From positions 76,396 through 140,395 of the forward strand of contig DIDS01000032.1 of the NCBI GenBank assembly GCA_002418265.1: a stretch of DNA of 64,000 bases, read 5' to 3'. Positions 1-64,000 of the stretch are shown one piece after another (the first letter of the stretch is position 1; each line of letters begins with the position of its first letter). The notes below the pieces were generated by a model. That model saw nothing but the letters and a program-made list of their open reading frames with translations. It had not been told where the DNA came from and made no database searches. The stretch is from Acidimicrobiia bacterium UBA5794. GTDB taxonomy: Bacteria; Actinomycetota; Acidimicrobiia; Spongiisociales; UBA5794. The translations under genes were made by a program, and so were the position numbers.

Positions 1-347
1 GGCGAGGACGACTCCTGCGGTAGCTTCCCGCGGCAAGGAATCGAAACGGAACGTTTTTCCTTGATGCTCCGAGAGTGCGCTCGCGAGAAGGTCAGCAGTG
101 TTGTTGCCGATCGGACTGTGATAGTCGGTGAGTTCTGGTTCACCTGCGAACTGAACGAGGTCCTCAGAGACTGCGAGAGCCACCGCAGAGTCCTTGGTCG
201 TTGCAACGACGAGCTCCGACGTTGGATCGGTTCGATGTTTCCACACCGTTTCGAGAAATGGTTTGAACGGGAAGGGCCCTGTTCGAGGGGCCGTCGGTTC
301 CCCTTCAGTCGGGAAGTGTGTCCAATCACTGGCAATGTTGAGGGGAA

Positions 348-1280
348 TCACGCATTCACCAGCACAAGGTTGCCGACGCTGCGTCCGGCGCCCATGACGG
401 GTTGGTTGAGTTGTGGATCCAACGTGGTGCGCATGGCATCGGTCAACATGCCGAGCCGATCAGCGACATGGAGCGCAGCTGAGCAAGCCACGTCGCCGTC
501 GCCGGACATGGACTTGGTCGCGATCGCGACGCCATGTCTCACCATTGCATATGATCCTTCTGCGCCACCTTTCTGTGGCCCTCCCCACATGGCCCCGATT
601 CGGCCATTTGCAGCAACGTTGTCCGTGATGAGCGATGGGAACCGCGCCATGACATCCGCAATGGGTTCCATCTCCTCTTCGGTGTCGAGCCTGATGAACG
701 CCTTTGCGAGTCCTCGGATCGAACCACGCAACGTCGGAGCTCCGCAGCCGTCAACGCCAACTGGCAATGGGTTGATGCCGGTGAACTCGTGAACGATTTC
801 GACGATGGATGTCTGGATCGGATGGTTCGGTTCCAGATACGTGTCGAGATCCCAACCTGTGTGCACGCATGCGGCAAGCCACCCGGCGTGCTTTCCCGAA
901 CAGTTATGGAGGATGGACCGCCTGGAGCGGTCCCCCTTTGAAATCAGGTCGGCATTTGCGCGCCGTGCGAGTGGACGGTCTGGAGTTGTGCGTAACGATG
1001 CCTCCGTGATACCCGCATTGCTGAGAATCTGGCGGACGATCGCGATATGAACGGGGTAGCCATGGTGGCTGGCGCATGTCAGAGCAAGGTGCTCTGGCGG
1101 TAGGACAAGACCCGTTCGTCTGGCAGCGAGCGCCTGAAACGGTTTGATCGCCGATCGGTAGTACATGGGTCGGTCGGGATTGCCAGAGGTGAACAGCTCC
1201 CGCCCATTGGCATCAAGAGCGATGGCGTCGACGTCGTCGAACGATTCGGCAAGCCCGGATCGGACCCTTGCAAACCGCAT
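348..1280 (-). CDS. Asparaginase_II-family L-asparaginase
   Basis: 310 aa. Overall similarity pattern to Rhizobium-type asparaginase (PF06089), including the HNCSGKHAGWL motif region. Clean ORF in the same orientation as downstream neighbours. Confidence 0.7.
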   Translation of the reverse strand: MRFARVRSGLAESFDDVDAIALDANGRELFTSGNPDRPMYYRSAIKPFQALAARRTGLVLPPEHLALTCASHHGYPVHIAIVRQILSNAGITEASLRTTPDRPLARRANADLISKGDRSRRSILHNCSGKHAGWLAACVHTGWDLDTYLEPNHPIQTSIVEIVHEFTGINPLPVGVDGCGAPTLRGSIRGLAKAFIRLDTEEEMEPIADVMARFPSLITDNVAANGRIGAMWGGPQKGGAEGSYAMVRHGVAIATKSMSGDGDVACSAALHVADRLGMLTDAMRTTLDPQLNQPVMGAGRSVGNLVLVNA

Positions 1281-1286
1281 GACAGC

Positions 1287-1850
1287 TCAGTTCGCCGAAA
1301 GCAGTTCGTCTGCGTCCGCTGCACCTTCGCGGTAGCGACGCGTCAACTCCGTCGTGATGATCTCATAAGCGTCGTACACGGCACGCCGCTGATCGGAGAC
1401 TTCGCGTTCAGCAGCCCCGAGCCCGTCGCGAATGGTGACAAGTTCACTGTCTTGGAGAAAGGGGAGTCTGGCGAGGAAGTCATCGGCAAGTGCCCTGTCG
1501 ACCTCTCTCCGCCCTGCCCCTGCAAACTCGGGCGTATCGACCGATAGCTCGCGGTCGAGCGGATTCGATGTGTGGCTCGCCGATCCATCGCTCAAGATCT
1601 CGGGAAGCGCCTCGATCAGTGACCGGGACTCGGTGCCCGCTCTGCGTCGCATTTCGAAGTCGAGGAGGTCCATCCGACCATGGAGCACTCGCCGGTAATA
1701 GGAGAATTCGGTGTCGAGCTCGTCGAGCATCTTCCGACGGTTTCGGATCTCGTCAAGAGCAATCTCGTCAAGCCCCTCGGTGAAGGCTGGGTCCATGACC
1801 TGATCAATTCTTCTGCGGTGCTGTTCCATCTGTGCTCCTTGAACCCTCAC
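1287..1850 (-). CDS. conserved hypothetical coiled-coil protein (possibly RsiG-like anti-sigma, speculative)
   Basis: 187 aa, highly charged/helical, two long helices rich in E/R/D. 6 nt upstream of the asparaginase gene. No catalytic motifs recognised. Confidence 0.45.
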   Translation of the reverse strand: MRVQGAQMEQHRRRIDQVMDPAFTEGLDEIALDEIRNRRKMLDELDTEFSYYRRVLHGRMDLLDFEMRRRAGTESRSLIEALPEILSDGSASHTSNPLDRELSVDTPEFAGAGRREVDRALADDFLARLPFLQDSELVTIRDGLGAAEREVSDQRRAVYDAYEIITTELTRRYREGAADADELLSAN

Positions 1851-1908
1851 AAGTTAGCAAGCCGGACGACCGACCTCGACACCATTGACTGAGTCAGCGC
1901 CCTGGCCG

Positions 1909-3063
1909 TTAACAGACCGAGCGGACCGTCGGATAGGGGTTGACGGCCACACCACCCGGTCTGATTTCGAAGTGGAGGTGCGGTGAGGTGTACCGGGCAT
2001 TTCCGGAGTTTCCGAGGAATCCAACAACGGTTCCCTTGGAAACCCGCTGGCCTGAACTGATGTTCGAGGGATGTCCCTCGAGGTGGGTGTAGTAATACAC
2101 AACACCGTTGTCTGCATAGAGGTGGGTTGAACGTCCCCCGAGAGAGTTGGACGAGAACTTGACGCGCCCGTCTGCGACCGCGAGAACGGGTGTGTTGCGA
2201 GCGTTGAACATGTCGACACCCTTGTGGGTTCTCCCACCGGAGCGGCGAGCACCCCAGGTATTTGAGAACGATGCGCCACCCTGGACGGGACAGATGAATC
2301 CTGGCGTCGTGGCGGGGTCGGCTCCGCCAGCTCTTCCGGGTGCCTTGGCCGCTTTTTCTGCCGTCTGTCGCTTGATACGATCGTCCTCGACCTGCTTCTT
2401 CCGGATCTCTGCGCGCAGCTCATCGATTGCGTCAGCGAGTGCAGCGTCGGCGTTGTCGAGGATGGCCTGCCGCTCCTCATAAAGCTGGTTGATTTCGTCC
2501 ACCAGGGCTGCGGCCTTGTCCTCGGCGACCTTGACGACGGCCTTCTGTTCCTCGAGCTCTACCGTTGAGCGGTCAACCTGGCGCGAGATGGCTTCAAGAT
2601 TCCCGAGTGTTGCAAGCTCCGATTCGGCTGCTCGGTCCATGAGGGCTTGTGACGTGACGAGTTCCTGGATACTTCCGGCCGAGAACGCGGAACCGATCAT
2701 GGATGTCTGACGTCCACCGGTATAGGCATCGATGACGAGCTGGCGGGCCGTCCTTTCGATATCGGCTGCCTCACCGCGATACCGAGTCACAGCCTCATCC
2801 ATCTTGCCGAGTCGATATTGGAGGTCCGTGTGTTCGGCGTGAATCGCCTCGTATTCAGCAATTGCAGCGTCAAGGCGCTCGGACGCTGCAACGTACTCGG
2901 CGTAGGCAGCCGACTGCTTTGCCTCCGCCCTGGCCTTGGCTCTGGCTGCAGCATCGACGTCGCTTTGGGTTTGGGCGGACGCGGCGATCGGGACAATCGA
3001 AAGGAGGGCGATCGCCAGGAGGAGTGTCAGCACGCGTTGAACGCTGAATCGTGACATGCCCAA
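1909..3063 (-). CDS. secreted M23 (LytM-domain) metallopeptidase with N-terminal coiled coil
   Basis: 384 aa. N-terminal signal peptide (LTLLLAIALLSIVPIAASA), long coiled-coil region, C-terminal LytM domain with HKGVD ... HLHFE metal-binding motifs. Confidence 0.8.
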   Translation of the reverse strand: MGMSRFSVQRVLTLLLAIALLSIVPIAASAQTQSDVDAAARAKARAEAKQSAAYAEYVAASERLDAAIAEYEAIHAEHTDLQYRLGKMDEAVTRYRGEAADIERTARQLVIDAYTGGRQTSMIGSAFSAGSIQELVTSQALMDRAAESELATLGNLEAISRQVDRSTVELEEQKAVVKVAEDKAAALVDEINQLYEERQAILDNADAALADAIDELRAEIRKKQVEDDRIKRQTAEKAAKAPGRAGGADPATTPGFICPVQGGASFSNTWGARRSGGRTHKGVDMFNARNTPVLAVADGRVKFSSNSLGGRSTHLYADNGVVYYYTHLEGHPSNISSGQRVSKGTVVGFLGNSGNARYTSPHLHFEIRPGGVAVNPYPTVRSVC

Positions 3064-3110
3064 GGCAGGCTAGCGAGGGAGTTCGGGAACCGGACCAGGT
3101 TTCTGGTGGT

Positions 3111-4106
3111 CTACCCGAAGAACCAGACCGCCATCCAGAACAGGGGAGAGGCCAGGACTGCCCCGTCGAACATGGCAAGGGCGCCAGGTGCGTTCTCGGT
3201 GTGGACGATGGATCCGGTTCGAAGGGTCGATCCGAGAGCACGTCCCCCGATCACGCCGGCTGCTGCAGCCACGCCGCCAAGAAGTCCAGCGGCGACGTCA
3301 AGCTCGGAGATAGCGAATCCGGCAATCAATCCACCAATGAGGGCACCAAGAAGGGCTCCCACATTTGGATCGACTGATTGGATGGAGTCGCCGTAGGCGC
3401 CGGCGAGGAATGATCCGACGAGAGCGAAGGCCGTGACGAGTACGAAGGCCAGCACTGCGTACGAACCGATCAGCCTGATGAGTACGAGGCCAGCAGCCGC
3501 TGACGATGCAAGGATGGTGACCAGCGCGGTTGCGGCTGTGGTTCGAAAGTCCCGGTGCGCCTTGTCGAAGATTGGCCACGACACCGCAACGATGAACCCG
3601 AACGCGATCCCACCGGCAAATCCGTCGAACCCCCACGCGTAGGCGGCCGATGCCGCGACCGTCACTCCGATCATCGGCGGGTAGACGACAAACGAGTCTC
3701 GCGATGTTGAAGCGGTTTCGAAGGCATCCCAGATCCAGGCGATGATTGCGCCAACCGCAACGACCACAAACCACTGCGGATCTGCCCAGGCAACCGCGAG
3801 GAGGGCAGCAATCAGTGCAACCGACAGGATTCCGGGGATGTCGACTACGGACGCAGTGGTAGTTGCTCCACCCGATACGGGAGGGATCAACGCAATCTCG
3901 TCGGACGCGGAGATCGCCGTGGAGAGTTCAGCCTGTTCGCCGTTGACCCACACTCCGGCCGACTTGATGCCGGCCGCAAAGCGATCACCGAATTGCGTCG
4001 ATGCGCTGTCGAGCAGCTCCGCGACGGTGGAGGCATCGATGTCTACAGAATCGGTTCCCGCTGACTCGCGGAGATTGGCGAAGAGTCGGAGTGTGGCCAT
4101 GGCCAA
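3111..4106 (-). CDS. MoaD/ThiS-like beta-grasp domain fused to a polytopic membrane domain
   Basis: 331 aa. First ~85 aa match the MoaD pattern (MATLRLFANLRE ... IALIPPVSGG) ending in the diagnostic GG. This is followed, without a stop, by ~245 aa of Gly/Ala-rich predicted TM helices. Confidence 0.6.
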   Translation of the reverse strand: MAMATLRLFANLRESAGTDSVDIDASTVAELLDSASTQFGDRFAAGIKSAGVWVNGEQAELSTAISASDEIALIPPVSGGATTTASVVDIPGILSVALIAALLAVAWADPQWFVVVAVGAIIAWIWDAFETASTSRDSFVVYPPMIGVTVAASAAYAWGFDGFAGGIAFGFIVAVSWPIFDKAHRDFRTTAATALVTILASSAAAGLVLIRLIGSYAVLAFVLVTAFALVGSFLAGAYGDSIQSVDPNVGALLGALIGGLIAGFAISELDVAAGLLGGVAAAAGVIGGRALGSTLRTGSIVHTENAPGALAMFDGAVLASPLFWMAVWFFG

Positions 4107-4194
4107 AGCGTAGCGCCATCCACGATCGCGGCCGTGAATCAGGTGTCATGCAATCTCAAATGATGATTGTGTCGTCACCCCCATATTCGGATTG

Positions 4195-5115
4195 TCATGT
4201 GCCGCCTCCGAGCAGGTTCATGTCACGCAGCGCGCTGATCGGCTCATCGAAATCGGTTGCGTCGTAGGCGATGAACAGGTTCTGTCTCACCCGTCGCAGA
4301 GCCGATCCCGGCATCGTGATGTCGCGCCATGTCGCAAACGCCGGAGATATCGCAAAGGCAGTGCGATCGGTTTCGGACACGATCTCGATGATTGTCCCGA
4401 GTCCCGCCCCATCGGCAGCGGCTGCCGTTGCCATCAACATGTTGAGGAATCCGTGGCGGTAGATGCTCAGGGCTTCGTCGAAGTGACGGACGGGTTGATG
4501 GAGACCTGCGGTTGCCTTGTAGGGAAGACCGGCATCGACGCAGGACTTGATGAAGACGGCAAGCTCCTCTGCGGTGGGGAAAAGGTCTGAGGTCGCCCCG
4601 CCGCATCGGAGTTTCGCTCCACCGACTCGCCCTGCTCGTTTGATGACGTCAGCAATGCTGCGGACCTGTCCTTCGATGTTCGCCGACGGCGTCACCTCCA
4701 GGAACGCAACAACGTCGGGGCTGATCGAACCAACCGTGGTGAAGAGCCGTTCGATTCCATCAATCGTCGGATCAATGATGCGAGCTTCGGCAGCTGAAAC
4801 GGTCATCGCAGGCTCCATCTCAGCGTGGAACGCCGCGGCGAGGTCGGCCGATTGCGGGGCATCGAGATCGAAGGTGGCGCTTACCTCCCACGGCACTTCG
4901 CCAGCAACCATCGTTGCCTGGGCCACTGCGGCGAGTTCTTCGAGTTGCGAGGCCCGGATGAGGAATCGGCCCACAACCCACGAGGCCTCCGAGGCACGTG
5001 CTTCGCGGTAACCAGCAACGGCATCACCCACACTCAGCGACGCTGGAGGAAACACACCGCCATAGTCAACGAGGGCAGCGAATGCCGATGTTCGTGCATC
5101 AACGACGAGTCTCAT
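4195..5115 (-). CDS. conserved hypothetical protein
   Basis: 306 aa clean ORF with codon usage typical of the window. Contains AKLRCGG and KATAGLHQP motifs suggestive of a TIM-barrel-type enzyme. Family not recognised. Confidence 0.45.
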   Translation of the reverse strand: MRLVVDARTSAFAALVDYGGVFPPASLSVGDAVAGYREARASEASWVVGRFLIRASQLEELAAVAQATMVAGEVPWEVSATFDLDAPQSADLAAAFHAEMEPAMTVSAAEARIIDPTIDGIERLFTTVGSISPDVVAFLEVTPSANIEGQVRSIADVIKRAGRVGGAKLRCGGATSDLFPTAEELAVFIKSCVDAGLPYKATAGLHQPVRHFDEALSIYRHGFLNMLMATAAAADGAGLGTIIEIVSETDRTAFAISPAFATWRDITMPGSALRRVRQNLFIAYDATDFDEPISALRDMNLLGGGT

Positions 5116-5249
5116 GCATGCTCCCGCGGTGACGCAGCACTAGTGGCCTCTCGAACTTGGGCCAAGGTCGAGTCGCTGGAAGGTGTCAAGTGTAAAGAAT
5201 ATCTCGGTGCCTACAAGAGTCATGGGGCCTCGCTGTGTCGGTTGTCGGA

Positions 5250-6083
5250 TCAGTAGATTTCGGGGACGAAGGTTTGCTCGGTAATCGGGGGGCGGATGTA
5301 TGCCGAATCCTTTTGACGGGGAGGAAGCTCAACCCATCCCAGTGTCCGATCCTCGTATGGGATGAGCGAAAGCAGATGGCTGATGACGTTGAGGCGTGCT
5401 CGCTTCTTGTCTTCGGAGTTCACGACGTACCAAGGCGCCTGCTTGGTGTCGGTGTGGTCGAACATGATGTCTTTTGCCCGTGAGAAATCGACCCACCTGG
5501 TCCGTGATTCGAGATCCATACTCGAGAGCTTCCAGCGCTTTGTCTTGTCATTGATCCGACTTTGGAAACGGCGCTCCTGCTCTTCGTCACTCACCGAAAA
5601 CCAATACTTGATGAGGATGATCCCGCTGCGGACGAGCATCCGTTCGAACTCGGGACACGATCGGAGGAACTCCCGGTACTCCTCCTCCGTGCAAAACCCC
5701 ATCACGGGTTCAACGAGCGCCCGGTTGTACCACGATCGGTCGAAGAGGACCATCTCGCGTGCCGCCGGAAGCTGGGCGACATACCGCTGGAACCACCATT
5801 GCGTCTTTTCCCGTTCTGTTGGGGTTCCCAGAGCCACGATCCGACAGATCCGCGGATTCAGCCGCTCCGTGATTCGCTTGATCGCACCGCCCTTCCCTGC
5901 TGCATCTCTGCCTTCAAACACGACAACAACGCGGAGACCCTCGTCTCTGATGTAACTCTGGAGCTTGACGAGTTCTGTTTGGAGACGCGCGAGTTCCGAG
6001 TGGTAATACTTGTTCTTCAGCTTTGGTGGCCTTGCACGATTCGACCGTTCGATCGTTTCGGAGTCGCTTTCGTCGCTGCTCAC
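5250..6083 (-). CDS. ppk2: polyphosphate kinase 2 (PPK2) family
   Basis: 277 aa. Walker A-like GRDAAGKGG, PPK2 lid region and conserved blocks (FDRSWYNR, QAPWYVV). Confidence 0.85.
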   Translation of the reverse strand: MSSDESDSETIERSNRARPPKLKNKYYHSELARLQTELVKLQSYIRDEGLRVVVVFEGRDAAGKGGAIKRITERLNPRICRIVALGTPTEREKTQWWFQRYVAQLPAAREMVLFDRSWYNRALVEPVMGFCTEEEYREFLRSCPEFERMLVRSGIILIKYWFSVSDEEQERRFQSRINDKTKRWKLSSMDLESRTRWVDFSRAKDIMFDHTDTKQAPWYVVNSEDKKRARLNVISHLLSLIPYEDRTLGWVELPPRQKDSAYIRPPITEQTFVPEIY

Positions 6084-6190
6084 GATTCCTCCTGCCGGCG
6101 TTCGTCGTACCCGTGCACAATACCGACCTGGCGTTGCCCGACTTGGCGTTCACCCGACTCCCATGTCGACCCTGTCGGTAATCTCTCCAT

Positions 6191-7039
6191 ATGAACCAAC
6201 CGATCTCATTTCTTTCGGACTTTGGGTACGTCGACGAGTTCGTCGGTGTGGTTCACGGCGTCATCGCACGCATCGCCCCGACGACCAGGGTGATCGACAT
6301 CACACACGGGATCAGACGCGGCGACATCCACGGAGGGGCGATGTCACTCACGCGTGCTGTCCAGTTCATGCCTGACGGTGTGTTCCTCGCCGTTGTTGAT
6401 CCCGGTGTCGGAACTGACCGATTGGCAATCGCGGCGCGGACATCGGTCGGGTACTTCGTTGGACCCGACAACGGCCTGCTTGCACCCGCAGTTGCGATGG
6501 TTGGCGGCGCCGATCTGATTGTCTCTCTCGAGGACGAGCAGTTTCAGCTGCCACGCCAGGGGTCAACCTTTCACGGGAGGGACATCTTCGGGCCAGCTGC
6601 CGCGGTCCTGGCTGCGGGTCAGGCCGAGATCGGTGACCTCGGACCGGCCGTCAACCCGGATGCGATCACCCCGCTTTTGATACCTCTCTCCGAGCCGACC
6701 GGGCGCGGTTCCATCAAAGGTGCGGTTCTGTGGATCGACACCTACGGGAACATCCAGATCAACATCGGACCCGAGGACCTGAACGCCCTTGGCCTGTCAA
6801 AAGGTGATGACGTGTTGGTGAGTGCTGCCATGCACGAGTTCCGCATCACGTGGGGCGAGTCATACGGATCGGTCGAGGAGGGCGAAGCGGTTGTCCACGT
6901 CGACTCGCACGGTCAGATGGCGCTCGGAGTTCGTGGTGGCAGTGCCGAAGAGGATTTCGACCTGGTGGTTGGTGACCCAATCGTCCTCGGACGACCAGAT
7001 GGCGGCAACAGAATCAACCTTGAGATTGTCTCCTCTTAG
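6191..7039 (+). CDS. SAM hydroxide adenosyltransferase / fluorinase-chlorinase-like (DUF62)
   Basis: 282 aa. N-terminal ISFLSDFG, DITHG, VVDPGVG, FHGRDIF blocks typical of the S-adenosyl-L-methionine hydrolase family. Confidence 0.8.
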   Translation: MNQPISFLSDFGYVDEFVGVVHGVIARIAPTTRVIDITHGIRRGDIHGGAMSLTRAVQFMPDGVFLAVVDPGVGTDRLAIAARTSVGYFVGPDNGLLAPAVAMVGGADLIVSLEDEQFQLPRQGSTFHGRDIFGPAAAVLAAGQAEIGDLGPAVNPDAITPLLIPLSEPTGRGSIKGAVLWIDTYGNIQINIGPEDLNALGLSKGDDVLVSAAMHEFRITWGESYGSVEEGEAVVHVDSHGQMALGVRGGSAEEDFDLVVGDPIVLGRPDGGNRINLEIVSS

Positions 7040-7110
7040 TAGGCGGAAACCCTCGAAGGGTCGTGCCTGTTGGGCAAAAAAGTGTCATACCCGGTTGATA
7101 CGGTGTCTTC

Positions 7111-8505
7111 ATGGTCACTCAAGCGCCACCCATTACATCATCCACGACCCCGCCGACTGATTGGGATTTCGATACGAGTTGGTTCCCGTCCGATATTGGC
7201 GAGTGGGAGCCTTCCGTCGAGCTGGGGACGTACCTGACCGAGTTCGATCCGTCAGAACTCGAAAGCGGTGACCGCGTCAGGCTGCTCCAGGCCAGGGCTC
7301 GCCTCGCCTCTCACGTGACGGCGTCACTCCTGCGCGACATTGCCGGGGTGGTGGATGCATACGCTGTGGAGTGTCGCTTGGAGCCCACCGATGAGATCGT
7401 GTTGGACGATGCAGCGTCTGAGCTCCGCGCGGCGCTGCATCTAACACGTCGGGCAGCGGACGGATGGATACATCTCGCTCTTCGTCTGCGAAACGAGTTC
7501 CCCGACCTGTTGGCCCTCCTCAATTCGGGGGATCTCGATCTCCCTCGTGTACGGGCAATTGACTACGCCATCTTCGGATTACCGGACGAATACGCAAGAA
7601 ACGTTGTTGATGCGATCATTGACGATGCACCGCACCTGACAACCGGCCAGTTGGGTGCACGAATACGCAAGCTCATCATCGACCTGGAGCCGGAAGCCGC
7701 TCAGGACCAATACGAAGCCGCCGTCGAGCATCGTTCTGTTGTGGTGTACCCCGGTGAGGCCAACACGGCTGGTGTGAATGCAAGAAATCTTCCTCCCGAT
7801 CGTGTCGCAGCGATCTCGCGTCGCATTGACAAGATCGCAAAATCTCTGCGTACTGGCGGCGAGACGCGAACCATGGACCAGCTACGAGCCGATGTGTTCA
7901 TGGACCTGCTTGCGGGCACAAGCCACACGACGGTGGGACGAGGAGTTGTGGACATCCGAGTCGACCTCGAAACACTGACCGGGCTTGCTCAACGCTCCGG
8001 TGATCTGGGTGGGTACGGACCCGTCGTGGCCGACATTGCCCGCCAGACGGTGGAACAGAACCCGGATGCCGAGTTTCGATTCATGGTGACCGACCGCAAG
8101 ACCCGCCAGCTTGTGAGCCATGGAACCACCCGGAGGCGTCCGACCGCTGAGCAACGACGGCTCGTCGAGATGTTCCACCTGCGGTGTGTCTTCCCAGGCT
8201 GTCGCATGCCAGCGACGCAATGTGATCTTGATCACCGCATCGAATGGTTGGGGAATGGGCCTACGACGGTCGACAACCTTCTACCGCTTTGCAGACATGA
8301 TCACGTGATCCGTCACGATGCCGGGTGGAAACACTTCATCGATGATGTCGGCGACTACGTTTGGGTATCACCGCTCGGTGTCGCCTACCGACAACCACCA
8401 GACGACGACCAATTCCCAAATGCCGCGGCCATTGATGCCGTCGCTCCCGACGTGCCAGCAGTTGACAATGGTTCCGATCCCATGGGAACCCGAGCTCCTC
8501 CCTGA
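7111..8505 (+). CDS. DUF222 + HNH endonuclease protein (REP13E12-like)
   Basis: 464 aa. C-terminal HNH motif CVFPGCRMPATQCDLDHRIEW...NLLPLCRHDH after a long DUF222-like N-terminal region. Typical actinobacterial selfish-element-like protein. Confidence 0.8.
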   Translation: MVTQAPPITSSTTPPTDWDFDTSWFPSDIGEWEPSVELGTYLTEFDPSELESGDRVRLLQARARLASHVTASLLRDIAGVVDAYAVECRLEPTDEIVLDDAASELRAALHLTRRAADGWIHLALRLRNEFPDLLALLNSGDLDLPRVRAIDYAIFGLPDEYARNVVDAIIDDAPHLTTGQLGARIRKLIIDLEPEAAQDQYEAAVEHRSVVVYPGEANTAGVNARNLPPDRVAAISRRIDKIAKSLRTGGETRTMDQLRADVFMDLLAGTSHTTVGRGVVDIRVDLETLTGLAQRSGDLGGYGPVVADIARQTVEQNPDAEFRFMVTDRKTRQLVSHGTTRRRPTAEQRRLVEMFHLRCVFPGCRMPATQCDLDHRIEWLGNGPTTVDNLLPLCRHDHVIRHDAGWKHFIDDVGDYVWVSPLGVAYRQPPDDDQFPNAAAIDAVAPDVPAVDNGSDPMGTRAPP

Positions 8506-8655
8506 CAGATGGTCGCCGAGCATCCACGCTTGCTACGGTGAAAGCCCGCCAGTCAACAACTTGACGATGAATGCGATCACAATGAACGCAAGCAGCACAA
8601 CAACGGCGATTGAGGTGACGGGTCTCATGTCCGAAACGATAGTGAGCGACCCACG

Positions 8656-8910
8656 GTGACCGGCTCCGGCTCGATGCTGCGCTTCTTCACACGTAACGGA
8701 TGTCCGTTGTGCGACAAAGGACTGGCAGTCCTCCAACCAATTGCCGAAGGTGCCGGTTACACAATCGAGATCATCGACATCGATCTCGACCTCGCACTGC
8801 TGGAGCGCTACAACGATCGGGTACCTGTTATCGAAGCCTTGGACGGATCGGTGGTCGATGAAGGAATCATTGCTCCCCGAACCGTCGAGTCCGCGCTCCG
8901 AAATCCATAG
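8656..8910 (+). CDS. glutaredoxin-like small thiol-disulfide protein (DUF836-type)
   Basis: 84 aa. CPLCD redox motif near the N-terminus on a thioredoxin-fold-sized ORF. An alternative start at 8674 (MLRFFTRNGCPLCD) is more typical for the family. Confidence 0.6.
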   Translation: MTGSGSMLRFFTRNGCPLCDKGLAVLQPIAEGAGYTIEIIDIDLDLALLERYNDRVPVIEALDGSVVDEGIIAPRTVESALRNP

Positions 8911-8920
8911 TCGCTGACCG

Positions 8921-8937
8921 GCAATCTGACTTCTGAC
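8921..8937. repeat. (CTGACTT)2 heptamer repeat, inverted copy of the 10205..10240 array
   Basis: ctgacttctgacttc lies between the convergent glutaredoxin-like and geranylgeranyl reductase genes. It is the reverse complement of the GAAGTCA array found upstream of the reductase gene. Confidence 0.7.
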
Positions 8938-8952
8938 TTCGGTCATCGGAAA

Positions 8953-10185
8953 TCATCGTCCGGCGTTGACCACTCGTTCGATCGCTGTGTAGACGTGCTC
9001 GGACATCTTGGCTTCCTCGGGATCGAGAAGGTTGGCCATGACCTTGAGCGTCCATTCCATCAGTGGCTTTGACCGGAGACCGACGGTCGTCAGCGTCTTC
9101 ATCACCGTTGGGTTGCCGATGGCCCTGACAAACACCCGAGCGACCCGGTGGTAGTCGCCATACACATCCTCAAGTTCGACCGCATAATCGCTCAACGAAC
9201 CACCGGCCGCGGCCGAAGCGACATGCCTTGCGGCCATCCGGCCGGTCTCGTAGGCATAGTCGATGCCCTCACCATTGAACGGGTTCACCGCACCCGATGC
9301 GTCACCCACGAGTAGCCAATTGCGGCCGACCTTCGGTCCGACCGACAGACTCATGGGGAGTTTTCCTCCGATTGGCTTTGTGTGGGGTGTCAGGGAATCA
9401 ACCTTCCAGTGATCTGGCAGCGCCTCCGAGTAGGCCTCGAGGATGTGACTCGTGTTGACATCCTTCCAACCCTTGAACGTCGATACGAGTCCTGCACCCA
9501 CATTGATCTCACCGTCACCGAGCGGGAACACCCACCCATAGCCCGGCATCGCACGCCCCTTCTTGTCCCTGATGTCGAGTTGGCTTTCGATGAACGGATC
9601 GTCCGAGTTCGGACTCTCATAGTACGCACGGATGGCAAGCCCATAGGGATAGTCCCGTCGACGGCTCGCCCCCAGACTCCGGCCAAACTGGGAGTTCGAA
9701 CCGTCGGCAATGATCACAAATTCGGGATGAACGACACGACTGCCGTCGTCGGTCATCAGGTTCACGCCGGTGACTGCGTTGTTCTCAAGGATGGGTGTCG
9801 CCGTTGTTCCCTGTTCCACCACGGCGCCCTGTGCCGCGGCGAGCCCAGCCACGGTCCCATCAAGATCGGCTCGACGCATGGTTGCTCCCCAGTTTGGGAA
9901 CACCGAATGCTTGGGCCATGTCAGCTCAATCTCAAGATCGCCTGCATAGGACCGCAGACCGTCGATTCGGTGCAGGTCGAGACCGTCGAAATCGAAGCCC
10001 ATGTCGAGCAGTTGGTGTACGGCCCGCGGTGTGAGACCGTCGCCGCAGGCCTTTTCGCGGGGATAGCGCTTTTTCTCCACGAGGTGAACTTCCAGACCGT
10101 TGCGTGCAAGCCAGTACGCAGCCGATGCACCACCTGGGCCGCCCCCGACGACAAGAACAGATGGTGCAGATGGGAGGGAGGTCAT
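8953..10185 (-). CDS. geranylgeranyl reductase family FAD-dependent oxidoreductase (MenJ-like menaquinone reductase)
   Basis: 410 aa. N-terminal FAD fingerprint VLVVGGGPGGASAAYWLARNG, conserved GDGL, GDASGAVNPFNGEGI block. Confidence 0.85.
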   Translation of the reverse strand: MTSLPSAPSVLVVGGGPGGASAAYWLARNGLEVHLVEKKRYPREKACGDGLTPRAVHQLLDMGFDFDGLDLHRIDGLRSYAGDLEIELTWPKHSVFPNWGATMRRADLDGTVAGLAAAQGAVVEQGTTATPILENNAVTGVNLMTDDGSRVVHPEFVIIADGSNSQFGRSLGASRRRDYPYGLAIRAYYESPNSDDPFIESQLDIRDKKGRAMPGYGWVFPLGDGEINVGAGLVSTFKGWKDVNTSHILEAYSEALPDHWKVDSLTPHTKPIGGKLPMSLSVGPKVGRNWLLVGDASGAVNPFNGEGIDYAYETGRMAARHVASAAAGGSLSDYAVELEDVYGDYHRVARVFVRAIGNPTVMKTLTTVGLRSKPLMEWTLKVMANLLDPEEAKMSEHVYTAIERVVNAGR

Positions 10186-10204
10186 GTGATGAGGGTAATG
10201 AGGG

Positions 10205-10240
10205 GAAGTCAGAAGTCAGAAGTCAGAAGTCAGAAGTCAG
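10205..10240. repeat. (AGAAGTC)5 perfect heptanucleotide tandem repeat
   Basis: gaagtcagaagtcagaagtcagaagtcagaagtcagaa sits in the 61-nt gap between the reductase start and the stop of the repeat-bearing cytochrome c gene. Confidence 0.9.
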
Positions 10241-10246
10241 AAAGCT

Positions 10247-11704
10247 CTATCCCGCGGCTTCTACCGTGGCACCGTCGGTGGAGTCGGCGCCGTCGTCGGT
10301 GAACCCGCAGTCGGCTTCGGCCTCGGCGAGGTCTTCGCCACCGAATTGGACACGCTCATACAGCGCAACCTCGGCAATCTGGGTTTCGTCGAGTGTCGAA
10401 CCAAACGCCGGCATCAAGCCAAATCCCCCGACGGGTTTCGCGTTGGCTCCGTACGTCGGATCGGGCCAACCACTCGTACCGAGGGTGATCCACTCGATCT
10501 GATCTGCGCACGAGCCTGCCGGGAACGTTGTGAGGATCCCACCATCGGTAAAGGCGGGTCCTGCACCACCGGATCCGTCAGCGCCATGGCAAGCCTGGCA
10601 CTGTGCATAGACGGCGGCACCATTACCAAAGTAATCGGCAGTCGAAGTGCCATAGGCAGATCCATCGCAGTTGACGGCATTGCCCGTGACCGGATTGACG
10701 AGGAGTTGTCCTGATGTTCCACATTGGGGTCCGTTTGGTGAGATCAGGATGTAGGTCACGGCGAGGAGTGGAATGATCAGGAATGCTGCCGTGAGCCAAG
10801 CGGGATATCGACCGATCTTGGTACTCGGTGCCTCGACATCCTCCTCCACAATGTCTCCACCGATTGGTTCGATGATCTCGATTTCGTGGGATGTCGAGGA
10901 TGCGTCAGTGTCGGTGTCGGCAGGTTCAGAATCAGCCGGCTGGGTTGTCTTGACTTGATCGACGGGAGCGGGTTTCGCGGCAGACTCGGTTGACGCGACC
11001 GTTGCGGGATCGATCCCTGCCCACTCGGCGAGGACCGCCTCGAGGGACTCACCGGTCTTTTTGGCCCGTGCCTCAGCTGAACGCTTTGCGAGTGCTGCAG
11101 GCATCCCTTTGGCTTCGGCGACCTTGTCCAACAGCTCATCCATTCCTATCCCGCCGAGCGCCGCAGCGGCTACCGGTGCTGCGGCTGGTGAGGCTGGAGC
11201 CACAGGCTCGGATTCCGCTGCCGGTTGGTCGTCTGTCGCCGGTGCTCGGTCGTCGGGTTCCGGTGGTCGGGCTTCGGTCGTTGCTGCGGCCTGTTGCTTC
11301 AATTCATCAAGATCAACACCAGCCCATCCCGCGAGGACCTCATCGAGCGGTGTCCCTGAATGCTCGGCCCTGGCCCTTCCCGAACTCAGGATCAGCTTGG
11401 GTGGCATCCTCTTGGCATCGGCCGCCAGCTGGATCAAGTAGTCGGTCGTCACTTCACCCGGCACCCCCGATTCATCGGCAGGTTCATCGGCAGGTTCATC
11501 GGCGGGCGACGGAGAGGCTTCAGCAGGAGTCGAAGGCTCAGGTTCTGGCGGGACATCTTCGGCAGATACCTCAACGCCAGCCCACTCGGCCAGCACGGCC
11601 TCAAGCGTCATGCCCTCCTTCTCGGCCCGAGCCTCGGCAGATCGCTTCACGAGTGATGCCGGCATCCCACGAATCTCGGCGACCTGGTTGAGGAGTTCTT
11701 CCAT
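10247..11704 (-). CDS. membrane-anchored class I cytochrome c with three N-terminal cytoplasmic ~45-aa repeats
   Basis: 485 aa. Three copies of a KRSAEARAxKxGxxLEAVLAEWAG-type repeat. PADEPADEPADE acidic linker (12-nt DNA tandem repeat at 11471..11506). Single TM (AWLTAAFLIIPLLAVTYILI). C-terminal haem-binding CQACH domain. Confidence 0.7.
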   Translation of the reverse strand: MEELLNQVAEIRGMPASLVKRSAEARAEKEGMTLEAVLAEWAGVEVSAEDVPPEPEPSTPAEASPSPADEPADEPADESGVPGEVTTDYLIQLAADAKRMPPKLILSSGRARAEHSGTPLDEVLAGWAGVDLDELKQQAAATTEARPPEPDDRAPATDDQPAAESEPVAPASPAAAPVAAAALGGIGMDELLDKVAEAKGMPAALAKRSAEARAKKTGESLEAVLAEWAGIDPATVASTESAAKPAPVDQVKTTQPADSEPADTDTDASSTSHEIEIIEPIGGDIVEEDVEAPSTKIGRYPAWLTAAFLIIPLLAVTYILISPNGPQCGTSGQLLVNPVTGNAVNCDGSAYGTSTADYFGNGAAVYAQCQACHGADGSGGAGPAFTDGGILTTFPAGSCADQIEWITLGTSGWPDPTYGANAKPVGGFGLMPAFGSTLDETQIAEVALYERVQFGGEDLAEAEADCGFTDDGADSTDGATVEAAG

Positions 11705-11708
11705 CGCT

Positions 11709-13694
11709 CTACCTCAGCGTCTCGATGTAGCTGACCAACGCATCCATGTCGGCGTCAGATAGATATGAATACGACGGCATCGTTGACCAATCTCTCGAAA
11801 TCCGTGGATCGTTCAGATGCGCCTTGAGCCATCCAGAGTTGAAACCTTCCGAGCTTGCAACATGCATGACGTCGGGGCCAACTCTGAGGTGGCCGAGGAG
11901 GGCGGGGTTTTCGTGGACATAGTCTCCTGCGATGCTGACCGGTCCGAGCCCCACGTCTGTACCGACCGGTCGAACCGATTGTGTGTGGCATTCGCCGCAA
12001 CCTTCAGAGATGTAGATGTTTCGACCAGCGAGTTCAGTTGAACCGGCCGGGTATATGCGCGCCTCATCACCGAGGATTGTCGGTTCTGTATTCGCCGGAT
12101 CGATTGCGGGGAATGCCCCTGTGAGCAAGGCTGCTGCGATCCACACCGACGCGGCTCCCCACGCCAACCGCTTCCAGCTCGGCGCAATGACATCACCCTC
12201 AAACTCAAGGTCATAATCGATCGCACCGTCGCCGGTGCCGACCGATGTGGCATTGCCTTTCCCAAGCCGGGAGAAGGCGAACACGATCTGGGCTGCCGCA
12301 AACAACAGGAGGGAAACGGCCGTGATCCAAAGGAACGGCTCCATCGAAACTGTCGTGATTTCCCATGCACTCCCGTTGTTGGCGAAGGATCCGCTCGCCG
12401 GTCCGGAGGCCCACGAAAATCCAGCAACGACACCCCCAGCGATGGTTCCGAATGCCACGCCCGTGAGTCCAGCCACTGACCAGCTGAAGTGAAGTGGGCT
12501 ACCGGATCTGCTGCCGCCTCGGATGATCGAGTGGGTGGCGAACAAAGCAAATGAGCCGATACCGAGGACTACAAGGAGGTCCTTTGCTTGGCTGAAGCTC
12601 GTCGATTGAACAATTGCACTCGTGGAACGGAATGTGAGGAGCACGTTGACCATGGTCACAGCGCCGAGAGCCACGAACGCGACGGTTGCGTACCGCAACG
12701 TCGCGCGGTCGGCAATCCGTGTCACAGATCCATTCAGCATCAAACCCAGATCTGTTGCGATGGCCAGCAGCGGTACGAATGCCGTGATCGCCAATCCAGC
12801 ACCAAGAGTCTCATACCAATCGGGTGCCGCGGAGAACATGAGGCCCGTTGCACTCATGGAACCCCAAACCAACGCAAGTGACCAGAACCCGATTGCCCCG
12901 AGCGGGCGTGGAGCGCTCGGGTCCGTCCCTGTGAGCGACGTCGCCGCAAAGTAGATGAGCCCGACGCTTGTGACGATCACAAACAGACCGGTGATGCTCG
13001 CCGATGCAAAAGCCGTTTGGACCGAGCCACCGATTCCGTCCATGGGAGGGACCAGGCTGACCGCACTCGACAAAGCAAGCCACCAAGCGCCAGCGGTCAG
13101 ATACCAGCCGGTTGCCCCGAGTCTGTTCCTCGCAGCCATCGCTGTTGAAGCAATGGAGATCGCGGCGAGGATGAATCCGACGACCGTGATGGCTCGTGCC
13201 CATAATGGGGCTTCGAAGCCAGCGATTCCGGATTGCAGGCCGACGATGATCCCGATCGCGCCACCGAGCGTTCCAACGACGATGAGAAGCAGTGAAGCCG
13301 TTGAAAGTGCTGAACGCTTGATGTCGGTCTGGGTCGACCGCGAGATGGCAAACAGCGATGCACCGAGAAGGCCAGCAATGATCCAGCCATTCATCAAGAG
13401 GGTGCGGCCCGCCGGTGCGAGTCGTCCCGGCGACGTCGCGGCCGATCCGGAGAAAAGATCGGGAAGCACGCCCTGGAGCGCGGCGATGCCTGCCAGGATG
13501 AGTCCGAGGATCAGGAAAGCGGCTGCGACCATCAGGAACCGTTTCGCGGTGACCGAATCGGTCGTCGTCGACTCTCCCGTTGGAGTGTCTATGGTCGGAG
13601 TTTCCGCGGTCACGCTGGGGGCTTCCTCCTGCATACGGTGTGTTGCCCTGCCGACTTTCGGCCGTCGCAACTCTAGCCGTGCGACGGAGGTCAC
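11709..13694 (-). CDS. polytopic membrane protein fused to a C-terminal CcoO-like monohaem cytochrome c domain
   Basis: 661 aa with >=12 predicted TM helices, followed by a domain with the cbb3 CcoO-like signature YISEGCGECHTQSVRP. The membrane domain has almost no histidines, so it is not a catalytic haem-copper oxidase subunit I. Confidence 0.65.
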   Translation of the reverse strand: MTSVARLELRRPKVGRATHRMQEEAPSVTAETPTIDTPTGESTTTDSVTAKRFLMVAAAFLILGLILAGIAALQGVLPDLFSGSAATSPGRLAPAGRTLLMNGWIIAGLLGASLFAISRSTQTDIKRSALSTASLLLIVVGTLGGAIGIIVGLQSGIAGFEAPLWARAITVVGFILAAISIASTAMAARNRLGATGWYLTAGAWWLALSSAVSLVPPMDGIGGSVQTAFASASITGLFVIVTSVGLIYFAATSLTGTDPSAPRPLGAIGFWSLALVWGSMSATGLMFSAAPDWYETLGAGLAITAFVPLLAIATDLGLMLNGSVTRIADRATLRYATVAFVALGAVTMVNVLLTFRSTSAIVQSTSFSQAKDLLVVLGIGSFALFATHSIIRGGSRSGSPLHFSWSVAGLTGVAFGTIAGGVVAGFSWASGPASGSFANNGSAWEITTVSMEPFLWITAVSLLLFAAAQIVFAFSRLGKGNATSVGTGDGAIDYDLEFEGDVIAPSWKRLAWGAASVWIAAALLTGAFPAIDPANTEPTILGDEARIYPAGSTELAGRNIYISEGCGECHTQSVRPVGTDVGLGPVSIAGDYVHENPALLGHLRVGPDVMHVASSEGFNSGWLKAHLNDPRISRDWSTMPSYSYLSDADMDALVSYIETLR

Positions 13695-13809
13695 ATGTAT
13701 TCCGCCGGCTTGCTGGCCAGCAGGGCATTCGAGGACAGGTAGCCGATGCTGTTCATGATTGGTGAGTGATCGCGGAGCATTACAATGACGCCATCACGAA
13801 GGAACACGG

Positions 13810-14394
13810 TTGAACGAACGCAGACGACTTGTCATCGGATATCTCGCGATCCTCGTCGGGATCGCTACGACGATCCTTGCTTCCGTGGGTGTACACATGT
13901 CGGAAGCCCCCGAGTTCGATGAATTCGGCAAGGCCCTTTATTCGTTCATGCCACGGGGTTGGGTGATCGTGACGTTCTTCCAATCCGTCGCGCTCTGCGG
14001 TGTCCTTCTGGCGATGGCTGGTGCGACGTTCGGGTTCATCTACAAGCGACCGCTCACCTGGGCGCGAGCGATGCTCGGAGCCGTCCTCTTTTCTGCTTTG
14101 ATGATGATTCTGTTCGCGGTCATCCCGAACCAATTCCTCACTCTCGCGCAGTCTACACTTGAGTGGACTCCGCAGAAGGTCTTCGTGACCATTCCGCCGA
14201 TTCTTGTGCTCAACAACACCGTGGAGATTTCGTACGCTGCTCTGAAGGACATGATCTCGGCGGGTTATGTCACAACGATGCTCATCGTCATAGCAATCGT
14301 CATGTACCAGATCCAAGAGCGGGCGAAAAGAACAGACGTGCCGAAGCCAGCCCCGGTTTCGGACTACGGACGACCAATGCGATTGGAGCGCTGA
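13810..14394 (+). CDS. integral membrane protein, first gene of the b6c-type operon
   Basis: 194 aa with 4-5 predicted TM helices. Stop overlaps the start of the next gene (TGATG). No recognised family. Confidence 0.5.
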   Translation: MNERRRLVIGYLAILVGIATTILASVGVHMSEAPEFDEFGKALYSFMPRGWVIVTFFQSVALCGVLLAMAGATFGFIYKRPLTWARAMLGAVLFSALMMILFAVIPNQFLTLAQSTLEWTPQKVFVTIPPILVLNNTVEISYAALKDMISAGYVTTMLIVIAIVMYQIQERAKRTDVPKPAPVSDYGRPMRLER

Positions 14395-14837
14395 TGGCCA
14401 AAGAAGCCTGGCTCGAAACCCCGCCAATCCGCGATGACTATCAACTTGCCATTGTGGATACGGCATACATGACTGCTGCCGTCAAGCCAAAGCAGTTCAT
14501 TCACATCAATGAATCAGAGTGCATCCTCTGTGCCGGTTGTGTGGACATCTGCCCGTGGAAATGCATCCACTTCCTCACTCCCGACATCGTGACGGAAACG
14601 TTCGGTGTTGAACATCCAAGTGCCAAGGAAGAGAACGGAGCATTGTTCCTGATTGACGACACGGAATGCACACGGTGCAAACTATGCATCGATCGCTGCC
14701 CAACGAACGTGATCACGATCGGAAAGTTCGGCGGGTCCGTTGCGGATCAGGTCAGTGAATACGACTCAGCGCCATGGGAATACGACACGGGTGCCAGAGA
14801 CACCAAGAGCGGTGTCGCGTATGGTGTTCGCTGGTAG
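14394..14837 (+). CDS. 2x[4Fe-4S] ferredoxin
   Basis: 147 aa from the internal ATG overlapping the upstream stop. Two CxxCxxCxxxCP clusters (CILCAGCVDICP, CTRCKLCIDRCP). Confidence 0.7.
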   Translation: MAKEAWLETPPIRDDYQLAIVDTAYMTAAVKPKQFIHINESECILCAGCVDICPWKCIHFLTPDIVTETFGVEHPSAKEENGALFLIDDTECTRCKLCIDRCPTNVITIGKFGGSVADQVSEYDSAPWEYDTGARDTKSGVAYGVRW

Positions 14838-14840
14838 GGA

Positions 14841-15638
14841 TTGAGAAGGAGAAAGACGCACGTGGCAGACGGGAACGGGAAAGGCGGAGTACTCACCGCT
14901 GTGAAGGGGATGGGTACCCATCTTCGCAATTCCCAGGTGTGGAACTCGATCTTTCGGCCCGGCTCTCCCGCGCGAGCAGACAGCACCGATTCTCCGAGGA
15001 ACCGCGCCTACGTGGTGATGAACAATGTGCTGTACCACCTTCACCCGGTGAAGGTGAAGCGTCACGGGTTGAAGGTTTCGTATGTGCTGTGTCTCGGCGG
15101 ATTGAGTTTCTTCCTTTTCATCATCCTCACCGTGACCGGCATCTTCTTGATGTTCTACTACCGACCCACCTCGCCAGCGGCATACTTTGATCTCCAAGCT
15201 CTTGCAACCGACGTTGCATTCGGTCAGCTGGTGCGCAACATGCATCGATGGGGTGCTCACCTCATGGTCATCACCGTGTTCCTCCACATGACGCGCGTGT
15301 TCTATCACGGTGCATACAAACCGCCCCGCGAGTTCAACTGGGTGGTCGGCATCATCCTCCTGCTGTTGACACTTCTCCTGTCGTTCACCGGCTACCTCCT
15401 GCCATGGGATCAGCTTGCATTGTGGGCGGTCACTGTCGGCTCGAACATGGGCGCCTATGCACCGGTTTTCGGTGAGCAAGTGTCCTTCATCCTTGTGGGA
15501 GGGGTGCAGATCACTGCCGACACACTGTTGCGTTTTTATGTCCTCCATGTCCTCTTCCTTCCGTTTGTCATCGTCATCTTCATGGCCGTCCACTTCTGGC
15601 GGGTCCGTAAAGATGGCGGCATATCAGGACCCCTGTAA
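14841..15638 (+). CDS. petB: cytochrome b6-type (short, 4-helix) cytochrome b
   Basis: 265 aa. Colinear with b6 over blocks [31 protein letters not shown] and [15 protein letters not shown], ending in the b6-type ISGPL C-terminus. All four haem-ligating His are in place. ~50-aa N-terminal extension (alternative start at 14910). Confidence 0.85.
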
Positions 15639-15647
15639 GGAGATCGT

Positions 15648-16547
15648 GTGGCACAGCTACCAGAGAATCTCCTGAGGCGTGCAGCCGAGGCGAGAGCAAA
15701 AGCCGAAGGCATCCCAGTCGAGGAGGCGTTGGCTGAGATGAAAGGTGAAGCACCACCGGCTGGCGCCGACGCCGCCGCTCCTTCGGCCGGGGCACCGGCA
15801 CCCGTTGCCGCCTCTGGCGGGCCGGTTCGGGATCTCGACGCAGAATCGTCGAAGTTCGGTGTGCCACGACCGCTCCTCGACCGTGGCATGCGCGCACGAG
15901 CCCGAAAGGACGGAACCGCGGTACCGGCAATGGCGGGCGCGGCTGTAGCCGCTAGCCCTGCCGCCGGCAAAGCCGCTCCTGCTGCCCCTGCTGCGCCAGG
16001 TGGTCCACCTCCCGCTGCAGGTCCTCCTCCAGGGGTGCGTACGCAGCGCCTCCTGACCGTCGTCAAAGCAGGAGCCATCCAAGGAACGACGAAAGAGCCC
16101 CAGGACAAGGTCAACGTGTGGCCACATCTGCTCGCCATCGAGTTTGTCGCACTCTTGGCAATGCTTGCGCTACTCACATTGATGTCTGCATTCATCGACG
16201 CACCACTGCTTGAATTCGCAAACTTCAACCAGCAGCCGAACCCGTCGAAGGCACCGTGGTACTTCCTCGGCCTCCAGGAGTTGCTCGCATACTTCGACCC
16301 TCAGGTCGCAGGCGTCCTGCTACCCACGTTCGGCATGATTGCGTTGATGTTCATTCCCTACGTGGACCGGAACCCATCCGTCCGCCCGTCCGATCGCAAG
16401 CTCGCGTTCTCGATCTTCACGGTCTTTTTCATGGCTGCCTCGATCCTCACCATTTTCGGATCATTCTTCCGAGGACCGGGGTTCAACTTTGTGTTCCCAT
16501 GGCGCGATGGCATATTCTTTGACGACTTAAAGACGTTACTCGAATGA
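15648..16547 (+). CDS. petD: cytochrome b6f subunit IV-like (C-terminal half of split cytochrome b) with repeat-bearing N-terminal extension
   Basis: 299 aa, GTG start preceded by AAGGAG. C-terminal 150 aa carry the PEWY-box equivalent APWYFLGLQELL and three TM helices. N-terminal ~150 aa contain two copies of the AEARAKxxG repeat also seen in the 10247..11704 protein. Confidence 0.8.
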   Translation: MAQLPENLLRRAAEARAKAEGIPVEEALAEMKGEAPPAGADAAAPSAGAPAPVAASGGPVRDLDAESSKFGVPRPLLDRGMRARARKDGTAVPAMAGAAVAASPAAGKAAPAAPAAPGGPPPAAGPPPGVRTQRLLTVVKAGAIQGTTKEPQDKVNVWPHLLAIEFVALLAMLALLTLMSAFIDAPLLEFANFNQQPNPSKAPWYFLGLQELLAYFDPQVAGVLLPTFGMIALMFIPYVDRNPSVRPSDRKLAFSIFTVFFMAASILTIFGSFFRGPGFNFVFPWRDGIFFDDLKTLLE

Positions 16548-17392
16548 CCACGACCACCTTCATCCTCATCCTGATTGGCGCTGGCGTTGTTGCCCTGGCC
16601 GGCATCATTGTTGTCGCTGCGCGCCGATCCGAATCGGAGGGTGCCGCAACCCCAGCCGAGCTGGATCGGAAGGCGGTCAAGGCTGATCGTGCTCGTCGGG
16701 CGAGACTTGCCGAGGCCCAGGCCGAAGGCGGAAACGGTGGTGGCGTTGCGACGATGGTCGCCGCTCCTGCCGAGTTCGACGATGATCCTCCCAAACAGGA
16801 GATCTCCTCCGAGGAATACGGCGTCACCCGTCGCAAGTTCTTCAATCGTGCGCTTACCGCTGTGTTCGGTCTCTTCATGTTGCAGTTTACGCTCGCGAGC
16901 CTTGCGTTCATGTGGCCAAAGCTCAAAGGTGGCTTCGGAACACCCATCAATGCTGGCAAGGTCTCCGATCTCAAGGCTGAGGTCCTCGTTGCTGGTTCTC
17001 TCGTGCCCAAGTTCGTGCCACCAGCCCAGGCGTGGATCGTTCCATTCGAGATGTCGAAACTCAAAGGCTCCTCGTTTGAATCGGTTCCCTTTGTGGTCGC
17101 TGGGGGTGAATCGGACGGTGTCGGTCTCATGGCGCTGTGGCAACGCTGCGTCCACCTTGGGTGTCGGGTTCCTTCATGTGAGTCATCCCAGGGTTTCGAA
17201 TGTCCGTGTCATGGATCCAAATACAACGGTCACGGAGAGTATTCACAGGGACCTGCCCCACGAAATCTCGACCGCTTTGGCGTGTCGGTCAACGACGCTG
17301 GCGAACTGATCGTCGAGACCGGCAACATCGTCCAAACCTCTCGGTCCAAGCACTTCACGATCCTGTATCCCCAAGGGCCCTTCTGTGTTTGA
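16544..17392 (+). CDS. petC: Rieske [2Fe-2S] protein
   Basis: 282 aa. Box I CVHLGC and box II CPCHGS. N-terminal TM plus an internal twin-arginine-like RRKFFNRAL. ATGA start overlaps the upstream stop. Confidence 0.85.
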   Translation: MTTTTFILILIGAGVVALAGIIVVAARRSESEGAATPAELDRKAVKADRARRARLAEAQAEGGNGGGVATMVAAPAEFDDDPPKQEISSEEYGVTRRKFFNRALTAVFGLFMLQFTLASLAFMWPKLKGGFGTPINAGKVSDLKAEVLVAGSLVPKFVPPAQAWIVPFEMSKLKGSSFESVPFVVAGGESDGVGLMALWQRCVHLGCRVPSCESSQGFECPCHGSKYNGHGEYSQGPAPRNLDRFGVSVNDAGELIVETGNIVQTSRSKHFTILYPQGPFCV

Positions 17393-18977
17393 TGGCGCGG
17401 CGGTTCACACACTGAGTTTCGTTTTCGCGACCGAAAGCTCCGAACCGGTCTCAACCGGTGGCGTTGGCATGGGTGCGCTCGTCCTCACATTGGCAGTCAT
17501 CCTCCTGCTCAGTTGGATGGCTTATCTGTATGTCAACACTCGGAGAAAGCGGGCAGCAGCGAATGAGGCTGCGCCGCCCAACCTCGCTCAACCGATATCG
17601 GACGACGAGTTCGAGAACGTGAAGCTGACCCGTGTGCTTCGTGCAGCGCTGTTCGGATCCATCCTCCTTGCGATCGCCATGCCGTGGTATGCCCTCAATG
17701 AGCCTGACCGCCAAGCTGAGGCTGCCGAGATGATTGTTGATGCTGACATCGAGGCCGGGGCACATTGGTACAGCATCAACGGGTTCCAGTGTGTCAACTG
17801 CCATGGACCGTCTGCCGGGGGTGGTGCAGCACCGTTCACGGAGCCTCGTTCTGGTGTCGCCACCAGCTGGAAGGTTCCATCACTCAACGACATCTTTTTT
17901 CGATACACCGATGATGAGGTCAAGCATTGGATCGTCTTTGGACGTGACGGTACACCCATGCCGGCAAACGGTTTGGAGGGTGGCGGTGCCATGACCGTTC
18001 AGGAAGTCGATCAGGTCATGGCATACCTCAAGTCGATCCAGATCACTCAACAGGAAGCCTTCGCACAGGCAGAATCCGCCACCAGCCTCGCATTGGCGGC
18101 AATAGAGGGTGGTGCGACCGCTACCCGGGATCTGATCGCCGCCCAAGAGGCGAAGATCGCGTTGGTCAAAGATGCTGGACGCCAACTTGACATCATCGGT
18201 GGCTTCCCTGATGACATCAAGGATCTGTTCCAAGCTGATGGTTCATGCACTGTCGAATCGGCGGCACTCGTGACGGCTACGTGTGCCAATCCCGCTCCTG
18301 ACGCGGACAGGGATGGGCTGGCAGATGTCGTTGAGGGACCCCTGACGGCGATGGCAAACGCCACGCTTCAAGCCGTGGTGGGAGCCCCGGCGACTGCTCA
18401 GGCGATTTACTCGTTCACGTTTGACCCAACGAATGCCTTCACCAACGAAGATCCTGTTGCGAAGGCGCCTCTGCCCGACCTTGAAGCGGCGAAGGAATTC
18501 CTCAATGCCGTCGAAACAGAGGTGCTACTGCTCGGAGTCACGTTCGACCGTGAAGACGCATTTCTTGCCGATCTGGTTTCGGGACTCGACTTCCTGAACG
18601 CGGCCGCCGAGACCCAACTGTGGGACGTCGACTATGACGCGAAGGCAGTCGAGATGGACGTCACCTTGGAAGAAGCAAAGCAGGCAGCCGGGTTGTTCAA
18701 CGCCTACTGTGCCCGCTGCCACACCGGTGGATACTCTGCAGGTGCGGCATTCGAACAGGGAGCCGGGTCGGGAGCGTGGGGTCCTTCCCTTCTCGACAAC
18801 CGCGCAGTCACCCAGTTTCCCGAGATCCAAGATCACATCAATTTCATCATCGATGGATCTGAGGACGCGAAGAAGTACGGAATCAATGGGCTCGGATCCG
18901 GTCGTATGCCTGCGTTCGGTGAAATCCTGTCGGTGACACAGATTGAGCTCATCGCCAAGTACGAAAGGACATTGTGA
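17385..18977 (+). CDS. large membrane-anchored dihaem cytochrome c
   Basis: 530 aa. N-terminal TM. Two CXXCH sites (CVNCHG at ~aa 130, CARCHTGG at ~aa 445) separated by a ~300-aa insertion. GTG start overlaps the Rieske stop; the true start may be the downstream MGALV (17469). Confidence 0.7.
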   Translation: MFDGAAVHTLSFVFATESSEPVSTGGVGMGALVLTLAVILLLSWMAYLYVNTRRKRAAANEAAPPNLAQPISDDEFENVKLTRVLRAALFGSILLAIAMPWYALNEPDRQAEAAEMIVDADIEAGAHWYSINGFQCVNCHGPSAGGGAAPFTEPRSGVATSWKVPSLNDIFFRYTDDEVKHWIVFGRDGTPMPANGLEGGGAMTVQEVDQVMAYLKSIQITQQEAFAQAESATSLALAAIEGGATATRDLIAAQEAKIALVKDAGRQLDIIGGFPDDIKDLFQADGSCTVESAALVTATCANPAPDADRDGLADVVEGPLTAMANATLQAVVGAPATAQAIYSFTFDPTNAFTNEDPVAKAPLPDLEAAKEFLNAVETEVLLLGVTFDREDAFLADLVSGLDFLNAAAETQLWDVDYDAKAVEMDVTLEEAKQAAGLFNAYCARCHTGGYSAGAAFEQGAGSGAWGPSLLDNRAVTQFPEIQDHINFIIDGSEDAKKYGINGLGSGRMPAFGEILSVTQIELIAKYERTL

Positions 18978-19492
18978 TGCCGAACCCCAAGCGCGACTTC
19001 ATCGATGTCATTCGCAGGGACGAGTCAGGGCTTTCGAAGCTCGAAATGCTCGGTCTGATTGCCTTCATCCTGTCCCTGCTCGCCATGGTCCCGTTCATCA
19101 GAGACTTCACGATCAACCTCGTGGGAACGGTCTTCGATCAATTTGACGAAGAGACGGGGCAGCACAGCGACCTGTCCATTGCAGCACGCGGGATCGTGAT
19201 CGTGGCTGGCGCCGTCCTCGTTTTCATCGGCTCCGGTTGGCTGATTCTTTGGACCGACGTGGGAAAACGCCTTGCCTTCTTGCTCACCGGAGCCGCCACG
19301 TTTGGATGGCTGACCGTCAACGGAATTTTGTTCACCGTGTACGCACCGCGAGGTATCCGACCCGCGAACCTCGAGGGACTCAGTGCCCTCCAGATGCGTC
19401 TCCCGGCCATAGCGATGTCCCTTGGTGCTTTCGTTCTCTTCCTGATGTTCTCCGTAGCCCTCACCCGCTACGAGGCAGATGTGGAGGAATGA
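18974..19492 (+). CDS. small integral membrane protein, last gene of the b6c-type operon
   Basis: 172 aa, four predicted TM helices. Start overlaps the upstream stop (GTGATG). Confidence 0.55.
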   Translation: MMPNPKRDFIDVIRRDESGLSKLEMLGLIAFILSLLAMVPFIRDFTINLVGTVFDQFDEETGQHSDLSIAARGIVIVAGAVLVFIGSGWLILWTDVGKRLAFLLTGAATFGWLTVNGILFTVYAPRGIRPANLEGLSALQMRLPAIAMSLGAFVLFLMFSVALTRYEADVEE

Positions 19493-19524
19493 ATCGCCAA
19501 AGGCGATTCACTCCGGCTTTCAGC

Positions 19525-19559
19525 TGAATCGTCCGTGAGCCGATGGCTCACGGACGATT
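19525..19559. terminator. perfect 16-bp-stem hairpin between convergent operons (probable bidirectional terminator)
   Basis: GAATCGTCCGTGAGCC-gat-GGCTCACGGACGATTC, preceded by a second short palindrome GAATCGCC-aa-GGCGATTC at 19491..19508. It lies directly after the stop of the + strand operon and overlaps the last codons of rex. Confidence 0.5.
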
Positions 19560-20168
19560 CAAGTGATACGCCAAGATTCCGAGTTCGGTTGACAGGTCGA
19601 CCCTCCGCACGGAGACGTCCTCGTGGGTCTTCAGTGTTGTTGGTGCCAGGTTGAGGATGGATCTGACGCCAGCCTCGATGAGTCGGTCCGCGGCGCTCTG
19701 GGCAGCGGAAGGGGGAGTGGCGATGATTCCGATCTTGATCGCCTTGGCCTTGACGATCTGGGGGAGACGGTGCAGAGACTCGACGATGAGTCCATCCACC
19801 CGCGTGCCGATCTTGTCCTCGTCCACATCCACGATCGCTTCAATTTCGAAACCCCAGTTCTCGAAGCCACCATAATTCGCGAGCGCAGTTCCGAGATTCC
19901 CGGCACCAATGATCACAACGGGATGGTCGTTGAGCATTCCGAGTGCCTTGCGGATTTGGGCACGCAGCTCGCCGATGTCATAGCCGACTCCCCGGGTGCC
20001 ATGACTCCCGAGGTAGGACAGGTCTTTGCGAACCTGTGCCGCGTTGACACCAGCGACTTCAGCCAACTCCTCGGAGGAGCACCCTGACGCGGTCTCAGCC
20101 ATGTCGGACAAACAGCGGAGGTATCGCGGCAGCCTCGCAACGGTCGCTGATGGGATTCGTGTCGTCAT
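19548..20168 (-). CDS. rex: redox-sensing transcriptional repressor Rex
   Basis: 207 aa from MTTRIPSATVARLPRYLRCL, the winged-helix N-terminus typical of Rex. NAD(H)-binding Rossmann VVIIGAGNLG. The longer ORF to 20252 is probably not used. Confidence 0.8.
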   Translation of the reverse strand: MTTRIPSATVARLPRYLRCLSDMAETASGCSSEELAEVAGVNAAQVRKDLSYLGSHGTRGVGYDIGELRAQIRKALGMLNDHPVVIIGAGNLGTALANYGGFENWGFEIEAIVDVDEDKIGTRVDGLIVESLHRLPQIVKAKAIKIGIIATPPSAAQSAADRLIEAGVRSILNLAPTTLKTHEDVSVRRVDLSTELGILAYHLNRP

Positions 20169-20257
20169 CTGTTTGAGGTTAGGACGGCTTGTTGCTGACG
20201 CTGAATCCAGTTCCGATGATTTCTGGTCGAGCCGGAGCACCAGTATCCTCACACTTC

Positions 20258-20680
20258 ATGGAGTTCGCCGATTACCTACCCATCGCACTGATGTCAATCC
20301 TCGGTATTGGTTTTGCCGGAGTGTCGATATTTCTGTCGAAGAAACTGGCCCCTCACAACCCGACTCCAGAGAAGCTTGCTCCGTACGAATGTGGGATCGT
20401 TCCGCTACAGGATCCTGTCATCCGTTTCCCGGTCAAGTTCTATCTCGTGGCCATGCTGTTTGTGATCTTCGATGTGGAGATCGTCTTCCTGTTCCTGTGG
20501 GCGGTCCGGATGGATCAGTTCGGATGGGTCGGCATTGGGGCTGTCGTCCTGTTCATGTTGATGCTCATCGAAACGCTTGGGTACGTCTGGAAACGTGGTG
20601 CACTCGACTGGAACGTTGCCAGACGCGCAAGAAACCGTCGTGTCGTAGCACCTGTCGCCACGCTCGATGAGGCTGCGTGA
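20258..20680 (+). CDS. nuoA: NADH-quinone oxidoreductase subunit A
   Basis: 140 aa from [11 protein letters not shown]. Three TM helices with conserved PYECG and FDVE blocks. Confidence 0.85.
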
Positions 20681-21165
20681 TGGCCTCTCAATCAACCGCA
20701 CCGGGAATTCTCATGACCACCCTTGAGAAGGGTGTCAACTGGGCACGGACCCAGTCCATGTGGCCCGCGTCGTTCGGACTTGCGTGTTGCGCAATCGAGA
20801 TGATGGGGACCGGTGCGGCCCACAACGACCTGGCACGATTCGGAATGGAGATCTTCCGGGCCTCACCCCGCCAAGCAGATCTCATGATCGTGGCAGGCCG
20901 TGTATCGCAGAAGATGGCTCCCGTTCTCCGACAGGTGTATGACCAGATGGTTGAACCGAAGTGGGTCCTCTCCATGGGTGCGTGCGCCTCGACGGGAGGC
21001 ATGTTCAACAACTATGCGCTCGTACAGGGGGTCGATCAGGTCGTGCCTGTGGACATGTACGTCCCCGGATGCCCGCCGGGCCCCCAGTCCCTCATGCACG
21101 GGATCCTGACCCTCCAGCAAATGATCATGGACGGCAAGATTCAGAATTCCACAGGGGTGCTGTGA
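20677..21165 (+). CDS. nuoB: NADH-quinone oxidoreductase subunit B
   Basis: CCAIEMM, GxCASTGG and PGCPP motifs for the N2 cluster. Start overlaps nuoA stop. Confidence 0.9.
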
Positions 21166-21166
21166 A

Positions 21167-21742
21167 ATGACCGATGCCACATCGACGCCCGCTGATGCCG
21201 CGGGAAACCAAGACGCTGGCACCGAGCAAGAACCGATGTCACCAACCATTGAGAATGCTCTGATCGCAACTGCGTTTGCCGAGGTGGTTGGTGTTGACGA
21301 CGTAACCGAACACAAGTACGCCTCATCCGACACCACATACCATTTTGCCCACGTCGACCCAAGGTCGTGGCTTGACGCCATCGCGGGCGCCAAGGATGCC
21401 GGGTTCGACTTCTTCATTGACCTGTATGCGGTGGATCACTTTTCCCAGGCTCCCCGTTTCGAGGTTGGGATCAATCTTGTGTCAATGGAGATGAACCAGC
21501 GACTCATCATTTCGACAAGAGTCCCCTATGACGAGCCAACGCTCCCATCAGCGACCGGTCTGTTCGTTGGTGCCAACTTCTATGAGCGTGAGGCGTATGA
21601 CCTTTTTGGGATCGGATTCGTCGGACACCCTGACCTCACACGCATTCTCCTCCCAGACGATTGGGAGGGACATCCGCTTCTCAAGGACTATGGAGCAACA
21701 CCGATCCCTGTCGAGTTCAAGGCCGGGAGCGCTGATCTATGA
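21167..21742 (+). CDS. nuoC: NADH-quinone oxidoreductase subunit C
   Basis: 191 aa. NuoC/30 kDa subunit blocks ([19 protein letters not shown]). Confidence 0.85.
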
Positions 21743-23181
21743 GCGACACCACCAACATCCCGGACAATGAGATGATCGACGCAGCCGCGGTCGCAACCGA
21801 TGACAGTGCCGGGACGCACGATCGGGAGTCGGGTGAAACCCGACGTCGTGACATCCATACGATCTGGGTCAGTGGGACGGAGGAGCGTTACCCCTTCGCC
21901 GCTGAAACCGGTGAGGGCGCCCAAGAAATGCTGCCAGCGGACGTCGACCCCACCGCCCGTCTCCAGGGTGGAATCGTGGTCGACGACGACTATGTGTCCC
22001 AAGGCGAGGATGACCCAAGCGAACGCCAGATCATCAACATGGGTCCCCAGCATCCCTCGACGCACGGCGTGCTCCGGCTTCAACTGGAGCTCGAGGGCGA
22101 AACCATCAAGCGCGTGAAACCGATCATTGGGTACCTCCATACCGGTATGGAAAAGACCGCCGAGACACTCAACTATGCCCAAGGCTCAACGAATGTCACC
22201 CGAATGGACTATCTCGCCCCGTTCAACAATGAGCTCACGTTCTCTCTGACGGTCGAGCAGCTCCTCGGTATCGACGTCCCCGAACGTGCCCAAGCCATCC
22301 GCGTTCTCATGACCGAGCTGGACCGGGTGGCGAGCCACCTCATTTGGGCCGCCACCCAGGGCATGGACATCGGGGCGGTCTCGATGATGATCTACGGCTG
22401 GCGCGAGCGTGAGATCTGTCTCGATTTCTTTGAGACGGTGACTGGGCTTCGGATGAATCACAATTACATCCGTCCCGGGGGTGTCGCAGCCGATCTTCCT
22501 GATGGCTGGGAGGACGGCGTGACCAACCTCATCGCAAAGGTTTCCGTCGGCGTGGACGAATATGAGGAACTGCTCAACGACACTTCGATCTTCCTCGACC
22601 GCACCTTGGGTGTCGGTGTGATCACCCCTGAAGAATGCAAGCAGTACGGCATCACGGGACCCATTGCACGCGCATCGGGTGTCAACTGGGATCTCCGCAA
22701 GTCGGCCCCTTACAGCGGTATCGACAAGTATGAGTTCCACGTACCGCTCGGCCGCTACGGAGATGTACACGACCGTTGGCTCGTTCGTATGGCCGAGATC
22801 CGCGAGTCGCTCAAGATCGTCAAACAGGTGATGGACACGATTCCCGAGGGCGACTACCGCCATGAGGATCGCAAGATCACACCACCACCGCGCAAACGCA
22901 TCGATGAGTCAATGGAGGCGCTCATTCATCACTTCAAGCTCTTCACCGAGGGGATACTTGTTCCACCGGGCACCGCATATCAATCCGTTGAGGGTCCCCG
23001 CGGTGAGCTTGGATGTCTGATGGTCTCCAAAGGCGGTGCACGGCCATGGAGGATGCACTGGCGGGCCCCGTCGTTTGCAGCCGTGCAGGCCCTGCCCGTC
23101 ATGCTGACAGACTCTCTTGTGGCAGACGTCATCGCCTCACTGGCCTCAAGCGATCCGGTACTGGGAGATGTGGATCGATGA
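21739..23181 (+). CDS. nuoD: NADH-quinone oxidoreductase subunit D (with ~100-aa N-terminal extension)
   Basis: 480 aa. [15 protein letters not shown] and the C-terminal [18 protein letters not shown] NuoD signature. Confidence 0.9.
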
Positions 23182-23807
23182 CCAGTCCCATTGCAAACTG
23201 GTCGCCGGAGAATCAAGAGCGAGCCAACAAGATCCTCGCCACCTATCCCGAGAAGCGTTCAGCAATCATGCCGCTGCTGTACCTTGCCAGCCTTGAGCAC
23301 AACCATGCATCCAATGAGGCGATGTGTCAGGTGGCCGAACTCATCGGCATCACACCCTCACAGGTGCGGTCAGTGTCGACGTTCTACACGATGTTCAAAC
23401 AAGAACCGGTCGGCAAATATCTTGTGTCGGTATGCACATCGATCTCCTGCCACCTCCTCGGTGGGAACGAGGTGTTTGATTCCGTTTCCGATGCTGCCGG
23501 TGTCGGGCACAACCAAACCACCGAAGATGGACAGATATCCGTTGAACACGTCGAGTGCATCGGTGCATGTGGTGGGGCGCCAGCCGTGCAGGTCAACTAC
23601 GAACTGATCGAAGGCGTCACTCCTGACAAGGCACGGGCTCTCGTTGAATGGCTCACCCAGACAACGCCAGCGGTTGTCCTCGCCGATGAGATGCAACAGC
23701 TCTTCGGAGGTCAACGATCCTTTGACTGGGGGCCCGCAGAACATGCCGGGGCCATTGCGCCCGTCCCTGCATTCGGTCCCTACGGATCGGCTGGGGGCGA
23801 CCAATGA
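23178..23807 (+). CDS. nuoE: NADH-quinone oxidoreductase subunit E
   Basis: 209 aa from the ATGA overlap. [2Fe-2S] ligands in CTSISCHLLGG ... CIGACGGAPA. Confidence 0.85.
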   Translation: MTSPIANWSPENQERANKILATYPEKRSAIMPLLYLASLEHNHASNEAMCQVAELIGITPSQVRSVSTFYTMFKQEPVGKYLVSVCTSISCHLLGGNEVFDSVSDAAGVGHNQTTEDGQISVEHVECIGACGGAPAVQVNYELIEGVTPDKARALVEWLTQTTPAVVLADEMQQLFGGQRSFDWGPAEHAGAIAPVPAFGPYGSAGGDQ

Positions 23808-25093
23808 CGACCCAGATCCTCACCGCACGGATGGAAGCTCACCCTTCCGACAGCCACACCATCGAGCGCTATCTCGATACGGGGGGATACGCGACGCTCA
23901 AGAAAACCGTGGCCTCGTCGAAGCGAGAAGACATCGTTGAGCAGGTCAAGGCATCGAACATCCGTGGCCGTGGCGGCGCTGGTTTTCCCATGGGTATGAA
24001 ATGGGGCTTCTTGGCTGCCAGCGACCCGAAATATCTCGTTGTCAATGCTGACGAATCAGAGCCGGGAACCTTCAAGGACCGTCAGCTTCTGGAACGCGAT
24101 CCACACCAGCTCATCGAGGGAATAGCGATTGCCAGCTTCGCACTCGGCGTCAACCGAGCATTTGTTTATATCCGTGGTGAGTATTCGAAACCAGCAAGGC
24201 GACTCCAGCGTGCCGTCGAGGAAGCCCATGAAGCGGGCTACCTGGGAGAGAACATTGCCGGGTCCGGATTCTCGCTCGATGTTACGGTTCACCTCGGCGC
24301 CGGCGCCTACATCTGTGGTGAAGAGACGGCCCTCCTCAACAGTATCGAGGGACGCCGAGGAGAACCGCGGCTCAAGCCACCCTTCCCAGCCGTTGAGGGT
24401 TTGTACGCGAGGCCGACGATCGTCAACAACGTCGAGTCGTTGAGCAATGTCCCATGGATCGTGGCCAACGGTGGCGAGGCATACGCAGCAATCGGACCGG
24501 AACGATCCGCAGGGACACGCATGTTCTCGCTGTCGGGCCATGTCAAGAAGCCGGGAAACTACGAGATCGTGATGGGTATGTCATGGCGCGATCTGATATA
24601 CGGAATCGGTGGGGGCATCAGGGATGACAATGAACTCAAGACCTGGATTCCCGGTGGTGCATCCTCCCCATGGCTGATCCCTGAACATCTCGACACGGCC
24701 ATCACGATCGATGGCGTTGTCGAGTTTGGGACCATGCTTGGTTCGGGCGCCGTTGTGGTGATGGACGAAACGACCGATGTCGTTGCAGCAGCTCACAGCA
24801 TCGTTCGCTTCTTCGCTCACGAATCGTGCGGACAATGCACCCCGTGTCGTGAGGGCACCAAATGGCTTCAGGACATCCTCGAACGGATCATGGCCGGGAA
24901 CGGGCGACCCGAGGACGTCGACCTCCTCCTCGACGTGTCGGACAACATCTCTCCAGGACTCGTGTGGCCGCCCGCAATGACGACCATCTGTCCCCTCGGT
25001 CCCTCGGCGACTGCACCGATCATCTCAATCACGAAGTATTTCCTCGATGAGGTCAATGCCGCCATCGAAGGAAGGCAGGCAGCCGTTGTCTGA
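23804..25093 (+). CDS. nuoF: NADH-quinone oxidoreductase subunit F
   Basis: 429 aa. FMN/NADH site GRGGAGFPMGMKW. N3 cluster ESCGQCTPCREGT. Confidence 0.9.
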   Translation: MTTQILTARMEAHPSDSHTIERYLDTGGYATLKKTVASSKREDIVEQVKASNIRGRGGAGFPMGMKWGFLAASDPKYLVVNADESEPGTFKDRQLLERDPHQLIEGIAIASFALGVNRAFVYIRGEYSKPARRLQRAVEEAHEAGYLGENIAGSGFSLDVTVHLGAGAYICGEETALLNSIEGRRGEPRLKPPFPAVEGLYARPTIVNNVESLSNVPWIVANGGEAYAAIGPERSAGTRMFSLSGHVKKPGNYEIVMGMSWRDLIYGIGGGIRDDNELKTWIPGGASSPWLIPEHLDTAITIDGVVEFGTMLGSGAVVVMDETTDVVAAAHSIVRFFAHESCGQCTPCREGTKWLQDILERIMAGNGRPEDVDLLLDVSDNISPGLVWPPAMTTICPLGPSATAPIISITKYFLDEVNAAIEGRQAAVV

Positions 25094-25112
25094 TACAAAG
25101 AACGCCCCAGAG

Positions 25113-27620
25113 ATGGTCAACATCACGATCAACGGGATCCAGCACGAAGCCGTAGCGGGGGAGCGTGTCATCATTGCTGCCGAAAAGGCGGGCGAGTACA
25201 TCCCTCGGTTTTGCCACCATCCCAAGCTTGACCCGGTCGGCAAGTGTCGCCAATGTCTTGTTGAGGTCGAAGGACCCCGCGGCAAACAGCTGCTGCCGAG
25301 TTGTGCCATCTACGTGACCGATGGCATGGTGATCGACACCCAGTCCGATGTGGTCAAGAAGGCACAAAAGGGTGTGCTTGAGTATTTGTTGATCAATCAT
25401 CCCCTTGACTGCCCTGTCTGTGACAAGGCAGGCGAATGTCCGCTTCAGGACCAGACGATGACCCACGGGCCTGGTGAAAGTCGGTTCGTGGAGGCAAAAC
25501 GAAAGTTCAAGAAGCCGATCCCTGTCTCCGACCTGGTCCTCCTCGACCGGGAACGCTGCATCCTTTGTGACCGATGCGTGCGGGTGGCCGACCAGATCGC
25601 CGGTGATCCGCTGATCACGTTCAACGAGCGCGGGAATCAGACACAGATCCTGACCTTTCCCAACGAGCCATTTGCTTCGTACTTTTCGGGAAACACCGTC
25701 CAGGTCTGCCCGGTTGGGGCCCTGACCTCGACCGACTACCGCTTCCGTGCCCGCCCATGGGACCTTGAGATCACCCCCACGGTCTCGCTTCGTGACACCG
25801 TTCACTCCAACGCCGAAATCAACACCAGCCGAGGCAGAGTGATCCGGGTCTACGGGGCAACCAACGACCACGTCAATGACGGCTGGCTGTCGGACAAGGA
25901 TCGTTTCTCGTTCGGGGCGATCAACTCGGACGAGAGGGTGACGACACCGCTGCGCAAGACAGGAACCGGTTTCGAGGAAATCACCTGGGCAGATGCAATC
26001 GATACGGTTTCGGCCAGACTCGGTGCGATGATCGGCACCGAGGTGGGGTCCATCGGAGGAGCCAACAACACCAACGAAGAGGCCTACGCCCTTTCGAAGT
26101 TCATGCGAACCGTCATTGGATCCCCCCACGTTGATGCCCAGCTCGGTGACGGGTTTGAACCCCAGCTTGCCGCCGCCGTGATTCCAAGGGCAAAGATCGA
26201 CGATATCGATGCTGCAACAACGATCCTTGTGTGGGGACCCGACCTGAAGGAACGACTCCCCGTCCTGTACCTCAGGGTTCGAAAGGCCGTGCGTAACGGC
26301 GCCAACCTCGTTGTCGTTGCTCCCACCCGTACCGGACTCGATGCGATCGCAACTCATGTCATTCGGTATCGGGCCGGGTCTGGTCAGGACGTGATTCGCA
26401 AGCTCGCCAACGCCGACAAGAGCATGACGGCGATTCTTGAAACCCTCGCCGAAGGGCCGGTTGTCACCCTCTTCGGACGAACGTCGATCGCAGAGGATCC
26501 CCGTCTTGCCGAATCGGTTGCTGCATACGGACGAACTCTTGACGGCGCCAAGCTGATGCCGCTCCTTCAGCGGGCGAATGTTTTCGGTGCACTCGACATG
26601 GGGCTGGCACCGAACCTTCTCCCTGGCCGAATTTCGACGACCGACACCGATGCCAGTTCCCACATTGAGGAAACCTGGGGGCCATTGCCCGATGCTTTGG
26701 GGCGCGACACCGCCGCAATGCTGTCTGGTGCCGTTTCCGGTGACATCAGGGCACTCATTCTGGTCGGTGCCGACCCAGTACGCGATTTTCCGGATCCCCA
26801 AGCAGCAGAAAAGGCACTCGAAGAAGCAGAGTTTGTGGTTGCGATCGACGCATTCGTCACCGATTCGAGTCGCCATGCCGACATCATCCTGCCTGCTGCG
26901 CTGTGGAGTGAGGTCGAAGGGACCGTGACGAATCTCGAAGGGAGGGTTCAGGTCGTCGGTGCGGCACTTCCCCCGAAGGGACAGGCTCGGTCGGTGATTG
27001 GGATGCTCAACGACATCGCCACTTCCATGGGTGCAGAGCTGACGTCGTTCGACGTGTCAGTGGTATCGAAAGAGATCGCAACGGTTGCTCCCGCGTACCA
27101 GGGGATCACTCGAGACGGGATTGTCTTCACATCGTCAGGTGCCGGTATCGTCGTTCCGTCCCAGGAGGCGGAGATCATCGTCGAGATGGCACCACGATAC
27201 GCAAGCATGGCACCGGACGCGGTTCCCACGGAGGCCTCGGGATCGGCCGTCATCGTGCCGGCACAAGGCACTCAGCCCCTCGGATACATTCCAACCGATC
27301 AGGCGGTTCCGATGGTCACCGACCGCTACACGTTGCACTATGCACCTGCCATGTACGACGACGGCGTCATCACCCGGCATGCCCCGTCGATCGCAGATCT
27401 GGTCAGAGACCCAACGGTGGGCCTCAACCCAAGGGATGCCTCGATTCTCGCAGTTGCGAACGGCTCGATCGTTGTCGTGGACGGCAGTGTTGAACTGCCG
27501 GTCCGTATCGACGAAGCCGTCCCGGAAGGTTCCGTTGTGTTGCCGTTCAACCATGCTGCCACCAAGGGACTTCAGGCAGTTCCTGCCGTAACCGTCGAGC
27601 CGATCCGGGATGAATCATGA
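25113..27620 (+). CDS. nuoG: NADH-quinone oxidoreductase subunit G
   Basis: 835 aa from MVNITINGIQ. N-terminal 2Fe ferredoxin CxxxxCRQC, HPLDCPVCDKAGEC, followed by a molybdopterin-like domain. Confidence 0.85.
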   Translation: MVNITINGIQHEAVAGERVIIAAEKAGEYIPRFCHHPKLDPVGKCRQCLVEVEGPRGKQLLPSCAIYVTDGMVIDTQSDVVKKAQKGVLEYLLINHPLDCPVCDKAGECPLQDQTMTHGPGESRFVEAKRKFKKPIPVSDLVLLDRERCILCDRCVRVADQIAGDPLITFNERGNQTQILTFPNEPFASYFSGNTVQVCPVGALTSTDYRFRARPWDLEITPTVSLRDTVHSNAEINTSRGRVIRVYGATNDHVNDGWLSDKDRFSFGAINSDERVTTPLRKTGTGFEEITWADAIDTVSARLGAMIGTEVGSIGGANNTNEEAYALSKFMRTVIGSPHVDAQLGDGFEPQLAAAVIPRAKIDDIDAATTILVWGPDLKERLPVLYLRVRKAVRNGANLVVVAPTRTGLDAIATHVIRYRAGSGQDVIRKLANADKSMTAILETLAEGPVVTLFGRTSIAEDPRLAESVAAYGRTLDGAKLMPLLQRANVFGALDMGLAPNLLPGRISTTDTDASSHIEETWGPLPDALGRDTAAMLSGAVSGDIRALILVGADPVRDFPDPQAAEKALEEAEFVVAIDAFVTDSSRHADIILPAALWSEVEGTVTNLEGRVQVVGAALPPKGQARSVIGMLNDIATSMGAELTSFDVSVVSKEIATVAPAYQGITRDGIVFTSSGAGIVVPSQEAEIIVEMAPRYASMAPDAVPTEASGSAVIVPAQGTQPLGYIPTDQAVPMVTDRYTLHYAPAMYDDGVITRHAPSIADLVRDPTVGLNPRDASILAVANGSIVVVDGSVELPVRIDEAVPEGSVVLPFNHAATKGLQAVPAVTVEPIRDES

Positions 27621-28660
27621 CGGTGTTCATCGAAGCCGCCATCAAGGTTGCCGTAGCGTTCGTGTTCATCATGTTGACAACCCTCGTCCTCGTCTGGGCA
27701 GAGCGGAAGTGGGTATCGGATCTCCAGAACCGCATCGGACCCGATCGTGCCGGTCCTTTTGGAATTCTTCAGACCCTCGCCGATGGCTTGAAGGCGTTCT
27801 TCAAGGAATCCATCAGGCCGACACAATCCATATATTTGTTGTACCTCGTTGCCCCGATCGCCGCCCTCATACCGGCACTTTTGATCTTCCTCGTCATCCC
27901 GATCGGTGCGCCAATCGAGATCGGGGGAACAACGTACACACTTCAGGTGATGGACCTCAACATTGGACTGCTTTATGTGCTCGCTGTGTCGTCCCTTGCC
28001 GTGTACGCCATCACGCTTGCCGGATGGTCGTCCGGATCGAAGTACCCGCTTCTTGGCGCGGTCCGTGCTTCTGCCCAGATGATCTCATATGAGGCTGCAA
28101 TGGGACTCGCCCTCGTTCCCGTGGTTCTGTTGACGAGTACGACATCGATTGCAGGGATTGTCGATGCCCAGCAAGGAACCTTCGGATCGTTCATCCCGGC
28201 ATGGAACATCGTCCTGATCCCGTCATTCATCATCTTCCTCATTGCAGGCTTCGCCGAGACCAACCGGCCTCCGTTCGACCTTGTCGAGGCGGAGTCCGAG
28301 ATCGTCGGCTACCACACCGAGTATTCGGGCTTCGCTTTCGCATTGTTCTTCCTCGCGGAGTACATCAACGTCTTCAACATGTCAGCCCTCACCGTCACAC
28401 TCTTTCTCGGAGGCTGGGCTGGTCCTGTTCCATCATTTCTCCCGACCTGGATCCAGTGGCTCGTTCCCGTCTTTTGGTTCCTGCTCAAGACCTGGGCCTT
28501 TGTGTTCCTGTTCGTATGGGTCAGGGCAACGCTTCCACGCATGCGATACGACAAGCTGATGACATTCGGATGGAAGCGGCTCATCCCCGTGTCACTGGCG
28601 TGGATCATCCTCTGCGCGGTGGCAATCGGCTTCCGAGAATTTGGAGCGCCGTGGTCATGA
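27617..28660 (+). CDS. nuoH: NADH-quinone oxidoreductase subunit H
   Basis: 347 aa, 8 TM. Blocks RIGPDRAGPFG, LADGLK and NRPPFDLVEAESEIVGYHTEYSG. Confidence 0.9.
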   Translation: MTVFIEAAIKVAVAFVFIMLTTLVLVWAERKWVSDLQNRIGPDRAGPFGILQTLADGLKAFFKESIRPTQSIYLLYLVAPIAALIPALLIFLVIPIGAPIEIGGTTYTLQVMDLNIGLLYVLAVSSLAVYAITLAGWSSGSKYPLLGAVRASAQMISYEAAMGLALVPVVLLTSTTSIAGIVDAQQGTFGSFIPAWNIVLIPSFIIFLIAGFAETNRPPFDLVEAESEIVGYHTEYSGFAFALFFLAEYINVFNMSALTVTLFLGGWAGPVPSFLPTWIQWLVPVFWFLLKTWAFVFLFVWVRATLPRMRYDKLMTFGWKRLIPVSLAWIILCAVAIGFREFGAPWS

Positions 28661-28670
28661 GGAGGCAGAA

Positions 28671-29321
28671 ATGAGTTGGCTCAGTGATCTTCTCGGTCCA
28701 TTGAAGGGGTTCCTCGTTCCGTTGCGTCAGATCCGCAAGGGGCCTGTGACCAGGAAATATCCACAGGTGAAACGAGTCAAGCCCCAACGGTTCCACGGTC
28801 GCCACACCCTCAATCGGTACCCGAACGGGATGGAGAAATGCATCGGCTGTGAGCTCTGTGCAGGCGTGTGCCCGGCGAATTGCATCTATGTGCGTGGCAA
28901 GGACAACCCACCTGACAATCCCGTGAGCCCGGGTGAACGGTGGGGATTCGTCTACGAAATCAACATGTTGCGTTGCATCTTCTGCGCGATGTGTGTTGAG
29001 GCATGTCCCACCCAGGCGATCACGATGACGCACCTGTTCGAGATGTCCGTCACCAACCGCGACGATGCCATCTACACGAGGACAGAGCTGCTCGTGGATC
29101 GTGACGGGACACCGAACTATCCCCCGCACGAAGACAGTCCTCTGACCAACCTTGAGGAACTGAGAAAGGGCGACGGATGGATGCGTGCGACGTCGCCATC
29201 GGGACGCAGGGAGTATGAGGGGATCGTCGCGTGGACCCCTTCCGCCCGAACGGGTGAGCTGCCAGCCGAGCGTGGCCAATCGTCTGGAACGCCGCAGGTC
29301 TCGGAGGATGCGGATGGCTGA
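28671..29321 (+). CDS. nuoI: NADH-quinone oxidoreductase subunit I (with ~50-aa C-terminal extension)
   Basis: 216 aa. ATG after GAGGAGG. Two 4Fe-4S motifs CIGCELCAGVCP and CIFCAMCVEACP. Confidence 0.85.
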   Translation: MSWLSDLLGPLKGFLVPLRQIRKGPVTRKYPQVKRVKPQRFHGRHTLNRYPNGMEKCIGCELCAGVCPANCIYVRGKDNPPDNPVSPGERWGFVYEINMLRCIFCAMCVEACPTQAITMTHLFEMSVTNRDDAIYTRTELLVDRDGTPNYPPHEDSPLTNLEELRKGDGWMRATSPSGRREYEGIVAWTPSARTGELPAERGQSSGTPQVSEDADG

Positions 29322-29844
29322 GGTCATCGTGTTCATCATCTTCGCCATGGTCGCTCTCATCGGTGGGATCACCATCTTGGTCGCACCGGATCCTGTGTAC
29401 TCAGCGATCGGATTGCTTGCAGCGATGTTTTCTCTTGCTGTCATGTACGTGCTCCTTGATGCCCACCTCGTTGCTGTTATCCAGGTGATCATCTATGCCG
29501 GTGCCGTGATGACGCTGTTCCTGTTCGTGATCATGCTCATCGGCGTGGACACGACGGACAAATACGGCATCGTCGCACCGGCACAGCGGATCATGACCAC
29601 CGTGGTGGCCCTTGGGCTCTTCGTGGCCATTCTTCTCGCGGGTCGAAGCGCCTGGATCACCGGAACAAATCTGTTCGGAACACCCGACCTCAATGGAACC
29701 ATCGAGAACGTGGCTGACGAACTCTTCGGCACCTGGACGATCGTGTTCCTTTCGACCGTGCTGCTTCTGACCATTGCCGCACTCGGAACGATCGCCCTTG
29801 CCTATTTCGGGAACGAAGTCGAAGACGAGGAGGCGACCCTGTAA
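29314..29844 (+). CDS. nuoJ: NADH-quinone oxidoreductase subunit J
   Basis: 176 aa. ATG overlaps nuoI stop. 5 TM, NuoJ-like. Confidence 0.8.
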
Positions 29845-30158
29845 TGGACGGTCTCGAAGTCACGGCATCGTGGTATCTCATCCTTGCCGCAGCGCTGTTC
29901 GCCATCGGTGTCGCTGGCGTGGTGGTTCGCCGCAACGCCCTTGTGATGTTCATGTCGATCGAGTTGATGCTCAACAGCGTCAACCTCACGTTCGTGGCCG
30001 TCAGCAAAGATCTCGGGTTGATAGAAGGTCAGGTTGCTTCGCTGTTCGTGATGGTCGTTGCCGCAGCTGAAGTAACGGTCGGCCTCGCGATCATTGTTGC
30101 AGTCTTCAGGAAGCGCTCAAGCGCCAATGTGGACGAACTCGCAGAGTTGAAGGGCTGA
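29844..30158 (+). CDS. nuoK: NADH-quinone oxidoreductase subunit K
   Basis: 104 aa, 3 TM, conserved [12 protein letters not shown]. Confidence 0.85.
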
Positions 30159-30160
30159 CC

Positions 30161-32032
30161 ATGACTGATCTCTTGTGGCTCGTCATCGCCATCCCACTCG
30201 CCATGGCCACGATCAACATCCTCATTGGTCGCAGATTGGGTGAACCCCTTTCGGGCATCCTTGCCACCGTGGCTGTCGGGGTGTCGTTCGTTCTTGCCGC
30301 CATCCCGGCAGTTGACTTCATTGCAGGAACCGGCGAACCCGTCACGATCAGGCTGTTCACCTGGATACCGACGATGGGCGTCGAGGCCGAACTGCTATGG
30401 GATCCGCTTTCGATGCTGCTGACCTTGATCGTCACGGGAGTTGGTGCCCTGATCCACCTGTACTCGATTGGGTACATGCACGGAGACGAACGATTCCCAC
30501 GGTTCTTCTCCTTCCTCAATCTGTTCATTGGCTCGATGCTGATCCTCGTGCTCGCAGCCAACTACGCCATCATGTTCATCGGGTGGGAGCTCGTGGGTCT
30601 GTGCTCATATCTCCTCATCTCATTCTGGTTCACCAAGCCAACAGCAGCGGCCGCCGGAAAGAAGGCATTCATCGTCAATCGAATCGGCGACTGGGGCTTC
30701 CTGATCGCTTTGATGCTGCTCTTTGCTTCCTTCGGTACCTTCGATTTCGGGGTGATCTTTGCCACGGCACCCGCCGTGCTCTCCGTCGGGATGGCGACAG
30801 CGATCACCTTGATGCTGTTTGCGGCAGCCACCGGTAAGTCAGCCCAGATCCCACTCTATGTGTGGCTGCCCGACGCCATGGAAGGCCCCACACCGGTTTC
30901 TGCCCTCATCCACGCCGCAACAATGGTGGCTGCCGGTGTGTTCATGATGGCGCGCTCGGCTGTCCTCTTCGAACTCGCTCCGGCCACGGGGGTGGTCGTG
31001 GCAATCGTCGGCGTGGCGACGGCGCTGCTCGCCGCGGTCATAGCGATGGCGCAGAAGGACATCAAGAAGGTGCTTGCGTACTCAACGATCAGCCAGCTCG
31101 GCTACATGGTGTTGGCCATCGGTGTCGGTGCCTACAGCGCCGGGATCTTCCACATGACAACGCATGCGTTCTTCAAGGCGTTGCTCTTCCTTGGTGCCGG
31201 ATCGGTCATCCACGCAATGGCCGGTGAGCAGGACATGCCCAAGATGGGCGGGCTCCGCAAGCTCTTGCCGATCACGTTCCTCACCATGGCTGCCGCCTGG
31301 CTCGCGATTTCGGGGATCTTCCCGTTCTCGGGCTTCTGGTCAAAGGATGAGATCCTTGCAGCGACCTTCAACGAGGGCGGTGTGTTCTACGTACTTTGGT
31401 TGGTCGGCGTCGTCGTTGCGTTGCTGACCGCCTTCTACATGACGCGTCTCATGGTCATGACGTTCTTTGGTTCCGGGCGTTGGGATGAAGGGGTTGAGCC
31501 CCACGAATCTCCCGCATCCATGACGATTCCGCTCATCGTTCTCGGATTGTTCACCGTAGGCATCGGATTCATCAACACGCCATTCCGGCTGGGATTCGAG
31601 CACTTTCTCGATCCTGCGTTCCAGGGCGTTGCCCATCCGGAAGAGATGTCAGCAGCACTCATCTGGACTCTGGCTGCTCTGACCACGGTCGTTACCCTTG
31701 GTGGGATCGCATGGGCCTGGGCCCGCTATCGCCGGTCCGAACTCCCAGCCGAGAGCGGTGTGTGGTGGAGGCGTGCGCTCGGTGGATTCTTTGTCGATGA
31801 TTTCTACGGCGACGTCATTGTTGCACCCAGTAGGGCAGCGGCTGATCTCGCGGTCACGACGGATGAAAAGGCGCTCGACGGTGTGGCCTACGGTTTGGGA
31901 TCCGGTGTCAAGTCACTTGGAACGACACTTCGACCAGTCCAGAGCGGCAAGGTGCGTTCCTATGCCGGCGTATTGGCGATCGCAGGCATCGTGTTGATCG
32001 TTGCAATGGTGATCATCGGGGGTGGGTTCTGA
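30161..32032 (+). CDS. nuoL: NADH-quinone oxidoreductase subunit L
   Basis: 623 aa antiporter-like subunit. WLPDAMEGPTPVSALIHAATMV block and long C-terminal helix. Confidence 0.9.
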   Translation: MTDLLWLVIAIPLAMATINILIGRRLGEPLSGILATVAVGVSFVLAAIPAVDFIAGTGEPVTIRLFTWIPTMGVEAELLWDPLSMLLTLIVTGVGALIHLYSIGYMHGDERFPRFFSFLNLFIGSMLILVLAANYAIMFIGWELVGLCSYLLISFWFTKPTAAAAGKKAFIVNRIGDWGFLIALMLLFASFGTFDFGVIFATAPAVLSVGMATAITLMLFAAATGKSAQIPLYVWLPDAMEGPTPVSALIHAATMVAAGVFMMARSAVLFELAPATGVVVAIVGVATALLAAVIAMAQKDIKKVLAYSTISQLGYMVLAIGVGAYSAGIFHMTTHAFFKALLFLGAGSVIHAMAGEQDMPKMGGLRKLLPITFLTMAAAWLAISGIFPFSGFWSKDEILAATFNEGGVFYVLWLVGVVVALLTAFYMTRLMVMTFFGSGRWDEGVEPHESPASMTIPLIVLGLFTVGIGFINTPFRLGFEHFLDPAFQGVAHPEEMSAALIWTLAALTTVVTLGGIAWAWARYRRSELPAESGVWWRRALGGFFVDDFYGDVIVAPSRAAADLAVTTDEKALDGVAYGLGSGVKSLGTTLRPVQSGKVRSYAGVLAIAGIVLIVAMVIIGGGF

Positions 32033-33609
32033 TGCCGCTGCTCAGCTGGCTGATCGTCCTGCCGCTGCTGGGTGCCATCGTGGTTGCATTGCTGCCAGCA
32101 AGACGACCTGAAGTGGTCTTCCCTGTGGCCTTGGGGGTTTCGACTGCACCGCTGGGTCTCGCCTGCTACATCCTCTGGGTTTTCGATGCTGGAAGCCCTG
32201 GAGTGCAGTTTGGCGAATTCCATTCGATCTCTGACACGTTCGGTCTGTCGTGGACCCTGGGAATCGACGGCATATCACTGTTCATGGTTCTCCTCACGGT
32301 GATTCTGTTCACGTTGTCGATTGCCGCTTCACGGTCGATCACACACAAGACCAAAACCTACATGGCGCTCCTCCTCGTGCTTGAGGCTGCCTGCATTGGT
32401 GTCTTTCTTGCGCTCGACCTCCTCGTGTTCTTTGCATTCTTCGAGTTCGTTCTGATCCCCATGTATCTCCTCATCTTGATCTGGGGATCAGGGGATAGCT
32501 CGCGCGCGGCGTTGAAGTTTGTGCTGTTCACGGCGTTCGGTTCAGCGTTCCTTCTCGCAGGAATCATCGTACTTTCCATCTTGGCTGGAGATACGGTGGG
32601 TACGGCCTCGTCCTTCAGCTTCTTCGCAGCGCTGGCGACCGATTTGTCCGACACTGCACAATTCTGGCTGTTCCTGGCATTCGGCATCGGATTTGCAATA
32701 AAGGTCCCGATGTTCCCATTCCACACCTGGTTGCCCGATGCCCACACCCAGGCACCGACTGCGGGATCCGTTGTCCTGGCTGGCGTCCTCCTCAAGCTCG
32801 GTGCATACGGATTCATTCGTTTCAACCTGACGCTGTTTCCTGACGCCACCGTGCAGCTCGGTCTGATCCTTGCTGTGCTTGGTGTCATTGGAATCATCTA
32901 CGGCGCGGCTGCCGCAACCGTTCAACCCGACTTCAAGCGAGTGATCGCCTATTCCTCGGTGAGCCACATGGGCTTCATCCTGCTCGGTACCTTTGCCTTG
33001 ACAAGCCAAGCCCTTGGGGGCTCCATTTTCGTGATGATCAGCCATGGGCTGACCACTGGTGCCTTGTTCCTGCTCATCGGCATGATCTACGATCGGACGC
33101 ATACCCGTGTGATCGCTGATTACGGCGGCCTCGCAAAGACCATGCCCATCTACGGAGGCATCTTCCTTTTCGCGGTCTTCGCGTCGGCCGGTCTACCAAG
33201 CTTGTCCGGTTTCATCGGTGAGTTTCTGGTACTCATCGGTTCATACCTGACTCTGCCGGTCTTGGCCATCAGCGCCGGATTTGGAGTGATCCTCGCAGCC
33301 GTATATCTCCTTTGGATGTATGAGCGGATATTCCATGGTCCGGTGGTGAATCCGAAGATCGAAGCCCTCAAGGATCTCAACTTCCGTGAGATCGCAATCA
33401 TGGTTCCCCTTGTCGTGCTGATCATCGGCCTGGGCGTGTATCCCAAGCCGGTCTTGGACCGGGTACAGCCGAGCGTCGAGATCATCCTCGATCGGATTGA
33501 GGGGATTACCGGACATGAAGCACCCGAGTTCGGGCGTGACGGCGATCTGTCCGTGCAGGTCTCGGCGGACAGTGTGAACGGGACGAATCACGGGGACGGT
33601 GACGGCTGA
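32032..33609 (+). CDS. nuoM: NADH-quinone oxidoreductase subunit M
   Basis: 525 aa. HTWLPDAHTQAPTAGSVVLAG block. Confidence 0.9.
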   Translation: MPLLSWLIVLPLLGAIVVALLPARRPEVVFPVALGVSTAPLGLACYILWVFDAGSPGVQFGEFHSISDTFGLSWTLGIDGISLFMVLLTVILFTLSIAASRSITHKTKTYMALLLVLEAACIGVFLALDLLVFFAFFEFVLIPMYLLILIWGSGDSSRAALKFVLFTAFGSAFLLAGIIVLSILAGDTVGTASSFSFFAALATDLSDTAQFWLFLAFGIGFAIKVPMFPFHTWLPDAHTQAPTAGSVVLAGVLLKLGAYGFIRFNLTLFPDATVQLGLILAVLGVIGIIYGAAAATVQPDFKRVIAYSSVSHMGFILLGTFALTSQALGGSIFVMISHGLTTGALFLLIGMIYDRTHTRVIADYGGLAKTMPIYGGIFLFAVFASAGLPSLSGFIGEFLVLIGSYLTLPVLAISAGFGVILAAVYLLWMYERIFHGPVVNPKIEALKDLNFREIAIMVPLVVLIIGLGVYPKPVLDRVQPSVEIILDRIEGITGHEAPEFGRDGDLSVQVSADSVNGTNHGDGDG

Positions 33610-35090
33610 TGGGAAACGCATCATTTATCGCTGTCGCCTTCGAAGTGGTTCTCCTTACCGGGGCCTTGGTCACCATTCTGGTCGGTGTGGTTGCAGGACG
33701 AAACCGTTCTGTGTGGGGACCGCTCGTGGGTATGTTCTTTTTGCTGTCTGCAGTAGCGGGACTCTGGCAATGGCTTGAGGTTCAGGCCGATGGTGGCGGT
33801 CTCTACTTCTCCACTCAGAACCTTCCGATCATGCGGTCGCCAATGGTTGTCATGGATGGTTTCTCCTCGTTTGCCGCGGTCATTCTCGGATTGGTCGGGT
33901 TCGTGGCATTCCTCGGATCATGGGATCTGCAAGTGCGTCTCGGCAAGCGAGCGGTCGAGTTCAGTTCGCTGATGCTGCTCGGTGTTGCGGGACTTCACAT
34001 GATGGCCGCGACCCCCAACCTGGTCGTCGTCTTCATCGGGCTTGAAACCGCATCGATCGCGTTCTACGTCCTTGCTGGCTTCACCCGCACGGTGCACGGT
34101 TCCGACGAAGCCGCCCTCAAGTATTTCCTCCTCGGGTCACTCGCATCAGCCATGTTCTTGTACGGCGTTGCCCTCACGTTCGCAGCCACAGGTTCGCTGT
34201 CGTTGTACGGTGAGAACTCGATTCTCAACTTCCTGTCGTCACACATCGTGTCGCAGCCGGGCATTCTGCTCGCCGGTATGAGCCTGATGCTGGTCGGTTT
34301 GATGTTCAAGATCTCGGCGGCACCGTTCCACCAGTGGGCACCCGACGTGTATCAGGGAGCCCCGAATGCCGCCCTCGGACTTCTGGTCGCTGGCGTCAAG
34401 ATTGCGGGTTTTGCAGCCATTGCCCGCATCTTTGTCGAGGGGATGGCGAGCCAAATCGACACATGGGCACCGATCGTGGCGGTAATTGCAACGATTTCCA
34501 TGATCGTCGGAGTCGTGATGGCGCTCGTCCAGGACGATATCAAGCGACTGCTCGCGTACTCGGGAGTCTCACATGCCGGATACATACTTACGGCAATCGT
34601 CGCGGGATCGGGTGGATATTCAGCCATGTGGTTCTATCTCGCAACCTACGCATTCATGGTGGTTGGTGCCTTCACGGTGGTGTCGATGGTCAGTGGACCA
34701 GGTTCTTCAGCGACGTCCATTGACAGCCTGAAGGGCCTTGGCAAACGAAATCCAGAAGCGGCGTGGCTGATGGCCGTGCTGATGCTCGGTATGGCAGGCA
34801 TCCCCTTCTTTACCGGGTTTGTCGGCAAGGTTCTTGCGTTCACCTCCGCGGCAAATGCCGACTACGTGTGGCTCGTTGTGATCGGCGTGGTGACCACCGT
34901 GATCGGGCTTGCGTACTACCTGCGCGTGATATTGACCATGTTCAGTTCCGATGAGGGAGTGGAGCTCGCAACCCTCGACGTGTCGATGTCGGCGAGATTC
35001 GCAGTCATCATCGGTGCAACCGTCACGGTGGTGTTCGGTGTTGTACCGTGGCCGCTCCTTGATGTCGTCAGAAACGCACTCCCGTTGTAG
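33609..35090 (+). CDS. nuoN: NADH-quinone oxidoreductase subunit N
   Basis: 493 aa. FHQWAPDVYQGAPNA block. Start overlaps nuoM stop. Confidence 0.9.
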   Translation: MGNASFIAVAFEVVLLTGALVTILVGVVAGRNRSVWGPLVGMFFLLSAVAGLWQWLEVQADGGGLYFSTQNLPIMRSPMVVMDGFSSFAAVILGLVGFVAFLGSWDLQVRLGKRAVEFSSLMLLGVAGLHMMAATPNLVVVFIGLETASIAFYVLAGFTRTVHGSDEAALKYFLLGSLASAMFLYGVALTFAATGSLSLYGENSILNFLSSHIVSQPGILLAGMSLMLVGLMFKISAAPFHQWAPDVYQGAPNAALGLLVAGVKIAGFAAIARIFVEGMASQIDTWAPIVAVIATISMIVGVVMALVQDDIKRLLAYSGVSHAGYILTAIVAGSGGYSAMWFYLATYAFMVVGAFTVVSMVSGPGSSATSIDSLKGLGKRNPEAAWLMAVLMLGMAGIPFFTGFVGKVLAFTSAANADYVWLVVIGVVTTVIGLAYYLRVILTMFSSDEGVELATLDVSMSARFAVIIGATVTVVFGVVPWPLLDVVRNALPL

Positions 35091-36366
35091 TCGTCCAAGG
35101 CGTAGCGTCCCGTTTTTCGGGTTGGCTTTCGTCGGACTTCTTGCCGTGCTGGGGTCACTTGTCGGGTCGCTCGTTACAACAAACATCTTTGTCGTGTCGG
35201 AGAATGATCCAATCTCTGAGGATGTGTACGTCACATCGACGCGTGGTGTTGTCGATGGCGTCATCGATGGTGATCTGACAATCTTTACCGGGAATCTCGT
35301 GATCAACGGCGAGGTGACGGGCACCGTCCAGGTGTTCTCATCTGGATCGGTGACGATCAACGAAGGTGCCAAGATCGGTGGTTCCCTTCGCGGCGCCGCA
35401 CTCAATGTCACGGTCGGCGGTGAAATCGGAGCCGATGTGTTCGCGTCTGCTGCATCGGTGGTTGTCGAAGAAACGGGGACGGTGGCTCGTGATGTCATGG
35501 CATTCGGTGGCGTGGTGCGGGTTGAAGGGGACGTCGGACGCGACGTGCGGGGACGGATGATCAGGACCGTCATCGACGGAAGCGTTGGTGGAGACATTGA
35601 CGTCGCCACGCAGCGCTTTGAGGCCGGTTCGAGTGCCATGGTGGACGGCGATGTCCTGTATCGGTCTCCAACCGGGGCGTCGATCGACGACGGCGCCGAG
35701 ATTCTGGGAACCATCACCAGGCTTCCCTCTCAGAGCAATTTCGTTTACGGGGTCATTCTCACGATTGCCAACCTGGTTGGCTTCCTTGGATTCCTGTTGT
35801 CGGGTCTTGTCGTGCTGTTCGTGTTGCGTGGATCTTCAAGTCGAGCCACCGGCGCCGTGGTGACAAAGCCAATCCGGAGCTTCCTCTACGGACTGGTGGC
35901 GGTGGTGGTGGCTCCGATCGCTGTCGTCGTCCTCGCTGCGACGCTCGTGGGACTTCCTCTTGCGATCATGCTTGCCATGGCAATGGTTGCGTCGCTCATC
36001 GTTGGACCCGTGCCTGCGGTCGCGGCTCTCGGAAACCGCTTGCTGTGGAAGAAGGGCGGAATTCTTGCGGCGTTTGCGGTCGGTGCAGTTCTGTGGCGTG
36101 CCACAATCTGGCTGATCCCTGTGGTCGGCGGGGTCCTCTACGTCATCGCTCTCGTATGGGGCATCGGCGCCTGGATCATCGGTTTCGTTGAGACCCGCCG
36201 TGGTGATGAGATTCCGCTTTCTCTGCTTCCAGAGCGGCTCGTAGCTGAAGACCGGGTACCAGACGACTGGGTGCCGCCGTTGAGCCCGTCATCGGGCCTT
36301 CGGGTAGACAACCGCGTCGAGAACCTCAAGGTCGACGGTGTCCCCAACGTGGATGGCGTGGAGTGA
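35062..36366 (+). CDS. beta-helical (bactofilin / polymer-forming cytoskeletal-like) repeat protein with C-terminal polytopic membrane domain
   Basis: ~435 aa. N-terminal TM, then ~200 aa of degenerate GxVxGxV repeats (GDLTIFTGNLVINGEVTGTVQVFSSGSVTINEGAKIGGSL...), then 5-6 TM helices. Start uncertain (ATG 35062 overlaps the nuoN end; TTG 35122 or GTG 35146 are alternatives). Confidence 0.5.
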   Translation: MSSETHSRCSRPRRSVPFFGLAFVGLLAVLGSLVGSLVTTNIFVVSENDPISEDVYVTSTRGVVDGVIDGDLTIFTGNLVINGEVTGTVQVFSSGSVTINEGAKIGGSLRGAALNVTVGGEIGADVFASAASVVVEETGTVARDVMAFGGVVRVEGDVGRDVRGRMIRTVIDGSVGGDIDVATQRFEAGSSAMVDGDVLYRSPTGASIDDGAEILGTITRLPSQSNFVYGVILTIANLVGFLGFLLSGLVVLFVLRGSSSRATGAVVTKPIRSFLYGLVAVVVAPIAVVVLAATLVGLPLAIMLAMAMVASLIVGPVPAVAALGNRLLWKKGGILAAFAVGAVLWRATIWLIPVVGGVLYVIALVWGIGAWIIGFVETRRGDEIPLSLLPERLVAEDRVPDDWVPPLSPSSGLRVDNRVENLKVDGVPNVDGVE

Positions 36367-37314
36367 CGACACGAGGGCCTCAACTCTGTCGGCGCTCTCG
36401 GCAAGTTCGATCTCAACCCTTTGGTCGTGCCCATAGAACTCAGTGTCGACCACACGGTGTGTGCCTGTTGGCGAAACGGTTGGACTGATCCACTCTGGTC
36501 GGATCATCACGGTCACGTCGGTCCCATCTGAGAGGTCGGTCTCGATCTCCGCGATAGAGGTCGGGATCGACCCCGACTCGACAGTACCGGAGAGAATCAA
36601 CGCATCCCCGAGGAAATGTGCAACCCATCGGTTGACTGGTACTCGATAAACGGCATCTGGTTTACCGATTTGGACGATCGCACCCTCATGCATGACCGCA
36701 ACGATGTCTGCGATCGCAAGTGCCTCTGCCTGGTCATGGGTCACGAGGACCGCGGTGACGCCAGCGGCCCGGATGATCTCCTTGATCTCCCTGCGCATGC
36801 GCTCGCGTTTGGGTGCATCAAGATTCGAGAACGGCTCGTCAAGGAGTACGACATCGGGACCGGGTGCGAGTGCGCGTGCAAGCGCGACGCGCTGCTGCTC
36901 GCCGCCCGAGAGCTCGTGCGGAAACCTCGATCCGTGCCCGCTCAACCCGACCAGTTCAAGCACTTCATCCACGCGATGCACTCGGTCGGACCCCCGTACC
37001 CCGTACCCGACGTTCTCAGCGACGGAGATATGTGGAAACAGCGCATATTCCTGGAACACCATGCCGACCCGTCGCTTCTCGGGTGGCACGTTGACCTTTC
37101 CGTCGAGGACCGGGGTGTCTCGGATCGACACCGATCCCGTGTCCACGTCCTGAAACCCAGCGATGACCCGCAGGGCCGTGGTCTTGCCACATCCGGATGG
37201 GCCCACGAGGGCGAGGAGACTTCCGGTCGGCACATCGAGCGAGAACCGGTCAAGTGCCTTGGCTTCGCCGAATGTCACGGTGACGTCGCGCACGGAGATG
37301 ACATGATCGCTCAT
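36289..37314 (-). CDS. ABC transporter ATP-binding protein (Fe3+/spermidine-type, FbpC/PotA-like with C-terminal TOBE domain)
   Basis: 341 aa from MSDHVISVRD. Walker A GPSGCGKTT, signature LSGGEQQRVALARAL, Walker B VVLLDEPFSNLD. The long ORF upstream of the M is not used because the permease stop lies there. Confidence 0.85.
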   Translation of the reverse strand: MSDHVISVRDVTVTFGEAKALDRFSLDVPTGSLLALVGPSGCGKTTALRVIAGFQDVDTGSVSIRDTPVLDGKVNVPPEKRRVGMVFQEYALFPHISVAENVGYGVRGSDRVHRVDEVLELVGLSGHGSRFPHELSGGEQQRVALARALAPGPDVVLLDEPFSNLDAPKRERMRREIKEIIRAAGVTAVLVTHDQAEALAIADIVAVMHEGAIVQIGKPDAVYRVPVNRWVAHFLGDALILSGTVESGSIPTSIAEIETDLSDGTDVTVMIRPEWISPTVSPTGTHRVVDTEFYGHDQRVEIELAESADRVEALVSSLHAIHVGDTVDLEVLDAVVYPKAR

Positions 37315-38933
37315 CGCTCGACAACAGCCTTTGGCTTGATGGAGAGGAAATAGACAGGAAGCACCGACATGGCGATGAGGATAAGCGCAGCAGTCGCTGC
37401 TCGTGTGTAGAGCAATTCGTCGGCGGCCGCCCACACACGAACAGCGAGTGTCGAGAATCCTGGCGGACTCAACAGCAGTGTGACGGGAAGCTCCTTGAGA
37501 GTCGTGACGAACACCAAGGCGCCACCGGCCAGAAGGCCCTTCGCCATCAATGGAACGGTCACTCGCATCAAGGTCGCGAAAGGGCCACGCCCGAGCGATC
37601 GTGATGCATCTTCGACGGCAGGGTCGACTTGGAGGAGCGACGCTTTCGCCGCACTGGTTGATTGGGCAATGAACATGCCTGCATAGACCGTTACGAGAAC
37701 GAACATGGTCTGGTAGACCGGCCGTGCCCACCTGATGGTGAAGGCAACGACGGCGATGGCAATCGTGATATGTGGAAGCGAGAAGATCACGAACACCGAT
37801 CGCTCAAGGAGCATCGTTCGCTTCGACGCGTAGCGAACGGCGAGGACGACGATCGGTACGGTGAACACCATGGCCACCAACGCAGCGAGTGAGCCACCGG
37901 TCAACGATCCAACAACGGCATTCCACGGGACCGAGATGTCCGCTCCGTGATACGCCCCGCGCGCCACCCAGGTCGTCAACACCCCGATGGGAATCACCGT
38001 CCCGATGACCACGACTGTTCCCAAACCGGCAACGGCGAGGACATGTTTCGCTCCTCGGAGCCGATGCAAGGCCGGGGGCCGGTTCGGTGTCGACGAGAAC
38101 GTCGTGCCCCTACCCGATGTTCGCCGCTCCGCCCAGATGATCACGCTGGCAAAGAGAATCAACACGATCGAGAGCACGATCGCCGGTGATCGGTCGATAC
38201 GACCCGAGTACTGGGCGTAGATCACCCTCGTGAAGGCATCAAAACGCATGAGTGAAACCGCGCCGAAATCCGACAACGTGTAGAGCGCGGCAAGCAGAGC
38301 ACCCGCGCCAACTGCAGGTCGAAGTTGAGGAAGCACGACGGTGCGGAACACCCGCCACGGTGATGCCCCAAGTCCGCGAGCCGCCTCCTCAAGTGCGGGA
38401 TCGATCCGTCCGATCGAGGCGGCCGTGATGAGGTAGACGTACGGATACGTGGCAAGCGTCAGGGCGACCCACGCCCCGGGAAACCCCGTCAGTCTGGGGA
38501 TCTCGAAGCCAACGAGCTGAGCGACAAGTCCGCGTGGACCCGACGACGAGACGAGGACCATCGCAATCACATACGACGGAATGACAAGCGGGAGAGCGAA
38601 CGCGACACCCCACATCCTTTTGAACCCAATATCGGTCCTTGCCAGGATCCACGCACCGGCCACGCCGATGGCGGTTGCGGCCATCGTAACGAGGGCCGTG
38701 AGAGCAAAGGATCGCCACACCAACTCGAGTGTGCGGATCGACAACAGCGTCGACCATGCCGAGTCCGTCGCGTCGAGAACCCGAACCAGGAGCGCGACGA
38801 TGGCAAGTCCGAGCGGGAGAACGATCAGTAGTGAAGCGACCCAGAGCCACCAAGGTGCCTTGGCGGCTGATACCCGTGACCGACGGATCGGATCCGTCTG
38901 CGGTAAGGCATTCGGATCGATGTCGATCATCAT
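37311..38933 (-). CDS. ABC transporter permease, fused two-domain (FbpB-like)
   Basis: ~540 aa, 12 TM. Two EAA-like loops (LSDFGAVSLMRFD.., GRGPFATLMRVTVP). Stop overlaps the ATPase start. Confidence 0.8.
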   Translation of the reverse strand: MMIDIDPNALPQTDPIRRSRVSAAKAPWWLWVASLLIVLPLGLAIVALLVRVLDATDSAWSTLLSIRTLELVWRSFALTALVTMAATAIGVAGAWILARTDIGFKRMWGVAFALPLVIPSYVIAMVLVSSSGPRGLVAQLVGFEIPRLTGFPGAWVALTLATYPYVYLITAASIGRIDPALEEAARGLGASPWRVFRTVVLPQLRPAVGAGALLAALYTLSDFGAVSLMRFDAFTRVIYAQYSGRIDRSPAIVLSIVLILFASVIIWAERRTSGRGTTFSSTPNRPPALHRLRGAKHVLAVAGLGTVVVIGTVIPIGVLTTWVARGAYHGADISVPWNAVVGSLTGGSLAALVAMVFTVPIVVLAVRYASKRTMLLERSVFVIFSLPHITIAIAVVAFTIRWARPVYQTMFVLVTVYAGMFIAQSTSAAKASLLQVDPAVEDASRSLGRGPFATLMRVTVPLMAKGLLAGGALVFVTTLKELPVTLLLSPPGFSTLAVRVWAAADELLYTRAATAALILIAMSVLPVYFLSIKPKAVVER

Positions 38934-38943
38934 TCCCTCGCCG

Positions 38944-39939
38944 TCACAACAGCCCGGCGTCAGCCACCAGATCTGTCGCAAGATCGAGGACGCCCGCGAG
39001 ATCCGAAAGATTGATATCCGGCGTCGCGATCGTGTCGATCGGTGGCAGCGCAGGGTTGGCGGCTACGCCCGGCACCATCGGGTATTCGAACGTCTCGTCT
39101 GCAAAGTAGGTCTGGGATTCGTCATTGAGCAGCCACTCGATGAACGTTCGACCTTCGTCCTTGTGCTCTGAGCTTGAGAGGATGCCGGCTCCAGCTGGCA
39201 TCACAAGCGATCCAGCAGTCGGTTCGGGGAAAAAATAGTTCAATCCGACCACATCCGGGTTCTCAGACAACGCTCGTAGTAGGTAGTAGTGGTTGACAAG
39301 TCCGGCGTCGATCTCGCCAGCGTTGACCGCAGCAACGATTGGTGAGTTCTTCGGATAGGTGGGCGAGTTGTTCGCCGCCATGCCCTTGAGCCACGTGAGG
39401 GTCGACTCTTCGCCGTCGATCAGGATCTTGGCGGCAACGAACGCAAGAAATGAACCGTTGGTGGGCGCGATTCCGACCCGACCCTTCCATTGCTCGTCTA
39501 CAAAGGCATCCTCTGTCGGAGGAAGCGTGGCTTCGCTGACCGACGTCGGATCGTAGACCACGACCCTGGCTCGCCCCGATGTCCCGACCCAATGCCCTGC
39601 ATCATCGGAGAATCGGGACGGCACCTTCCCAAGTAGTTCGTTTGGGAGCGTTTCGAACAATCCCGCGAGCGCAACGGTTCCGAGCGATGCGGGATCCTGG
39701 GCGAAGAACACATCGGCGGGGGAGGCGGCACCTTCCTCAAGAATCGTTCCGGCGAGATCGGCTGAATCGGCATATTTGACCACGACGTTGATGCCGGTGT
39801 CCTTCGTGAACGCATCGATCACCGGTTGAACCAGATCCTCGCTCCGCCCCGAGTACAACGTGATGTGTGCATCTCCTGACGAAGAACACCCGGATGCGAC
39901 GATTGCGGCCACCACCGCAAGCAGTGTGATTCGCCTCAT
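38944..39939 (-). CDS. Fe(III)-type ABC transporter substrate-binding lipoprotein
   Basis: 331 aa. Lipobox LLAVVAAIVASGC. Periplasmic-binding-protein fold blocks of the FbpA/AfuA type. Confidence 0.75.
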   Translation of the reverse strand: MRRITLLAVVAAIVASGCSSSGDAHITLYSGRSEDLVQPVIDAFTKDTGINVVVKYADSADLAGTILEEGAASPADVFFAQDPASLGTVALAGLFETLPNELLGKVPSRFSDDAGHWVGTSGRARVVVYDPTSVSEATLPPTEDAFVDEQWKGRVGIAPTNGSFLAFVAAKILIDGEESTLTWLKGMAANNSPTYPKNSPIVAAVNAGEIDAGLVNHYYLLRALSENPDVVGLNYFFPEPTAGSLVMPAGAGILSSSEHKDEGRTFIEWLLNDESQTYFADETFEYPMVPGVAANPALPPIDTIATPDINLSDLAGVLDLATDLVADAGLL

Positions 39940-40052
39940 GATCCAAGACCTTCCGATTCTTTCGCTATGCCTTATGAATTAATTAGGCAAGATTATATTC
40001 ACTACGTTCGTAGGGCAAATTAGAGCGACAGCACCGATGTCCGGCGAAATCC

Positions 40053-41159
40053 TCACGCCTCGGACGGTCGGACCAGAAAGGGTATCTCGACGTCCGCTCG
40101 TTCGGCTCCGCCGTGGTGTCCGACGAGTTTCCGATTTGACTGGGGCCCAAATGCGGTGGTCCCTTGCGGCAGGAACACGATCCCTGAAGGTGCTCTGGCG
40201 ACGAACTGAGGGTGCATCGGGCCTGGCCCCCACCACTCGGGTCCCGTTTCAAGCGGTGACCATGCTCCGCCGTGACGATCGGCGAGCTTTGATCCGTCGC
40301 CATGAACGAACACGACTCGGCCATCCTCAGAAACGAAGCCTCCGTCCAGATCGTCCATATCGATGAGATGGCGTGAGGATTCGTCGATATCGATGTGGCC
40401 GTGATCGGCGGTCCCGATCAGACACACATCGGAAGGGAGCATGGTTGCGAGACTGGCCCAGATTGTGTTTGCGCGTGTCATCGCCTCGTCGTACATCTCG
40501 GACCTTTGTCCAGCGATGTGTGCGGCAAAGTCAACGTCTGGGACATATACGAACACGAGCCGCTTGCCGATCGAAGCGACATCGGTCGCGATCGTGGCGA
40601 TCTCATCGATGTTCCAGTAGCCCTCGAATCTGGCGCCCCGATACAGCGCTTTCGTGAGGGGGGTCGACGCAAAGTTGCCAGGCTGTATCACGACTGGCTC
40701 AATCCCTGACGCATTGAGCCGTTCCCACAGGTTCGGTGACGGAAGAAGCCCGGGCGCATCGAGGTCAGGAATCGGCTCCCCGATCGGTGTTGTCATGTGG
40801 ATCGTGTTGACCACCGAACCGATGTCGGGCATCCACATCTTGTATGCAATCAAACCGTGCTGGGAAGGAGGGAGCCCTGTTGCGACCGTCGCGAGGCTCA
40901 CGGTGGTTGTTGCAGGGAACGGAGCGTCGAGCACGCCTGTCGTGGCGGCAGCCAGATCGTGTGCATTTGGGTGGTTGAGCTGGTGTGCTCCGAGACCGTC
41001 AAACAGCACGAGGACGCAGGTTGAAGCAGAAGGAATGGAATCTGCCAGGTCCGGATCCAGCGTGGGCGACGGGGCGGCTCCCGTGAGCCGATGTTCGATC
41101 TCTGCCACGAGATTGACCAGCCCACGCCCGACATAATTGGGTACTTGAGGAACATCCAT
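40053..41159 (-). CDS. alkaline phosphatase-superfamily protein (nucleotide pyrophosphatase/phosphodiesterase-like)
   Basis: 368 aa. Metal-site-like blocks LVLFDGLGAH and GTADHGH. Confidence 0.65.
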   Translation of the reverse strand: MDVPQVPNYVGRGLVNLVAEIEHRLTGAAPSPTLDPDLADSIPSASTCVLVLFDGLGAHQLNHPNAHDLAAATTGVLDAPFPATTTVSLATVATGLPPSQHGLIAYKMWMPDIGSVVNTIHMTTPIGEPIPDLDAPGLLPSPNLWERLNASGIEPVVIQPGNFASTPLTKALYRGARFEGYWNIDEIATIATDVASIGKRLVFVYVPDVDFAAHIAGQRSEMYDEAMTRANTIWASLATMLPSDVCLIGTADHGHIDIDESSRHLIDMDDLDGGFVSEDGRVVFVHGDGSKLADRHGGAWSPLETGPEWWGPGPMHPQFVARAPSGIVFLPQGTTAFGPQSNRKLVGHHGGAERADVEIPFLVRPSEA

Positions 41160-41305
41160 CGGTGCGGAAACTAACAGTCATGGGCTGCGAGCCCTAGGCC
41201 TGCGTCGATCGGCTTTCGTCTAATTACAAGTGCCTCCACGGACTGCGATAGAATCGCAACCCGTAAGGGAACGACCAACCTGTCTGCTTCGAAGGGTTAC
41301 TCGGG

Positions 41306-41689
41306 GTGCTCAATCAGTACTACGGCGACTACCTGACCGTCGCGCTGTTCATCGCGGTTGGTGCAATATTGGTGGGTGGGGCAGTCGGTGCGTCGAAACT
41401 CCTTGCCCCCAAGAATCCGGGTGGTTTCAAAGATGTTGCGTATGAATCTGGAATCGAGCCTGTTGGTGGGGGCTGGAACCAGAGTCACATCCGGTACTAC
41501 ATCTTCGCCCTGATGTTCCTGATTTTCGACGTCGAGGCTGTGTTCATCTTTCCGTGGGCGATCACACTTGATGCGTTCCAAGCAGCTGGGCGCGGTGTCT
41601 TCATTCTTGTCGAGATGTTCCTTTTCATTCTGATTCTTCTGTCCGGTCTGCTCTACGCCATAAGGAAGGGCGTCCTCAAATGGGAGTGA
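41306..41689 (+). CDS. nuoA: NADH-quinone oxidoreductase subunit A, second copy
   Basis: 127 aa, GTG start, 3 TM with [11 protein letters not shown]. Confidence 0.8.
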
Positions 41690-42177
41690 TCGACAGATTC
41701 AACACCCCAAAACCTCTGTCATGGCTGCTCAACTGGTCCCGCAAGTATTCCCTCTGGTATTTCCAGTTCGGGCTTGCATGCTGTGCAATCGAGGTCATGG
41801 CCGTGTCGAGCTCACGGTACGACTTCATGCGTTTCGGGATCACCCCGCTCCCCGCTTCACCCAGGCAAGCTGACCTCATGGTCGTCGCAGGGACCGTGAC
41901 CGACAAGATGGCTCCTGCGATCCGTCGTCTGTACGATCAAATGCCCGAACCCAAGTACGTGATCTCGATGGGATCATGCTCGAATTCTGGTGGTCCCTAC
42001 TGGGATTCGTACTCGGTGACGAAGGGTGTTGATCAGTTGATGCCGGTCGACATCTATGTCCCTGGTTGTCCTCCCCGCCCAGAGGCACTCCTTCAGGGCA
42101 TCATCCTGCTTCAGGAACGTATCCAGAACGAGGACTTGAAAAAGAAGTGGAGTGGGGTTGATGAGCGACACGCCTGA
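41680..42177 (+). CDS. nuoB: NADH-quinone oxidoreductase subunit B, second copy
   Basis: 165 aa. [27 protein letters not shown]. Confidence 0.9.
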
Positions 42178-42820
42178 CACGCCAACCACGGAAACCGACG
42201 TCGTCGAAGCGGCTGAGCATGACGGGGTTGAGACCGGTGCACTTCAACAGTGGGCCGATGCACTCGTTGAGGAACTCGGTGCCCTCGGTTCAACGGTCGA
42301 GTTCGACACGGTCCGCATCCATGTCGATCCCGCACGGTGGGTCGAAACGATCAATCAGGCCCGTAAGAAACTTGAACTCTTTTCGTGGCTGTCGGCAATC
42401 GACTGGTCAAAGGATGTCGAGGTCGGGGATCCGGTCGATGATGTCGACACATTGGAGGAACGTTTCGAGGTCCTCTGTCGTCTTTCGTCGGTCGAAAACG
42501 CCGATGGTGCCATCTTCGTTGCTGTGATCGACCGGGAGAACCCCTTCATCGACTCGCTGATGCCGACAATCGGTGGCGCCGAATGGCACGAGCGCGAAGC
42601 ACACGAAATGTTCGGCATTGACTTTGTCGGAAACACGAATCTGATCCCGCTCTATCTCCCCGACGACTTCATCGGGAACCCCCTCCTCAAGTCATACCCC
42701 CTGCTCAGCCGTGAGGTCAAGCCGTGGCCGGGCGACGTCGACGTGGAACCGATGCCCGAACTGCCCGAGATCGAAGCAACCGACGACGTTGAATCGGACA
42801 CCGAAGGTGAGGAATCATGA
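42161..42820 (+). CDS. nuoC: NADH-quinone oxidoreductase subunit C, second copy
   Basis: ~219 aa. [16 protein letters not shown] block. Start uncertain (42152 or 42161). Confidence 0.8.
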
Positions 42821-44001
42821 CTGACCTCGCCATGATCCATCGCTCCGAGTCGGCGGTCTCCATCGAACTCCAGACACCTGACATGACGCTCAACATCGGA
42901 CCCCAGCACCCCTCCACGCACGGGGTCCTCAGGCTCATTGCCAAGGTCGCAGGCGAACGCGTCACCGATGTCGAGCCCGTGATCGGGTACATGCATCGTG
43001 GGTACGAAAAGTTGTCCGAGGTTCGCACGTATGCCCAGATCACCACATTGGTGAACCGCATCGACTGGGTAGCAGGGTTTGCCAGTGAGGTTCCGTTCAT
43101 CATCGGTGTCGAAAAACTCATGGGTGTCGAAGCGCCTCCGCGTGCCCAATACATTCGGATGATCCTCACCGAGCTTGCCCGTATGGCGTCCCATCTTGTT
43201 TTCATGTCGTCTTACCCCCTTGAACTTGGCGCCACGACCCCCCTCATGTACGCATTGCGTGAACGTGAATACATCCTTGAGCTGATCGAGGAAGTGACCG
43301 GCGGCCGGTTCCACCCCAACTTCAACCGAGTCGGGGGTGTCAAGCCGGTCTATGGCGGTGGATCGATGACCAAGAAGTGGTCCTTGGATCTCCCTGAGGG
43401 CTTCCTCCAGCGGGCACGGGATGCCATGGATCGTATGGAGCAGATCTGTGACGACATCGACACCCTCGTCAGCGACAACGAGCTCATCAAGATGCGAACC
43501 GTCGGTATCGGTGTGATTCCTCGCGACAAGGCGCTCGAGTATGGGTTGACGGGTCCGAACCTACGGGCTTCGGGAGTGGCGTACGATTTGCGGAAGGTCG
43601 AAAATCTCTTGCCATACGATGAGATCGACTTCGACATCGCCGTTCGCCAAGGCGGGGACTGTTATGACCGATACGTTCTGCGGATCGAGGAGGTCCGGCA
43701 GTCGTCAAGGATCGTCCGTCAGGCAGTTGACCAGATCCCCTCCGGGCCGTTGCAGACCAAGGTACCCCGTGTCCTGAAGGCACCCCGCGGTCAGGTCTAC
43801 TCACGGGGCGAGAACCCGAAGGGTGAGTTCGGGTACCACATCGTTTCTGAGGGCGCACGGATGCCATACCGTCTCAAGATCCGTTCGACGAGTTTCTCGA
43901 ACCTCTCGATTCTCCCCTGGATCCTCCAGGATGCCCTCATCCCTGACCTGGTTGCAATCATGGGTTCACTCGACTTCGTCCTCGGAGATGTTGATCGATG
44001 A
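42817..44001 (+). CDS. nuoD: NADH-quinone oxidoreductase subunit D, second copy
   Basis: 394 aa. [16 protein letters not shown]-terminal SLDFVLGDVDR. Confidence 0.9.
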   Translation: MTDLAMIHRSESAVSIELQTPDMTLNIGPQHPSTHGVLRLIAKVAGERVTDVEPVIGYMHRGYEKLSEVRTYAQITTLVNRIDWVAGFASEVPFIIGVEKLMGVEAPPRAQYIRMILTELARMASHLVFMSSYPLELGATTPLMYALREREYILELIEEVTGGRFHPNFNRVGGVKPVYGGGSMTKKWSLDLPEGFLQRARDAMDRMEQICDDIDTLVSDNELIKMRTVGIGVIPRDKALEYGLTGPNLRASGVAYDLRKVENLLPYDEIDFDIAVRQGGDCYDRYVLRIEEVRQSSRIVRQAVDQIPSGPLQTKVPRVLKAPRGQVYSRGENPKGEFGYHIVSEGARMPYRLKIRSTSFSNLSILPWILQDALIPDLVAIMGSLDFVLGDVDR

Positions 44002-45008
44002 ACTTCTGGCTTGAGCTGATCATCAAACTCGTCGCGATCCTCGGGTTCGTTCTGACCGGCGCGCTCGTCGTCATTTATGCCGAGTTGAAAGCTGGTTCGC
44101 ACATGCAGGGCCGGATAGGTCCGTACTACGCAGGGGTTCGTTGGGGATGGGCCCAGCCTCTTGCCGACGGTCTCAAGTTCCTTCAGAAGGAAGACCTGTC
44201 ACCCACCGGAGCAGACCGCACCATCTATGGGCTTGCACCCTACGTCGTGATGATGTCGACCATTGCAGTGTTCGTGGTGATCCCATTCGGCCCCGACATG
44301 GTGGGTCGTGACCTCGATCTGGGCATCTACTTCATCCTTGCCATATCGTCGCTTTCAGTCCTCGGCATTCTCATGGCCGGCTGGTCATCGGCGAACAAGT
44401 ACTCGCTGATGGGTGGTTTGCGTGCCGCTGCCCAGCTCATTGCCTATGAGCTCCCGCTCGTCCTCGCTGCTGCTGCGGTTGTGGTGCAGGCGGGAACGAT
44501 GTCAATGAACGGCATTGTCCTTGCCCAATCGGAAACGTGGTTCACGGTCGCCGGAATCGACGTTGCGATGCCGTTCCTGCTCAAGGGACAGATCATCAGT
44601 TTCATCATCTTCATGATTGCTGTGGTCGCAGAGCTCTCCCGAATCCCGTTCGACATGCCCATTGCCGAATCTGAACTGACCATGGGATATCTCACCGAGT
44701 ACTCGGGAATCCGGTTCACGATGTTCTTCCTCGGTGAGTACGCATCGATGATTGCCTTCAGCGCCATTGCCGCAACGTTGTTCCTTGGCGGATACGCAGC
44801 TCCTGGCGTTCCTGACGGCCTGGCGAACCTTGTGGGGCCCGGGGTGATGCTGCTCAAGATCGCCCTACTCGTCTTTGTGATCATCTGGATCAGATGGACG
44901 TGGCCTCGACTTCGAGAAGACCAGCTCCAGCGGTTGGCGTGGTTCTGGCTCATCCCCATCGCCCTTGCCAACATTGCCGTTGTCGCGATCTTCAAAGTGG
45001 TGTTCTAG
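43998..45008 (+). CDS. nuoH: NADH-quinone oxidoreductase subunit H, second copy
   Basis: 336 aa. RIGPYYAGVRWGWAQPLADGLK and ESELTMGYLTEYSG blocks. Confidence 0.9.
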   Translation: MNFWLELIIKLVAILGFVLTGALVVIYAELKAGSHMQGRIGPYYAGVRWGWAQPLADGLKFLQKEDLSPTGADRTIYGLAPYVVMMSTIAVFVVIPFGPDMVGRDLDLGIYFILAISSLSVLGILMAGWSSANKYSLMGGLRAAAQLIAYELPLVLAAAAVVVQAGTMSMNGIVLAQSETWFTVAGIDVAMPFLLKGQIISFIIFMIAVVAELSRIPFDMPIAESELTMGYLTEYSGIRFTMFFLGEYASMIAFSAIAATLFLGGYAAPGVPDGLANLVGPGVMLLKIALLVFVIIWIRWTWPRLREDQLQRLAWFWLIPIALANIAVVAIFKVVF

Positions 45009-45485
45009 ATGAGCGACAAGCAAATCAGATTCCCATTCCGCGGCCTTTGGGAAGGCATGTGGTTGACGCTCAAGACGATGCTCAAACCTGCACCGGTCAC
45101 CATGTATCCCCAGGTCCAGGAGGAACCCGTCCCCCGTGCCAGGGGCGTCATCGCACTCGACGTCGAAGCGTGCACGGTCTGCATGTTGTGCGCCCGAGAA
45201 TGTCCCGATTGGTGCATCTACATCGAGGGTCACAAAGAAGAGCAGCCTCCGTCCAAGCCAGGCGGTCGGCCCCGTGTCCGTGCAACGCTCGACCGGTTCG
45301 ACATCGACTACTCACTGTGCATGTATTGCGGGATCTGCGTTGAGGTGTGCCCATTCGATGCCCTCTTCTGGACACCCGAATATGAGTACAGCGAACCGAA
45401 AATCACCAACCTCCTCCACAATATGGACAAGCTCACGTACTGGCTCGGAACCGTCCCCGACCAGCCACCGCTGGAGAAATCATGA
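45009..45485 (+). CDS. nuoI: NADH-quinone oxidoreductase subunit I, second copy
   Basis: 158 aa. [12 protein letters not shown] and [12 protein letters not shown]. Confidence 0.9.
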
Positions 45486-46021
45486 CGGTTACGATCTCTG
45501 AGTTCTTCAAAGAATCAGCCAACTGGGCCTTTCTCGCAATCGCTGTTCCGACGTTGTTTGCGGGGTGGCGGACCGTCACGAGCAACAACATCGTGCGTGC
45601 GGTTCTGTATCTGGTGGTTTCCCTTGGCGGCACCGCTGGCTTGTTCTTCATGCTCGGAGCCGAGTTCGTGGGATGGACAGTCGTGCTTGTGTACATCGGC
45701 GCCGTCATCATCTTGTTCCTGATCGGCATCATGATCACCAGGGCGCCGTTGGGTCAGGAGGCCGACCTCAGTCACGCCATGAATGTCAAGGCTCCTGCTG
45801 CGCTACTTTCCACGGTCGTTTTCGGTGTCATCACCTGGGCCATGATCGATGCTTTCGGCAACAACATGATTCCACCGTTCGAGCCCACAGCCACTTCGGA
45901 TCTGTCACTGCTCCTGTTCGATCGATTCGTGATCCCATTCGAGGTTGTGTCCTTTGTGCTCCTGGCCGCGCTCATCGGTGGAATCGCCATCGCCAGACAG
46001 GATGAGGAGGTGGTGTCATGA
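45482..46021 (+). CDS. nuoJ: NADH-quinone oxidoreductase subunit J, second copy
   Basis: 179 aa, 5 TM. Confidence 0.8.
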
Positions 46022-46323
46022 CGCTGATCCAATTCCTCATCGTTGCCACAGCCCTCTTCTCGTTTGGCCTCTATGGAGTGATTACCAGAAAGAACGCGGT
46101 CCTCGTTCTCGCATCGGTGGAGTTGATGCTCGCTGCCGTCAACATCAACCTGGTCGCATTCGACGTGTACCTTGACGATCCCCTCAACTCGGGCCAGATC
46201 TTTACCTTGTTCACCATTGCACTTGCTGCCGCCGAGGTGGGTATTGGTATTGCGATCATCTTGATGATCTACCGCAATCGTCAGTCCGCTGATGTCGACG
46301 ACCTCGATTTGATGAAGGGCTGA
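46018..46323 (+). CDS. nuoK: NADH-quinone oxidoreductase subunit K, second copy
   Basis: 101 aa, 3 [14 protein letters not shown]. Confidence 0.85.
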
Positions 46324-46325
46324 GC

Positions 46326-48410
46326 ATGCTCCCACTCGCAACATTTGCCCAGCAACTCATCCTTGCTACCGAGGAGACCACGGGCGGCCATTCGGGCATC
46401 GAACCTGGCATCACATCGGGTGCACTGGTGGAGTGGGCCTGGCTCATCGTTGTGGTCCCGCTTGTCGCCACATTCCTCATCCTGTTCTTCGGCAAGAAAC
46501 TGCCGATGAAGGGCTGGGAGCTCGCGGTGGGATCCATCGGCTTCGTCGGTGTCTACGGCACGATCCTGTTCATCCTCAATGCGACGGAGGGGATTCTCTA
46601 CGAAGGACATCTTGAAGTAGCCAAGATGGGGGACTTCATCATCGAGTGGGGCTGGATGGTCGACGGCTTGTCGATCATGATGTACTTCCTTGTCGGTGTC
46701 GTGGGAACGCTCGTGTTCGTGTACGCCAAGTCGTACATGGACGGAGACATCCGGTTCACCTGGTTCTTCGTGTCTTTCTCATTGTTCGCCGGCGGCATGC
46801 TGGTTTTGGTCTCGGCACCCAACTTCCTGCAGCTCATCGTCGGCTGGGAGCTCGTTGGTGTGTCCTCGTATCTGCTCATCGGGCACTACTGGGAGGATTT
46901 CGAGAACGTCGATGCGGGCAACAAGGCGTTCATGGTCAACAAGGTTGCCGATGCTGCGCTGTTCATCGGGGCAATCATCATGGCGGTATCGGTCGGCTCG
47001 TTCAGCTTCAACGACATCATCGATGTCGTGATGCACGGCGAGGCCGGACCCCTTTCCCAGTTCGGTTTCTGGGCAGGTCTGGCCGTCTTCATCGGGGCAA
47101 TGGGCAAATCGGCACAGTTCCCGTTGCACGTGTGGTTGCCCGATGCCATGGCGGGCCCCACACCGGTGTCCGCTCTCATGCACGCTGCAACCATGGTGAC
47201 CGCGGGTGTCTATCTCCTCGGCCGGCTGTTCCCGTTCTATCTCGATGTCGGTGGCATGTTCGGGGGCGATGTCAGGAACATCATCATCGTGATCGGTGGG
47301 TTGACACTCTTCCTCATGGGTCTTGTTGCGATTGTCCAGGATGACATCAAGAAGGTTCTTGCCTACTCCACCGTGTCACAGCTCGGGTACATGGTCGCCG
47401 CGATGGGAGCGGGTGCGTACACCGCTGGGTTGTTCCATCTGTTCACCCATGCGTTCTTCAAGGCGCTGTTGTTCCTCGGAGCTGGTTCGCTGATCCATGC
47501 GGTGCATTCCAACGACATGTCAGACATGGGTGGCCTCCGCAAGAAAATGCCGGCCACGTTCTGGACCTTCATCTTGGGGACCCTCGCCCTCGTTGCCGTG
47601 TTTCCATTCGCCGGGTTCTTCTCCAAGGACGAAATACTGGCTTCCATCAAGTATGCGGGTGGGTCTGGTCAGGACGTTGCGAACTCCATTCTCATCCTCG
47701 GCCTGCTTGGATCGTTCATCACAGCCTTCTACATGGTGCGCGTGATCGCCCTCACCTTCTTCGGTGAGTACAAGGGTGCGGCCCATCCGCACGAGTCCCC
47801 GAAGCTCATGACCTATCCCCTCATCGTTCTTGCGTTCTTTGCCGTGACCGCCGGATGGGTGAACATCCCCGGTGTCTACACCGGCTTCACCGAGTGGGTG
47901 GCGACTCGCGTCCCACTTGTGGGGATGGGGGATCACCACGCAGAAGGGTTCGACTGGCCGGTCGTGCTCGTGTCGAGTGGCCTTGTGCTCGTTGGTGTTG
48001 TGATCGCGTGGATGATCTACAACAAGGACGCGGAGACAAATGCGGCCCGTGACTGGTTCCGGATCCCCGTTCTGTGGCCACTTCTGGAGAACAAGTACTT
48101 CATCGACGACCTCTACATGAGTGGTGTGGTTCGACCTGTCATGGGGCCGATCGCAAGCACGGTGCTGTGGTTCGACATGAACGTGGTTGACGGCATCGTC
48201 AACGGGGCAGGAGCCGCGGGCAAGGTTCTTTCCAAGGGTGTGTTGGTGATCGACGACAACGTGGTCGACGGGGTATTCAACGCATCGGGTGCCGTAACCG
48301 GTGCCTCGGGATCCGTTCTGAGAAGGTCTTTCACAGGCCGCGTGCAGCAGTATGCGGCGTTCGGTTTTGTCGGCGTGATCGTGATCGTCGTCCTTTTCGT
48401 CATCATCTAG
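46326..48410 (+). CDS. nuoL: NADH-quinone oxidoreductase subunit L, second copy (extended C-terminus)
   Basis: 694 aa. WLPDAMAGPTPVSALMHAATMV. Confidence 0.9.
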   Translation: MLPLATFAQQLILATEETTGGHSGIEPGITSGALVEWAWLIVVVPLVATFLILFFGKKLPMKGWELAVGSIGFVGVYGTILFILNATEGILYEGHLEVAKMGDFIIEWGWMVDGLSIMMYFLVGVVGTLVFVYAKSYMDGDIRFTWFFVSFSLFAGGMLVLVSAPNFLQLIVGWELVGVSSYLLIGHYWEDFENVDAGNKAFMVNKVADAALFIGAIIMAVSVGSFSFNDIIDVVMHGEAGPLSQFGFWAGLAVFIGAMGKSAQFPLHVWLPDAMAGPTPVSALMHAATMVTAGVYLLGRLFPFYLDVGGMFGGDVRNIIIVIGGLTLFLMGLVAIVQDDIKKVLAYSTVSQLGYMVAAMGAGAYTAGLFHLFTHAFFKALLFLGAGSLIHAVHSNDMSDMGGLRKKMPATFWTFILGTLALVAVFPFAGFFSKDEILASIKYAGGSGQDVANSILILGLLGSFITAFYMVRVIALTFFGEYKGAAHPHESPKLMTYPLIVLAFFAVTAGWVNIPGVYTGFTEWVATRVPLVGMGDHHAEGFDWPVVLVSSGLVLVGVVIAWMIYNKDAETNAARDWFRIPVLWPLLENKYFIDDLYMSGVVRPVMGPIASTVLWFDMNVVDGIVNGAGAAGKVLSKGVLVIDDNVVDGVFNASGAVTGASGSVLRRSFTGRVQQYAAFGFVGVIVIVVLFVII

Positions 48411-48423
48411 GAGGAGCAACAAG

Positions 48424-50016
48424 ATGGATTGGTTAGATAACGGCTTGGCGCTGAGCCTGGTCGTGTTCCTACCGGTCGTCGGCGCGGGAATCGTGCTGGC
48501 CATCCCGAAGGCGCAGGAGGCGGCAATCAAATGGACTGCCCTCATCGTCTCGCTGGTCACACTCGCCCTCGCCGTCGTGCTGGCGGTGCAGTTCGACTAT
48601 TCGGCTGCGGACACGTACCAGTTCGGGACCGCCATCGATACGCCATGGATTGAGGCTATCAACGCCCATTTCCACATCGGTGTGGATGGCATCTCGCTAC
48701 CCATGGTGGTGCTCACCACCCTCATCACGATGCTGTGCATCGTCTACTCCTTCAACCACTTGCCCGAACCACACAACCCGAAGCTTCTCCTGGCGATGAC
48801 GCTCCTCCTCGGCACCGGAATGGCTGGCACGTTTGTGGCACTCGACCTTGTGTTGTTCTTCGTCTTCTTCGAGATCGTCCTGTTGCCGATGTACTTCATG
48901 ATCGGCATCTGGGGTGACCGAGGCATCAGGTATGTCCCGATATTCGGTTGGAAGATGGAGATGCGCCTGTATGCGTCCCTGAAGTTCTTCGTGTTCACCC
49001 TGTTCGGGTCGGCCTTCATGCTGTTGAGCTTCCTGGCCCTGTACTTCCGATCAGGTGACACACTTGGCTACAACTCGTTCTCGATGGTTGAGCTCTCCAA
49101 CATCGGTCCGGCGGGTGCGTTCACGGGAACATTTGCGTTCTTGGTATTCCTCGGGCTGTTCCTCGGGTTTGCCGTCAAGGTTCCGATGTGGCCGGTCCAC
49201 ACGTGGTTGCCCGATGCACATACTGCTGCACCGACCATCGGTTCGGTGATTCTTGCTGCCATCCTCCTGAAGCTCGGTACGTATGGGTTCATCCGGATAG
49301 CGTTGCCGATTCTCCCGGACGAAGCGATCAACTGGGCCCCGTTCATCGGCGTCCTTGCAGTGATCGGGATCATCTACGGTTCGCTTGCATGTTTGGCCCA
49401 GACCGACATGAAGCGGCTGATCGCCTATTCATCGGTCGGGCACATGGGCTTTGTCATGCTCGGCATTGCCACGCTGACCGATATCGGCATCAACGCCGCC
49501 ATCATCGGGATGGTCGCCCACGGCCTCATCACCGGCTTGCTGTTCTTCGTTGTCGGTTCGATGTCGCATCGATATCACACCCGAGACATGAACCGTCTCG
49601 GTGGCGCGATGGTGTCCCTGCCAAGGATGGGTCTGATCCTGGGGTTCGCCGCGATGGCATCGCTCGGGTTGCCGTCACTTGCCGGCTTCTGGGGTGAGTT
49701 CATGTCGCTGATGGCATCGTTCGATCCGCTCGAAGCAATTGGTGCAACGGGTCTGTTCAGGGGCTTCATGGTGGTTGGTGCTGTCGGCACGGTCCTCACC
49801 GCTGCCTACATGTTGTATCTGTTGCGAAGCGTCATTTTCGGTGAACCAGCCGAGGAGTGGGTCAGTCAGGAATTCCACGACGTGGACACCGCCGAGTGGC
49901 TTGCATGGGCACCGCTCATTGCTGGCATCATCGCCATCGGCATCTTCCCGAAGATCGTCTTCGGCGCAACCAACGACGCCGTTGTCTCCCTCGTCCAGAA
50001 AGCCTTCGGAGCCTGA
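48424..50016 (+). CDS. nuoM: NADH-quinone oxidoreductase subunit M, second copy
   Basis: 530 aa. HTWLPDAHTAAPTIGSVILAA. Confidence 0.9.
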   Translation: MDWLDNGLALSLVVFLPVVGAGIVLAIPKAQEAAIKWTALIVSLVTLALAVVLAVQFDYSAADTYQFGTAIDTPWIEAINAHFHIGVDGISLPMVVLTTLITMLCIVYSFNHLPEPHNPKLLLAMTLLLGTGMAGTFVALDLVLFFVFFEIVLLPMYFMIGIWGDRGIRYVPIFGWKMEMRLYASLKFFVFTLFGSAFMLLSFLALYFRSGDTLGYNSFSMVELSNIGPAGAFTGTFAFLVFLGLFLGFAVKVPMWPVHTWLPDAHTAAPTIGSVILAAILLKLGTYGFIRIALPILPDEAINWAPFIGVLAVIGIIYGSLACLAQTDMKRLIAYSSVGHMGFVMLGIATLTDIGINAAIIGMVAHGLITGLLFFVVGSMSHRYHTRDMNRLGGAMVSLPRMGLILGFAAMASLGLPSLAGFWGEFMSLMASFDPLEAIGATGLFRGFMVVGAVGTVLTAAYMLYLLRSVIFGEPAEEWVSQEFHDVDTAEWLAWAPLIAGIIAIGIFPKIVFGATNDAVVSLVQKAFGA

Positions 50017-50018
50017 CA

Positions 50019-51530
50019 ATGGACGCCATCGACTACCACGCGCTGCTACCAGAGATCATCCTTGCGGTCACTGTGTTGGCGACGCTGTTGGTCGACCTGT
50101 TCACGAGCAGGAAGTCGTTTGCGGCCATAACCGCGATGATCGGCATGTTTGCCTCATTCGTTGCGATCTTGACGCTTGCATTCTGTGACAACCTTACGTT
50201 TTGTACTTCGACGGGTGATCGAGTCCTCTTCGGAGGATCGTTCGTCGTCGACGGTTATGCGATCGTTCTCCAGGGGTTGTTCATCTTTGCCGGGTTCATC
50301 GTGGTCCTGATGTCCGTCGGCTATCTCGAAACCGACCGGTATTACGAGGGGGAGTTCTATTTCCTGATCGTCTCTGCCGTACTCGGCGCTGCCGTGATGG
50401 CGTCGTCTCGGGATTTCATCTCGATGATTGTCGCCCTTGAGATCGTGTCGGGATCGGGATTCCTGCTCGCTGGTTGGCGAAAGGGAGATGCCCGATCAAA
50501 CGAAGCCTCGCTCAAGTTCTTCATCATTGGGGTACTTGCCCTTGCGCTGCTCCTGTTCGGTGTGTCGTTGATCTACGGCCTCACCGGCACCCAGGTGTTC
50601 AGCGAGATTGCTGCAGCCTCTTCCAGTGTGGAAGACATTGCACTGTTCAACCTCGGAGCGATTTTCGTATTGCTCGGCTTCGGGTTCAAGGTTTCGGCTG
50701 TCCCATTCCACTTCTGGACGCCCGACGTCTATGAGGGTTCGCCACCTCCGGTCACCGCTTGGCTCTCGGTGGGTTCCAAGGGTGCCGGGTTCGTGGGCCT
50801 GCTATCGGTTTGTTACCTGGCCCTGCCATCCGTCACCGAGATCTGGGGACCCGTGCTGTGGCTGGTTGCAGCGTTGTCGATGACGATCGGAAACATCGTC
50901 GCCATCAAACAGACGAACGTGATCCGACTGCTTGGCTACTCGTCGATCGCCCAGGCGGGGTTCATGCTGGCACCATTCGGAGCGGCTGCCGCCACCGGTG
51001 CCGATCTGAGTCAGACATTCAGCGCAACGGTGACCTACCTCGTGATCTACGCCGTGATGAACCTCGGTGCCTTTGCCGTGGTGATCATCGTTGGAACCCG
51101 CGTCGGCTCGTACGAACTCGAACGCTGGTCGGGACTCAACACATGGGCCCCCGGCCTTGCGTTGTCGCTGGCAGCGTTCTTCATGTCCTTGGCCGGGATC
51201 CCGCCACTTGCAGGGTGGTTCGCCAAGTTCGTCATGTTCAGCGCCACGATTGGTGTTGGCAGCTGGTGGGGATATTCGATTGCCATCGTTGCGGCTCTCA
51301 ACGCGGTGATTGCCCTCGTGTATTACCTCAAGGTGCTCAAGTCCGCGTTCTTCGATACGGTGCCTGCGGATCTTGATGTTGCGACGTTGGAGGCAGGCAC
51401 GGTCCCTGGCCCGACCAGCTTTGCCATCGGTCTCACCGCAGCGGCAGTCCTGGTGCTCGGCATCTTCCCCGGCCTCGCAGCCAACCTCGGCGACTTCAGC
51501 TCTGACTTCCTAGCAACCCTCGGCCTTTAA
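50019..51530 (+). CDS. nuoN: NADH-quinone oxidoreductase subunit N, second copy
   Basis: 503 aa from MDAIDYHALLPEI. FHFWTPDVYEGSPPPV block. Confidence 0.85.
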   Translation: MDAIDYHALLPEIILAVTVLATLLVDLFTSRKSFAAITAMIGMFASFVAILTLAFCDNLTFCTSTGDRVLFGGSFVVDGYAIVLQGLFIFAGFIVVLMSVGYLETDRYYEGEFYFLIVSAVLGAAVMASSRDFISMIVALEIVSGSGFLLAGWRKGDARSNEASLKFFIIGVLALALLLFGVSLIYGLTGTQVFSEIAAASSSVEDIALFNLGAIFVLLGFGFKVSAVPFHFWTPDVYEGSPPPVTAWLSVGSKGAGFVGLLSVCYLALPSVTEIWGPVLWLVAALSMTIGNIVAIKQTNVIRLLGYSSIAQAGFMLAPFGAAAATGADLSQTFSATVTYLVIYAVMNLGAFAVVIIVGTRVGSYELERWSGLNTWAPGLALSLAAFFMSLAGIPPLAGWFAKFVMFSATIGVGSWWGYSIAIVAALNAVIALVYYLKVLKSAFFDTVPADLDVATLEAGTVPGPTSFAIGLTAAAVLVLGIFPGLAANLGDFSSDFLATLGL

Positions 51531-51591
51531 CCCGACAAAGCCGTCCCCCCTCAGACATGGTCCGCACAGGCTTGCAACTCCTCTTGGCTCA

Positions 51592-52227
51592 TCATCGACC
51601 AACGACGTCGGGCTCGGTTGGGTTCGAGAGGTTTGCTGCTCGGATGCCTGCCATCCAACCGGGCACACGCCCGTGGCTCGGCGGGTGAATCGTGTCAACC
51701 GGCAGCCCGCTTCTTCCCAGCACCCAGGCCGTGACGGAGTTCGAGTTCCACATCTCGCCAGCTCCGATCTCGTCCCGACCCCAAGTCAACGTTGGTGTCG
51801 ATCCCACGCAGTCCAGGACTCGCCGCGCCTGTTGGGGGTCTTCGGTGAGTAGCTGTGGGCTGTCAACCGCCAGGTGAGCGTCAGGTATCTTGCCGTCGTG
51901 CCAGCACCGGACCTCGTATCGGAAAAGCCGATAACGCATGAGGGCGCGACTGAAGACTGGGCCTTCGGCAACAACTCCACGGGAGGCAATGTCCGCATTG
52001 GGACTTGGCCACCCGTTCTCAATCGTGTATCGGCACCCCTCCAAATGCACCTCAAGAGCCGTGTGATACAGATCAAGTCGACGACGGTGCTCAAGCCGAG
52101 CTTGGACAACCTCATAGACACGCCCGTTGAATCGAACAAAGCCAACTCCGCCTGCTCCGAGTGGTATCCAGTACAGCTGAACCGCAGCGGCCGGGTCATC
52201 TGTTCCGAAGTGGTGTTCGTATTTCAT
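51592..52227 (-). CDS. hypothetical protein
   Basis: 211 aa ORF convergent on nuoN(2). Codon usage consistent with the window. No recognised motifs. Confidence 0.4.
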   Translation of the reverse strand: MKYEHHFGTDDPAAAVQLYWIPLGAGGVGFVRFNGRVYEVVQARLEHRRRLDLYHTALEVHLEGCRYTIENGWPSPNADIASRGVVAEGPVFSRALMRYRLFRYEVRCWHDGKIPDAHLAVDSPQLLTEDPQQARRVLDCVGSTPTLTWGRDEIGAGEMWNSNSVTAWVLGRSGLPVDTIHPPSHGRVPGWMAGIRAANLSNPTEPDVVGR

Positions 52228-52368
52228 GTTCTACCTTTCAGCCAGGTGCGGTCTCCTCGGAGATTCCTGGAAAACTCTGACACTAGGGTCGAACGGAGGT
52301 AGCGACGGGCCCAAATGCCCTAGCACCCCGATGGGCAACGATGCTTTACTCATGTGCAAAGGAGGTTC

Positions 52369-52779
52369 ATGATGATTGTCGTGGCAGGAGTTGATGGGTC
52401 GGAACACACGAAGTCGGTCGTCGATGCAGCAGTTCAGTACGCCGCTGACGGCGAAATCCACTTTGTTTACGTGACGAGTTACGCCATCTATCCGTACGGC
52501 GCGCTTGACGGCGGTCCACCCGTCGATTTCGAGAGAATTCAAAGAGCCCACACGGACGCCGTATGGGCAGAAGTTGGGGAACTCCCACAGAATGCACAAG
52601 CTGTGACGATTGAGGGTGATGCCGCATCCACCATTGTCGACTATGCCAAGAGTGTGGATGCAGATCTGATCGTCATCGGATCCCGTGGCCGGGGAGCATT
52701 CGGCTCCCTGCTCCTTGGTTCGGTGAGCCATGGCGTCGTACATGCAGCCGATCGCAACGTTCTCATCGTGAGACCGTAG
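52369..52779 (+). CDS. universal stress protein (UspA family)
   Basis: ~136 aa from ATG after AAGGAGG. IVVAGVDGS ... ADLIVIGSRGRGAFGSLLLGSVSHGVVHAADRNVLIV ATP-binding-type Usp motif. Confidence 0.75.
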   Translation: MMIVVAGVDGSEHTKSVVDAAVQYAADGEIHFVYVTSYAIYPYGALDGGPPVDFERIQRAHTDAVWAEVGELPQNAQAVTIEGDAASTIVDYAKSVDADLIVIGSRGRGAFGSLLLGSVSHGVVHAADRNVLIVRP

Positions 52780-52821
52780 GTCTCACCGACGTCAACCATC
52801 GACCAACCTCACCGAATCGGC

Positions 52822-53136
52822 TCATTTCCTCGTGTCGAAGAGCCACTGGATCATGGCGCCAACGACCACACCAAGACCTGCCCCGATGCCAGCCCCGATT
52901 GCAAGGCCTGATCCCCCGCCAAGGATCAACCCCATTGAGCCGCCCGCGGCTGCTCCGATGACAATCCCGATTCCCGCCGCAGAGTCAGCCCATTTGTTCG
53001 TGGACTTGCCATTCACGCCGGAACTCCCGGCTCTTGTGCTGCCTTCTGGTCGGCTCGGTGGGTCCCAAACAGGGGCTTGTAGGCAACGAACGCAAACCAA
53101 ATCGCCACAGCGGCGTACTTGGCTTTTCTGACCCAC
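52822..53136 (-). CDS. small glycine-zipper membrane protein
   Basis: C-terminal 60 aa form a GxxxG-rich stretch (IGIVIGAAAGGSMGLILGGGSGLAIGAGIGAGLGVVVGAMIQW). Start uncertain, possibly internal. Confidence 0.35.
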   Translation of the reverse strand: MGQKSQVRRCGDLVCVRCLQAPVWDPPSRPEGSTRAGSSGVNGKSTNKWADSAAGIGIVIGAAAGGSMGLILGGGSGLAIGAGIGAGLGVVVGAMIQWLFDTRK

Positions 53137-53161
53137 TGGCTGTCCCGTGCGGTTGTATCCG

Positions 53162-54601
53162 TCATTGTTGGCCCTCCTGTGGGGACGCTGAGTCGGTATC
53201 GAGCATCGATGGGGTTGTTTGCGGTAGGACGGGTTCGAATTCGCCTTGATCTAGGTGGAACGGGGGGTATTCGTCTCGCATGAGCGCGGCGTAGGCCCAG
53301 ACTCGGTAGGCCCAACGGTTCAGGCCGATCACGAAGTCGAACAGCGGACGTGGATAACGACCGGTGAACAGCAGAATGAACGCTGCGACAAGAACGAGCA
53401 GGCTGATCAGACCACCTCCGAACGTGATCGCAACCCGTCCCGAACCACCGGCCCGCGTTGCCCACCCGATGAGACCGGTGGTGAAGAATCCGACGATGAG
53501 GTATTGGGGTATTGCCAGGAGCCACCACTTGATCAGGACGAGCCCTCGGGACAGCTTTTCGGGGTACTCAACATCGAAGGTCGCGGGATAGTCCGTTTCA
53601 GCAAGGGTGAACGGCGGATACCGGTCACTGCCGAGCGCCCCGTAGGTGTAGTAGCTGACCCGCCACGTCCAGCGCAACACACCGACGTTGAAGTCGAAGA
53701 TCGACCGCGGGTAGCGTCCGGTGAACAGAATCGAAAACCCTGCGGCCACGGTCAGGACCATGAATCCGAGCCACAGGAAGAAGAGCACGATGAAGTGGGG
53801 GATGGCGAGCAGCCATTTGAACAGCCACTGCCATCGGCTCACGTCTGGATCGAGTGTGGCCTCGAGCCTGGCCGGGTATCGGCCCTCACCCACAGGACGC
53901 GATTCTGCATCGGCACGTGGCTCTGAGGGCGGCTGGCGAAATGCGACCATGAGTAGTACAGCGGCAATCGACAATCCAATGAGTCCTATGACGAGGAGAC
54001 CCCAGGCAATCGGAACCAAAAGGTCTGTGGCCACGCCAGCTGTCATCTCGATTGCCACGCGAGGGGTTGCGTCAGCATTCATGATGACCGCTTTCCAGTC
54101 GCCGTCGGATGTATCCCAGGTGAGTGTCTGCGGGGCGCTCCCTTCAGCTGACGCAACCCAGAATGACTGCAACCCTGGGAGATCGGGTGTTCCGACACCA
54201 TCAACGACTTCGAATACGGGGTTCTTTAGGTCATAACTCATACGGACGACACGGTCGTGTGCGACACCCGAGAGGTAGTTGTCAACCGCATCGGACGGTC
54301 CAATCCCTATGAACACCGGTGCCTCTGCGGCTGCTACATGAAAGCGGACGTTCCCGAGCTGTCCGGAGGGAAACCATCCCCTGGGTTTAACGACAAGGTC
54401 AACCGCAGGCGATGTGATCGCGTAGCTATCTACCGCCAAACCGACAACAGGCGACGTGAAGTAGCCGTCGTCATCACGCTGCGTGGCGTCTGCCCAAAGC
54501 AATGCGCCACCACCAAACACGAACCCGACCGCGACAAGGGCCATCAGCGATGCAACCACCGCCGCAAGAACCTTTCCCGCACTCATCTTTCCGGCGCTCA
54601 T
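53162..54601 (-). CDS. membrane protein with tandem DUF4389-like domains
   Basis: 479 aa. Two copies of the block GRYPRxxFDFxxGxxRWxxRVxxYxxxxxDxYPPF, each followed by TM helices. N-terminal TM plus an extracytoplasmic domain. Confidence 0.65.
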   Translation of the reverse strand: MSAGKMSAGKVLAAVVASLMALVAVGFVFGGGALLWADATQRDDDGYFTSPVVGLAVDSYAITSPAVDLVVKPRGWFPSGQLGNVRFHVAAAEAPVFIGIGPSDAVDNYLSGVAHDRVVRMSYDLKNPVFEVVDGVGTPDLPGLQSFWVASAEGSAPQTLTWDTSDGDWKAVIMNADATPRVAIEMTAGVATDLLVPIAWGLLVIGLIGLSIAAVLLMVAFRQPPSEPRADAESRPVGEGRYPARLEATLDPDVSRWQWLFKWLLAIPHFIVLFFLWLGFMVLTVAAGFSILFTGRYPRSIFDFNVGVLRWTWRVSYYTYGALGSDRYPPFTLAETDYPATFDVEYPEKLSRGLVLIKWWLLAIPQYLIVGFFTTGLIGWATRAGGSGRVAITFGGGLISLLVLVAAFILLFTGRYPRPLFDFVIGLNRWAYRVWAYAALMRDEYPPFHLDQGEFEPVLPQTTPSMLDTDSASPQEGQQ

Positions 54602-54729
54602 GTCAATCTCCGTTCGCCATGGGTGCTCACAATATCAATCCTCACGGACCGGACACCTTCGCGGTAGTGACAGAAGTAACCGACTGGCAGGACTTTCGGC
54701 CGCAAAGCCCGTTTTCTTGAAGTCGTATC

Positions 54730-55131
54730 TCAGGAGATTGGAGAGGATTGAGCAAGGGACTCGATCCCGTACCAGATGTAGGCGATCAGAAACATGATGC
54801 GCTGGAGGACGCCGTCTGCATTTCCGTAGATCGACATCGCAATCGGGAGAACGACGGATGCGAGCACCGCCACTCCATCGAGGAATCGCCAGTGATGTTC
54901 GTTCTGGTGGCGACAGACCGCAACGGCGAGTACGCCGAAGGCAAACGCGAACCCCATTGCCGTCGCAAAGACCGAGTGCAACAGATCCTCGGTCGTGTCG
55001 TACGGAGCGTCAGGAATCCATGATTGAAGCGAGAATGCCGCAACCGCGAACATGGAGACTGCGAACACGACATGGAAGGCGGTTCCGGGTTGCCCCCACC
55101 TGTTACGCGACTGATGGGCAATCCAGAGCAC
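54730..55131 (-). CDS. small integral membrane protein
   Basis: 133 aa, four predicted TM helices. No recognised family. Confidence 0.45.
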   Translation of the reverse strand: MLWIAHQSRNRWGQPGTAFHVVFAVSMFAVAAFSLQSWIPDAPYDTTEDLLHSVFATAMGFAFAFGVLAVAVCRHQNEHHWRFLDGVAVLASVVLPIAMSIYGNADGVLQRIMFLIAYIWYGIESLAQSSPIS

Positions 55132-55432
55132 AGCGAGCCCGAAGAGGAGAAACCCTGCCCTCGCAAGCCACGCACCGTCGACCCCTTGGCCTGCCGAACC
55201 TCAATCCGTTCGCTCTTGGTGTGCTTTGTCGGTGTTGTCATCTCGACTCCTCGTGTACGGCGATTGTACGGATGCTCTCTCTGATCTCAACATGGATGGC
55301 CGGCGGGTAGAGAGGCTTTTCACCCGAGGACGCTGCGATCACGTTTTCTTTGGCTGCGCCCCGGTGACGGATCTCAGCGGTCAGCGCTGCCGGTATGGTC
55401 AACCGCATTACGTGCAATCCAAGGGGCCAGCA

Positions 55433-55837
55433 ATGAAAGTCGCATACATATTGAACATGCCGAAGGCGGCGAGCTACAAGGTTCAGAAGATGATCCTCCC
55501 ACAGCTCGAAGCTGGAACACATGGTGTCGAGGTGGTCGGGATGTTCTTTTTCGATGACAACGTCTGGGCACTCCGGAAGGGTGACCCGATCGGTGAACGT
55601 CTTGCAGCGGTCGCTAAGAAAACAGGCATGCTGCTCATGGGATGTGACATGTGCTCTCTTGAACGCAACCTTGCCGAAGGTGAACCACGCTGGTGCGACC
55701 CCGCGACCGGCGAGGGTCGGGAGAACCCTGCTGAGTGCGAACCGGCTGGCATGGTCGACGGTGCCCACGTGGGCTGTTTCCCTGACCTGTACGCGGCCCT
55801 TGCGGGTAACCCGCCCGATCAGGTCATATCGCTCTAG
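55433..55837 (+). CDS. DsrE/DsrF-like (YchN-fold) small protein at the head of the cox cluster
   Basis: 134 aa from MKVAYILNM. Beta-alpha pattern and LLMGCDMC cysteine pair reminiscent of the sulfur-relay DsrE family. Weak assignment. Confidence 0.4.
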   Translation: MKVAYILNMPKAASYKVQKMILPQLEAGTHGVEVVGMFFFDDNVWALRKGDPIGERLAAVAKKTGMLLMGCDMCSLERNLAEGEPRWCDPATGEGRENPAECEPAGMVDGAHVGCFPDLYAALAGNPPDQVISL

Positions 55838-55859
55838 GTATGCAACTAGGGTCGTAGGT

Positions 55860-56732
55860 ATGGCGATTCCTGATACGGTCGATGCGCTTGAAGCGGGATT
55901 GATGCAGCATGGCTACATCTCGGACCGTGGTTTGACCGTTGCGATTCACCTTGCCATCCAAATGGGGCGTCCTCTGTTCGTCGAGGGTGAGCCTGGCGTC
56001 GGTAAGACCGAGATTGCAAAGGTGCTCGCAGCGATCGCCGGTGCTGAACTCATCCGTCTCCAGTGCTACGAGGGTCTCGATGCCTCCCATGCCATCTACG
56101 AATGGGACTATGCCAAGCAAATGCTTGCGATCCGGATGCTTGAAGCCACCGGCAAGGATGTTTCGCAGACGGACATCATGAGTGAGGAGTATCTGGTTGC
56201 TCGTCCGCTTCTCAAAGCAATTCGGCGTGCGGCGGCCAGCGAGCCGACAGTGCTTCTGATCGATGAACTGGACAGGGCTGATGAGGAGTTCGAGGCGTAT
56301 CTCCTTGAGATTCTGTCCGACTTCCAGATCACGATCCCCGAGATCGGAACGGTGGCGGCGACAACACCCCCGATCGTGGTGATCACGTCCAATCGGACGC
56401 GCGAGATCCACGACGCCGTGAAGCGACGGTGCATCTATCACTGGATCGACTATCCGAGTGTTGAGCGTGAGATCCAGATTCTGAAGGCCAAGGCACCTGG
56501 CACCTCCGACGAGTTGTCGAAGCAACTTGCCATGGCCATGGAGAAGCTCCGGAGCCTTGACCTCTTCAAACCGCCCGGTGTGGCAGAAACGATCGACTGG
56601 GCGAAGGCTCTTGCCGTCTTGGGGGCTGACACCCTTGCCGCCGAGACCATCGATGCGACGCTCGGTGTCGTGGTGAAGTACGAAGAGGACCTTGCCGCGG
56701 TGAGAACCTTTGGCGTCGGATCGATGGAATGA
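55860..56732 (+). CDS. coxD: MoxR-type AAA+ ATPase (CoxD-like)
   Basis: 290 aa from MAIPDTV. Walker A GEPGVGKTE. Walker B LLIDELDRAD. Sensor region. Confidence 0.85.
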   Translation: MAIPDTVDALEAGLMQHGYISDRGLTVAIHLAIQMGRPLFVEGEPGVGKTEIAKVLAAIAGAELIRLQCYEGLDASHAIYEWDYAKQMLAIRMLEATGKDVSQTDIMSEEYLVARPLLKAIRRAAASEPTVLLIDELDRADEEFEAYLLEILSDFQITIPEIGTVAATTPPIVVITSNRTREIHDAVKRRCIYHWIDYPSVEREIQILKAKAPGTSDELSKQLAMAMEKLRSLDLFKPPGVAETIDWAKALAVLGADTLAAETIDATLGVVVKYEEDLAAVRTFGVGSME

Positions 56733-57912
56733 TGATCCGATGACATCCGATTCCATGTCGATCGGTGAGACCGCGGAAGTGAACTTGGTCATGTTCACGA
56801 GGGCGCTTCACGACGCAGGCTTCGCCGTCACACCACAAACGACCCGAGACCTTGTGAGGGTCGCTTCCATCATCGGACTCCATGTGGGAAACGATGTACG
56901 AAACGCGTTCTGTGGCGTTGTTGTGACGCGCCACTCCCAGATCGGACGCTTCAACGAGATCTTCGATCAGTTCTTCTCAGGTGGGGTCGTGTACCGGCTC
57001 GATGACGTGATGGATCGTGCGACCAAAGAGCAGACCGACCGCCGAATGCCACGATTGGCGGTCGCCGGTAGCCTCGATCAGGCTGACGGGGACGAAGTCG
57101 TCGAAGTGCCAAACGTCGTTGGGGGCTCGTACGGTGAGCGCCTTGTTGACGTCGACTTCGCTGACCTCAACGACGAGGAAGCTGCCGCGATGGCCGACAT
57201 GCTCGCATCGATGGTGTGGACTCCTTCGAGCTACCGATCGCGGCGGTGGATGCGGGCAAGCGGTGGATCGGTTCCAGACATGCGGAGAACCCTTCGCATG
57301 GTGACCGGACCGAAGGGTGATCTCATGCCTCTGGCGTTCTCAACGCGAAGACCCAAACAGCGGCCGCTCGTCGTCCTGGCAGATATCTCGGGTTCCATGG
57401 AGCGATATGCCGAGATGCTGCTCCATTTTGTCCACGGTGCCCAACACCGGTTCTCATCCGTCGAGTCGTTCGTTTTCGCCACTCGCCTCACGCGGATCAC
57501 CCGTCAGTTGCGCCGTAGAAACGCGGGCGACGCCCTCAAAGATGTGTCTCAAGTCGTTCACGACTGGTCTGGGGGCACACGGATCGGTGATGCAGTCGCT
57601 TCGTACAACAAAGATTGGGCCAGGCGGATTGGGGGAGGGCCCATCGTCCTCATCATCTCCGACGGGTGGGACACGGGCGATCCCGAGCAACTCGCGGTCG
57701 AGATGCGGCGTCTCGCCCGATCTGCTCACAGGGTCATTTGGCTGAACCCCCTCGCTGGCCACGTAGAATTCACACCAGAAGCGAGGGGTATGGCGGCAGC
57801 TGCCCCTTTCGTCGACGATTTGTTGGCTGGTGGCACTGCCCGTAGCCTGATCGAATTGGTCGATCTGTTGCAGATGGACCGTACAGAGCGAAGGAGCATC
57901 GCAGTCAGATGA
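56710..57912 (+). CDS. coxE: VWA-domain protein (CoxE-like)
   Basis: 400 aa. MIDAS-containing block [11 protein letters not shown] and C-terminal VWA fold. Confidence 0.8.
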
Positions 57913-58217
57913 GAGAAATCCTTGAAGTTAGGGACCGATGGACGGCTGAGGGCAAGGAGGTGGCCGTCGCCACCGTTGTGTCTGTCAAAGGCTCCGCACC
58001 ACGCGGAGTGGGGGCCAAGATGCTGATTTCCTCCGATGGCGAAATGGAGGGTTCGGTGTCTGGCGGGTGCGTCGAGAACGATGTGCGCGAACACGCTGCA
58101 GGTGTGCTTTCTACCGGCGAACCACGACTCGTGACATACGGCATTGCTGATGACGACGCGTTTGAGGTCGGGCTGACCTGTGGCGGCACGATCGAAGTGT
58201 TCATTGCACCATGGTGA
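57909..58217 (+). CDS. xdhC: XdhC/CoxI-family N-terminal domain (split ORF)
   Basis: 102 aa XdhC_CoxI N-domain ([21 protein letters not shown] ... GSVSGGCVE). It ends 7 nt into the next ORF, which carries the rest of XdhC in another frame. Confidence 0.55.
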
Positions 58218-58969
58218 ACCCGATCGTTGAGGCGGTTTCCGGTCTCAAGAAGGCAGAGCGCCTCGGGGCGATGATCTCGGTCATTGACGGTCCCGGGATT
58301 GGTGAGGCAGTCGTCATCGATCGCGATGACGGCATCGTCACAGGAGAGACCCCTGGTTGGTTCAGCGATGCCGTTCATGCCGATGCCACTGTGCTGATGG
58401 ATTCCGAGGAGAGCAAGGCGCTCGTCTACGACGACAGACGCATCTTCATCGACGTGATCGCCCCATCGCCGGTCATGATGATCTTTGGGGCTGGTCATAT
58501 TGCTCAGCCGCTGTCGCTCTTCGCTCGCGAGCTCGGATTCCGTGTCGTCGTGGCAGATGCACGAGCGGCATGGGCGACACCCGAGCGCTTTCCACACGTC
58601 GATGACCTGATCGTGGCGTGGCCGAACACGGTTTTCGAAACAGTCGTCCCTGACCGAAGAACCTACGTCGTGTTGTTGAGTCATGACAGCCGGTTCGAGA
58701 TCCCGGTCTTCGACGCAATCCACGGTGTTCCCGTTCGCTACCTTGGCGCAATGGGTTCACGACGCACCCATGGGCTCAGAGTGGACCGCCTCAAGGCAGC
58801 GGGATGGACCGAGGACGAGGTTGCTGCGATCCATGGTCCGATCGGTCTTGACCTCAAGGCCAAGACGCCGGCCGAGACGGCCATATCCATCCTTGCCGAG
58901 ATCATCCAGGTTCGATACGGCACGGGCTCCGCTGCTCCATTACGAGGTTCTGATGCCCCGGTTCATTGA
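58211..58969 (+). CDS. xdhC: XdhC/CoxI-family C-terminal Rossmann domain (split ORF)
   Basis: 252 aa. [11 protein letters not shown] Rossmann-like block and the XdhC C-domain. Confidence 0.6.
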
Positions 58970-58987
58970 CGAGCGAACGAAACGATC

Positions 58988-59560
58988 ATGAAGATCAATG
59001 AGGGATTCGTCGTCGAACGGCCGATCGCGGAAATGTGGCCGCTGTTCAAGGATGTCCCGGAACTGGCCCGATGTCTTCCCGGTGCTGAACTGACCGCGGA
59101 CCACGGAGACGGAAGCTATGACGGGAAGGTTTCCGTCAAGCTTGGCCCGATTGCCACTTCCTTCGAGGGGAAGGCAACGGTTGATTTCGATGAATCTGCC
59201 CACACCGCCAAGATCAAGGGCAGAGGCGTCGACAGATCCGGCGGCAGCCAGGGTCAGGTGATGGTCGATATCGCGTTGGATGAGAACGAGGAGCACCACA
59301 CCGCGGTGTCAATCGATGCGGAAGTGACGCTCGTCGGTCCGATCGCGCAGTTCGGAAGTACCGGGTTGGTGAGCGAGGTGTCCCGACGACTCATCGATGA
59401 ATTCTCCCAATGCGTGCACGCAAAGCTTGATGCCGAGACAGCGGAAGAGGCTGCTGCGGTGACCGCTGGTCAAGTCAAGGGGTTCTCACTCGTCGTTGCG
59501 AGCACCTGGAGTTCTCTCATCGGATGGCTCAAGCGCGTGTTTTCTCGTCGCCGTTCGTAG
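58988..59560 (+). CDS. coxG: CoxG-like SRPBCC protein
   Basis: 190 aa. CoxG pattern MKINEGFVVERPIAEMWPLFKDVPELARCLPGAEL. Confidence 0.75.
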   Translation: MKINEGFVVERPIAEMWPLFKDVPELARCLPGAELTADHGDGSYDGKVSVKLGPIATSFEGKATVDFDESAHTAKIKGRGVDRSGGSQGQVMVDIALDENEEHHTAVSIDAEVTLVGPIAQFGSTGLVSEVSRRLIDEFSQCVHAKLDAETAEEAAAVTAGQVKGFSLVVASTWSSLIGWLKRVFSRRRS

Positions 59561-59677
59561 TCGTTGAAGACTGCTCATCGTTGCACCTGCACACCGCTCT
59601 CGTTTGGCGTATCGTGGGGTCTGGCAGGGTCTGCGGCTCTGCCAAAGGTGGTTTCGATCGATTCGGAGGTTTGTGTC

Positions 59678-60178
59678 GTGGAAGTCAGCATTACCGTCAA
59701 CGGGGCGAAGCACAGTTCGGAAGTCGAACCCCGCCTCCTGCTTGTCCACTATCTCCGAGAGGTTCTTGGACTCACCGGAACGCATGTCGGCTGTGACACT
59801 GGCTACTGCGGCGCCTGCACCGTCATCGTCGACGGTATCCCGATCAAGTCGTGTTCGATGCTGACCGTTCAGGCTGACGGCTGCGAGGTTCGCACCGTTG
59901 AAGGCGTTGCAAACGGTCCCGAGCTCCACCCGGTCCAAGAGGGGTTCTGGGAGTGTCACGGGCTGCAATGCGGATTCTGCACCCCTGGCATGATCATGAG
60001 TTCCGTGGCGCTGCTTGAAAGGAACGCCAACCCTTCCGAAACCGAGATCAGACAGGGAATTGAGGGCAATCTCTGTCGCTGCACCGGCTATCACAACATT
60101 GTCAAGTCTGTCCAATATGCCGGGGCGAAGATGCGTGGTGAAGATCCGAAAGGTGCATCATCGGAGGTGGCATCGTGA
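59678..60178 (+). CDS. coxS: molybdenum hydroxylase small [2Fe-2S] subunit
   Basis: 166 aa from GTG preceded by [16 protein letters not shown] and [13 protein letters not shown] iron-sulfur motifs. The annotated longer ORF from 59564 is probably not used. Confidence 0.85.
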
Positions 60179-62550
60179 CCAGCACAAGCGTGATGGGCGG
60201 CATTGTCCGTCGCAAGGAAGATCCATCTCTCATCCAGGGAAAAGGTGCCTATGTGGACGACGTCAAGAGGACCGGCGAACTCGCTGCGGTCTTTGTGCGC
60301 AGTCCCTTCGCTGCTGCGACCATCACCAGTATCGATATCGAGGCCGCCAAAGCAGCCCCCGGTGTACACGCCGTCTACACCGCAGACGATGTCCGGCACC
60401 TCGGACCGAATCCTGCACAGGTTGCCGTCGGCACGCTTCGTCCTCTCCTGGCTGACGGAGCGGTCAAACATGTCGGTGAAGCGGTGGCGATGGTGGTTGC
60501 CGAGAACCGATATCTCGCACAAGACGCCGCCGACCTCGTCTTTGTCGATTACGAACCCGGTGAGGTAGTCGTTGATCTAAAGGATGCCTTTGCCGACAAG
60601 GTCAAGGTGCATGGCGATGCCTCCAACATCCTCCTGACATGGCACGGGCACGGTTGGTGGGAGGGCGTGATTGACCTCCCCGATCCTTCCCCCGGCATTC
60701 AGGAGGCCAAGGAACGCGACGACACCGTCACGGTCAGCCTCGAGATGGTCAACCAGCGGCTCCTCCCCACGGCGATTGAGCCTCGCGCGGTACTCGCAGA
60801 TTGGAACAGCGGCTACGGATCGGTTGAACTGTGGTCGAGCTCCCAGATTCCCCATGCTGTCGCGGGCGCTGTCGGCGTGACGTTTGGGATTCCATCGAAC
60901 AAGGTCAGGGTCGTGGCACCCGAGGTTGGCGGTGGCTTTGGCGTCAAGCTCAACGTCTATCCCGATGAGATCCTCGTGTGCTTTGCATCCAAGGAGCTTG
61001 GTCGGCCGGTGCGCTGGACCGAGACCCGGCGTGAGGCTGGATTTGCATCCACCCAGGGACGCGGCTGGGTCGGTACCGCAACGATCACCGGAACCGCCGA
61101 TGGAAAAATCCTTGGATACGAGCTTGAAGCGATCTGTGACATGGGTGCCTATTCGCACAACTTCACCGTGGCGGTCCCGCTGCTCGGGCTGTTCATCGCC
61201 GGAGGTCAATACAACTTCCCAACGTCCTATGCACTCCACTGCGTCGTAACCAACACCCAGACCACCGATGCCTATCGAGGTGCGGGGAGACCAGAAGCTG
61301 CTTACTACCTCGAACGGATCGTCGATCATTTCGCTCGAGAGATCGGGATGGATCCGGCCGATGTTCGCAAAGCGAATTATTGGAAGCCCGAGGACTTCCC
61401 CGTACAGACAGCCATCGGGCTCACGATGGACAGCGGCGACTACGAGAAGAACCTTGATGCGCTGCTTGATCGTGTCGGATACGAGGACCTCAAGGCGAAA
61501 CGAGACGCTGCCCGTGCCGAAGGCAGACTGCTGGGGCTTGGGCTGAGCACATACGTCGAGGTGTGTGGATTTGGCCCCTCTGCTCTTGCGGGACTCGGAT
61601 TCTCATGGGGTGCGTACGGTCTACCAACCGCGTTCAACGGGTCTGGTGTGGTCCGAGTCCAGCCAGATGGCACGTGTACGGTCACGATCGGGACCGGACC
61701 GAGCGGTCAGGGACACGAGACGACATGGGCACAGATTGTGTCGGACGGGCTTGGAATCGCAATGGACAACATCGAGGTCCACCATGGCGACTCAGTCGAC
61801 TTGCCGATGGGTATCGGCACCTTCGGTTCACGATCCATCGCGGTTGACGGAACCGCGACATTCGAAGCCACAGCACGGGTCAGGAAGAAGGCTGCAATCA
61901 TTGCGGGCCATCTGCTTGAGGCTGCACCCGAAGACATCCAATTCGCAGATGGCCGTGCGCACGTTGCTGGCTCTCCCGACCGGGCAGTTGAATGGGGACA
62001 GATCGCAGAGTCGGCGTATCAGCCACACACGTTGCCAGAGGGCGTCGAGGGTGGCCTTGAGTCTTCGGTTGTGTTCAGTCCTCCGAACGCCACATGGCCC
62101 TTCGGTTCACACATGGCACTCGTTGAGGTCGACCCGGAGACGGGTGACGTCGATCTCCTTGAGTATTGGGCCACGGACGATTGTGGCAATGTCATCAACC
62201 CGATGATCGTTGACGGACAGCTCCATGGTGGTATTGCTCAAGGTATCGCCCAGGCGCTCTATGAAGAAGCCATCTACGACGACATGGGCAACCTGCTCAC
62301 GAGTTCGATGGCCAACTACACCCTGCCTGTATCGACGAGTCTGCCCTTGTTCAGTCTCGACCGAACGGTCACGCCGACGGATGTGAACCCCCTTGGTGTG
62401 AAAGGTGTTGGCGAGGCTGGAACAATCGGTTCGGCACAGACCATCGTCAACGCGGTAGTGGACGCCGTGGCACATCTCGGCGTCAGACACATCGACATGC
62501 CTTTGAGACCCAAGCGGGTGTGGCAGGCGATTCAGGATGCAAAGGAGTAG
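60175..62550 (+). CDS. coxL: molybdenum hydroxylase large subunit, form II (AYRGAGR) CoxL-like
   Basis: 791 aa. Active-site loop [12 protein letters not shown] (form II, not the form I VAYRCSFR of bona fide CO dehydrogenase). MoCo-binding blocks. Confidence 0.85.
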
Positions 62551-62552
62551 CC

Positions 62553-63401
62553 ATGTACCCACCAAACTTTGACTACGTCGCTCCGACATCGCTCGATGAG
62601 GCGCTTGCCGCGCTCGCCGGTGCGGAGAATACCAAGGTTCTCAGCGGCGGCATGAGCCTGATTCCCCTCATGAAGATGCGATTCGTTCGCCCGACCACGG
62701 TCGTCGACATTTCCCGGATTCCAGGTTTGGATGACGTGACCGACGACGGCGACCACATCACGATCGGTGCAATGGTGCGTCACGCCACAACGGCATCACA
62801 CCCATTGGTCCAAGAGCACGCGTCGGCACTTGCCGAGGCAGCGAACGGAACCGCTGATCTCTTGGTGCGCAATCGAGGTACCACGTGTGGATCGTTGGCG
62901 CTCAACGCTGTTGCAGCAGATCAGCCTGGGGCAGCGCTCGCGCTCAACGCGACAATGCACGCAGCGTCAGTGCGCGGGACCCGTGAGATCGCAGCTGCCG
63001 ACTTCTTTCTGGACGCCATGACGTCCGCCCTTGCACCAGACGAGATCTTGACCAAGATCACGATCCCCAAAGGTGGCGTGTCCACCTATCGGAAGCTCGG
63101 TCGCAGGGGAGGTAGTTCCGACTACCCCATCGCCGCGGCCGCTGTGTGGGTTGACGTATCGGATGGGTCGGTTTCAGATGCCCGAATAGCTTTGAACGGG
63201 GTGTCATCGACGCCGTACCTTGCCGTCGGCAGCGCTGAGGCACTTGTTGGGTCCGACGGATCCGCGGACGCGATTGCTTCGGCCGCCTCCCATGCAACTG
63301 ATGGAGTCAACGTGCTCGAGGATCTCTACGCGACGGTTGCGTTTCGTACCCATCTTGCCGGTGTGTACGTTCGCAGGGCACTTGAGGATGTTCTCGCGTA
63401 A
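62553..63401 (+). CDS. coxM: molybdenum hydroxylase FAD-binding medium subunit
   Basis: 282 aa from MYPPNFDYVAP. FAD-binding blocks VLSGGMSLIPLMK and CGSLALNA. Confidence 0.85.
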   Translation: MYPPNFDYVAPTSLDEALAALAGAENTKVLSGGMSLIPLMKMRFVRPTTVVDISRIPGLDDVTDDGDHITIGAMVRHATTASHPLVQEHASALAEAANGTADLLVRNRGTTCGSLALNAVAADQPGAALALNATMHAASVRGTREIAAADFFLDAMTSALAPDEILTKITIPKGGVSTYRKLGRRGGSSDYPIAAAAVWVDVSDGSVSDARIALNGVSSTPYLAVGSAEALVGSDGSADAIASAASHATDGVNVLEDLYATVAFRTHLAGVYVRRALEDVLA

Positions 63402-63415
63402 AGGGGACTGACTCC

Positions 63416-64000
63416 ATGTCCGCTGAAAACCCGCGCGTCGCTGGGATCGTGCTGGCTGCTGGCGAGGCCACGCGCATGGGCGAGCCCAAGGTGACGCTTC
63501 CCTACGGAGGGTCGACCATTGTCGAAGCTGTCGTGTCTGTCGCATCAGCCGCTCGCCTTGAACCAATCATCGTCGTAACAGGCTTCTATCACGAGGCGGT
63601 GACAGCGGTGATCGGGGATACTGCCACGGTCGTCCACAATCCGGATGCGGCATCTGGCAATCTGTCGTCGCTCAGAGTCGGGGTATCGGCAGCCGGTGAC
63701 GTCGATGCCGCGGTGATCTTGCTTGGCGATATGCCCGAAATCGAATCGGAAACCGTGCAGCAACTTGCGCACCAGGTGGTGTCATCAGGTGCCGTTGGCG
63801 GATGGGTGCGGTACCGCGGCGACCAACACGACGGAGATACCCGCGGGGGAGATGACCGCGGGGAAGATGACCGCGGGGAAGATGACCGCGGGGAAGATGA
63901 AATGGGGCATCCGATGGTGCTGTCCCGACACGGTCTGGCCGGTTTTTCCGCTCTCACCGGGAGAAGGCCGGTGTGGCGCTACCTGACCAGCCTTGACTCA
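63416..64000 (+). CDS. MocA/MobA-like molybdenum cofactor nucleotidyltransferase (runs off window end)
   Basis: N-terminal AGIVLAAGEATRMGEPK and ILLGDMPEI blocks. Contains an in-frame acidic pentapeptide repeat insertion encoded by 63833..63907. Confidence 0.7.
   Translation, partial: MSAENPRVAGIVLAAGEATRMGEPKVTLPYGGSTIVEAVVSVASAARLEPIIVVTGFYHEAVTAVIGDTATVVHNPDAASGNLSSLRVGVSAAGDVDAAVILLGDMPEIESETVQQLAHQVVSSGAVGGWVRYRGDQHDGDTRGGDDRGEDDRGEDDRGEDEMGHPMVLSRHGLAGFSALTGRRPVWRYLTSLDS
63833..63907 (+). repeat. 15-nt tandem repeat x5 (GGAGATGACCGCGGG-type) inside the mocA-like gene
   Basis: ggagatacccgcggg / ggagatgaccgcggg / gaagatgaccgcggg x2 / gaagatgaaatgggg. Encodes GDTRG-GDDRG-EDDRG-EDDRG-EDEMG. 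Confidence 0.85.

Follow-up and report, generated by a model that had tools for sequence, protein, structure and literature searches.

The sulfur-carrier and ubiquitin-like proteins of the MoaD/ThiS family have been described as small and soluble, with soluble enzymes as their partners. Some of these carriers, such as QbsE of thioquinolobactin synthesis and CysO, whose CysO-Cys adduct is cut by Mec+, are processed by JAMM proteases and have residues after the Gly-Gly motif.

A carrier can also be fused to its partner. MoaX (Rv3323c), the fused MoaD-MoaE protein of Mycobacterium tuberculosis, is cut after Gly82 and before Ser83, and this cleavage is required for activity (PMC4326299). The MoaD-MoaE protein of Deinococcus radiodurans is likewise cleaved by DRJAMM, and release of fused ThiS/MoaD domains by JAB proteases has been predicted (Iyer et al. 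2006). A different beta-grasp domain, YukD, stands N-terminal to a multi-pass membrane domain in EccD, a component of ESX/type VII secretion in Actinobacteria. We found no published description of a fusion of MoaD to a CdsA-like membrane protein, in agreement with the first-pass annotation of the DNA studied here, which was aware of no described MoaD-membrane fusion.

A MoaD-family domain is joined in frame to a membrane domain

The 64-kb stretch of DNA that we analyzed, referred to as the window, contains an open reading frame (ORF) on the minus strand at positions 3111 to 4106, which encodes 331 amino acids when counted from a TTG codon at 4106. Orthologues are 329 amino acids long and begin at the codon equivalent to ATG at 4100 (MATLRLF...). 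We therefore take the gene as positions 3111 to 4100, with its stop codon at 3111 to 3113, and number residues from this ATG. The product is a genuine, conserved two-domain protein. A MoaD/ThiS-family beta-grasp domain ending in IPPVSGG (residues 1 to 78; positions 3867 to 4100, minus strand) is followed by a linker of 12 residues, ATTTASVVDIPG (residues 79 to 90; 3831 to 3866, minus strand), and by 239 residues of helices that form an integral membrane domain (residues 91 to 329; 3114 to 3830, minus strand). As the first-pass annotation had pointed out, the reading frame continues past the Gly-Gly, in all for 251 residues. Gly77-Gly78 (3867 to 3872, minus strand) is thus internal in the primary product and is not the free C-terminus that adenylation needs.

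The Pfam ThiS profile (PF02597) matches the N-terminal domain with an E value of 1.5e-11 and 45.1 bits (cutoff, 22.5) over profile positions 2 to 76 of 76. The match stops exactly at the Gly-Gly, and the same profile matches all 52 aligned family members. NCBIfam moaD, moaD_arch and SAMP1 align end to end with scores under their trusted cutoffs; for MoaD proper (the TIGR01682 equivalog) the score is 50 bits, below the cutoff of 66.15. In a Foldseek search with the model, residues 1 to 77 matched MoaD (1fm0_D; target-normalised TM-score, 0.81), SAMP1 (3po0) and mycobacterial MoaD (6jbz_B), at target-normalised TM-scores of 0.72 to 0.81, and the family profile retrieved SAMP1 and MoaD from the PDB. 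Profile and fold searches thus both recover beta-grasp sulfur carriers, the comparison that the first-pass annotation had proposed. Its identification of a MoaD/ThiS beta-grasp domain with a diagnostic Gly-Gly holds, with the domain boundary at residue 78. In Pfam, the domain had no match to YukD even at E values up to 10.

The first-pass annotation had also raised the possibility that a sequencing frameshift created the fusion, in which case MoaD would truly end after the Gly-Gly. Artefacts do exist among the database proteins: P0284 resembles a frameshift-type merge of MoaD with the separate membrane gene, and P0133, at first sight a membrane-only protein, is a fused gene truncated at a contig end. 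The window gene is of another kind. No stop codon interrupts its reading frame, the AlphaFold model has high confidence throughout the two domains, and 10 independent contigs, with NCBI, JGI and Logan among the sources displayed, encode the identical protein. Orthologous fusions are plentiful: more than 120 full-length orthologues share the architecture in frame at 64 to 92% identity, and about 50 remoter cluster representatives, with 23 to 51% identity in the membrane part, all have PPVSGG at residues ~73 to 80. These observations refute an assembly or sequencing artefact, to which we assign practically no probability. The labels currently given to such 329-residue membrane proteins, "MoaD/ThiS family protein" and "molybdopterin converting factor small subunit," are a systematic mis-annotation that is corrected here.

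The membrane domain resembles CdsA but appears to lack most of its acidic cluster

The region after the Gly-Gly had been described in the first-pass annotation as Gly/Ala-rich transmembrane (TM) helices. Helices do follow, but they are not generic: in the AlphaFold model of the fused protein (pLDDT, 92.5; confident in both domains) nine of them make up a domain with the fold of CdsA (CDP-DAG synthase, EC 2.7.7.41; CTP_transf_1-like). Among the membrane proteins of the PDB, Foldseek found a significant match to TmCdsA alone (4q2g_B; E = 3.8e-3; probability, 1.0; target-normalised TM-score, 0.64; 270 columns). TmCdsA was again the sole significant membrane match for a separate model of the split partner described below (pLDDT, 74; made from database homologues). 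In sequence, the fused domain differs from CdsA: CTP_transf_1 (PF01148), the sole Pfam match of this domain at E values up to 10, aligns with the window protein collinearly over profile positions 5 to 190 at a nonsignificant 8.5 bits (E = 2.2; cutoff, 24). Homologues encoded by a gene of their own do exceed this gathering cutoff: P0212, P0225 and P0303 score 30.4, 34.6 and 31.3 bits. PDB sequence searches with the membrane domain, as a single sequence and as a profile, returned nothing for that domain, and hhalign against the single sequence of Escherichia coli CdsA placed the motif in the expected register at a probability of 0.3%.

The fused protein is also predicted to share the N-in/C-out topology of CdsA (PF01148; TmCdsA structures 4q2e/4q2g). 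By the positive-inside rule, Lys plus Arg average 5.0 on the predicted cytoplasmic loops versus 0.12 outside, and the loop with the conserved motif is placed on the cytoplasmic side together with MoaD and the linker. TmCdsA has a periplasmic C-terminus and a cavity with two openings, to the cytoplasm and to the inner leaflet (PMC4083444). The most conserved motif of the membrane domain, G286-R-A-L-G-S-T-L-R-T-G...P-G-A-L-A-M-F-D312-G313 (3162 to 3245, minus strand), can be aligned through chained low-probability alignments with the CdsA signature GDxxESxxKR...DRxDG. In this alignment, G-x-x-x-x-S-x-x-(K/R) and the D-G at the M9 kink fall in the same C-terminal register as in CdsA, but the signature lacks its KD...PGHGG part.

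The same chain of weak alignments would equate R287 with D219 of TmCdsA, S291 with S223, R294 with K226, and D312-G313 with D249-G250. On this mapping, the acidic cluster that binds metal in CdsA appears largely replaced. D219 corresponds to a nearly invariant arginine (Arg287), E222 to glycine, and D246 is lost; D249 alone is kept, as D312. Prokaryotic Cds strictly conserve Asp219-Asp249 as a metal-binding dyad; here the dyad would be incomplete, with only the D249 equivalent present. Given this apparent replacement of most metal-binding acidic residues, the membrane domain probably does not act as a CDP-DAG synthase, and its cytoplasm-facing funnel would be basic. The family has no Pfam coverage and is nearly confined to the MoaD fusion. 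Judged by its modelled fold, the domain is a new branch of the CdsA superfamily, not covered by Pfam, with a remodelled active site and a MoaD domain added N-terminally.

These features raise the question of whether the CdsA-like domain itself activates or conjugates the MoaD C-terminus, acting as a membrane nucleotidyltransferase that joins the Gly-Gly tail to a lipid in the manner of Atg8-PE. The tail would enter from the cytoplasm and the lipid from the bilayer, through the two openings, and in fused lineages the fusion would serve as a genetic anchor. The two-opening cavity of TmCdsA fits such a scheme, as does the parallel between nucleotidyl transfer to an oxyanion and the adenylation of a carboxylate by E1. 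Basic residues in place of the metal ligands, the linkage of both proteins by fused and split arrangements, and the lack of a nearby E1 gene would fit as well. We nevertheless consider this very unlikely. It is conjectural, and no enzyme of the CdsA family is known from biochemistry to use a protein as substrate; nucleotidyl transfer is made less plausible by the apparent dismantling of the CTP/metal site; and the fused membrane domain is strongly conserved, more than a mere anchor requires. The broader proposal, that the CdsA-like protein is an acceptor or conjugating enzyme that couples the MoaD Gly-Gly tail, or passes thiocarboxylate sulfur, to a bilayer lipid, with the fusion as its "hard-wired" form, is similarly a long shot.

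MoaD and the CdsA-like protein occur fused, split and alone

MoaD and the CdsA-like protein make up a lineage-specific module of the Acidimicrobiia with four arrangements: the two are fused, or encoded by adjacent split genes, or either one occurs without the other. Clustering of ORFs from related loci was noisy, with spurious antisense ORFs in high-GC DNA; it was used only as a guide and was re-checked with tblastn and HMM searches. In the split form, a MoaD ending in Gly-Gly or in Gly-Gly plus 1 to 2 residues is followed by a separate CdsA-like gene, whose product is distantly homologous to the fused domain. hhalign aligned the two end to end over 213 columns (probability, 91.6%; E = 8e-7), and a second alignment between the fused domain and a separate protein gave 76% and E = 2e-5. 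In about 18 of the 68 standalone MoaD loci, the gene immediately following MoaD is this separate one. Locus L090 is a split within the fused-type family itself, in which MoaD ends in GGDR, followed by TGA TGA and by a GTG start 4 nt on. The apparent membrane-only representative P0165 proved to be truly split, its MoaD gene lying immediately upstream.

MoaD occurs without the membrane protein in many lineages, and the membrane protein occurs without an upstream MoaD gene in a few; the coupling is therefore not obligatory. Among the membrane-only proteins, P0130, P0152 and P0193 have no MoaD-like sequence within 420 nt upstream, and gene calls place no MoaD gene in the 172-nt gap before P0143. 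In the MoaD tree, the fused and split-partner forms fall on different branches. Standalone MoaD orthologues frequently extend past the Gly-Gly, by 1, 2 or 6 variable residues in 43 of 68, and the first of these is often Cys, Ser or Ala. Tails of 1 to 2 residues, often beginning with Cys, recall QbsE. Unlike QbsE and CysO, the locus has no linked gene for a JAMM protease, an E1 or a biosynthetic enzyme.

Neighboring genes suggest no partner for processing or activation

The genes on either side are as the first-pass annotation described them: by Pfam and NCBIfam, a secreted coiled-coil M23 peptidase directly downstream (1909 to 3063, minus strand) and, on the other side, a 306-residue protein without annotation (4195 to 5115). 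The M23 neighbor is constant, being found directly downstream at every fused-type locus with a visible downstream gene. It is usually followed by a gene for an RsiG-like protein of the c-di-GMP-dependent anti-sigma family (1287 to 1850 in the window, minus strand; from profile annotation and neighborhood comparison). Where MoaD orthologues are standalone, rsiG usually comes directly after MoaD. Much of the gene order RsiG, MshA-like GT4, YbjN, ProC, SAM_HAT recurs across these Acidimicrobiia loci. Searches of Pfam, NCBIfam and PDB sequences gave no match for the 306-residue protein, which does not reliably neighbor the fusion and was rejected as a partner. A scan of positions 1200 to 5400 for promoters and terminators was uninformative.

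We looked for genes that could process or activate the carrier. The M23 peptidase is unlikely to be a Gly-Gly protease because it is apparently exported, with an apparent signal peptide read from its N-terminus, while the Gly-Gly is predicted to be cytoplasmic. A YgjP/WLM-like metallopeptidase is divergently encoded near 34 of 68 standalone MoaD loci and near none of the fused loci examined; we regard this as shared gene order and not as evidence. ThiF/MoeB had no match, and JAMM no credible motif, in the window and 85 related loci. The window encodes no processing protease, E1 or MoaE, nor do the 11 fused loci out to a distance of 8 kb; moa and moeB genes are likewise absent from the window and the fused loci. 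In particular, the earlier remark that no E1-like gene is visible nearby extends, by profile annotation, to the entire window. The window does encode a Moco-dependent CoxL/XDH-type enzyme (60175 to 62550), so the organism needs a working MoaD. These CoxL genes suggested a role for the fusion in MCD cofactor synthesis (CTP:molybdopterin cytidylyltransferase). We found no support for this candidate: the membrane domain has the fold of a lipid enzyme, and the genes lie ~56 kb away.

The two halves of the fusion might have no functional link. A housekeeping small subunit of molybdopterin synthase would have lost its stop codon, joined the next gene, and been released by its usual processing, while the membrane protein has a task of its own, perhaps envelope remodelling together with the M23 peptidase. 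A related MoaD (46% identity) is indeed found in the moa operon of locus L068 (MoaE-MoeA-MoaA-MoaD-...-MoaC), and housekeeping MoaD may be either the carrier itself or its source. The Moco enzymes of the organism, the recurrence of the surrounding gene order, and the presence of the membrane protein without an upstream MoaD gene yet always with M23 would also fit. Even so, two highly divergent membrane-protein subfamilies adjoin or fuse with MoaD, in forms that lie on different branches of the MoaD tree, and the fusion is kept down to ~23% identity in the membrane domain, a persistence unusual for a neutral accident. We consider an absence of any functional link unlikely.

The internal Gly-Gly may be a processing site

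Mean pairwise identity is 56% in the MoaD domain versus 32% in the membrane domain, and both glycines of PPVSGG (residues 73 to 78) are invariant in the 52 aligned family members and in standalone orthologues. The slow evolution of the MoaD domain and the invariance of its Gly-Gly suggest constraint by conserved housekeeping partners. The adjoining linker is hypervariable (14% mean identity; 10 to 27 residues across the family) and disordered in the model of the window protein. The residue right after the Gly-Gly is Ala in 30 fusions, Thr in 10, Ser in 8, Glu in 3 and Gln in 1 (n = 52). A small residue thus stands there in 48 of 52, which is compatible with cleavage, as at the Gly82/Ser83 site of MoaX (PMC4326299), and is not diagnostic of it.

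We tentatively favor, at somewhat less than even confidence, a carrier-partner fusion that is processed after the Gly-Gly like M. tuberculosis MoaX. A Gly-Gly-specific peptidase encoded elsewhere would cut after Gly78, and the freed MoaD would be adenylated and thiocarboxylated by an E1-like enzyme. Cleavage would leave a membrane protein that corresponds to the one encoded by a gene of its own. Trimming of the 1- to 2-residue tails on most standalone orthologues would fall to this peptidase as well, and the membrane domain may dock the anionic C-terminal tail of MoaD, as carboxylate or thiocarboxylate, beside a membrane lipid substrate. The conserved MoaD domain with its invariant Gly-Gly is consistent with such processing. 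So are the need for a working MoaD implied by the Moco-dependent enzyme, the tails that 43 of the 68 standalone MoaD proteins share with ubiquitin-like precursors that undergo processing, and the predicted placement of MoaD, linker and motif loop on the cytoplasmic side, where the TmCdsA funnel also opens.

Cleavage of MoaX and of D. radiodurans MoaD-MoaE by DRJAMM provides precedent, and both resemble the window protein in having an N-terminal MoaD, an internal Gly-Gly and a partner protein in frame. The host of MoaX is moreover an actinobacterium, of the phylum to which these Acidimicrobiia belong. Here, in contrast, the partner is a nine-helix CdsA-fold membrane domain without MoaE similarity instead of the soluble MoaE, adjacent Moco genes are absent, and cleavage is putative. 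Several points weigh against processing. The cleavage is something that we wholly infer; the window and the 11 fused loci offer no protease, E1 or MoaE for it; the separate occurrence of each protein shows that the coupling is not obligatory; and the related MoaD in an ordinary moa operon in L068 suggests that the carrier may be a plain housekeeping one. The mapping of the active site consists of alignments of low individual probability, the data point to no sulfur-containing lipid or other product, and the invariant Gly-Gly may serve to bind a partner pocket without ever being freed.

That last point leads to an alternative that ranks nearly as likely, although we regard it as no better than a reasonable possibility: the fusion is never cleaved, and the MoaD-like domain is a permanent cytoplasmic beta-grasp module that caps or regulates the CdsA-like domain or recruits partners to it. 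The Gly-Gly tail would be kept as an occupant of the partner's funnel or as a flexible hinge. Actinobacteria provide a precedent in proteins with a YukD-like domain and 12 TM helices, and covalent conjugation of YukD to other proteins was not found in the experiments cited by Iyer et al. (2006). EccD chains do appear among the weak fold matches (ranks 16, 19 and 28), and EccD likewise has a cytoplasmic beta-grasp domain N-terminal to a multi-pass membrane domain in Actinobacteria. The resemblance is limited. The EccD domain belongs to the YukD family and the one here to ThiS/MoaD; the EccD-type membrane part has 12 TM helices versus the CdsA fold (Iyer et al. 2006); and the ESX gene context of EccD is absent around the fusion, with no ESX-type Pfam families among the genes called in the window from ~1 to 55,000.

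A tether without cleavage would also fit the lack of a nearby protease or E1 and the stability of the fusion across deep divergence. The Gly-Gly end is blocked in most standalone orthologues, so a free Gly-Gly may be unneeded in this clade. On the other hand, beta-grasp domains that do not conjugate usually lose the di-glycine, and here PPVS and both glycines are invariant beside the hypervariable linker. The MoaD domain also evolves far more slowly than the membrane domain that it would bind, and the natural split forms and MoaD-only lineages show that the tether is dispensable.

Whether processed or tethered, a MoaD-family carrier is here fused to, or encoded right before, a CdsA-fold integral membrane protein, and this recurs throughout a widespread, mostly uncultured class. 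If the fusion is processed, the MoaX-type principle of a carrier fused to its client would extend to a membrane client, and these bacteria would be expected to encode a Gly-Gly peptidase elsewhere. Without processing, the fusion would be the second case of a ubiquitin-fold domain built into a membrane protein after EccD, and the first to keep the conjugation motif. Were the improbable coupling to lipid true, bacteria would have their own version of Atg8 lipidation, or a new way of making a sulfur-containing lipid.

RESULTS

A MoaD/ThiS domain with an internal Gly-Gly is fused to a membrane domain

The fused ORF runs from 3111 to 4106 on the minus strand and would encode 331 aa from a TTG start. 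Its start codon is the ATG at 4100, as orthologues are 329 to 330 aa long with the N terminus MA(T/R)LRLF. The first-pass annotation had described a MoaD/ThiS-like domain ending in Gly-Gly, and database searches bore this out. Pfam ThiS (PF02597) matched residues 7 to 80 (TTG numbering) with an E value of 1.5e-11 and a score of 45.1 bits (cutoff, 22.5), covering profile positions 2 to 76 of 76 and ending on the Gly-Gly. The NCBIfam models moaD, moaD_arch, and SAMP1 aligned end to end, all below their trusted cutoffs (50 versus 66, 47.7 versus 49.5, and 42 versus 60 bits, respectively), and the family profile retrieved SAMP1 and MoaD structures from the PDB (E = 1e-12 to 1e-8). The di-glycine, G77-G78 in ATG numbering (3867 to 3872, minus strand), is internal, as first read, with 251 residues continuing in frame beyond it.

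The same annotation had raised a sequencing frameshift as a possible source of the fusion. Ten independent contigs carry a gene for the identical protein; those shown come from NCBI (GCA_027494075.1, a 2.73-Mb contig), JGI, and Logan. Full-length homologues with 64 to 92% identity number more than 120, with equal length and the same Pfam domain, and are annotated at source as “MoaD/ThiS family protein,” “molybdopterin converting factor small subunit,” or “sulfur-carrier protein.” When the membrane part alone was used as a phmmer query against 1.84 billion cluster representatives, only 80 proteins were found, and all full-length matches (310 to 344 aa; about 50 clusters, 23 to 51% identity) start with a MoaD domain, whose PPV(S/A)GG end lies at about residue 73 to 80, mostly 78. 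Because the 10 contigs, the close homologues, and the distant clusters share one architecture, a frameshift is excluded; the fusion is old as well as real.

In a 52-sequence alignment, P73, P74, V75, G77, and G78 are among the invariant columns, and 48 of the 52 sequences have Ala, Thr, or Ser directly after the Gly-Gly. Pairwise identity averages 56% in the MoaD domain, 14% in the linker (10 to 27 residues long across the family), and 32% in the membrane domain.

The membrane domain has a CdsA-like fold

An AlphaFold2 model built from this alignment (mean pLDDT, 92.5; pTM, 0.78) consists of a beta-grasp domain (residues 1 to 77), a disordered segment (78 to 85), and nine helices (91 to 328). 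Foldseek searches of the PDB matched the N-terminal domain to MoaD and SAMP1 structures. For the remainder, the sole significant membrane protein was the CDP-diacylglycerol synthase TmCdsA (4q2g_B; E = 3.8e-3, probability 1.00, target-normalized TM-score 0.64, 270 columns, 16% identity). By sequence the membrane domain went unrecognized, with a collinear Pfam CTP_transf_1 hit at E = 2.2 and no match among PDB sequences.

Predicted cytoplasmic loops carry a mean of 5.0 Lys+Arg, against 0.12 on outer loops; the topology is therefore N-in, C-out. This places the MoaD domain, together with the linker and the loop of highest conservation, on the predicted cytoplasmic side. TmCdsA likewise has a funnel open to the cytoplasm and a periplasmic C terminus (PMC4083444).

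Related loci carry the two domains fused, split, or apart

A scan of GTDB species genomes yielded 80 related loci (L numbers), 11 fused and 69 with a standalone MoaD of 75 to 84 aa and 42 to 55% identity. Nearly all are labeled Acidimicrobiia or unclassified Actinomycetota. The few Armatimonadetes or Bifidobacterium labels are probably wrong: L006 (QQUL01000277.1), L024, L032, L061, L064, and L084 are probably misbinned or mislabeled MAG contigs. The L006 protein is 92% identical to that of the window.

In every fused locus with a visible downstream gene, an M23 peptidase comes next, usually followed by RsiG and asparaginase II. For most standalone MoaD genes, an RsiG homologue comes next, no more than about 30 nt away, the rsiG start lying about 30 nt downstream in most Ilumatobacteraceae-type loci. 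One MAG has MoaD and RsiG in a single 235-aa ORF (L084:7986-8696; ...PPVSGGAGDLAAMSLDELR...), either a true fusion or a lost stop codon. At about 18 of 68 standalone loci, the place of RsiG is taken by a membrane protein encoded on its own, about 290 aa long. Alignment of this split partner with the fused domain by hhalign (91.6% probability, E = 8e-7, 213 columns end to end) and a second, independent alignment (76%, E = 2e-5) identify it as a distant homologue. Some members exceed the CTP_transf_1 gathering cutoff of 24 bits (database proteins P0212, P0225, and P0303, at 30.4, 34.6, and 31.3 bits). The AlphaFold model of the split partner (pLDDT, 74) has TmCdsA chains as its top four PDB matches (E = 3.8e-3, TM-score 0.68), the next match being at E = 0.68. 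A candidate second fusion type, P0284 (356 aa, JGI “sulfur-carrier protein”), was rejected: its MoaD C terminus is out of frame, frameshift-like, and it looks like an annotation or assembly artifact merging a MoaD with a separate CdsA-like gene.

The fused-type family also has a natural split. In L090, a MoaD ending PPVSGGDR and two TGA codons are followed 4 nt on by the GTG start of a 254-aa membrane protein, with M23 and then RsiG downstream. Other fused-type membrane genes lack MoaD-like sequence over the preceding 420 nt (L093:1-1190, L094:1020-2969, and L095:1476-3955), and gene calls place no MoaD gene upstream on the P0143 contig. M23 follows the membrane-only forms, including L094 and L095, wherever the next gene has an annotation; L093 has an unannotated gene there, and a MaoC-like gene immediately upstream of its membrane gene. 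Since members without an upstream MoaD still pair with M23, the link between membrane protein and M23 looks tighter than that to MoaD.

In a neighbor-joining tree of MoaD domains, the fused forms and L090 form one clade nested in the standalone group. The only MoaD in a moa operon (MoaE-MoeA-MoaA-MoaD-...-MoaC; L068:5657-9337, 46% identical) is basal to every RsiG-linked and fused MoaD. The fused clade may derive from the housekeeping MoaD; that this MoaD merely joined its neighbor, with no functional meaning, is an unlikely reading of a fusion this old.

The putative active site probably differs from that of CdsA

Residues were mapped in a chain from the fused domain through the split partner and Escherichia coli CdsA to TmCdsA, and by direct alignment of the fused domain to CdsA. 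Fused G286-R287-A-L-G290-S291-T-L-R294 corresponds to G-Q-L-x-A-S-A-x-L in the split partner and G-D219-x-x-E222-S223-x-x-K226 in TmCdsA; A309-M-F-D312-G313 corresponds to R-R-L-D-S and D246-R-I-D249-G250. With probabilities of 0.3% and 4.5%, the CdsA alignments are individually weak, and the mapping is therefore inferred; all of them nonetheless place the motif in one register. The Asp219-Asp249 dyad of TmCdsA, strictly conserved in prokaryotic Cds, holds an Mg2+/K+ pair, and D219A or D249A abolishes activity (PMC4083444). The fused domain keeps only the D249 equivalent, has a near-invariant Arg at the D219 position, and lacks the Cds signature segment KD...PGHGG. It is therefore probably not a CDP-diacylglycerol synthase, judging from these residues; the metal-binding acidic site appears to have turned basic, with a potential for direct anion binding. 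That the CdsA-like domain activates MoaD or conjugates it to lipid seems very improbable.

Genomic surroundings of the fusion

The first-pass annotation saw no E1-like gene nearby, and none turned up here, nor any MoaE or JAMM gene, across the window and up to 8 kb from each fused locus in Pfam analysis of called genes, tblastn with E. coli MoaA, MoaC, MoaD, MoaE, MoeA, and MoeB, and a JAMM-motif scan, whose only matches were in spurious frames. CoxD-like AAA ATPase, CoxE-like VWA, CoxL/xanthine dehydrogenase-type, and CoxM-like FAD subunit genes lie at 55521 to 63401. This gene content indicates that the organism uses molybdenum cofactor: the CoxL/xanthine dehydrogenase-type protein binds it, which means that molybdopterin must be made and that some source of MoaD with a free Gly-Gly is required.

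The rest of the window holds an ABC transporter and, at about 14000 to 51500, a cytochrome bc-type cluster (cytochrome b, Rieske, and cytochrome c) with two separate nuo-like NADH dehydrogenase operons, the first complete with NuoEFG and the second shorter and without them. The 306-aa neighbor (4195 to 5115, minus strand) had no match in Pfam, NCBIfam, or PDB sequences and does not regularly neighbor the fusion; it adjoins PPK2 in the window and L006, and its place after PPK2 is held in L004 and L005 by an unannotated 287-aa gene. A DUF222/HNH-type protein, of a family known from actinobacterial mobile repeats, is encoded at 7111 to 8505 (plus strand) between SAM hydroxide adenosyltransferase and glutaredoxin-like genes.

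Elsewhere, a double-hotdog MaoC-like dehydratase lies directly 5' of MoaD in L021 (2903-3748), the fused locus L012 (4011-4820), L081 (4857-5732), and a handful more, with spacing from overlap up to about 26 nt. A divergent YgjP/WLM-like metallopeptidase is near 34 of 68 standalone loci and none of the fused loci examined. Nickel superoxide dismutase genes follow MoaD shortly in L055, L069, L074, L077, L082, and L081 (5984-6807); the L081 gene is accompanied by an apparent maturation peptidase and has MoaD on one side and M23/RsiG on the other.

DISCUSSION

The data show the two-domain architecture and how well it is conserved, the folds of both parts, the membrane topology, and the existence of fused, split, and separate gene arrangements. 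As to mechanism, we tentatively favor, at somewhat less than even confidence, fusion of a carrier to its partner with processing after Gly78. Invariance of the Gly-Gly and the motif around it contrasts with a freely varying linker, and conservation is far higher in the carrier domain than in the membrane domain, which fits constraint by conserved soluble partners such as an E1 and MoaE. There are direct precedents: MoaX must be cleaved at the Gly82-Ser83 bond for activity (PMC4326299), and MoaD-MoaE is cleaved by DRJAMM (PMC8832034); JAB-mediated release of fused ThiS/MoaD had been predicted earlier (PMC1779556).

Standalone tails bear on this. Among 68 standalone loci (L017 to L085, L084 left out), the MoaD ends exactly at Gly-Gly in 25 and runs 1, 2, or 6 residues further in 9, 33, and 1 (examples are L023:4080-4316 and L063:8001-8237). 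The extra residues of these 43 vary (CR, ST, CT, SR, AA, and others), the first being Cys, Ser, or Ala in 30. Such tails imply either C-terminal trimming, and with it an activity in this class that trims specifically at Gly-Gly, or function without a free Gly-Gly. An uncleaved, tethered beta-grasp domain, for which the YukD-like domain of EccD is a precedent, is the main alternative, only somewhat less probable.

If processing occurs, cleavage after Gly78 would leave a membrane protein equal to the separately encoded form, and the apparently basic cytoplasm-facing funnel could plausibly dock the MoaD C-terminal carboxylate or thiocarboxylate beside a membrane substrate.

Our literature searches turned up no fusion of a MoaD/ThiS domain with a polytopic membrane domain, CdsA-like or other, in line with the initial impression that none had been described. 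Classical surveys of prokaryotic ubiquitin-like domains list fusions including MoaD-MoaE, YukD-membrane, and Ubl-Cgi121, and RsiG studies do not mention MoaD. The carrier family, the membrane fold, and the principle of fusing carrier to partner are thus known; what is new is their combination, with an apparently remodeled active site.

Follow-up and report, generated by a model that had tools for sequence, protein, structure and literature searches.

In many bacteria, heptanucleotides outnumber all other long simple repeats, and polymerase slippage has been proposed for them (Mrazek 2007, as cited in PMC4679880 and PMC4692102). In the survey of Mrazek, Guo & Shah (2007), as these two papers present it, Actinobacteria are among the richest genomes and the function of the repeats is left unexplained. 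Some units have been described individually. TAACTGA repeats occur in marine Beggiatoaceae, Cyanobacteria, and Bacteroidetes, and the Beggiatoa genome carries 169 sets of them, located a few nucleotides from a start codon in the sense orientation (MacGregor 2015, PMC4679880). The units GGGAATC of Xanthomonas and GGGGA(T/C)T of Nostoc are G-rich, form G-quadruplexes, and, at a given intergenic site, vary widely in length and sequence among close species (Rehm et al. 2015, PMC4692102). In the present study, we analyzed a pair of heptamer arrays that lie in inverted orientation on either side of a reductase gene, within a 64-kb stretch of DNA from an uncultured member of the Acidimicrobiia; we call this stretch the window.

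Results

The gene between the two arrays (Table 1) encodes a flavoprotein that scored 226.7 bits against TIGR02032 (cut-off, 158.8), which places it in the geranylgeranyl reductase family, and 290.5 bits against the MenJ equivalog model NF045655, which makes it MenJ-like but under the equivalog cut-off of 700. The cytochrome-c-domain gene upstream closes a cbb3-like (FixO) cluster whose gene order is kept in relatives. Likewise, the order of the cytochrome gene, the reductase gene, and the convergent glutaredoxin-like gene is kept in relatives down to 84% identity that are devoid of the arrays.

Table 1. Features of the reductase locus, with positions in the window.
Feature	Position	Strand	Basis or remarks
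Glutaredoxin-like (DUF836) gene, convergent	8656..8910	+	Stop faces the downstream repeat
Modest hairpin with UGACCG/CGGUCA stem	8912..8948		Both AAGTCAG units in the loop; -13.6 kcal/mol
Downstream inverted copy, TCTGACTTCTGACTTC	8925..8940	-	16 nt, 2.3 perfect units
Geranylgeranyl-reductase-family flavoprotein gene, 410 aa	8953..10185	-	Profile scores and NCBI name
Two 9-nt units, CCCTCATTA and CCCTCATCA	10187..10204	-	Between the array and the ATG; sequence inspection
Putative -10 hexamer, TACCCT	10192..10197	-	6 nt before the ATG (-12..-7); conservation in orthologues
Upstream array, (GAAGTCA)5.4 on the + strand	10205..10242	-	38 nt, 100% perfect
-35-like CTGACT (TGAC core) within the upstream array	10214..10219	-	16 bp upstream of the -10 hexamer
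Gene for 485-aa protein with C-terminal cytochrome-c domain	10247..11704	-	Upstream of the reductase

The upstream array occupies most of the 61-nt spacer between the stop of the cytochrome-c gene and the reductase start. On the sense strand of these genes it reads (CTGACTT)5.4, begins 4 nt past the TAG stop (10247..10249), and covers -57 to -20 relative to the reductase ATG (A at 10185), so that it ends 20 nt before this codon. The reductase and glutaredoxin-like genes converge on a 42-nt spacer, in which the downstream copy is located, 12 nt past the stop of the former (8953..8955) and 14 nt past that of the latter (8908..8910). On the reductase sense strand it reads (AAGTCAG)2.3, the exact reverse complement of the upstream unit, and it runs on as degenerate units to position 8950. 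The repeat search returned the pair with 16 nt at 100% and 26 nt at 85% complementarity and 1264 nt between the arms. Both arrays consist of head-to-tail 7-nt units, are longer than expected by chance, and are intergenic, and thus belong to the long simple sequence repeats (LSSRs). The initial annotation, which had reported two exactly reverse-complementary arrays on the flanks of the reductase, was borne out in this respect, as the arrays are perfect in sequence and beyond chance; it had also given the unit, copy number, and orientation of the downstream array correctly, while its coordinates for that array (8921..8937) were about 4 nt off.

Within the 64-kb window, the 14-mer GAAGTCAGAAGTCA, allowing up to two mismatches, matched both array sites only. 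The search gave five overlapping matches versus 0.45 expected, a number attained by 0 of 100 shuffles. Perfect period-7 runs of at least 16 nt were found three times in the window versus 0.3 times in shuffles, and the single heptamer was not enriched there (12 versus 10 expected). The hairpin in the convergent spacer (8912..8948) folded no better than shuffles (z = -0.95), and Rfam returned no match for the locus (E up to 1), nor for 17 loci with heptamer hairpins.

Promoters of the -10-only type with a TANNNT motif and plentiful leaderless mRNAs have been described in Actinobacteria (PMC3898074). We found TANNNT at 6-10 nt before the start codon in 73 of 80 distinct upstream regions of orthologues, compared with 0-1 in control windows; the consensus across orthologues is TAnCCT. 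In the window, this hexamer straddles the junction of the two 9-nt units that separate the array from the ATG. A Shine-Dalgarno-like motif was found in one of the 80 regions, and none precedes the reductase start in the window. The conserved -10 hexamer together with the absence of a Shine-Dalgarno motif suggests that the reductase mRNA is most likely leaderless, with transcription from the ATG or an adjacent position. The array would then be promoter-upstream DNA lying before the transcription start, and most likely reaches RNA solely via read-through from the cytochrome gene; no terminator was seen between the cytochrome gene and the reductase. Its earlier assignment to a 5' UTR is not supported by these counts. 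CTGACT within the array may serve as a -35-like element; in the alignment it occupies the identical position in three sister lineages, and the region is weakly conserved across all orthologues. A scan with the sigma-70 consensus found no promoter at this site and is uninformative for a promoter without a -35 consensus. The reductase family thus offers a clean, conserved example of a probably leaderless gene, which helps start-codon annotation in Acidimicrobiia.

We compared the arrays with those of sister lineages whose reductases are 94-95% identical. The homologous upstream site carries 5.4 copies in the window, 2.4 copies plus one degenerate unit in L411-413 (three assemblies), and 2.6 copies in L421, and in the separation of array and -10 box the window and L411 differ by exactly 7 nt. 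At the downstream site, L411 (94% identity) has a single ATGTCAG within a 21-nt duplication, and the downstream spacer of both the window and L411 reads as the degenerate heptamers CCGATGA, CCGAWGT, CAGNNTG, and CCGGTSA. L421 likewise brackets its reductase with inverted arrays, (GACGTCC)n upstream and (GGACGTC)n downstream, and its unit differs from that of the window at two mutually complementary positions. This unit has the palindromic core GACGTC, and each of the L421 arrays is strongly self-folding (-26 kcal/mol for 6 units). At 88-89% identity, L414 and L417 have no array at the homologous site, and the homologous spacer of L420 (84% identity) contains a hairpin of another heptamer, (CAGATAA)n/(TTATCTG)n; throughout the relatives of at most 88% identity with equal gene order, the array is missing or replaced by other heptamers. 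Two short contigs considered as candidates for further brackets, P0058 and P0060, carry no arrays. Heptamer repeats of Acidimicrobiia therefore turn over inside a genus-level clade.

No length variants of the array were seen in the two full-length assemblies, both of which have 5.4 copies; these assemblies are identical over 13 kb and are therefore not independent. Logan contigs from at least seven runs break inside the upstream array and pass through the downstream arm unbranched. The Logan graph is built with k = 31, and a 38-nt period-7 run necessarily loops such a graph; we thus rejected the breaks as evidence of polymorphism.

When both arrays are placed on one RNA, a 16-bp duplex between them is predicted with a probability close to 1 and -28.4 kcal/mol. 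In a 1346-nt RNA, this inter-array duplex is part of the MFE structure, and the ensemble holds 16.0 expected inter-array pairs. Across 81 distinct orthologous loci, we took the longest exact complementary match as the measure of spacer complementarity; the 99th percentile of cross-locus controls was exceeded only in the window and L421, and in L411 the longest match between the spacers is 6 nt. A bracket stem conserved across orthologues was thus rejected, the other 79 loci being at background. RNAduplex gave no usable information on whole spacers, as GC-rich sequences reach large energies throughout. Of the previously proposed end-to-end pairing, the prediction of a 16-bp duplex on a single RNA stands, but the pairing is not conserved across the 81 loci.

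Perfect heptamer arrays had been regarded as unusual in high-GC intergenic DNA. On the contrary, perfect period-7 arrays of 16 nt or more number 35 in 427 kb of orthologous loci from the clade, compared with 0, 3, 0, and 0 arrays of periods 8, 9, 10, and 11, respectively; simple base matching, by our own arithmetic, gives an expectation of about 1.6. Period 7 is the dominant simple repeat not divisible by three in this clade. The units of the 35 arrays are all different, many of the arrays are in spacers adjoining the reductase gene, and 21 of them fall within the 12.5% of sequence outside long open frames.

The GAAGTCA unit itself is widespread. At least 120 tandem stretches were found in species-representative genomes of many phyla (Cyanobacteria, Bacteroidota, Acidobacteriota, Nitrospirota, Planctomycetota, Verrucomicrobiota, and Alphaproteobacteria). 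Many of the arrays are in filamentous cyanobacteria (Okeania, Moorena), and in cyanobacteria the array forms one end of dispersed repeated elements. In IMG/VR, GAAGTCA gave 56 stretches versus 5, 7, 8, and 16 for four composition-matched shuffles, and TAACTGA gave 107. We rejected absence of self-structure as the property shared by favored heptamers, as GATGACA and GACAGTA are equally unstructured and 7-8 times rarer. Provision of UGA in all three frames was also considered as a purpose and rejected; shuffled heptamers with this property are rare, and other arrays of the clade are without it. Intergenic GAAGTCA copies show no orientation bias relative to neighboring genes (17/16/10/11), which is consistent with a DNA-level process. 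Where close inverted GAAGTCA pairs occur elsewhere (arms within about 500 nt), the purine-rich arm comes first, with (GAAGTCA)n 5' of (TGACTTC)m, in 18/18 and 4/4 cases, whereas the pair in the window has the opposite arm order and a 1264-nt gap and is thus distinct from a close terminator-like inverted hairpin. We did not find the GAAGTCA/TGACTTC unit in the searchable literature. The initial annotation had held that a unit common in random genomic contexts, or an array absent from close relatives with an otherwise identical locus, would speak against its reading, and part of this was observed: the unit occurs in many genomes and contexts without strand bias, and the array is absent at 88% identity or less although the gene order is the same.

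Discussion

On balance, we favor the interpretation that both arrays are slippage-generated heptanucleotide microsatellites near a leaderless reductase gene and largely a mutational by-product, with slippage as the probable mechanism and with near-neutrality probable. Replication slippage would make and resize both arrays in the two short spacers that flank the reductase. The upstream array would act as double-stranded promoter-upstream DNA, and the -10-only promoter TACCCT would drive the reductase. Its promoter-proximal units would supply the -35-like cTGACt at 16-bp spacing, which is retained in the three sister lineages, and extra identical units could come or go with the proximal sequence and spacing unaltered, so that growth from about 2.5 to 5.4 copies would be tolerated. 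If so, heptamer arrays can stand harmlessly directly upstream of a -10-only promoter. The downstream copy would be the result of one 7-nt tandem duplication of an earlier A(A/T)GTCAG in a small hairpin loop, in a spacer that may itself be an old, degenerate heptamer array. The match of the two sides could be due to a favored slippage-prone unit and occasional copying between the arrays, by gene conversion or template switching, and the inverted match need not be a designed regulatory device. Slippage alone, however, has its difficulties. As there are about 1170 heptamer classes and the remaining 62 kb of the window contain no further copy, independent origin of the exact inverse 1.26 kb away is very unlikely. 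The differing inverted unit of L421 looks like two-sided co-evolution, which slippage alone leaves unexplained, and gene conversion between arrays of 16-38 bp is an assumption of ours. In addition, self-structure does not account for the eight-fold excess of the unit over shuffles, and this excess could indicate a function.

The two spacers may therefore act on one another, by way of gene conversion or of selection for pairing. A stronger version, which we consider unlikely, is that the arms pair over a long range and that this pairing is maintained around the whole leaderless unit, either as an RNA stem or as gene-converted DNA inverted repeats, and that GAAGTCA/TGACTTC is a second cross-phyla heptamer family. 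An RNA stem in read-through or antisense transcripts could then serve processing, insulation, or termination; alternatively, inverted repeats in DNA could be held alike by gene conversion. In either case the arms would co-evolve, as in the two complementary differences of L421, and GAAGTCA/TGACTTC would follow rules of its own, as TAACTGA does, for example, with the purine-rich arm first in close inverted pairs (22/22). If the cross-talk between the spacers is true, the locus would be a natural example of concerted evolution of microsatellite arms on the two sides of a gene, and would offer a handle on the recurrence of TAACTGA and GAAGTCA in unrelated phyla.

Pairing at the RNA level, in which the arrays loop out the reductase unit and the stem is an RNase III processing or insulating site or a terminator, would concern sense read-through transcripts from the cytochrome genes or antisense transcripts from the glutaredoxin-like gene. 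The perfect 16-bp duplex predicted, the extension of complementarity to 26 nt at 85%, the unstructured state of the array RNA by itself, which leaves it free to pair, the lack of a visible terminator after the cytochrome gene, and the inverted L421 arrays of another unit with two complementary differences are all in line with this proposal. However, the reductase's own mRNA is most likely leaderless and would be without the 5' arm, complementarity between the spacers is missing in the other 79 distinct loci, L411 included, and the thermodynamic fold of a 1.3-kb RNA leaves aside ribosomes and co-transcriptional folding. Moreover, a duplex of 16 bp is short for an RNase III substrate. Because the L421 unit has a palindromic core and folds strongly on itself, independent local hairpins, selected separately as terminators, could mimic covariation, at a chance that we roughly estimate at about 0.1. 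We therefore regard an RNA stem as doubtful. It is quite unlikely, in our judgment, that the upstream array is an expression-tuning repeat whose copy number alters the strength of the reductase promoter or read-through from the cytochrome operon. The array directly adjoins the promoter and holds -35-like TGAC motifs, its copy number varies among sister lineages, and arrays of this kind are prone to slippage. Of the contingency element suggested earlier, the slippage part agrees with the 5.4, 2.4, and 2.6 copies, but the switch does not, since a change by whole units spares the -35-like element, the spacer, and the -10 box. In addition, the array is outside both the -35/-10 interval and the ORF, such actinobacterial promoters rely mainly on the -10 box (PMC3898074), the two non-independent full-length assemblies show no length variants, and the gene encodes a housekeeping-type quinone/isoprenoid reductase rather than a surface or restriction function.

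There is little to recommend binding of a DNA- or RNA-binding factor to the TGACTTC repeats on both sides, possibly with operator looping. For the TAACTGA repeats, an S1-, Csp-, or CsrA-type RNA-binding protein has been suggested, the reductase start has no Shine-Dalgarno motif, as in the TAACTGA case (PMC4679880), and the tandem unit is about eight times commoner than composition-matched shuffles and, like TAACTGA, occurs in many phyla. In contrast, 85 intergenic arrays without strand bias argue against a strand-specific RNA signal, the 7-bp period sets consecutive sites on different faces of the helix, and L421, with another unit on both sides, would need an altered binding protein; the array is also missing in relatives of at most 88% identity with the same gene order, and no candidate regulator is encoded nearby. 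We judge it highly improbable that the arrays are a recombination substrate, formed when an inversion breakpoint split an ancestral array, whose arms flip a promoter-plus-gene cassette or homogenize each other. Although in two sister lineages the arrays enclose exactly the promoter plus the ORF, and same-unit partners in Acidimicrobiia are inverted in six cases, with no convincing direct case, the reductase gene has a constant orientation in all assemblies and relatives examined, no recombinase gene adjoins the locus, and Logan contigs cross the downstream arm without a branch. Furthermore, this arm is only 16 bp in the window, which is less than the usual homology requirement of RecA. A mobile cassette, in which a MITE-like or composite element imported the reductase and the arrays are its terminal inverted repeats, has next to no chance of being correct. 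Identical inverted sequences on both sides of one gene and the cyanobacterial elements that end in a GAAGTCA array would fit it, but the arms are unequal (38 versus 16 nt), neither a target-site duplication at the array borders nor a transposase was found, and the gene order kept in array-free relatives down to 84% identity effectively refutes it.

Comparison with described repeat systems

We compared the arrays with known systems. SARP-type sites consist of heptamers at 11-bp intervals, i.e., one helical turn, beside the -10 box; we rejected this type, since the units in the window are contiguous with a 7-bp period. In rRNA operons, RNase III stems bracket the rRNAs; these stems are conserved, longer than the arms described here, and not tandem repeats. 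They resemble the locus in having complementary sequences, about 1.3-1.7 kb from each other, on both sides of a complete functional unit, and the RNA-pairing model would operate in this manner, while the pairing predicted here is limited to two sister lineages. Contingency loci such as Moraxella uspA2 (AGAT) and promoter-spacer repeats similarly have a slippage-prone repeat beside a promoter or start codon, but the array in the window lies outside the -35/-10 spacer, the ORF, and probably the transcript.

The resemblance to the TAACTGA repeats is closer. Both are favored heptamers with a CTGA core and give unstructured RNA on both strands; in each, one strand has stops in all three frames and the opposite strand has none. 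Both are patchy across phyla, occur upstream of start codons without a Shine-Dalgarno motif, and are far commoner in tandem form than shuffled heptamers (107 and 56 versus 5-16 in IMG/VR). However, the unit in the window is CTGACTT and has only the CTGA core in common with TAACTGA, and GAAGTCA arrays have no orientation bias. Beggiatoa has many sets per genome; the 64 kb covered here contain two sites. In addition, the array in the window ends 20 nt upstream of the start codon, with a -10 box between it and the ATG. The Xanthomonas and Nostoc repeats are also intergenic heptamer arrays, some of them inverted pairs (PMC4692102), but GAAGTCA is unable to form a quadruplex. Cyanobacterial STRR heptamers, as cited for Calothrix PCC 7601 in PMC4692102, are likewise tandem heptanucleotides in non-coding DNA, and differ in their unit sequences and in their high abundance genome-wide. 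The closest match, as far as these secondary accounts describe the class, is the bacterial heptanucleotide LSSRs, with which the arrays share perfect head-to-tail 7-nt units, a chiefly intergenic location, variability between relatives, and a strong lineage excess of period 7 over neighboring periods; they differ in their arrangement, a gene being flanked by two inverted arrays of one unit, as in L421 with another unit. Taking these comparisons together, the arrays are best seen as a further case of this known, unexplained heptamer class and one more instance of the long-noticed 7-nt tandem excess in bacterial intergenic DNA.

Locus and heptamer arrays

The geranylgeranyl-reductase-family gene of the window is enclosed by two inverted arrays of one heptanucleotide unit, whose features are collected in the table. 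The reductase is MenJ-like, yet its score was far under the MenJ equivalog cut-off. The same sequence is present in the MAG GCA_027494075.1 (contig JAOSJN010000001.1) of an uncultured Acidimicrobiia bacterium and in JGI metagenome 3300029304. With up to two mismatches allowed, the double unit was found at two sites only in 64 kb, the upstream array and the downstream copy, and perfect runs of period 7, 16 nt or longer, were ten times commoner than in shuffles; the paired arrays exceed chance. The initial annotation had described the sequence correctly except for the coordinates of the downstream copy, which were about 4 nt off.

Features of the reductase locus and repeats in the window
Feature	Position	Strand	Remarks
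DUF222/HNH endonuclease gene	7111..8505		adjoins glutaredoxin-like gene
Glutaredoxin-like gene	8656..8910	+	convergent with reductase gene
Reductase/glutaredoxin-like gene spacer			42 nt; genes convergent
Downstream copy, (AAGTCAG)2.3	8925..8940		exact reverse complement of upstream array unit
Geranylgeranyl-reductase-family gene	8953..10185	-	410 aa; passes TIGR02032
-10 hexamer TACCCT	10192..10197		-12..-7 from reductase ATG
Upstream array	10205..10242		(GAAGTCA)5.4 on + strand = (CTGACTT)5.4 on sense strand; perfect, 38 nt
Cytochrome-gene-to-reductase spacer			61 nt = 4 nt + perfect 38-nt array + 19 nt
Gene for 485-aa protein with cytochrome-c domain	10247..11704	-	
Degenerate 7/14-nt repeat (GGTCGTC-like)	11227..11281		within cytochrome-c-domain gene
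(TTCATCGGCAGG)2.8 repeat	11471..11503		perfect; within cytochrome-c-domain gene
cbb3-like FixO-domain gene	11709..13694	-	
Third perfect heptamer run, (CCCCGTA)2.4	36992..37008		within long ORF (36289..37731, -)
15-nt unit CCGCGGGGAAGATGA x4	63841..63900		near-perfect (97%); close to window end

The two repeats within the cytochrome-c-domain gene probably encode a repetitive linker region of its protein. Both the window and the 94% relative have the DUF222/HNH gene, the latter with an HNH_2 gene in addition. Relatives with 89% identity or less lack it at this place, and it looks like an insertion acquired recently by the clade carrying CTGACTT arrays.

A probable leaderless promoter

We compared 80 distinct sequences from upstream of orthologous reductase genes (53-95% identity). 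A TANNNT hexamer with the consensus TAnCCT preceded the start codon by 6-10 nt in 73 of these, compared with 0-1 in control windows of equal width further upstream, and a Shine-Dalgarno-like motif was found in just one. The box is strongly conserved across the whole orthologue family (L127-L206, L411-L421), and together with the lack of a Shine-Dalgarno sequence it is a clean signature of a leaderless gene in Acidimicrobiia. In M. tuberculosis, where leaderless mRNAs are abundant, a TANNNT box is centred 7-12 bp 5' of transcription starts and there is no conserved -35 motif (PMC3898074). Because the reductase -10 pattern matches these promoters, its mRNA most likely starts at its own ATG, and the array, at -57..-20, would precede the transcript, in promoter-upstream DNA rather than in the 5' UTR to which it had been assigned. 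A cTGACt within the array, 16 bp 5' of the -10 box in the window and both sister lineages alike, may serve as a weak -35 element. No terminator was seen in the cytochrome-reductase spacer, and the array would be transcribed solely via read-through from the cytochrome gene.

Turnover between lineages

The unit and position of the upstream array are common to the closest relatives (reductase 94-95% identical). Copy number differed between relatives, being 5.4 in the window, 2.4 plus one degenerate unit in one sister lineage (three assemblies, L411-413), and 2.6 in the other (L421), and the distance from array to -10 box differed by exactly 7 nt between the window and L411. Relatives at 88-89% identity have the same gene order without the array, and an 84% relative carries another heptamer hairpin, (CAGATAA)n/(TTATCTG)n, in the cytochrome-reductase spacer. 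At the downstream site, L411 holds a single ATGTCAG within a 21-nt (3 x 7) duplication, and the downstream spacer in its entirety reads as degenerate heptamers, which indicates that the (AAGTCAG)2 of the window is a one-unit duplication of earlier sequence. The array is evolutionarily labile, as expected of a slippage microsatellite.

Logan contigs from at least seven sequencing runs end inside the upstream array. Logan uses k = 31, and in a de Bruijn graph of that k a period-7 run of 38 nt forms a loop; we therefore rejected these breaks as a sign of polymorphism, and all they imply is an array of 38 nt or more in those runs.

Pairing and the inverted arrangement

Folding of both arrays on one RNA gave the 16-bp duplex with near certainty, a prediction expected for any perfect 16-mer pair. 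The end-to-end pairing proposed initially is physically possible, in read-through transcripts only, and is not conserved beyond two sister lineages. We scored how well the upstream spacer complements the downstream one in 81 distinct orthologous loci; the window and L421 alone rose above the 99th percentile of cross-locus controls, and the complementary stretch in L411 was at most 6 nt. Conservation does not support a general function of the bracket formed by the two arrays around promoter and ORF. A contingency switch is unlikely from the geometry.

L421 (Logan SRR13704950; reductase 94.6% identical to that of the window) is a 1332-bp contig with ends lying within both arrays. It starts in (GACGTCC)n (1-67), with the (CTGACTT)2.6 array 3' of this, and its other end, immediately following the stop codon, is in (GGACGTC)n (1304-1332), the exact reverse complement. 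Its unit differs from that of the window at two positions, and both changes are complementary (upstream GACTTCT to GACGTCC; downstream GAAGTCA to GACGTCG). This single short contig suggests that the two spacers evolve non-independently. The core of the L421 unit, GACGTC, is palindromic, and both arrays are strongly self-folding; terminator hairpins selected locally and independently on the two sides could therefore mimic the same picture, with a low but appreciable probability by our rough estimate. Same-unit partners of Acidimicrobiia arrays were inverted in six cases, four of them 4-146 nt apart and two across the reductase gene, and none was convincingly direct.

The GAAGTCA unit in other phyla

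At least 120 stretches of (GAAGTCA)3 were found in species-representative genomes, where 0.3 would be expected by chance; the matches listed included Cyanobacteria (Okeania, Moorena, Crocosphaera), Acidobacteriota, Nitrospirota, Bacteroidota, Planctomycetota, Verrucomicrobiota, and Alphaproteobacteria. In IMG/VR, the unit gave 56 stretches versus 5, 7, 8, and 16 for four same-composition shuffles, and the published heptamer TAACTGA gave 107. GAAGTCA, with arrays about 8 times commoner than those of composition-matched shuffled heptamers, is a favoured heptamer; self-structure does not explain the preference, and we found no paper that mentions this repeat. The 85 intergenic GAAGTCA arrays favoured neither orientation with respect to the genes beside them (co-directional 16 vs 17, convergent 10, divergent 11), which argues against a strand-specific RNA signal. 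Where an inverted partner lay within 600 nt in other phyla, the purine-rich arm always came first (18/18 and 4/4), giving the order 5'-(GAAGTCA)n...(TGACTTC)m-3' in 22 of 22 pairs. The window has the opposite arm order, with 1264 nt between the arms, and therefore is not one of these close hairpins.

The unit also occurs in other settings. In Acidobacteriaceae (L017:4868-5002, L120:7332-7423), a long hairpin directly 3' of a stop codon has the array as its outer part and conserved inner arms (TTGCAGAAGTnAAAG ... TTTTACTTCTnCAA); it looks like a terminator or REP-like element made of heptamers and had no match to an Rfam family. Arrays of filamentous cyanobacteria adjoin dispersed sequences that are conserved (Okeania L010, L014, L026, L028, L037, and L043; Moorena L032, L051, L112, and L116; also L033 and L118), examples being a left border of TTAAC/TTAAT and, on the right, a common flank some 80 nt long starting 'cagaagttatttttgtaacgggg...'; the array seems to form one end of a repeated and possibly mobile element. 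About 3-5 units lie inside very long ORFs (900-1450 aa) in L031, L088, L109, L059, and L060; three units make 21 nt, which keeps the frame and would add KSEVRSQ to the protein, and only the GAAGTCA orientation can be coding because every frame of the complementary strand contains TGA.

Origin of the arrays

Perfect heptamer arrays, initially regarded as unusual, are normal in this clade. In 427 kb around orthologous genes we counted 35 perfect arrays with a period of 7 and a length of 16 nt or more, all with different units, compared with about 1.6 expected by our own estimate from base matching alone; periods 8, 10, and 11 gave none and period 9 gave three. They were concentrated outside long open frames, and many occupied the spacers flanking the reductase on either side.

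Different heptamer arrays in the same two spacers were seen in relatives at L420:2921-3000, L129:4194-4246, L130:1810-1844, L133:1841-1951, L136:2456-2536, and L189:2370-2454. Two form perfect hairpins in which a unit faces its reverse complement, namely (CAGATAA)/(TTATCTG) and (CGTAATA)/(TATTACG), and the longest is (GGGAAAC)12 (85 nt). An 89% relative (L417-L419:4225-4545) has a 320-nt spacer after the reductase gene with (AGCTCTC)2, (CCGTAAT)2-3, and a potentially structured GC-rich segment.

The array pair is best explained as slippage-generated heptanucleotide microsatellites in the spacers around a probably leaderless gene. Both arrays would have been generated by slippage, the upstream one in promoter-upstream DNA where gain or loss of units would be harmless. 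The concerted inverted relation of the spacers in two lineages and the cross-phyla preference for the unit, for which the data are thin, are left unexplained by this reading and lift the finding above a trivial repeat. The period-7 excess of this clade agrees with the published abundance of heptanucleotides, which, in the work of Mrazek (2007) as summarised in PMC4679880 and PMC4692102, outnumber all other long simple repeats in many bacteria including Actinobacteria, with polymerase slippage proposed as the cause of the long repeats and no function known.

Follow-up and report, generated by a model that had tools for sequence, protein, structure and literature searches.

Within a window of 64,000 nucleotides from the uncultured Acidimicrobiia bacterium UBA5794 (the whole stretch of DNA analysed here), nine genes form a divergon; the gene content and divergent layout proposed in an initial annotation were borne out at the coordinates listed in Table 1, with domains confirmed by Pfam and NCBIfam matches. 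Seven tightly packed genes on the + strand encode, in order, a protein with four transmembrane (TM) helices, a 2x[4Fe-4S] ferredoxin, cytochrome b6, subunit IV, a Rieske protein, a dihaem cytochrome c, and a last 4-TM protein, and two genes running divergently on the - strand encode a CcoN-like/CcoO fusion followed by an anchored monohaem cytochrome c. Spacing on the + strand (-1, +3 to +24, +9, -4, -8, and -4 nt) and on the - strand (4 nt) is short or overlapping, consistent with two operons. The divergent region is longer than the 115 bp (13695..13809) initially assigned to it: the start codon of the fusion gene is the ATG at 13634, in line with most homologues (641 or 634 aa), so that the protein is 641 rather than 661 aa long and the intergenic region extends to 175 bp. 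In an alignment of 13 orthologous intergenic regions, the only two elements conspicuously conserved from one gene start to the other are TAGAGT and TACAAT, which are putative promoters; the former sits downstream of a GTG at 13694.

Table 1. Features of the divergon and its flanks (positions in the window)
Feature	Position	Strand	Basis
MenJ-like geranylgeranyl-reductase-family flavoprotein	8953..10185	-	NCBIfam matches, synteny
Membrane-anchored monohaem cytochrome c, CcoP-like haem domain	10247..11704	-	PF13442/PF00034 at residues 361-449
CcoN-like/CcoO fusion ("pseudo-cbb3" core)	11709..13634	-	FixO match, CcoN profile, AF2, Foldseek
Divergent intergenic region	13635..13809	.	Conserved -10-like boxes TAGAGT (13670-13675, -) and TACAAT (13781-13786, +)
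First 4-TM protein, operon start	13810..14394	+	TM helices 8-26, 52-70, 87-105, 148-166
2x[4Fe-4S] ferredoxin, soluble (cytoplasmic)	14394..14837	+	Fer4 families, two CxxCxxCxxxCP motifs
Cytochrome b6 (short, four-helix)	14862..15638	+	PF00033 E = 1.5e-48
Subunit IV, 3 TM helices, Qo motif APWY (APWYFLG)	15648..16547	+	PF00032
Rieske [2Fe-2S] protein, box II CPCHGSKY	16544..17392	+	PF00355, PetC-type NCBIfam matches
Membrane-anchored dihaem cytochrome c	17385..18977	+	PF13442/PF00034
Last 4-TM protein, operon end	18974..19492	+	Conserved in the loci
Rex redox-sensing repressor	19548..20252	-	NF003992 295 bits, cutoff 226
nuoA-N (14-subunit complex I), conserved downstream neighbour	20189..35090	+	ORFs; nuoA/nuoB synteny

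The division of cytochrome b into b6 and subunit IV is real and not the product of a frameshift; it is strengthened by conserved synteny, and the families expected for these genes, the Rieske protein, and the fusion (PF00033, PF00032, PF00355, and PF02433) were all matched. Cytochrome b6 (258 aa from 14862 in the JGI annotation, within a reading frame open from 14841) has four His, an H-14-H spacing in helix D, and a C-terminal GISGPL; a CLGG cysteine, corresponding to the haem ci/cn site, is present in 27/27 orthologues. As initially supposed, it is unlike QcrB: its best PDB match is the cyanobacterial b6 of M. laminosus (168 bits, against 78 for mycobacterial QcrB), and its NCBIfam scores are 304 bits for ExtP (cutoff 290), 220 for PRK03735, and 112 for actinobacterial QcrB (cutoff 500). 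Subunit IV, with TM helices at 161-270, bears an N-terminal cytoplasmic extension of 150 residues, and its APWY motif recurs in 23/23 orthologues, as does the CPCHGSK of the Rieske protein, for which a high midpoint potential is predicted by the rule for the Ser/Tyr positions of box II (PMC3509893). The dihaem cytochrome c (CVNCH at 136 and CARCH at 442, separated by an insert of about 300 residues; TM helices 32-50 and 81-99) and the Rieske protein score far under the QcrC and QcrA cutoffs.

Split APWY-type cytochromes b of deep-branching Actinobacteria were catalogued by Kao & Hunte in 2014, in a list that includes the Acidimicrobidae strain Ilumatobacter coccineum YM16-304 (PMC4122944), and Baymann et al. 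in 2012 noted that cytochromes b that are split and bear the haem-ci cysteine also occur beyond the "green clade" (PMC3509893). The b6 half is, thus, a member of a known, catalogued but unstudied class, the "APWY clade," from which no complex had been characterised as of 2014 (PMC4122944); it is less new than the initial annotation, correct as to its unstudied state, had taken it to be. With Geobacter ExtOPQ, within the same clade, it shares the split cytochrome b, the CxGG cysteine, the APWY motif, and a score above the ExtP equivalog cutoff, but the porin-cytochrome conduit and the multihaem ExtM/N/S partners are missing here, and what sets this locus apart is its ferredoxin gene, a class I cytochrome c with two haems, a pair of novel 4-TM proteins, and a pseudo-cbb3 operon running divergently. 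The NCBI name "ExtP" ("selenite/tellurite reduction") is a context-free transfer and misleading. The b6f complex and the b6c complexes of Bacillus and Heliobacterium resemble the present one in the four-helix b6, the helix D spacing, the C-terminal GISGPL, the three-helix subunit IV, the haem-ci cysteine, and a PetC-like Rieske protein; they differ in carrying PEWY or PDWY in place of APWY and in possessing cytochrome f or a subunit IV-cytochrome c fusion, whereas the present complex has a dedicated ferredoxin and the extension on subunit IV.

The ferredoxin, which lacks a TM helix, belongs to the operon in every locus, and its paired CxxCxxCxxxCP motifs were found in 26 ORFs across the window and the loci. 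Its start is overlapped by the stop codon of the first 4-TM gene, which is present in every Acidimicrobiia locus whose contig extends that far (27/31) and whose product may be an anchor for the ferredoxin. Neither 4-TM protein has a Pfam or NCBIfam match, and a direct comparison found the two to be unrelated.

The unexpected part of the locus is the fusion. The initial annotation recognized its CcoO-like domain (PF02433 FixO, E = 9e-24) and the polytopic nature of the domain N-terminal to it; what it did not see is that the latter is a CcoN homologue stripped of its metal ligands. The protein comprises 12 CcoN-like TM helices and a CcoO domain with one TM helix and one haem, retaining CGECH (CxxCH) and the MPSY methionine. 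Its membrane domain aligns by profile with P. stutzeri CcoN over the full length (3mk7_A, E = 2.4e-8), and the AF2 model (pTM 0.83) finds CcoN structures as its best Foldseek matches (3mk7, 9g6b, and 8smr; TM 0.83-0.85). In the profile alignment, H60/H207/Y251/H257/H258/H345/H347 of P. stutzeri CcoN are replaced by G/A/W/T/G/K/L, and the six haem/copper histidines and cross-linked tyrosine are gone from every member examined; as a positive control, the joint alignment recovers H H Y H H H H in canonical CcoNs of the same match list. Only two His remain in the membrane domain, one of them conserved. This domain is nonetheless under purifying selection, as judged from a dN/dS of 0.106 (0.131 for CcoO), and R77, R147, E275, D295, R336, and H382 are invariant and many Trp conserved.

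The anchored cytochrome c (one CQACH at 369, a single TM helix at 304-322) carries an N-terminal cytoplasmic region of about 300 residues that bears three copies of a three-helix repeat of roughly 45 residues (4-48, 90-134, and 191-235; AF2 pLDDT about 95 each). One to two copies also occur in the cytoplasmic extension of subunit IV (matches at residues 7-33 and 74-95), and the repeat was found in orthologues of these two proteins only, which links the two operons.

The whole arrangement recurs, as far as each contig reaches, in 31/31 Acidimicrobiia loci recovered, all from MAGs, and L051 and L053, both more remote members, keep the divergon too, a recurrence that marks it as more than chance; across the Acidimicrobiia loci keeping the divergon, identity of the fusion protein falls to 46%. 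The divergon is, thus, common in relatives, which the initial annotation had set against its own reading; it is not a known qcr/cta arrangement, however, and its annotation is only automatic and misleading. Adjoining the cytochrome c gene in 24/31 of the Acidimicrobiia loci is a MenJ-like gene (290 bits for MenJ, under its cutoff of 700, and 227 for GG-red-SF, cutoff 159), which suggests that the quinone is a (partly saturated) menaquinone; in L051 and L053 this position is taken by a candidate counterpart, an FAD-binding protein of 407 and 418 aa, close to it in size. At the other end, two hairpins (19493-19556) after the last 4-TM gene are common to the operon and the convergent rex, whose presence after the module was noted initially and whose position, divergent from nuoA, is the same in the loci. 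No canonical Rex operator was found within the 64-kb window. The nuoEFG subunits are present in L051, and the window also carries an 11-subunit complex I operon without nuoEFG.

Ligand-less CcoN proteins make up a large and old family with fused and unfused forms. In Verrucomicrobiota, the genes for Alternative Complex III (ACIII), ActB-C-D-E-F, stand directly ahead of those for a ligand-less CcoN, a CcoO, and a cytochrome c, an order retained at identities as low as 32-33%. This association arose independently and involves a quinol:cytochrome c oxidoreductase of an unrelated type. Elsewhere, the fusion gene is directly preceded by ResA-ResB-CcsA (L051), a ligand-less CcoN lies between ResB-CcsA and COX2-COX1 (L050), and CcmE is adjacent (L056). 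In Terrimicrobiaceae loci the gene after the module encodes a CoxB of the CuA type, and CoxA is missing from the vicinity.

We propose, with about even confidence, that the two operons encode one functional unit of two parts, a b6-type (chloroplast-like) menaquinol oxidiser and a dead cbb3 oxidase serving as a c-haem relay scaffold. The coupled, uncharacterised respiratory module suggested initially gains strength from the conserved synteny and from the repeat common to both operons; overall, that earlier reading is partly supported. In the first part, b6 with its haem-ci cysteine, subunit IV, the Rieske protein, and the dihaem cytochrome c would oxidise menaquinol, with the two small membrane proteins and the cytoplasmic ferredoxin as further subunits. 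The second would consist of a CcoN scaffold now devoid of haem b, haem b3, and CuB, its fused CcoO, and the CcoP-like cytochrome c. Electrons from the Rieske protein would pass along four c haems tethered to the membrane, of which the dihaem subunit and the pseudo-cbb3 contribute two each, to a genuine terminal oxidase encoded elsewhere; pseudo-CcoN would act only in docking and positioning, and the cytoplasmic repeats would tether both parts to each other or to a common cytoplasmic partner. The gene content, the fold, the ligand loss, purifying selection, synteny, and the shared repeats are observed; physical association, direction of electron flow, final acceptor, and the part played by the ferredoxin are what we infer. 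Support for a relay scaffold comes from the ligand loss, CcoN fold, intact CcoO haem motifs, low dN/dS, kept divergon, ACIII association, and shared repeat, together with the caa3-type oxidases assigned to Acidimicrobiia MAGs in a metagenome survey (PMC8357290). Against it, no terminal oxidase genes lie within the 64-kb window, and the strong internal conservation of the 12-helix scaffold and the function of the ferredoxin are left unexplained. In other Actinobacteria QcrC reaches the oxidase, and the dihaem cytochrome c alone might likewise do so, making a further relay seem redundant; moreover, CoxB without CoxA in Terrimicrobiaceae hints at a role beyond relay.

That the fusion is a working, high-affinity cbb3-type oxidase is what automatic JGI and NCBI names imply (subunit II or I/II), and the CcoN fold and the PF00115 and PF02433 matches of relatives agree with them. 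The complete loss of metal ligands in proteins aligned with canonical sequences that keep them refutes this reading at the level of sequence, and NCBIfam scores far under cutoffs (110.6 vs 1080; 31.7 vs 583) leave it highly improbable; of the "oxidase-like module" first described, the oxidase ancestry stands and a working oxidase does not. The names mislead: with its haem and copper ligands lost, a protein that annotation routinely calls a high-affinity oxidase is almost certainly unable to reduce oxygen; such genes probably mark a c-haem electron relay scaffold, a relic of an oxygen reductase that kept its c-type haems. The ligand-less protein could instead have an enzymatic or transport function of its own, either with a cofactor held by means other than the canonical histidines (a quinone site that supplies the CcoO haem is one example) or through a retained proton pathway. 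The charged and aromatic residues conserved within the membrane, a dN/dS as low as that of the haem domain, and the size and age of the family favour such a role, which we consider doubtful given that the family conserves no set of ligands for a redox metal, that some of its members have one to two His in total, and that a second quinol:cytochrome c activity beside complexes already performing this transfer would be redundant. Somewhat more doubtful is that the operons are functionally independent and the pseudo-cbb3 assists biogenesis or stabilisation of c-type cytochromes or an aa3 oxidase. Although the maturation genes in L050, L051, and L056 fit this idea, the divergon lacks them both in the window and across the 31 Acidimicrobiia loci, and a partnership in function is favoured by the shared repeat as well as by the repeated placement next to complexes III of two unrelated kinds.

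An unlikely reading, if the least so of these alternatives, bears on the b6c half and would leave room for a relay, the pseudo-cbb3 still being the high-potential outlet: menaquinol oxidised at the APWY Qo site would send one electron to the high-potential Rieske/c-haem chain and the other via bL, bH, and haem ci to the 2x[4Fe-4S] subunit, so that ferredoxin or NAD(P)+ would be reduced in place of quinone recycling, or the complex would run in reverse. Consistent with this reading are a translationally coupled ferredoxin gene kept in every locus, the invariant haem-ci cysteine, the predicted Rieske potential opposite a low-potential quinone implied by the MenJ-like gene, the link that Kao & Hunte drew between APWY and reverse operation (PMC4122944), and a possible ferredoxin user in the 11-subunit complex I. 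Precedent exists in anammox Rieske/cytochrome b complexes with cytoplasmic NAD(P) oxidoreductase subunits (PMC12954380), which share the high-potential Rieske signature, the low-potential quinone, and a split cytochrome b with the ci cysteine; here, however, the extra subunit is a simple two-cluster ferredoxin that lacks flavin and NAD(P) domains, and the c-type partners are class I haems rather than multihaem and HAO-like. The quinone type, moreover, is deduced, APWY-clade complexes offered no characterised example as of 2014, and the ferredoxin could equally donate to haem ci, as proposed for b6f cyclic flow (PMC5600118).

The proposed relay scaffold has counterparts among known oxidases and supercomplexes. 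Like cbb3 oxidases (C-family haem-copper oxidases encoded by CcoNOP, including CcoN-CcoO fusions, NF011053), the pseudo-cbb3 has the N-O order followed by a CcoP-like cytochrome c and conserves the structural motifs GRLxP, PDW, and HFW; it differs, besides its missing ligands and low scores, in a third subunit that is monohaem with a long cytoplasmic repeat region. The actinobacterial QcrCAB-CtaCDEF (bcc-aa3) supercomplex and the present module as a whole have in common an outlet through a dihaem cytochrome c anchored in the membrane, the Gram-positive use of tethered c haems where a soluble carrier would otherwise serve, and menaquinone as the likely substrate, but cytochrome b here is split and b6-like, and the co-encoded partner is a dead C-family oxidase in place of aa3. 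Supercomplexes of bc1-cbb3 (P. aeruginosa 8smr; R. capsulatus 6xkw) and ACIII-aa3 likewise unite a complex III equivalent with a partner of haem-copper oxidase fold through bridging tethered c haems. Their oxidase is active, whereas here the active site is lost and association is deduced from gene order and shared repeats only; they are plausible ancestors or analogues of the proposed arrangement.

The nine genes between positions 10247 and 19492 are all present as the initial annotation described them, and their domain calls were confirmed throughout by Pfam and NCBIfam, with topology derived from hydropathy and CxxCH counts. Homologues of the fusion protein are mostly 641 or 634 aa in length, and a conserved TAGAGT box lies between its ATG and an upstream GTG, both of which place the start at the ATG. 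As a result, the region separating the two operons, previously given as 115 bp, measures 175 bp. A second conserved box, TACAAT (13781–13786), faces the + strand b6c operon, within which intergene gaps range from −8 to +24 nt, and hairpins (19493–19556) occur between this operon and the convergent rex gene. The Rex operator (TTGTGAAN4TTCACAA) has no match across the whole window with up to three mismatches allowed, leaving co-regulation by Rex unsupported. Neither of the two four-transmembrane (4-TM) proteins matches a known family, even at E = 10, and we found no relationship between them that would make them paralogues. The nearest relatives are uncultured Acidimicrobiia metagenome-assembled genomes (MAGs).

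Features of the divergon and adjoining rex gene, in window coordinates (SUIV, subunit IV; L001–L031, the 31 Acidimicrobiia MAG loci; L053, a further family locus)
Feature	Position	Strand	Remarks
Anchored cytochrome c, 485 aa	10247–11704	−	4 nt after fusion gene
Fusion protein, 641 aa	11709–13634	−	ATG start at 13634
First 4-TM protein	13810–14394	+	
Ferredoxin	14394–14837	+	ATG overlaps stop codon of preceding 4-TM gene
Cytochrome b6	14862–15638	+	
Subunit IV	15648–16547	+	
Rieske protein	16544–17392	+	
Dihaem cytochrome c	17385–18977	+	
Second 4-TM protein	18974–19492	+	
rex	19548–20252		Convergent with + strand b6c operon, divergent from nuoA-N
Repeat region in cytochrome c	10985–11704	−	Orthologues in L001–L031 and L053
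Repeat region in SUIV	15648–16100	+	Orthologues in L001–L031 and L053

The fusion protein has the architecture of a cbb3 oxidase core but cannot bind the cofactors of an oxidase, retains its c haem, and is under selection. Its C-terminal 140 residues form a CcoO domain (alignment to 3mk7_B, E = 6e-17; PF02433, 84.6 bits, cutoff 29.6), namely, a monohaem domain behind one TM anchor with CGECH at position 546 and the invariant axial-Met motif M619-P620 (MPSY); the score against the CcoO equivalog TIGR00781 (79.5) is below the cutoff of 200.65. Homology to CcoN spans all of the N-terminal 470 residues (profile versus PDB, E = 2.4e-8), and their AF2 model (pTM 0.83) adopts the 12-TM CcoN fold, with Foldseek matches to CcoN chains at E = 3e-13 and TM scores of 0.83 to 0.85. 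The P. stutzeri ligands H60, H207, H257, H258, H345, and H347 are replaced in the window fusion by G, A, T, G, K, and L, and Tyr251 is replaced by W. None of these seven positions is conserved across 20 family members, whose single common membrane-domain histidine corresponds to an HFW motif, likewise found in real CcoN, that supplies no ligand. Scores against the curated CcoN and fusion models are correspondingly low (TIGR00780, 31.7 against a cutoff of 583; NF011053, 110.6 against 1080). The dN/dS of the ligand-less domain relative to the closest locus is 0.106 at a dS of 0.67, matching that of the haem domain, which excludes a decaying pseudogene. Because the ligands are absent from the sequence, O2 reduction by this “pseudo-cbb3” appears very unlikely, and there is next to no chance that fold and haem domain denote a true cbb3-type oxidase.

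What stands out is this pseudo-cbb3 partner, along with how widely it occurs and how it has been mis-annotated. An exhaustive profile search returned 125 cluster representatives at E ≤ 1e-30, which were aligned with P. stutzeri CcoN as the ruler. Canonical CcoNs among the representatives show all seven residues, providing a positive control in the same alignment; around 40 fused and 25 unfused representatives have none of the seven, some with only one or two histidines in total. (Verrucomicrobial loci, tried as canonical controls, proved to be ligand-less themselves, and canonical CcoNs from the exhaustive search were used instead.) In a rough neighbor-joining tree, the ligand-less forms split from the canonical cluster.

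The fusion gene is paired with that of a CcoP-like cytochrome c, and members of the family adjoin two unrelated types of quinol:cytochrome c oxidoreductase. In the 31 Acidimicrobiia MAG loci, MenJ-like, cytochrome c, and fusion genes stand back-to-back with those for the 4-TM protein, ferredoxin, b6, SUIV, Rieske protein, dihaem cytochrome c, and 4-TM protein, followed by rex and nuoAB; this order is kept wherever the contig allows, at fusion identities down to 46%. Two more distant fused members have the same partners, one of them with ResA-ResB-CcsA inserted. In Verrucomicrobiota, ActB-C-D-E-F (Alternative Complex III [ACIII]) is followed by an unfused ligand-less CcoN, CcoO, and cytochrome c, an arrangement that holds in loci diverged to 32 to 33% identity, and the loss of ligands was verified against 9g6b_A. 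Elsewhere, a ligand-less CcoN lies ahead of COX2-COX1. CcoO genes follow unfused forms, and four more members, on contigs of 2 to 3 kb, display only the N-O pairing. Full-text literature searches, with mostly open-access coverage, turned up neither ligand-less CcoN nor the Acidimicrobiia divergon, such that a prior description is possible.

Some of these loci carry further cytochrome-related genes. One verrucomicrobial subgroup (L036 to L046, from Terrimicrobiaceae and related Verrucomicrobiota) adds a CoxB to ACIII, ligand-less CcoN, CcoO, and cytochrome c (e.g., L044, 2359–13669). This CoxB is of the CuA type, with the motif intact (CSQLCGTGHYNM), and no CoxA lies downstream of it in these loci, making this an oxidase-like gene set that has no catalytic subunit in cis. 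System II cytochrome c maturation genes are directly upstream of the ligand-less CcoN in two other loci (ResA, ResB, and CcsA in L051, 7021–9916; ResB and CcsA in L050, 2–1643), and CcmE adjoins the ligand-less CcoN gene in another (L056).

The initial annotation proposed that the + strand operon encodes a split b6/SUIV complex and that the divergon as a whole was uncharacterised. This interpretation is supported in part: the split stands, but the b6c half belongs to a known, though uncharacterised, clade, and its partner is the pseudo-cbb3. By every sequence test applied, the cytochrome b classifies as b6-type. Against the PDB, it scores 168 bits with cyanobacterial b6 versus 78 bits with mycobacterial QcrB. 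Its alignment to 1vf5_A recovers the four haem histidines (bis-His), with the 14-residue spacing specific to b6 in helix D, after which helix the protein ends in GISGPL, and its CLGG aligns with the haem-cn Cys35 of M. laminosus b6, such that the CxGG cysteine for a covalent haem ci/cn is in place and haem attachment is predicted. Among NCBIfam models, it passes ExtP (NF040969; 304.4 bits, cutoff 290) and falls below the b6 subfamily PRK03735 (220, cutoff 325) and the actinobacterial QcrB model (112, cutoff 500). SUIV carries APWYFLG. Across the window and related loci, APWY is conserved in 23/23 and CLGG in 27/27 orthologues, the GISGPL end and the Rieske box CPCHGSK in 23 each, and the two ferredoxin cluster motifs in 26 ORFs. 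The Rieske protein has the Ser/Tyr signature, a pair that predicts high potential (PMC3509893), and a MenJ-like gene is nearby.

A frameshift as the explanation for the split is rejected: the two genes lie 9 nt apart, SUIV has a 150-residue N-terminal extension of its own, and the genes remain separate in all loci with contigs long enough to include both. Actinobacterial QcrCAB, in which QcrB is unsplit and ~540 aa long, differs from the window complex in this respect, and the QcrA and QcrC models score far below their cutoffs (26.5 against 275 and 22.3 against 200, respectively).

Split cytochromes b of this kind have precedents. Kao and Hunte defined an APWY clade spread over several phyla, listed five split actinobacterial cytochromes b (one from Ilumatobacter coccineum), and suggested reverse operation, with no complex of the clade characterised as of 2014 (PMC4122944); Baymann et al. 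had noted in 2012 that split cytochromes b bearing the Cys also occur outside the green clade (PMC3509893). The window complex has the Qo motif of the APWY clade and, with membership judged by this motif, the b6c half is classed as a new member. In the literature searched, we found no account of the conserved ferredoxin gene paired with the 4-TM gene upstream of it. ExtP just represents the APWY class in Geobacter, encoded there in the cluster extHIJKLMNOPQS with a porin, a rhodanese, and the multihaem ExtKL/M/N/S (PMC5877670), none of whose genes occur in the window; the ExtQ model also remains below its cutoff (58.8 against 150). NCBI names the Acidimicrobiia b6 (P0111 and P0119) “selenite/tellurite reduction operon b-type cytochrome ExtP,” a label that stems from the narrowly passed NF040969 cutoff (304 versus 290). 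With the Ext context absent, this name is a misleading over-transfer.

The two operons also share a repeat of ~45 residues (consensus MDELLxxVAExxGMPxSLxxRSAxARAxKEGxTVEAVLAEWAG). Three to four copies are present in the cytoplasmic region of every orthologue of the anchored cytochrome c, and one to three are present at the N terminus of most recovered SUIV orthologues (19/24 loci); within the window and loci, the repeat is confined to these two subunits. In the AF2 model, every copy folds confidently into a bundle of three helices, with disordered linkers between copies. The repeat has no Pfam match, its AF2 model has no Foldseek hit in the PDB below E = 0.03, and homologue searches with the repeat region returned only orthologue fragments. 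The same cytoplasmic domain is thus borne by two membrane subunits of opposite operons, for which a common partner, or tethering of the subunits to each other, would be the best explanation.

How the two halves might work together is a matter of competing readings. In the relay-scaffold model, to which we assign an even chance, the pseudo-cbb3 would serve as a scaffold positioning c haems, over which electrons from the dihaem subunit of the b6c complex would pass to a real terminal oxidase; caa3-type oxidases have been assigned to Acidimicrobiia MAGs in a metagenome survey (PMC8357290). A bifurcating or reverse-mode b6c complex, compatible with such a scaffold, would accord with four features of this half, namely, its ferredoxin, haem-ci cysteine, APWY motif, and high-potential Rieske signature, and would resemble the mode proposed for anammox complexes (PMC12954380); we consider it possible but fairly unlikely. 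Intrinsic activity of the ligand-less protein, or a role in biogenesis, receives smaller weights. In a broader scheme, ligand-less CcoN/CcoO proteins would be a widespread, unrecognised class of pseudo-oxidases acting as c-haem docking hubs for unrelated quinol:cytochrome c oxidoreductases (b6c in Acidimicrobiia, ACIII in Verrucomicrobiota), and the Acidimicrobiia b6c would, by virtue of its own ferredoxin subunit, be a bifurcating menaquinol:ferredoxin/cytochrome c oxidoreductase that feeds the co-located 11-subunit, NuoEFG-less complex I. Taken as a whole, this scheme is a long shot.

In JGI and NCBI records, these genes carry the names of cbb3 oxidase subunits, and surveys have assigned cbb3 oxidases to Acidimicrobiia MAGs (PMC8357290); if those calls rest on the ligand-less family, the inferences of microaerobic, high-affinity respiration would be false positives. 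A haem-copper oxidase that has lost its entire active site but remains under strong selection beside complex III equivalents, and does so in two phyla, would clearly exemplify the conversion of an enzyme into a scaffold. A familiar parallel is found in mitochondrial bc1, whose core proteins derive from peptidases. The b6c half, in turn, makes it possible to study, in an aerobic and non-photosynthetic setting, what haem ci, a negative-side ferredoxin, and an APWY Qo site do.

Several features of the neighborhood extend beyond the divergon. Upstream lie genes for a PPK2 polyphosphate kinase and a SAM hydrolase, together with a short glutaredoxin-like ORF (5250–7039 and 8656–8910); the SAM hydrolase and glutaredoxin-like genes are again adjacent to the divergon in L053, a distant locus, indicating that the conserved neighborhood exceeds the respiratory genes. 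Between these two genes in the window lies a 464-aa ORF (7111–8505, + strand) with a C-terminal HNH-like Cys/His motif (CRMPATQCDLDHRIEW...CRHDHVIRH) and no NCBIfam match, which could represent a mobile insertion. A second complex I-type operon (41306–51530, + strand), located ~6 kb downstream from the 14-gene nuo operon, consists of 11 genes, nuoA, B, C, D, H, I, J, K, L, M, and N (D, H, L, M, and N assigned by Pfam and the other six from ORF size and position), in which nuoD (42817–44001) runs directly into nuoH (43998–45008), leaving no nuoEFG. AT skew is strongly negative, down to −0.28, at 30000–35000 and 44000–52000; these stretches correspond to the hydrophobic, antiporter-like subunits encoded in both nuo operons, and the skew is, therefore, probably an effect of codon composition.
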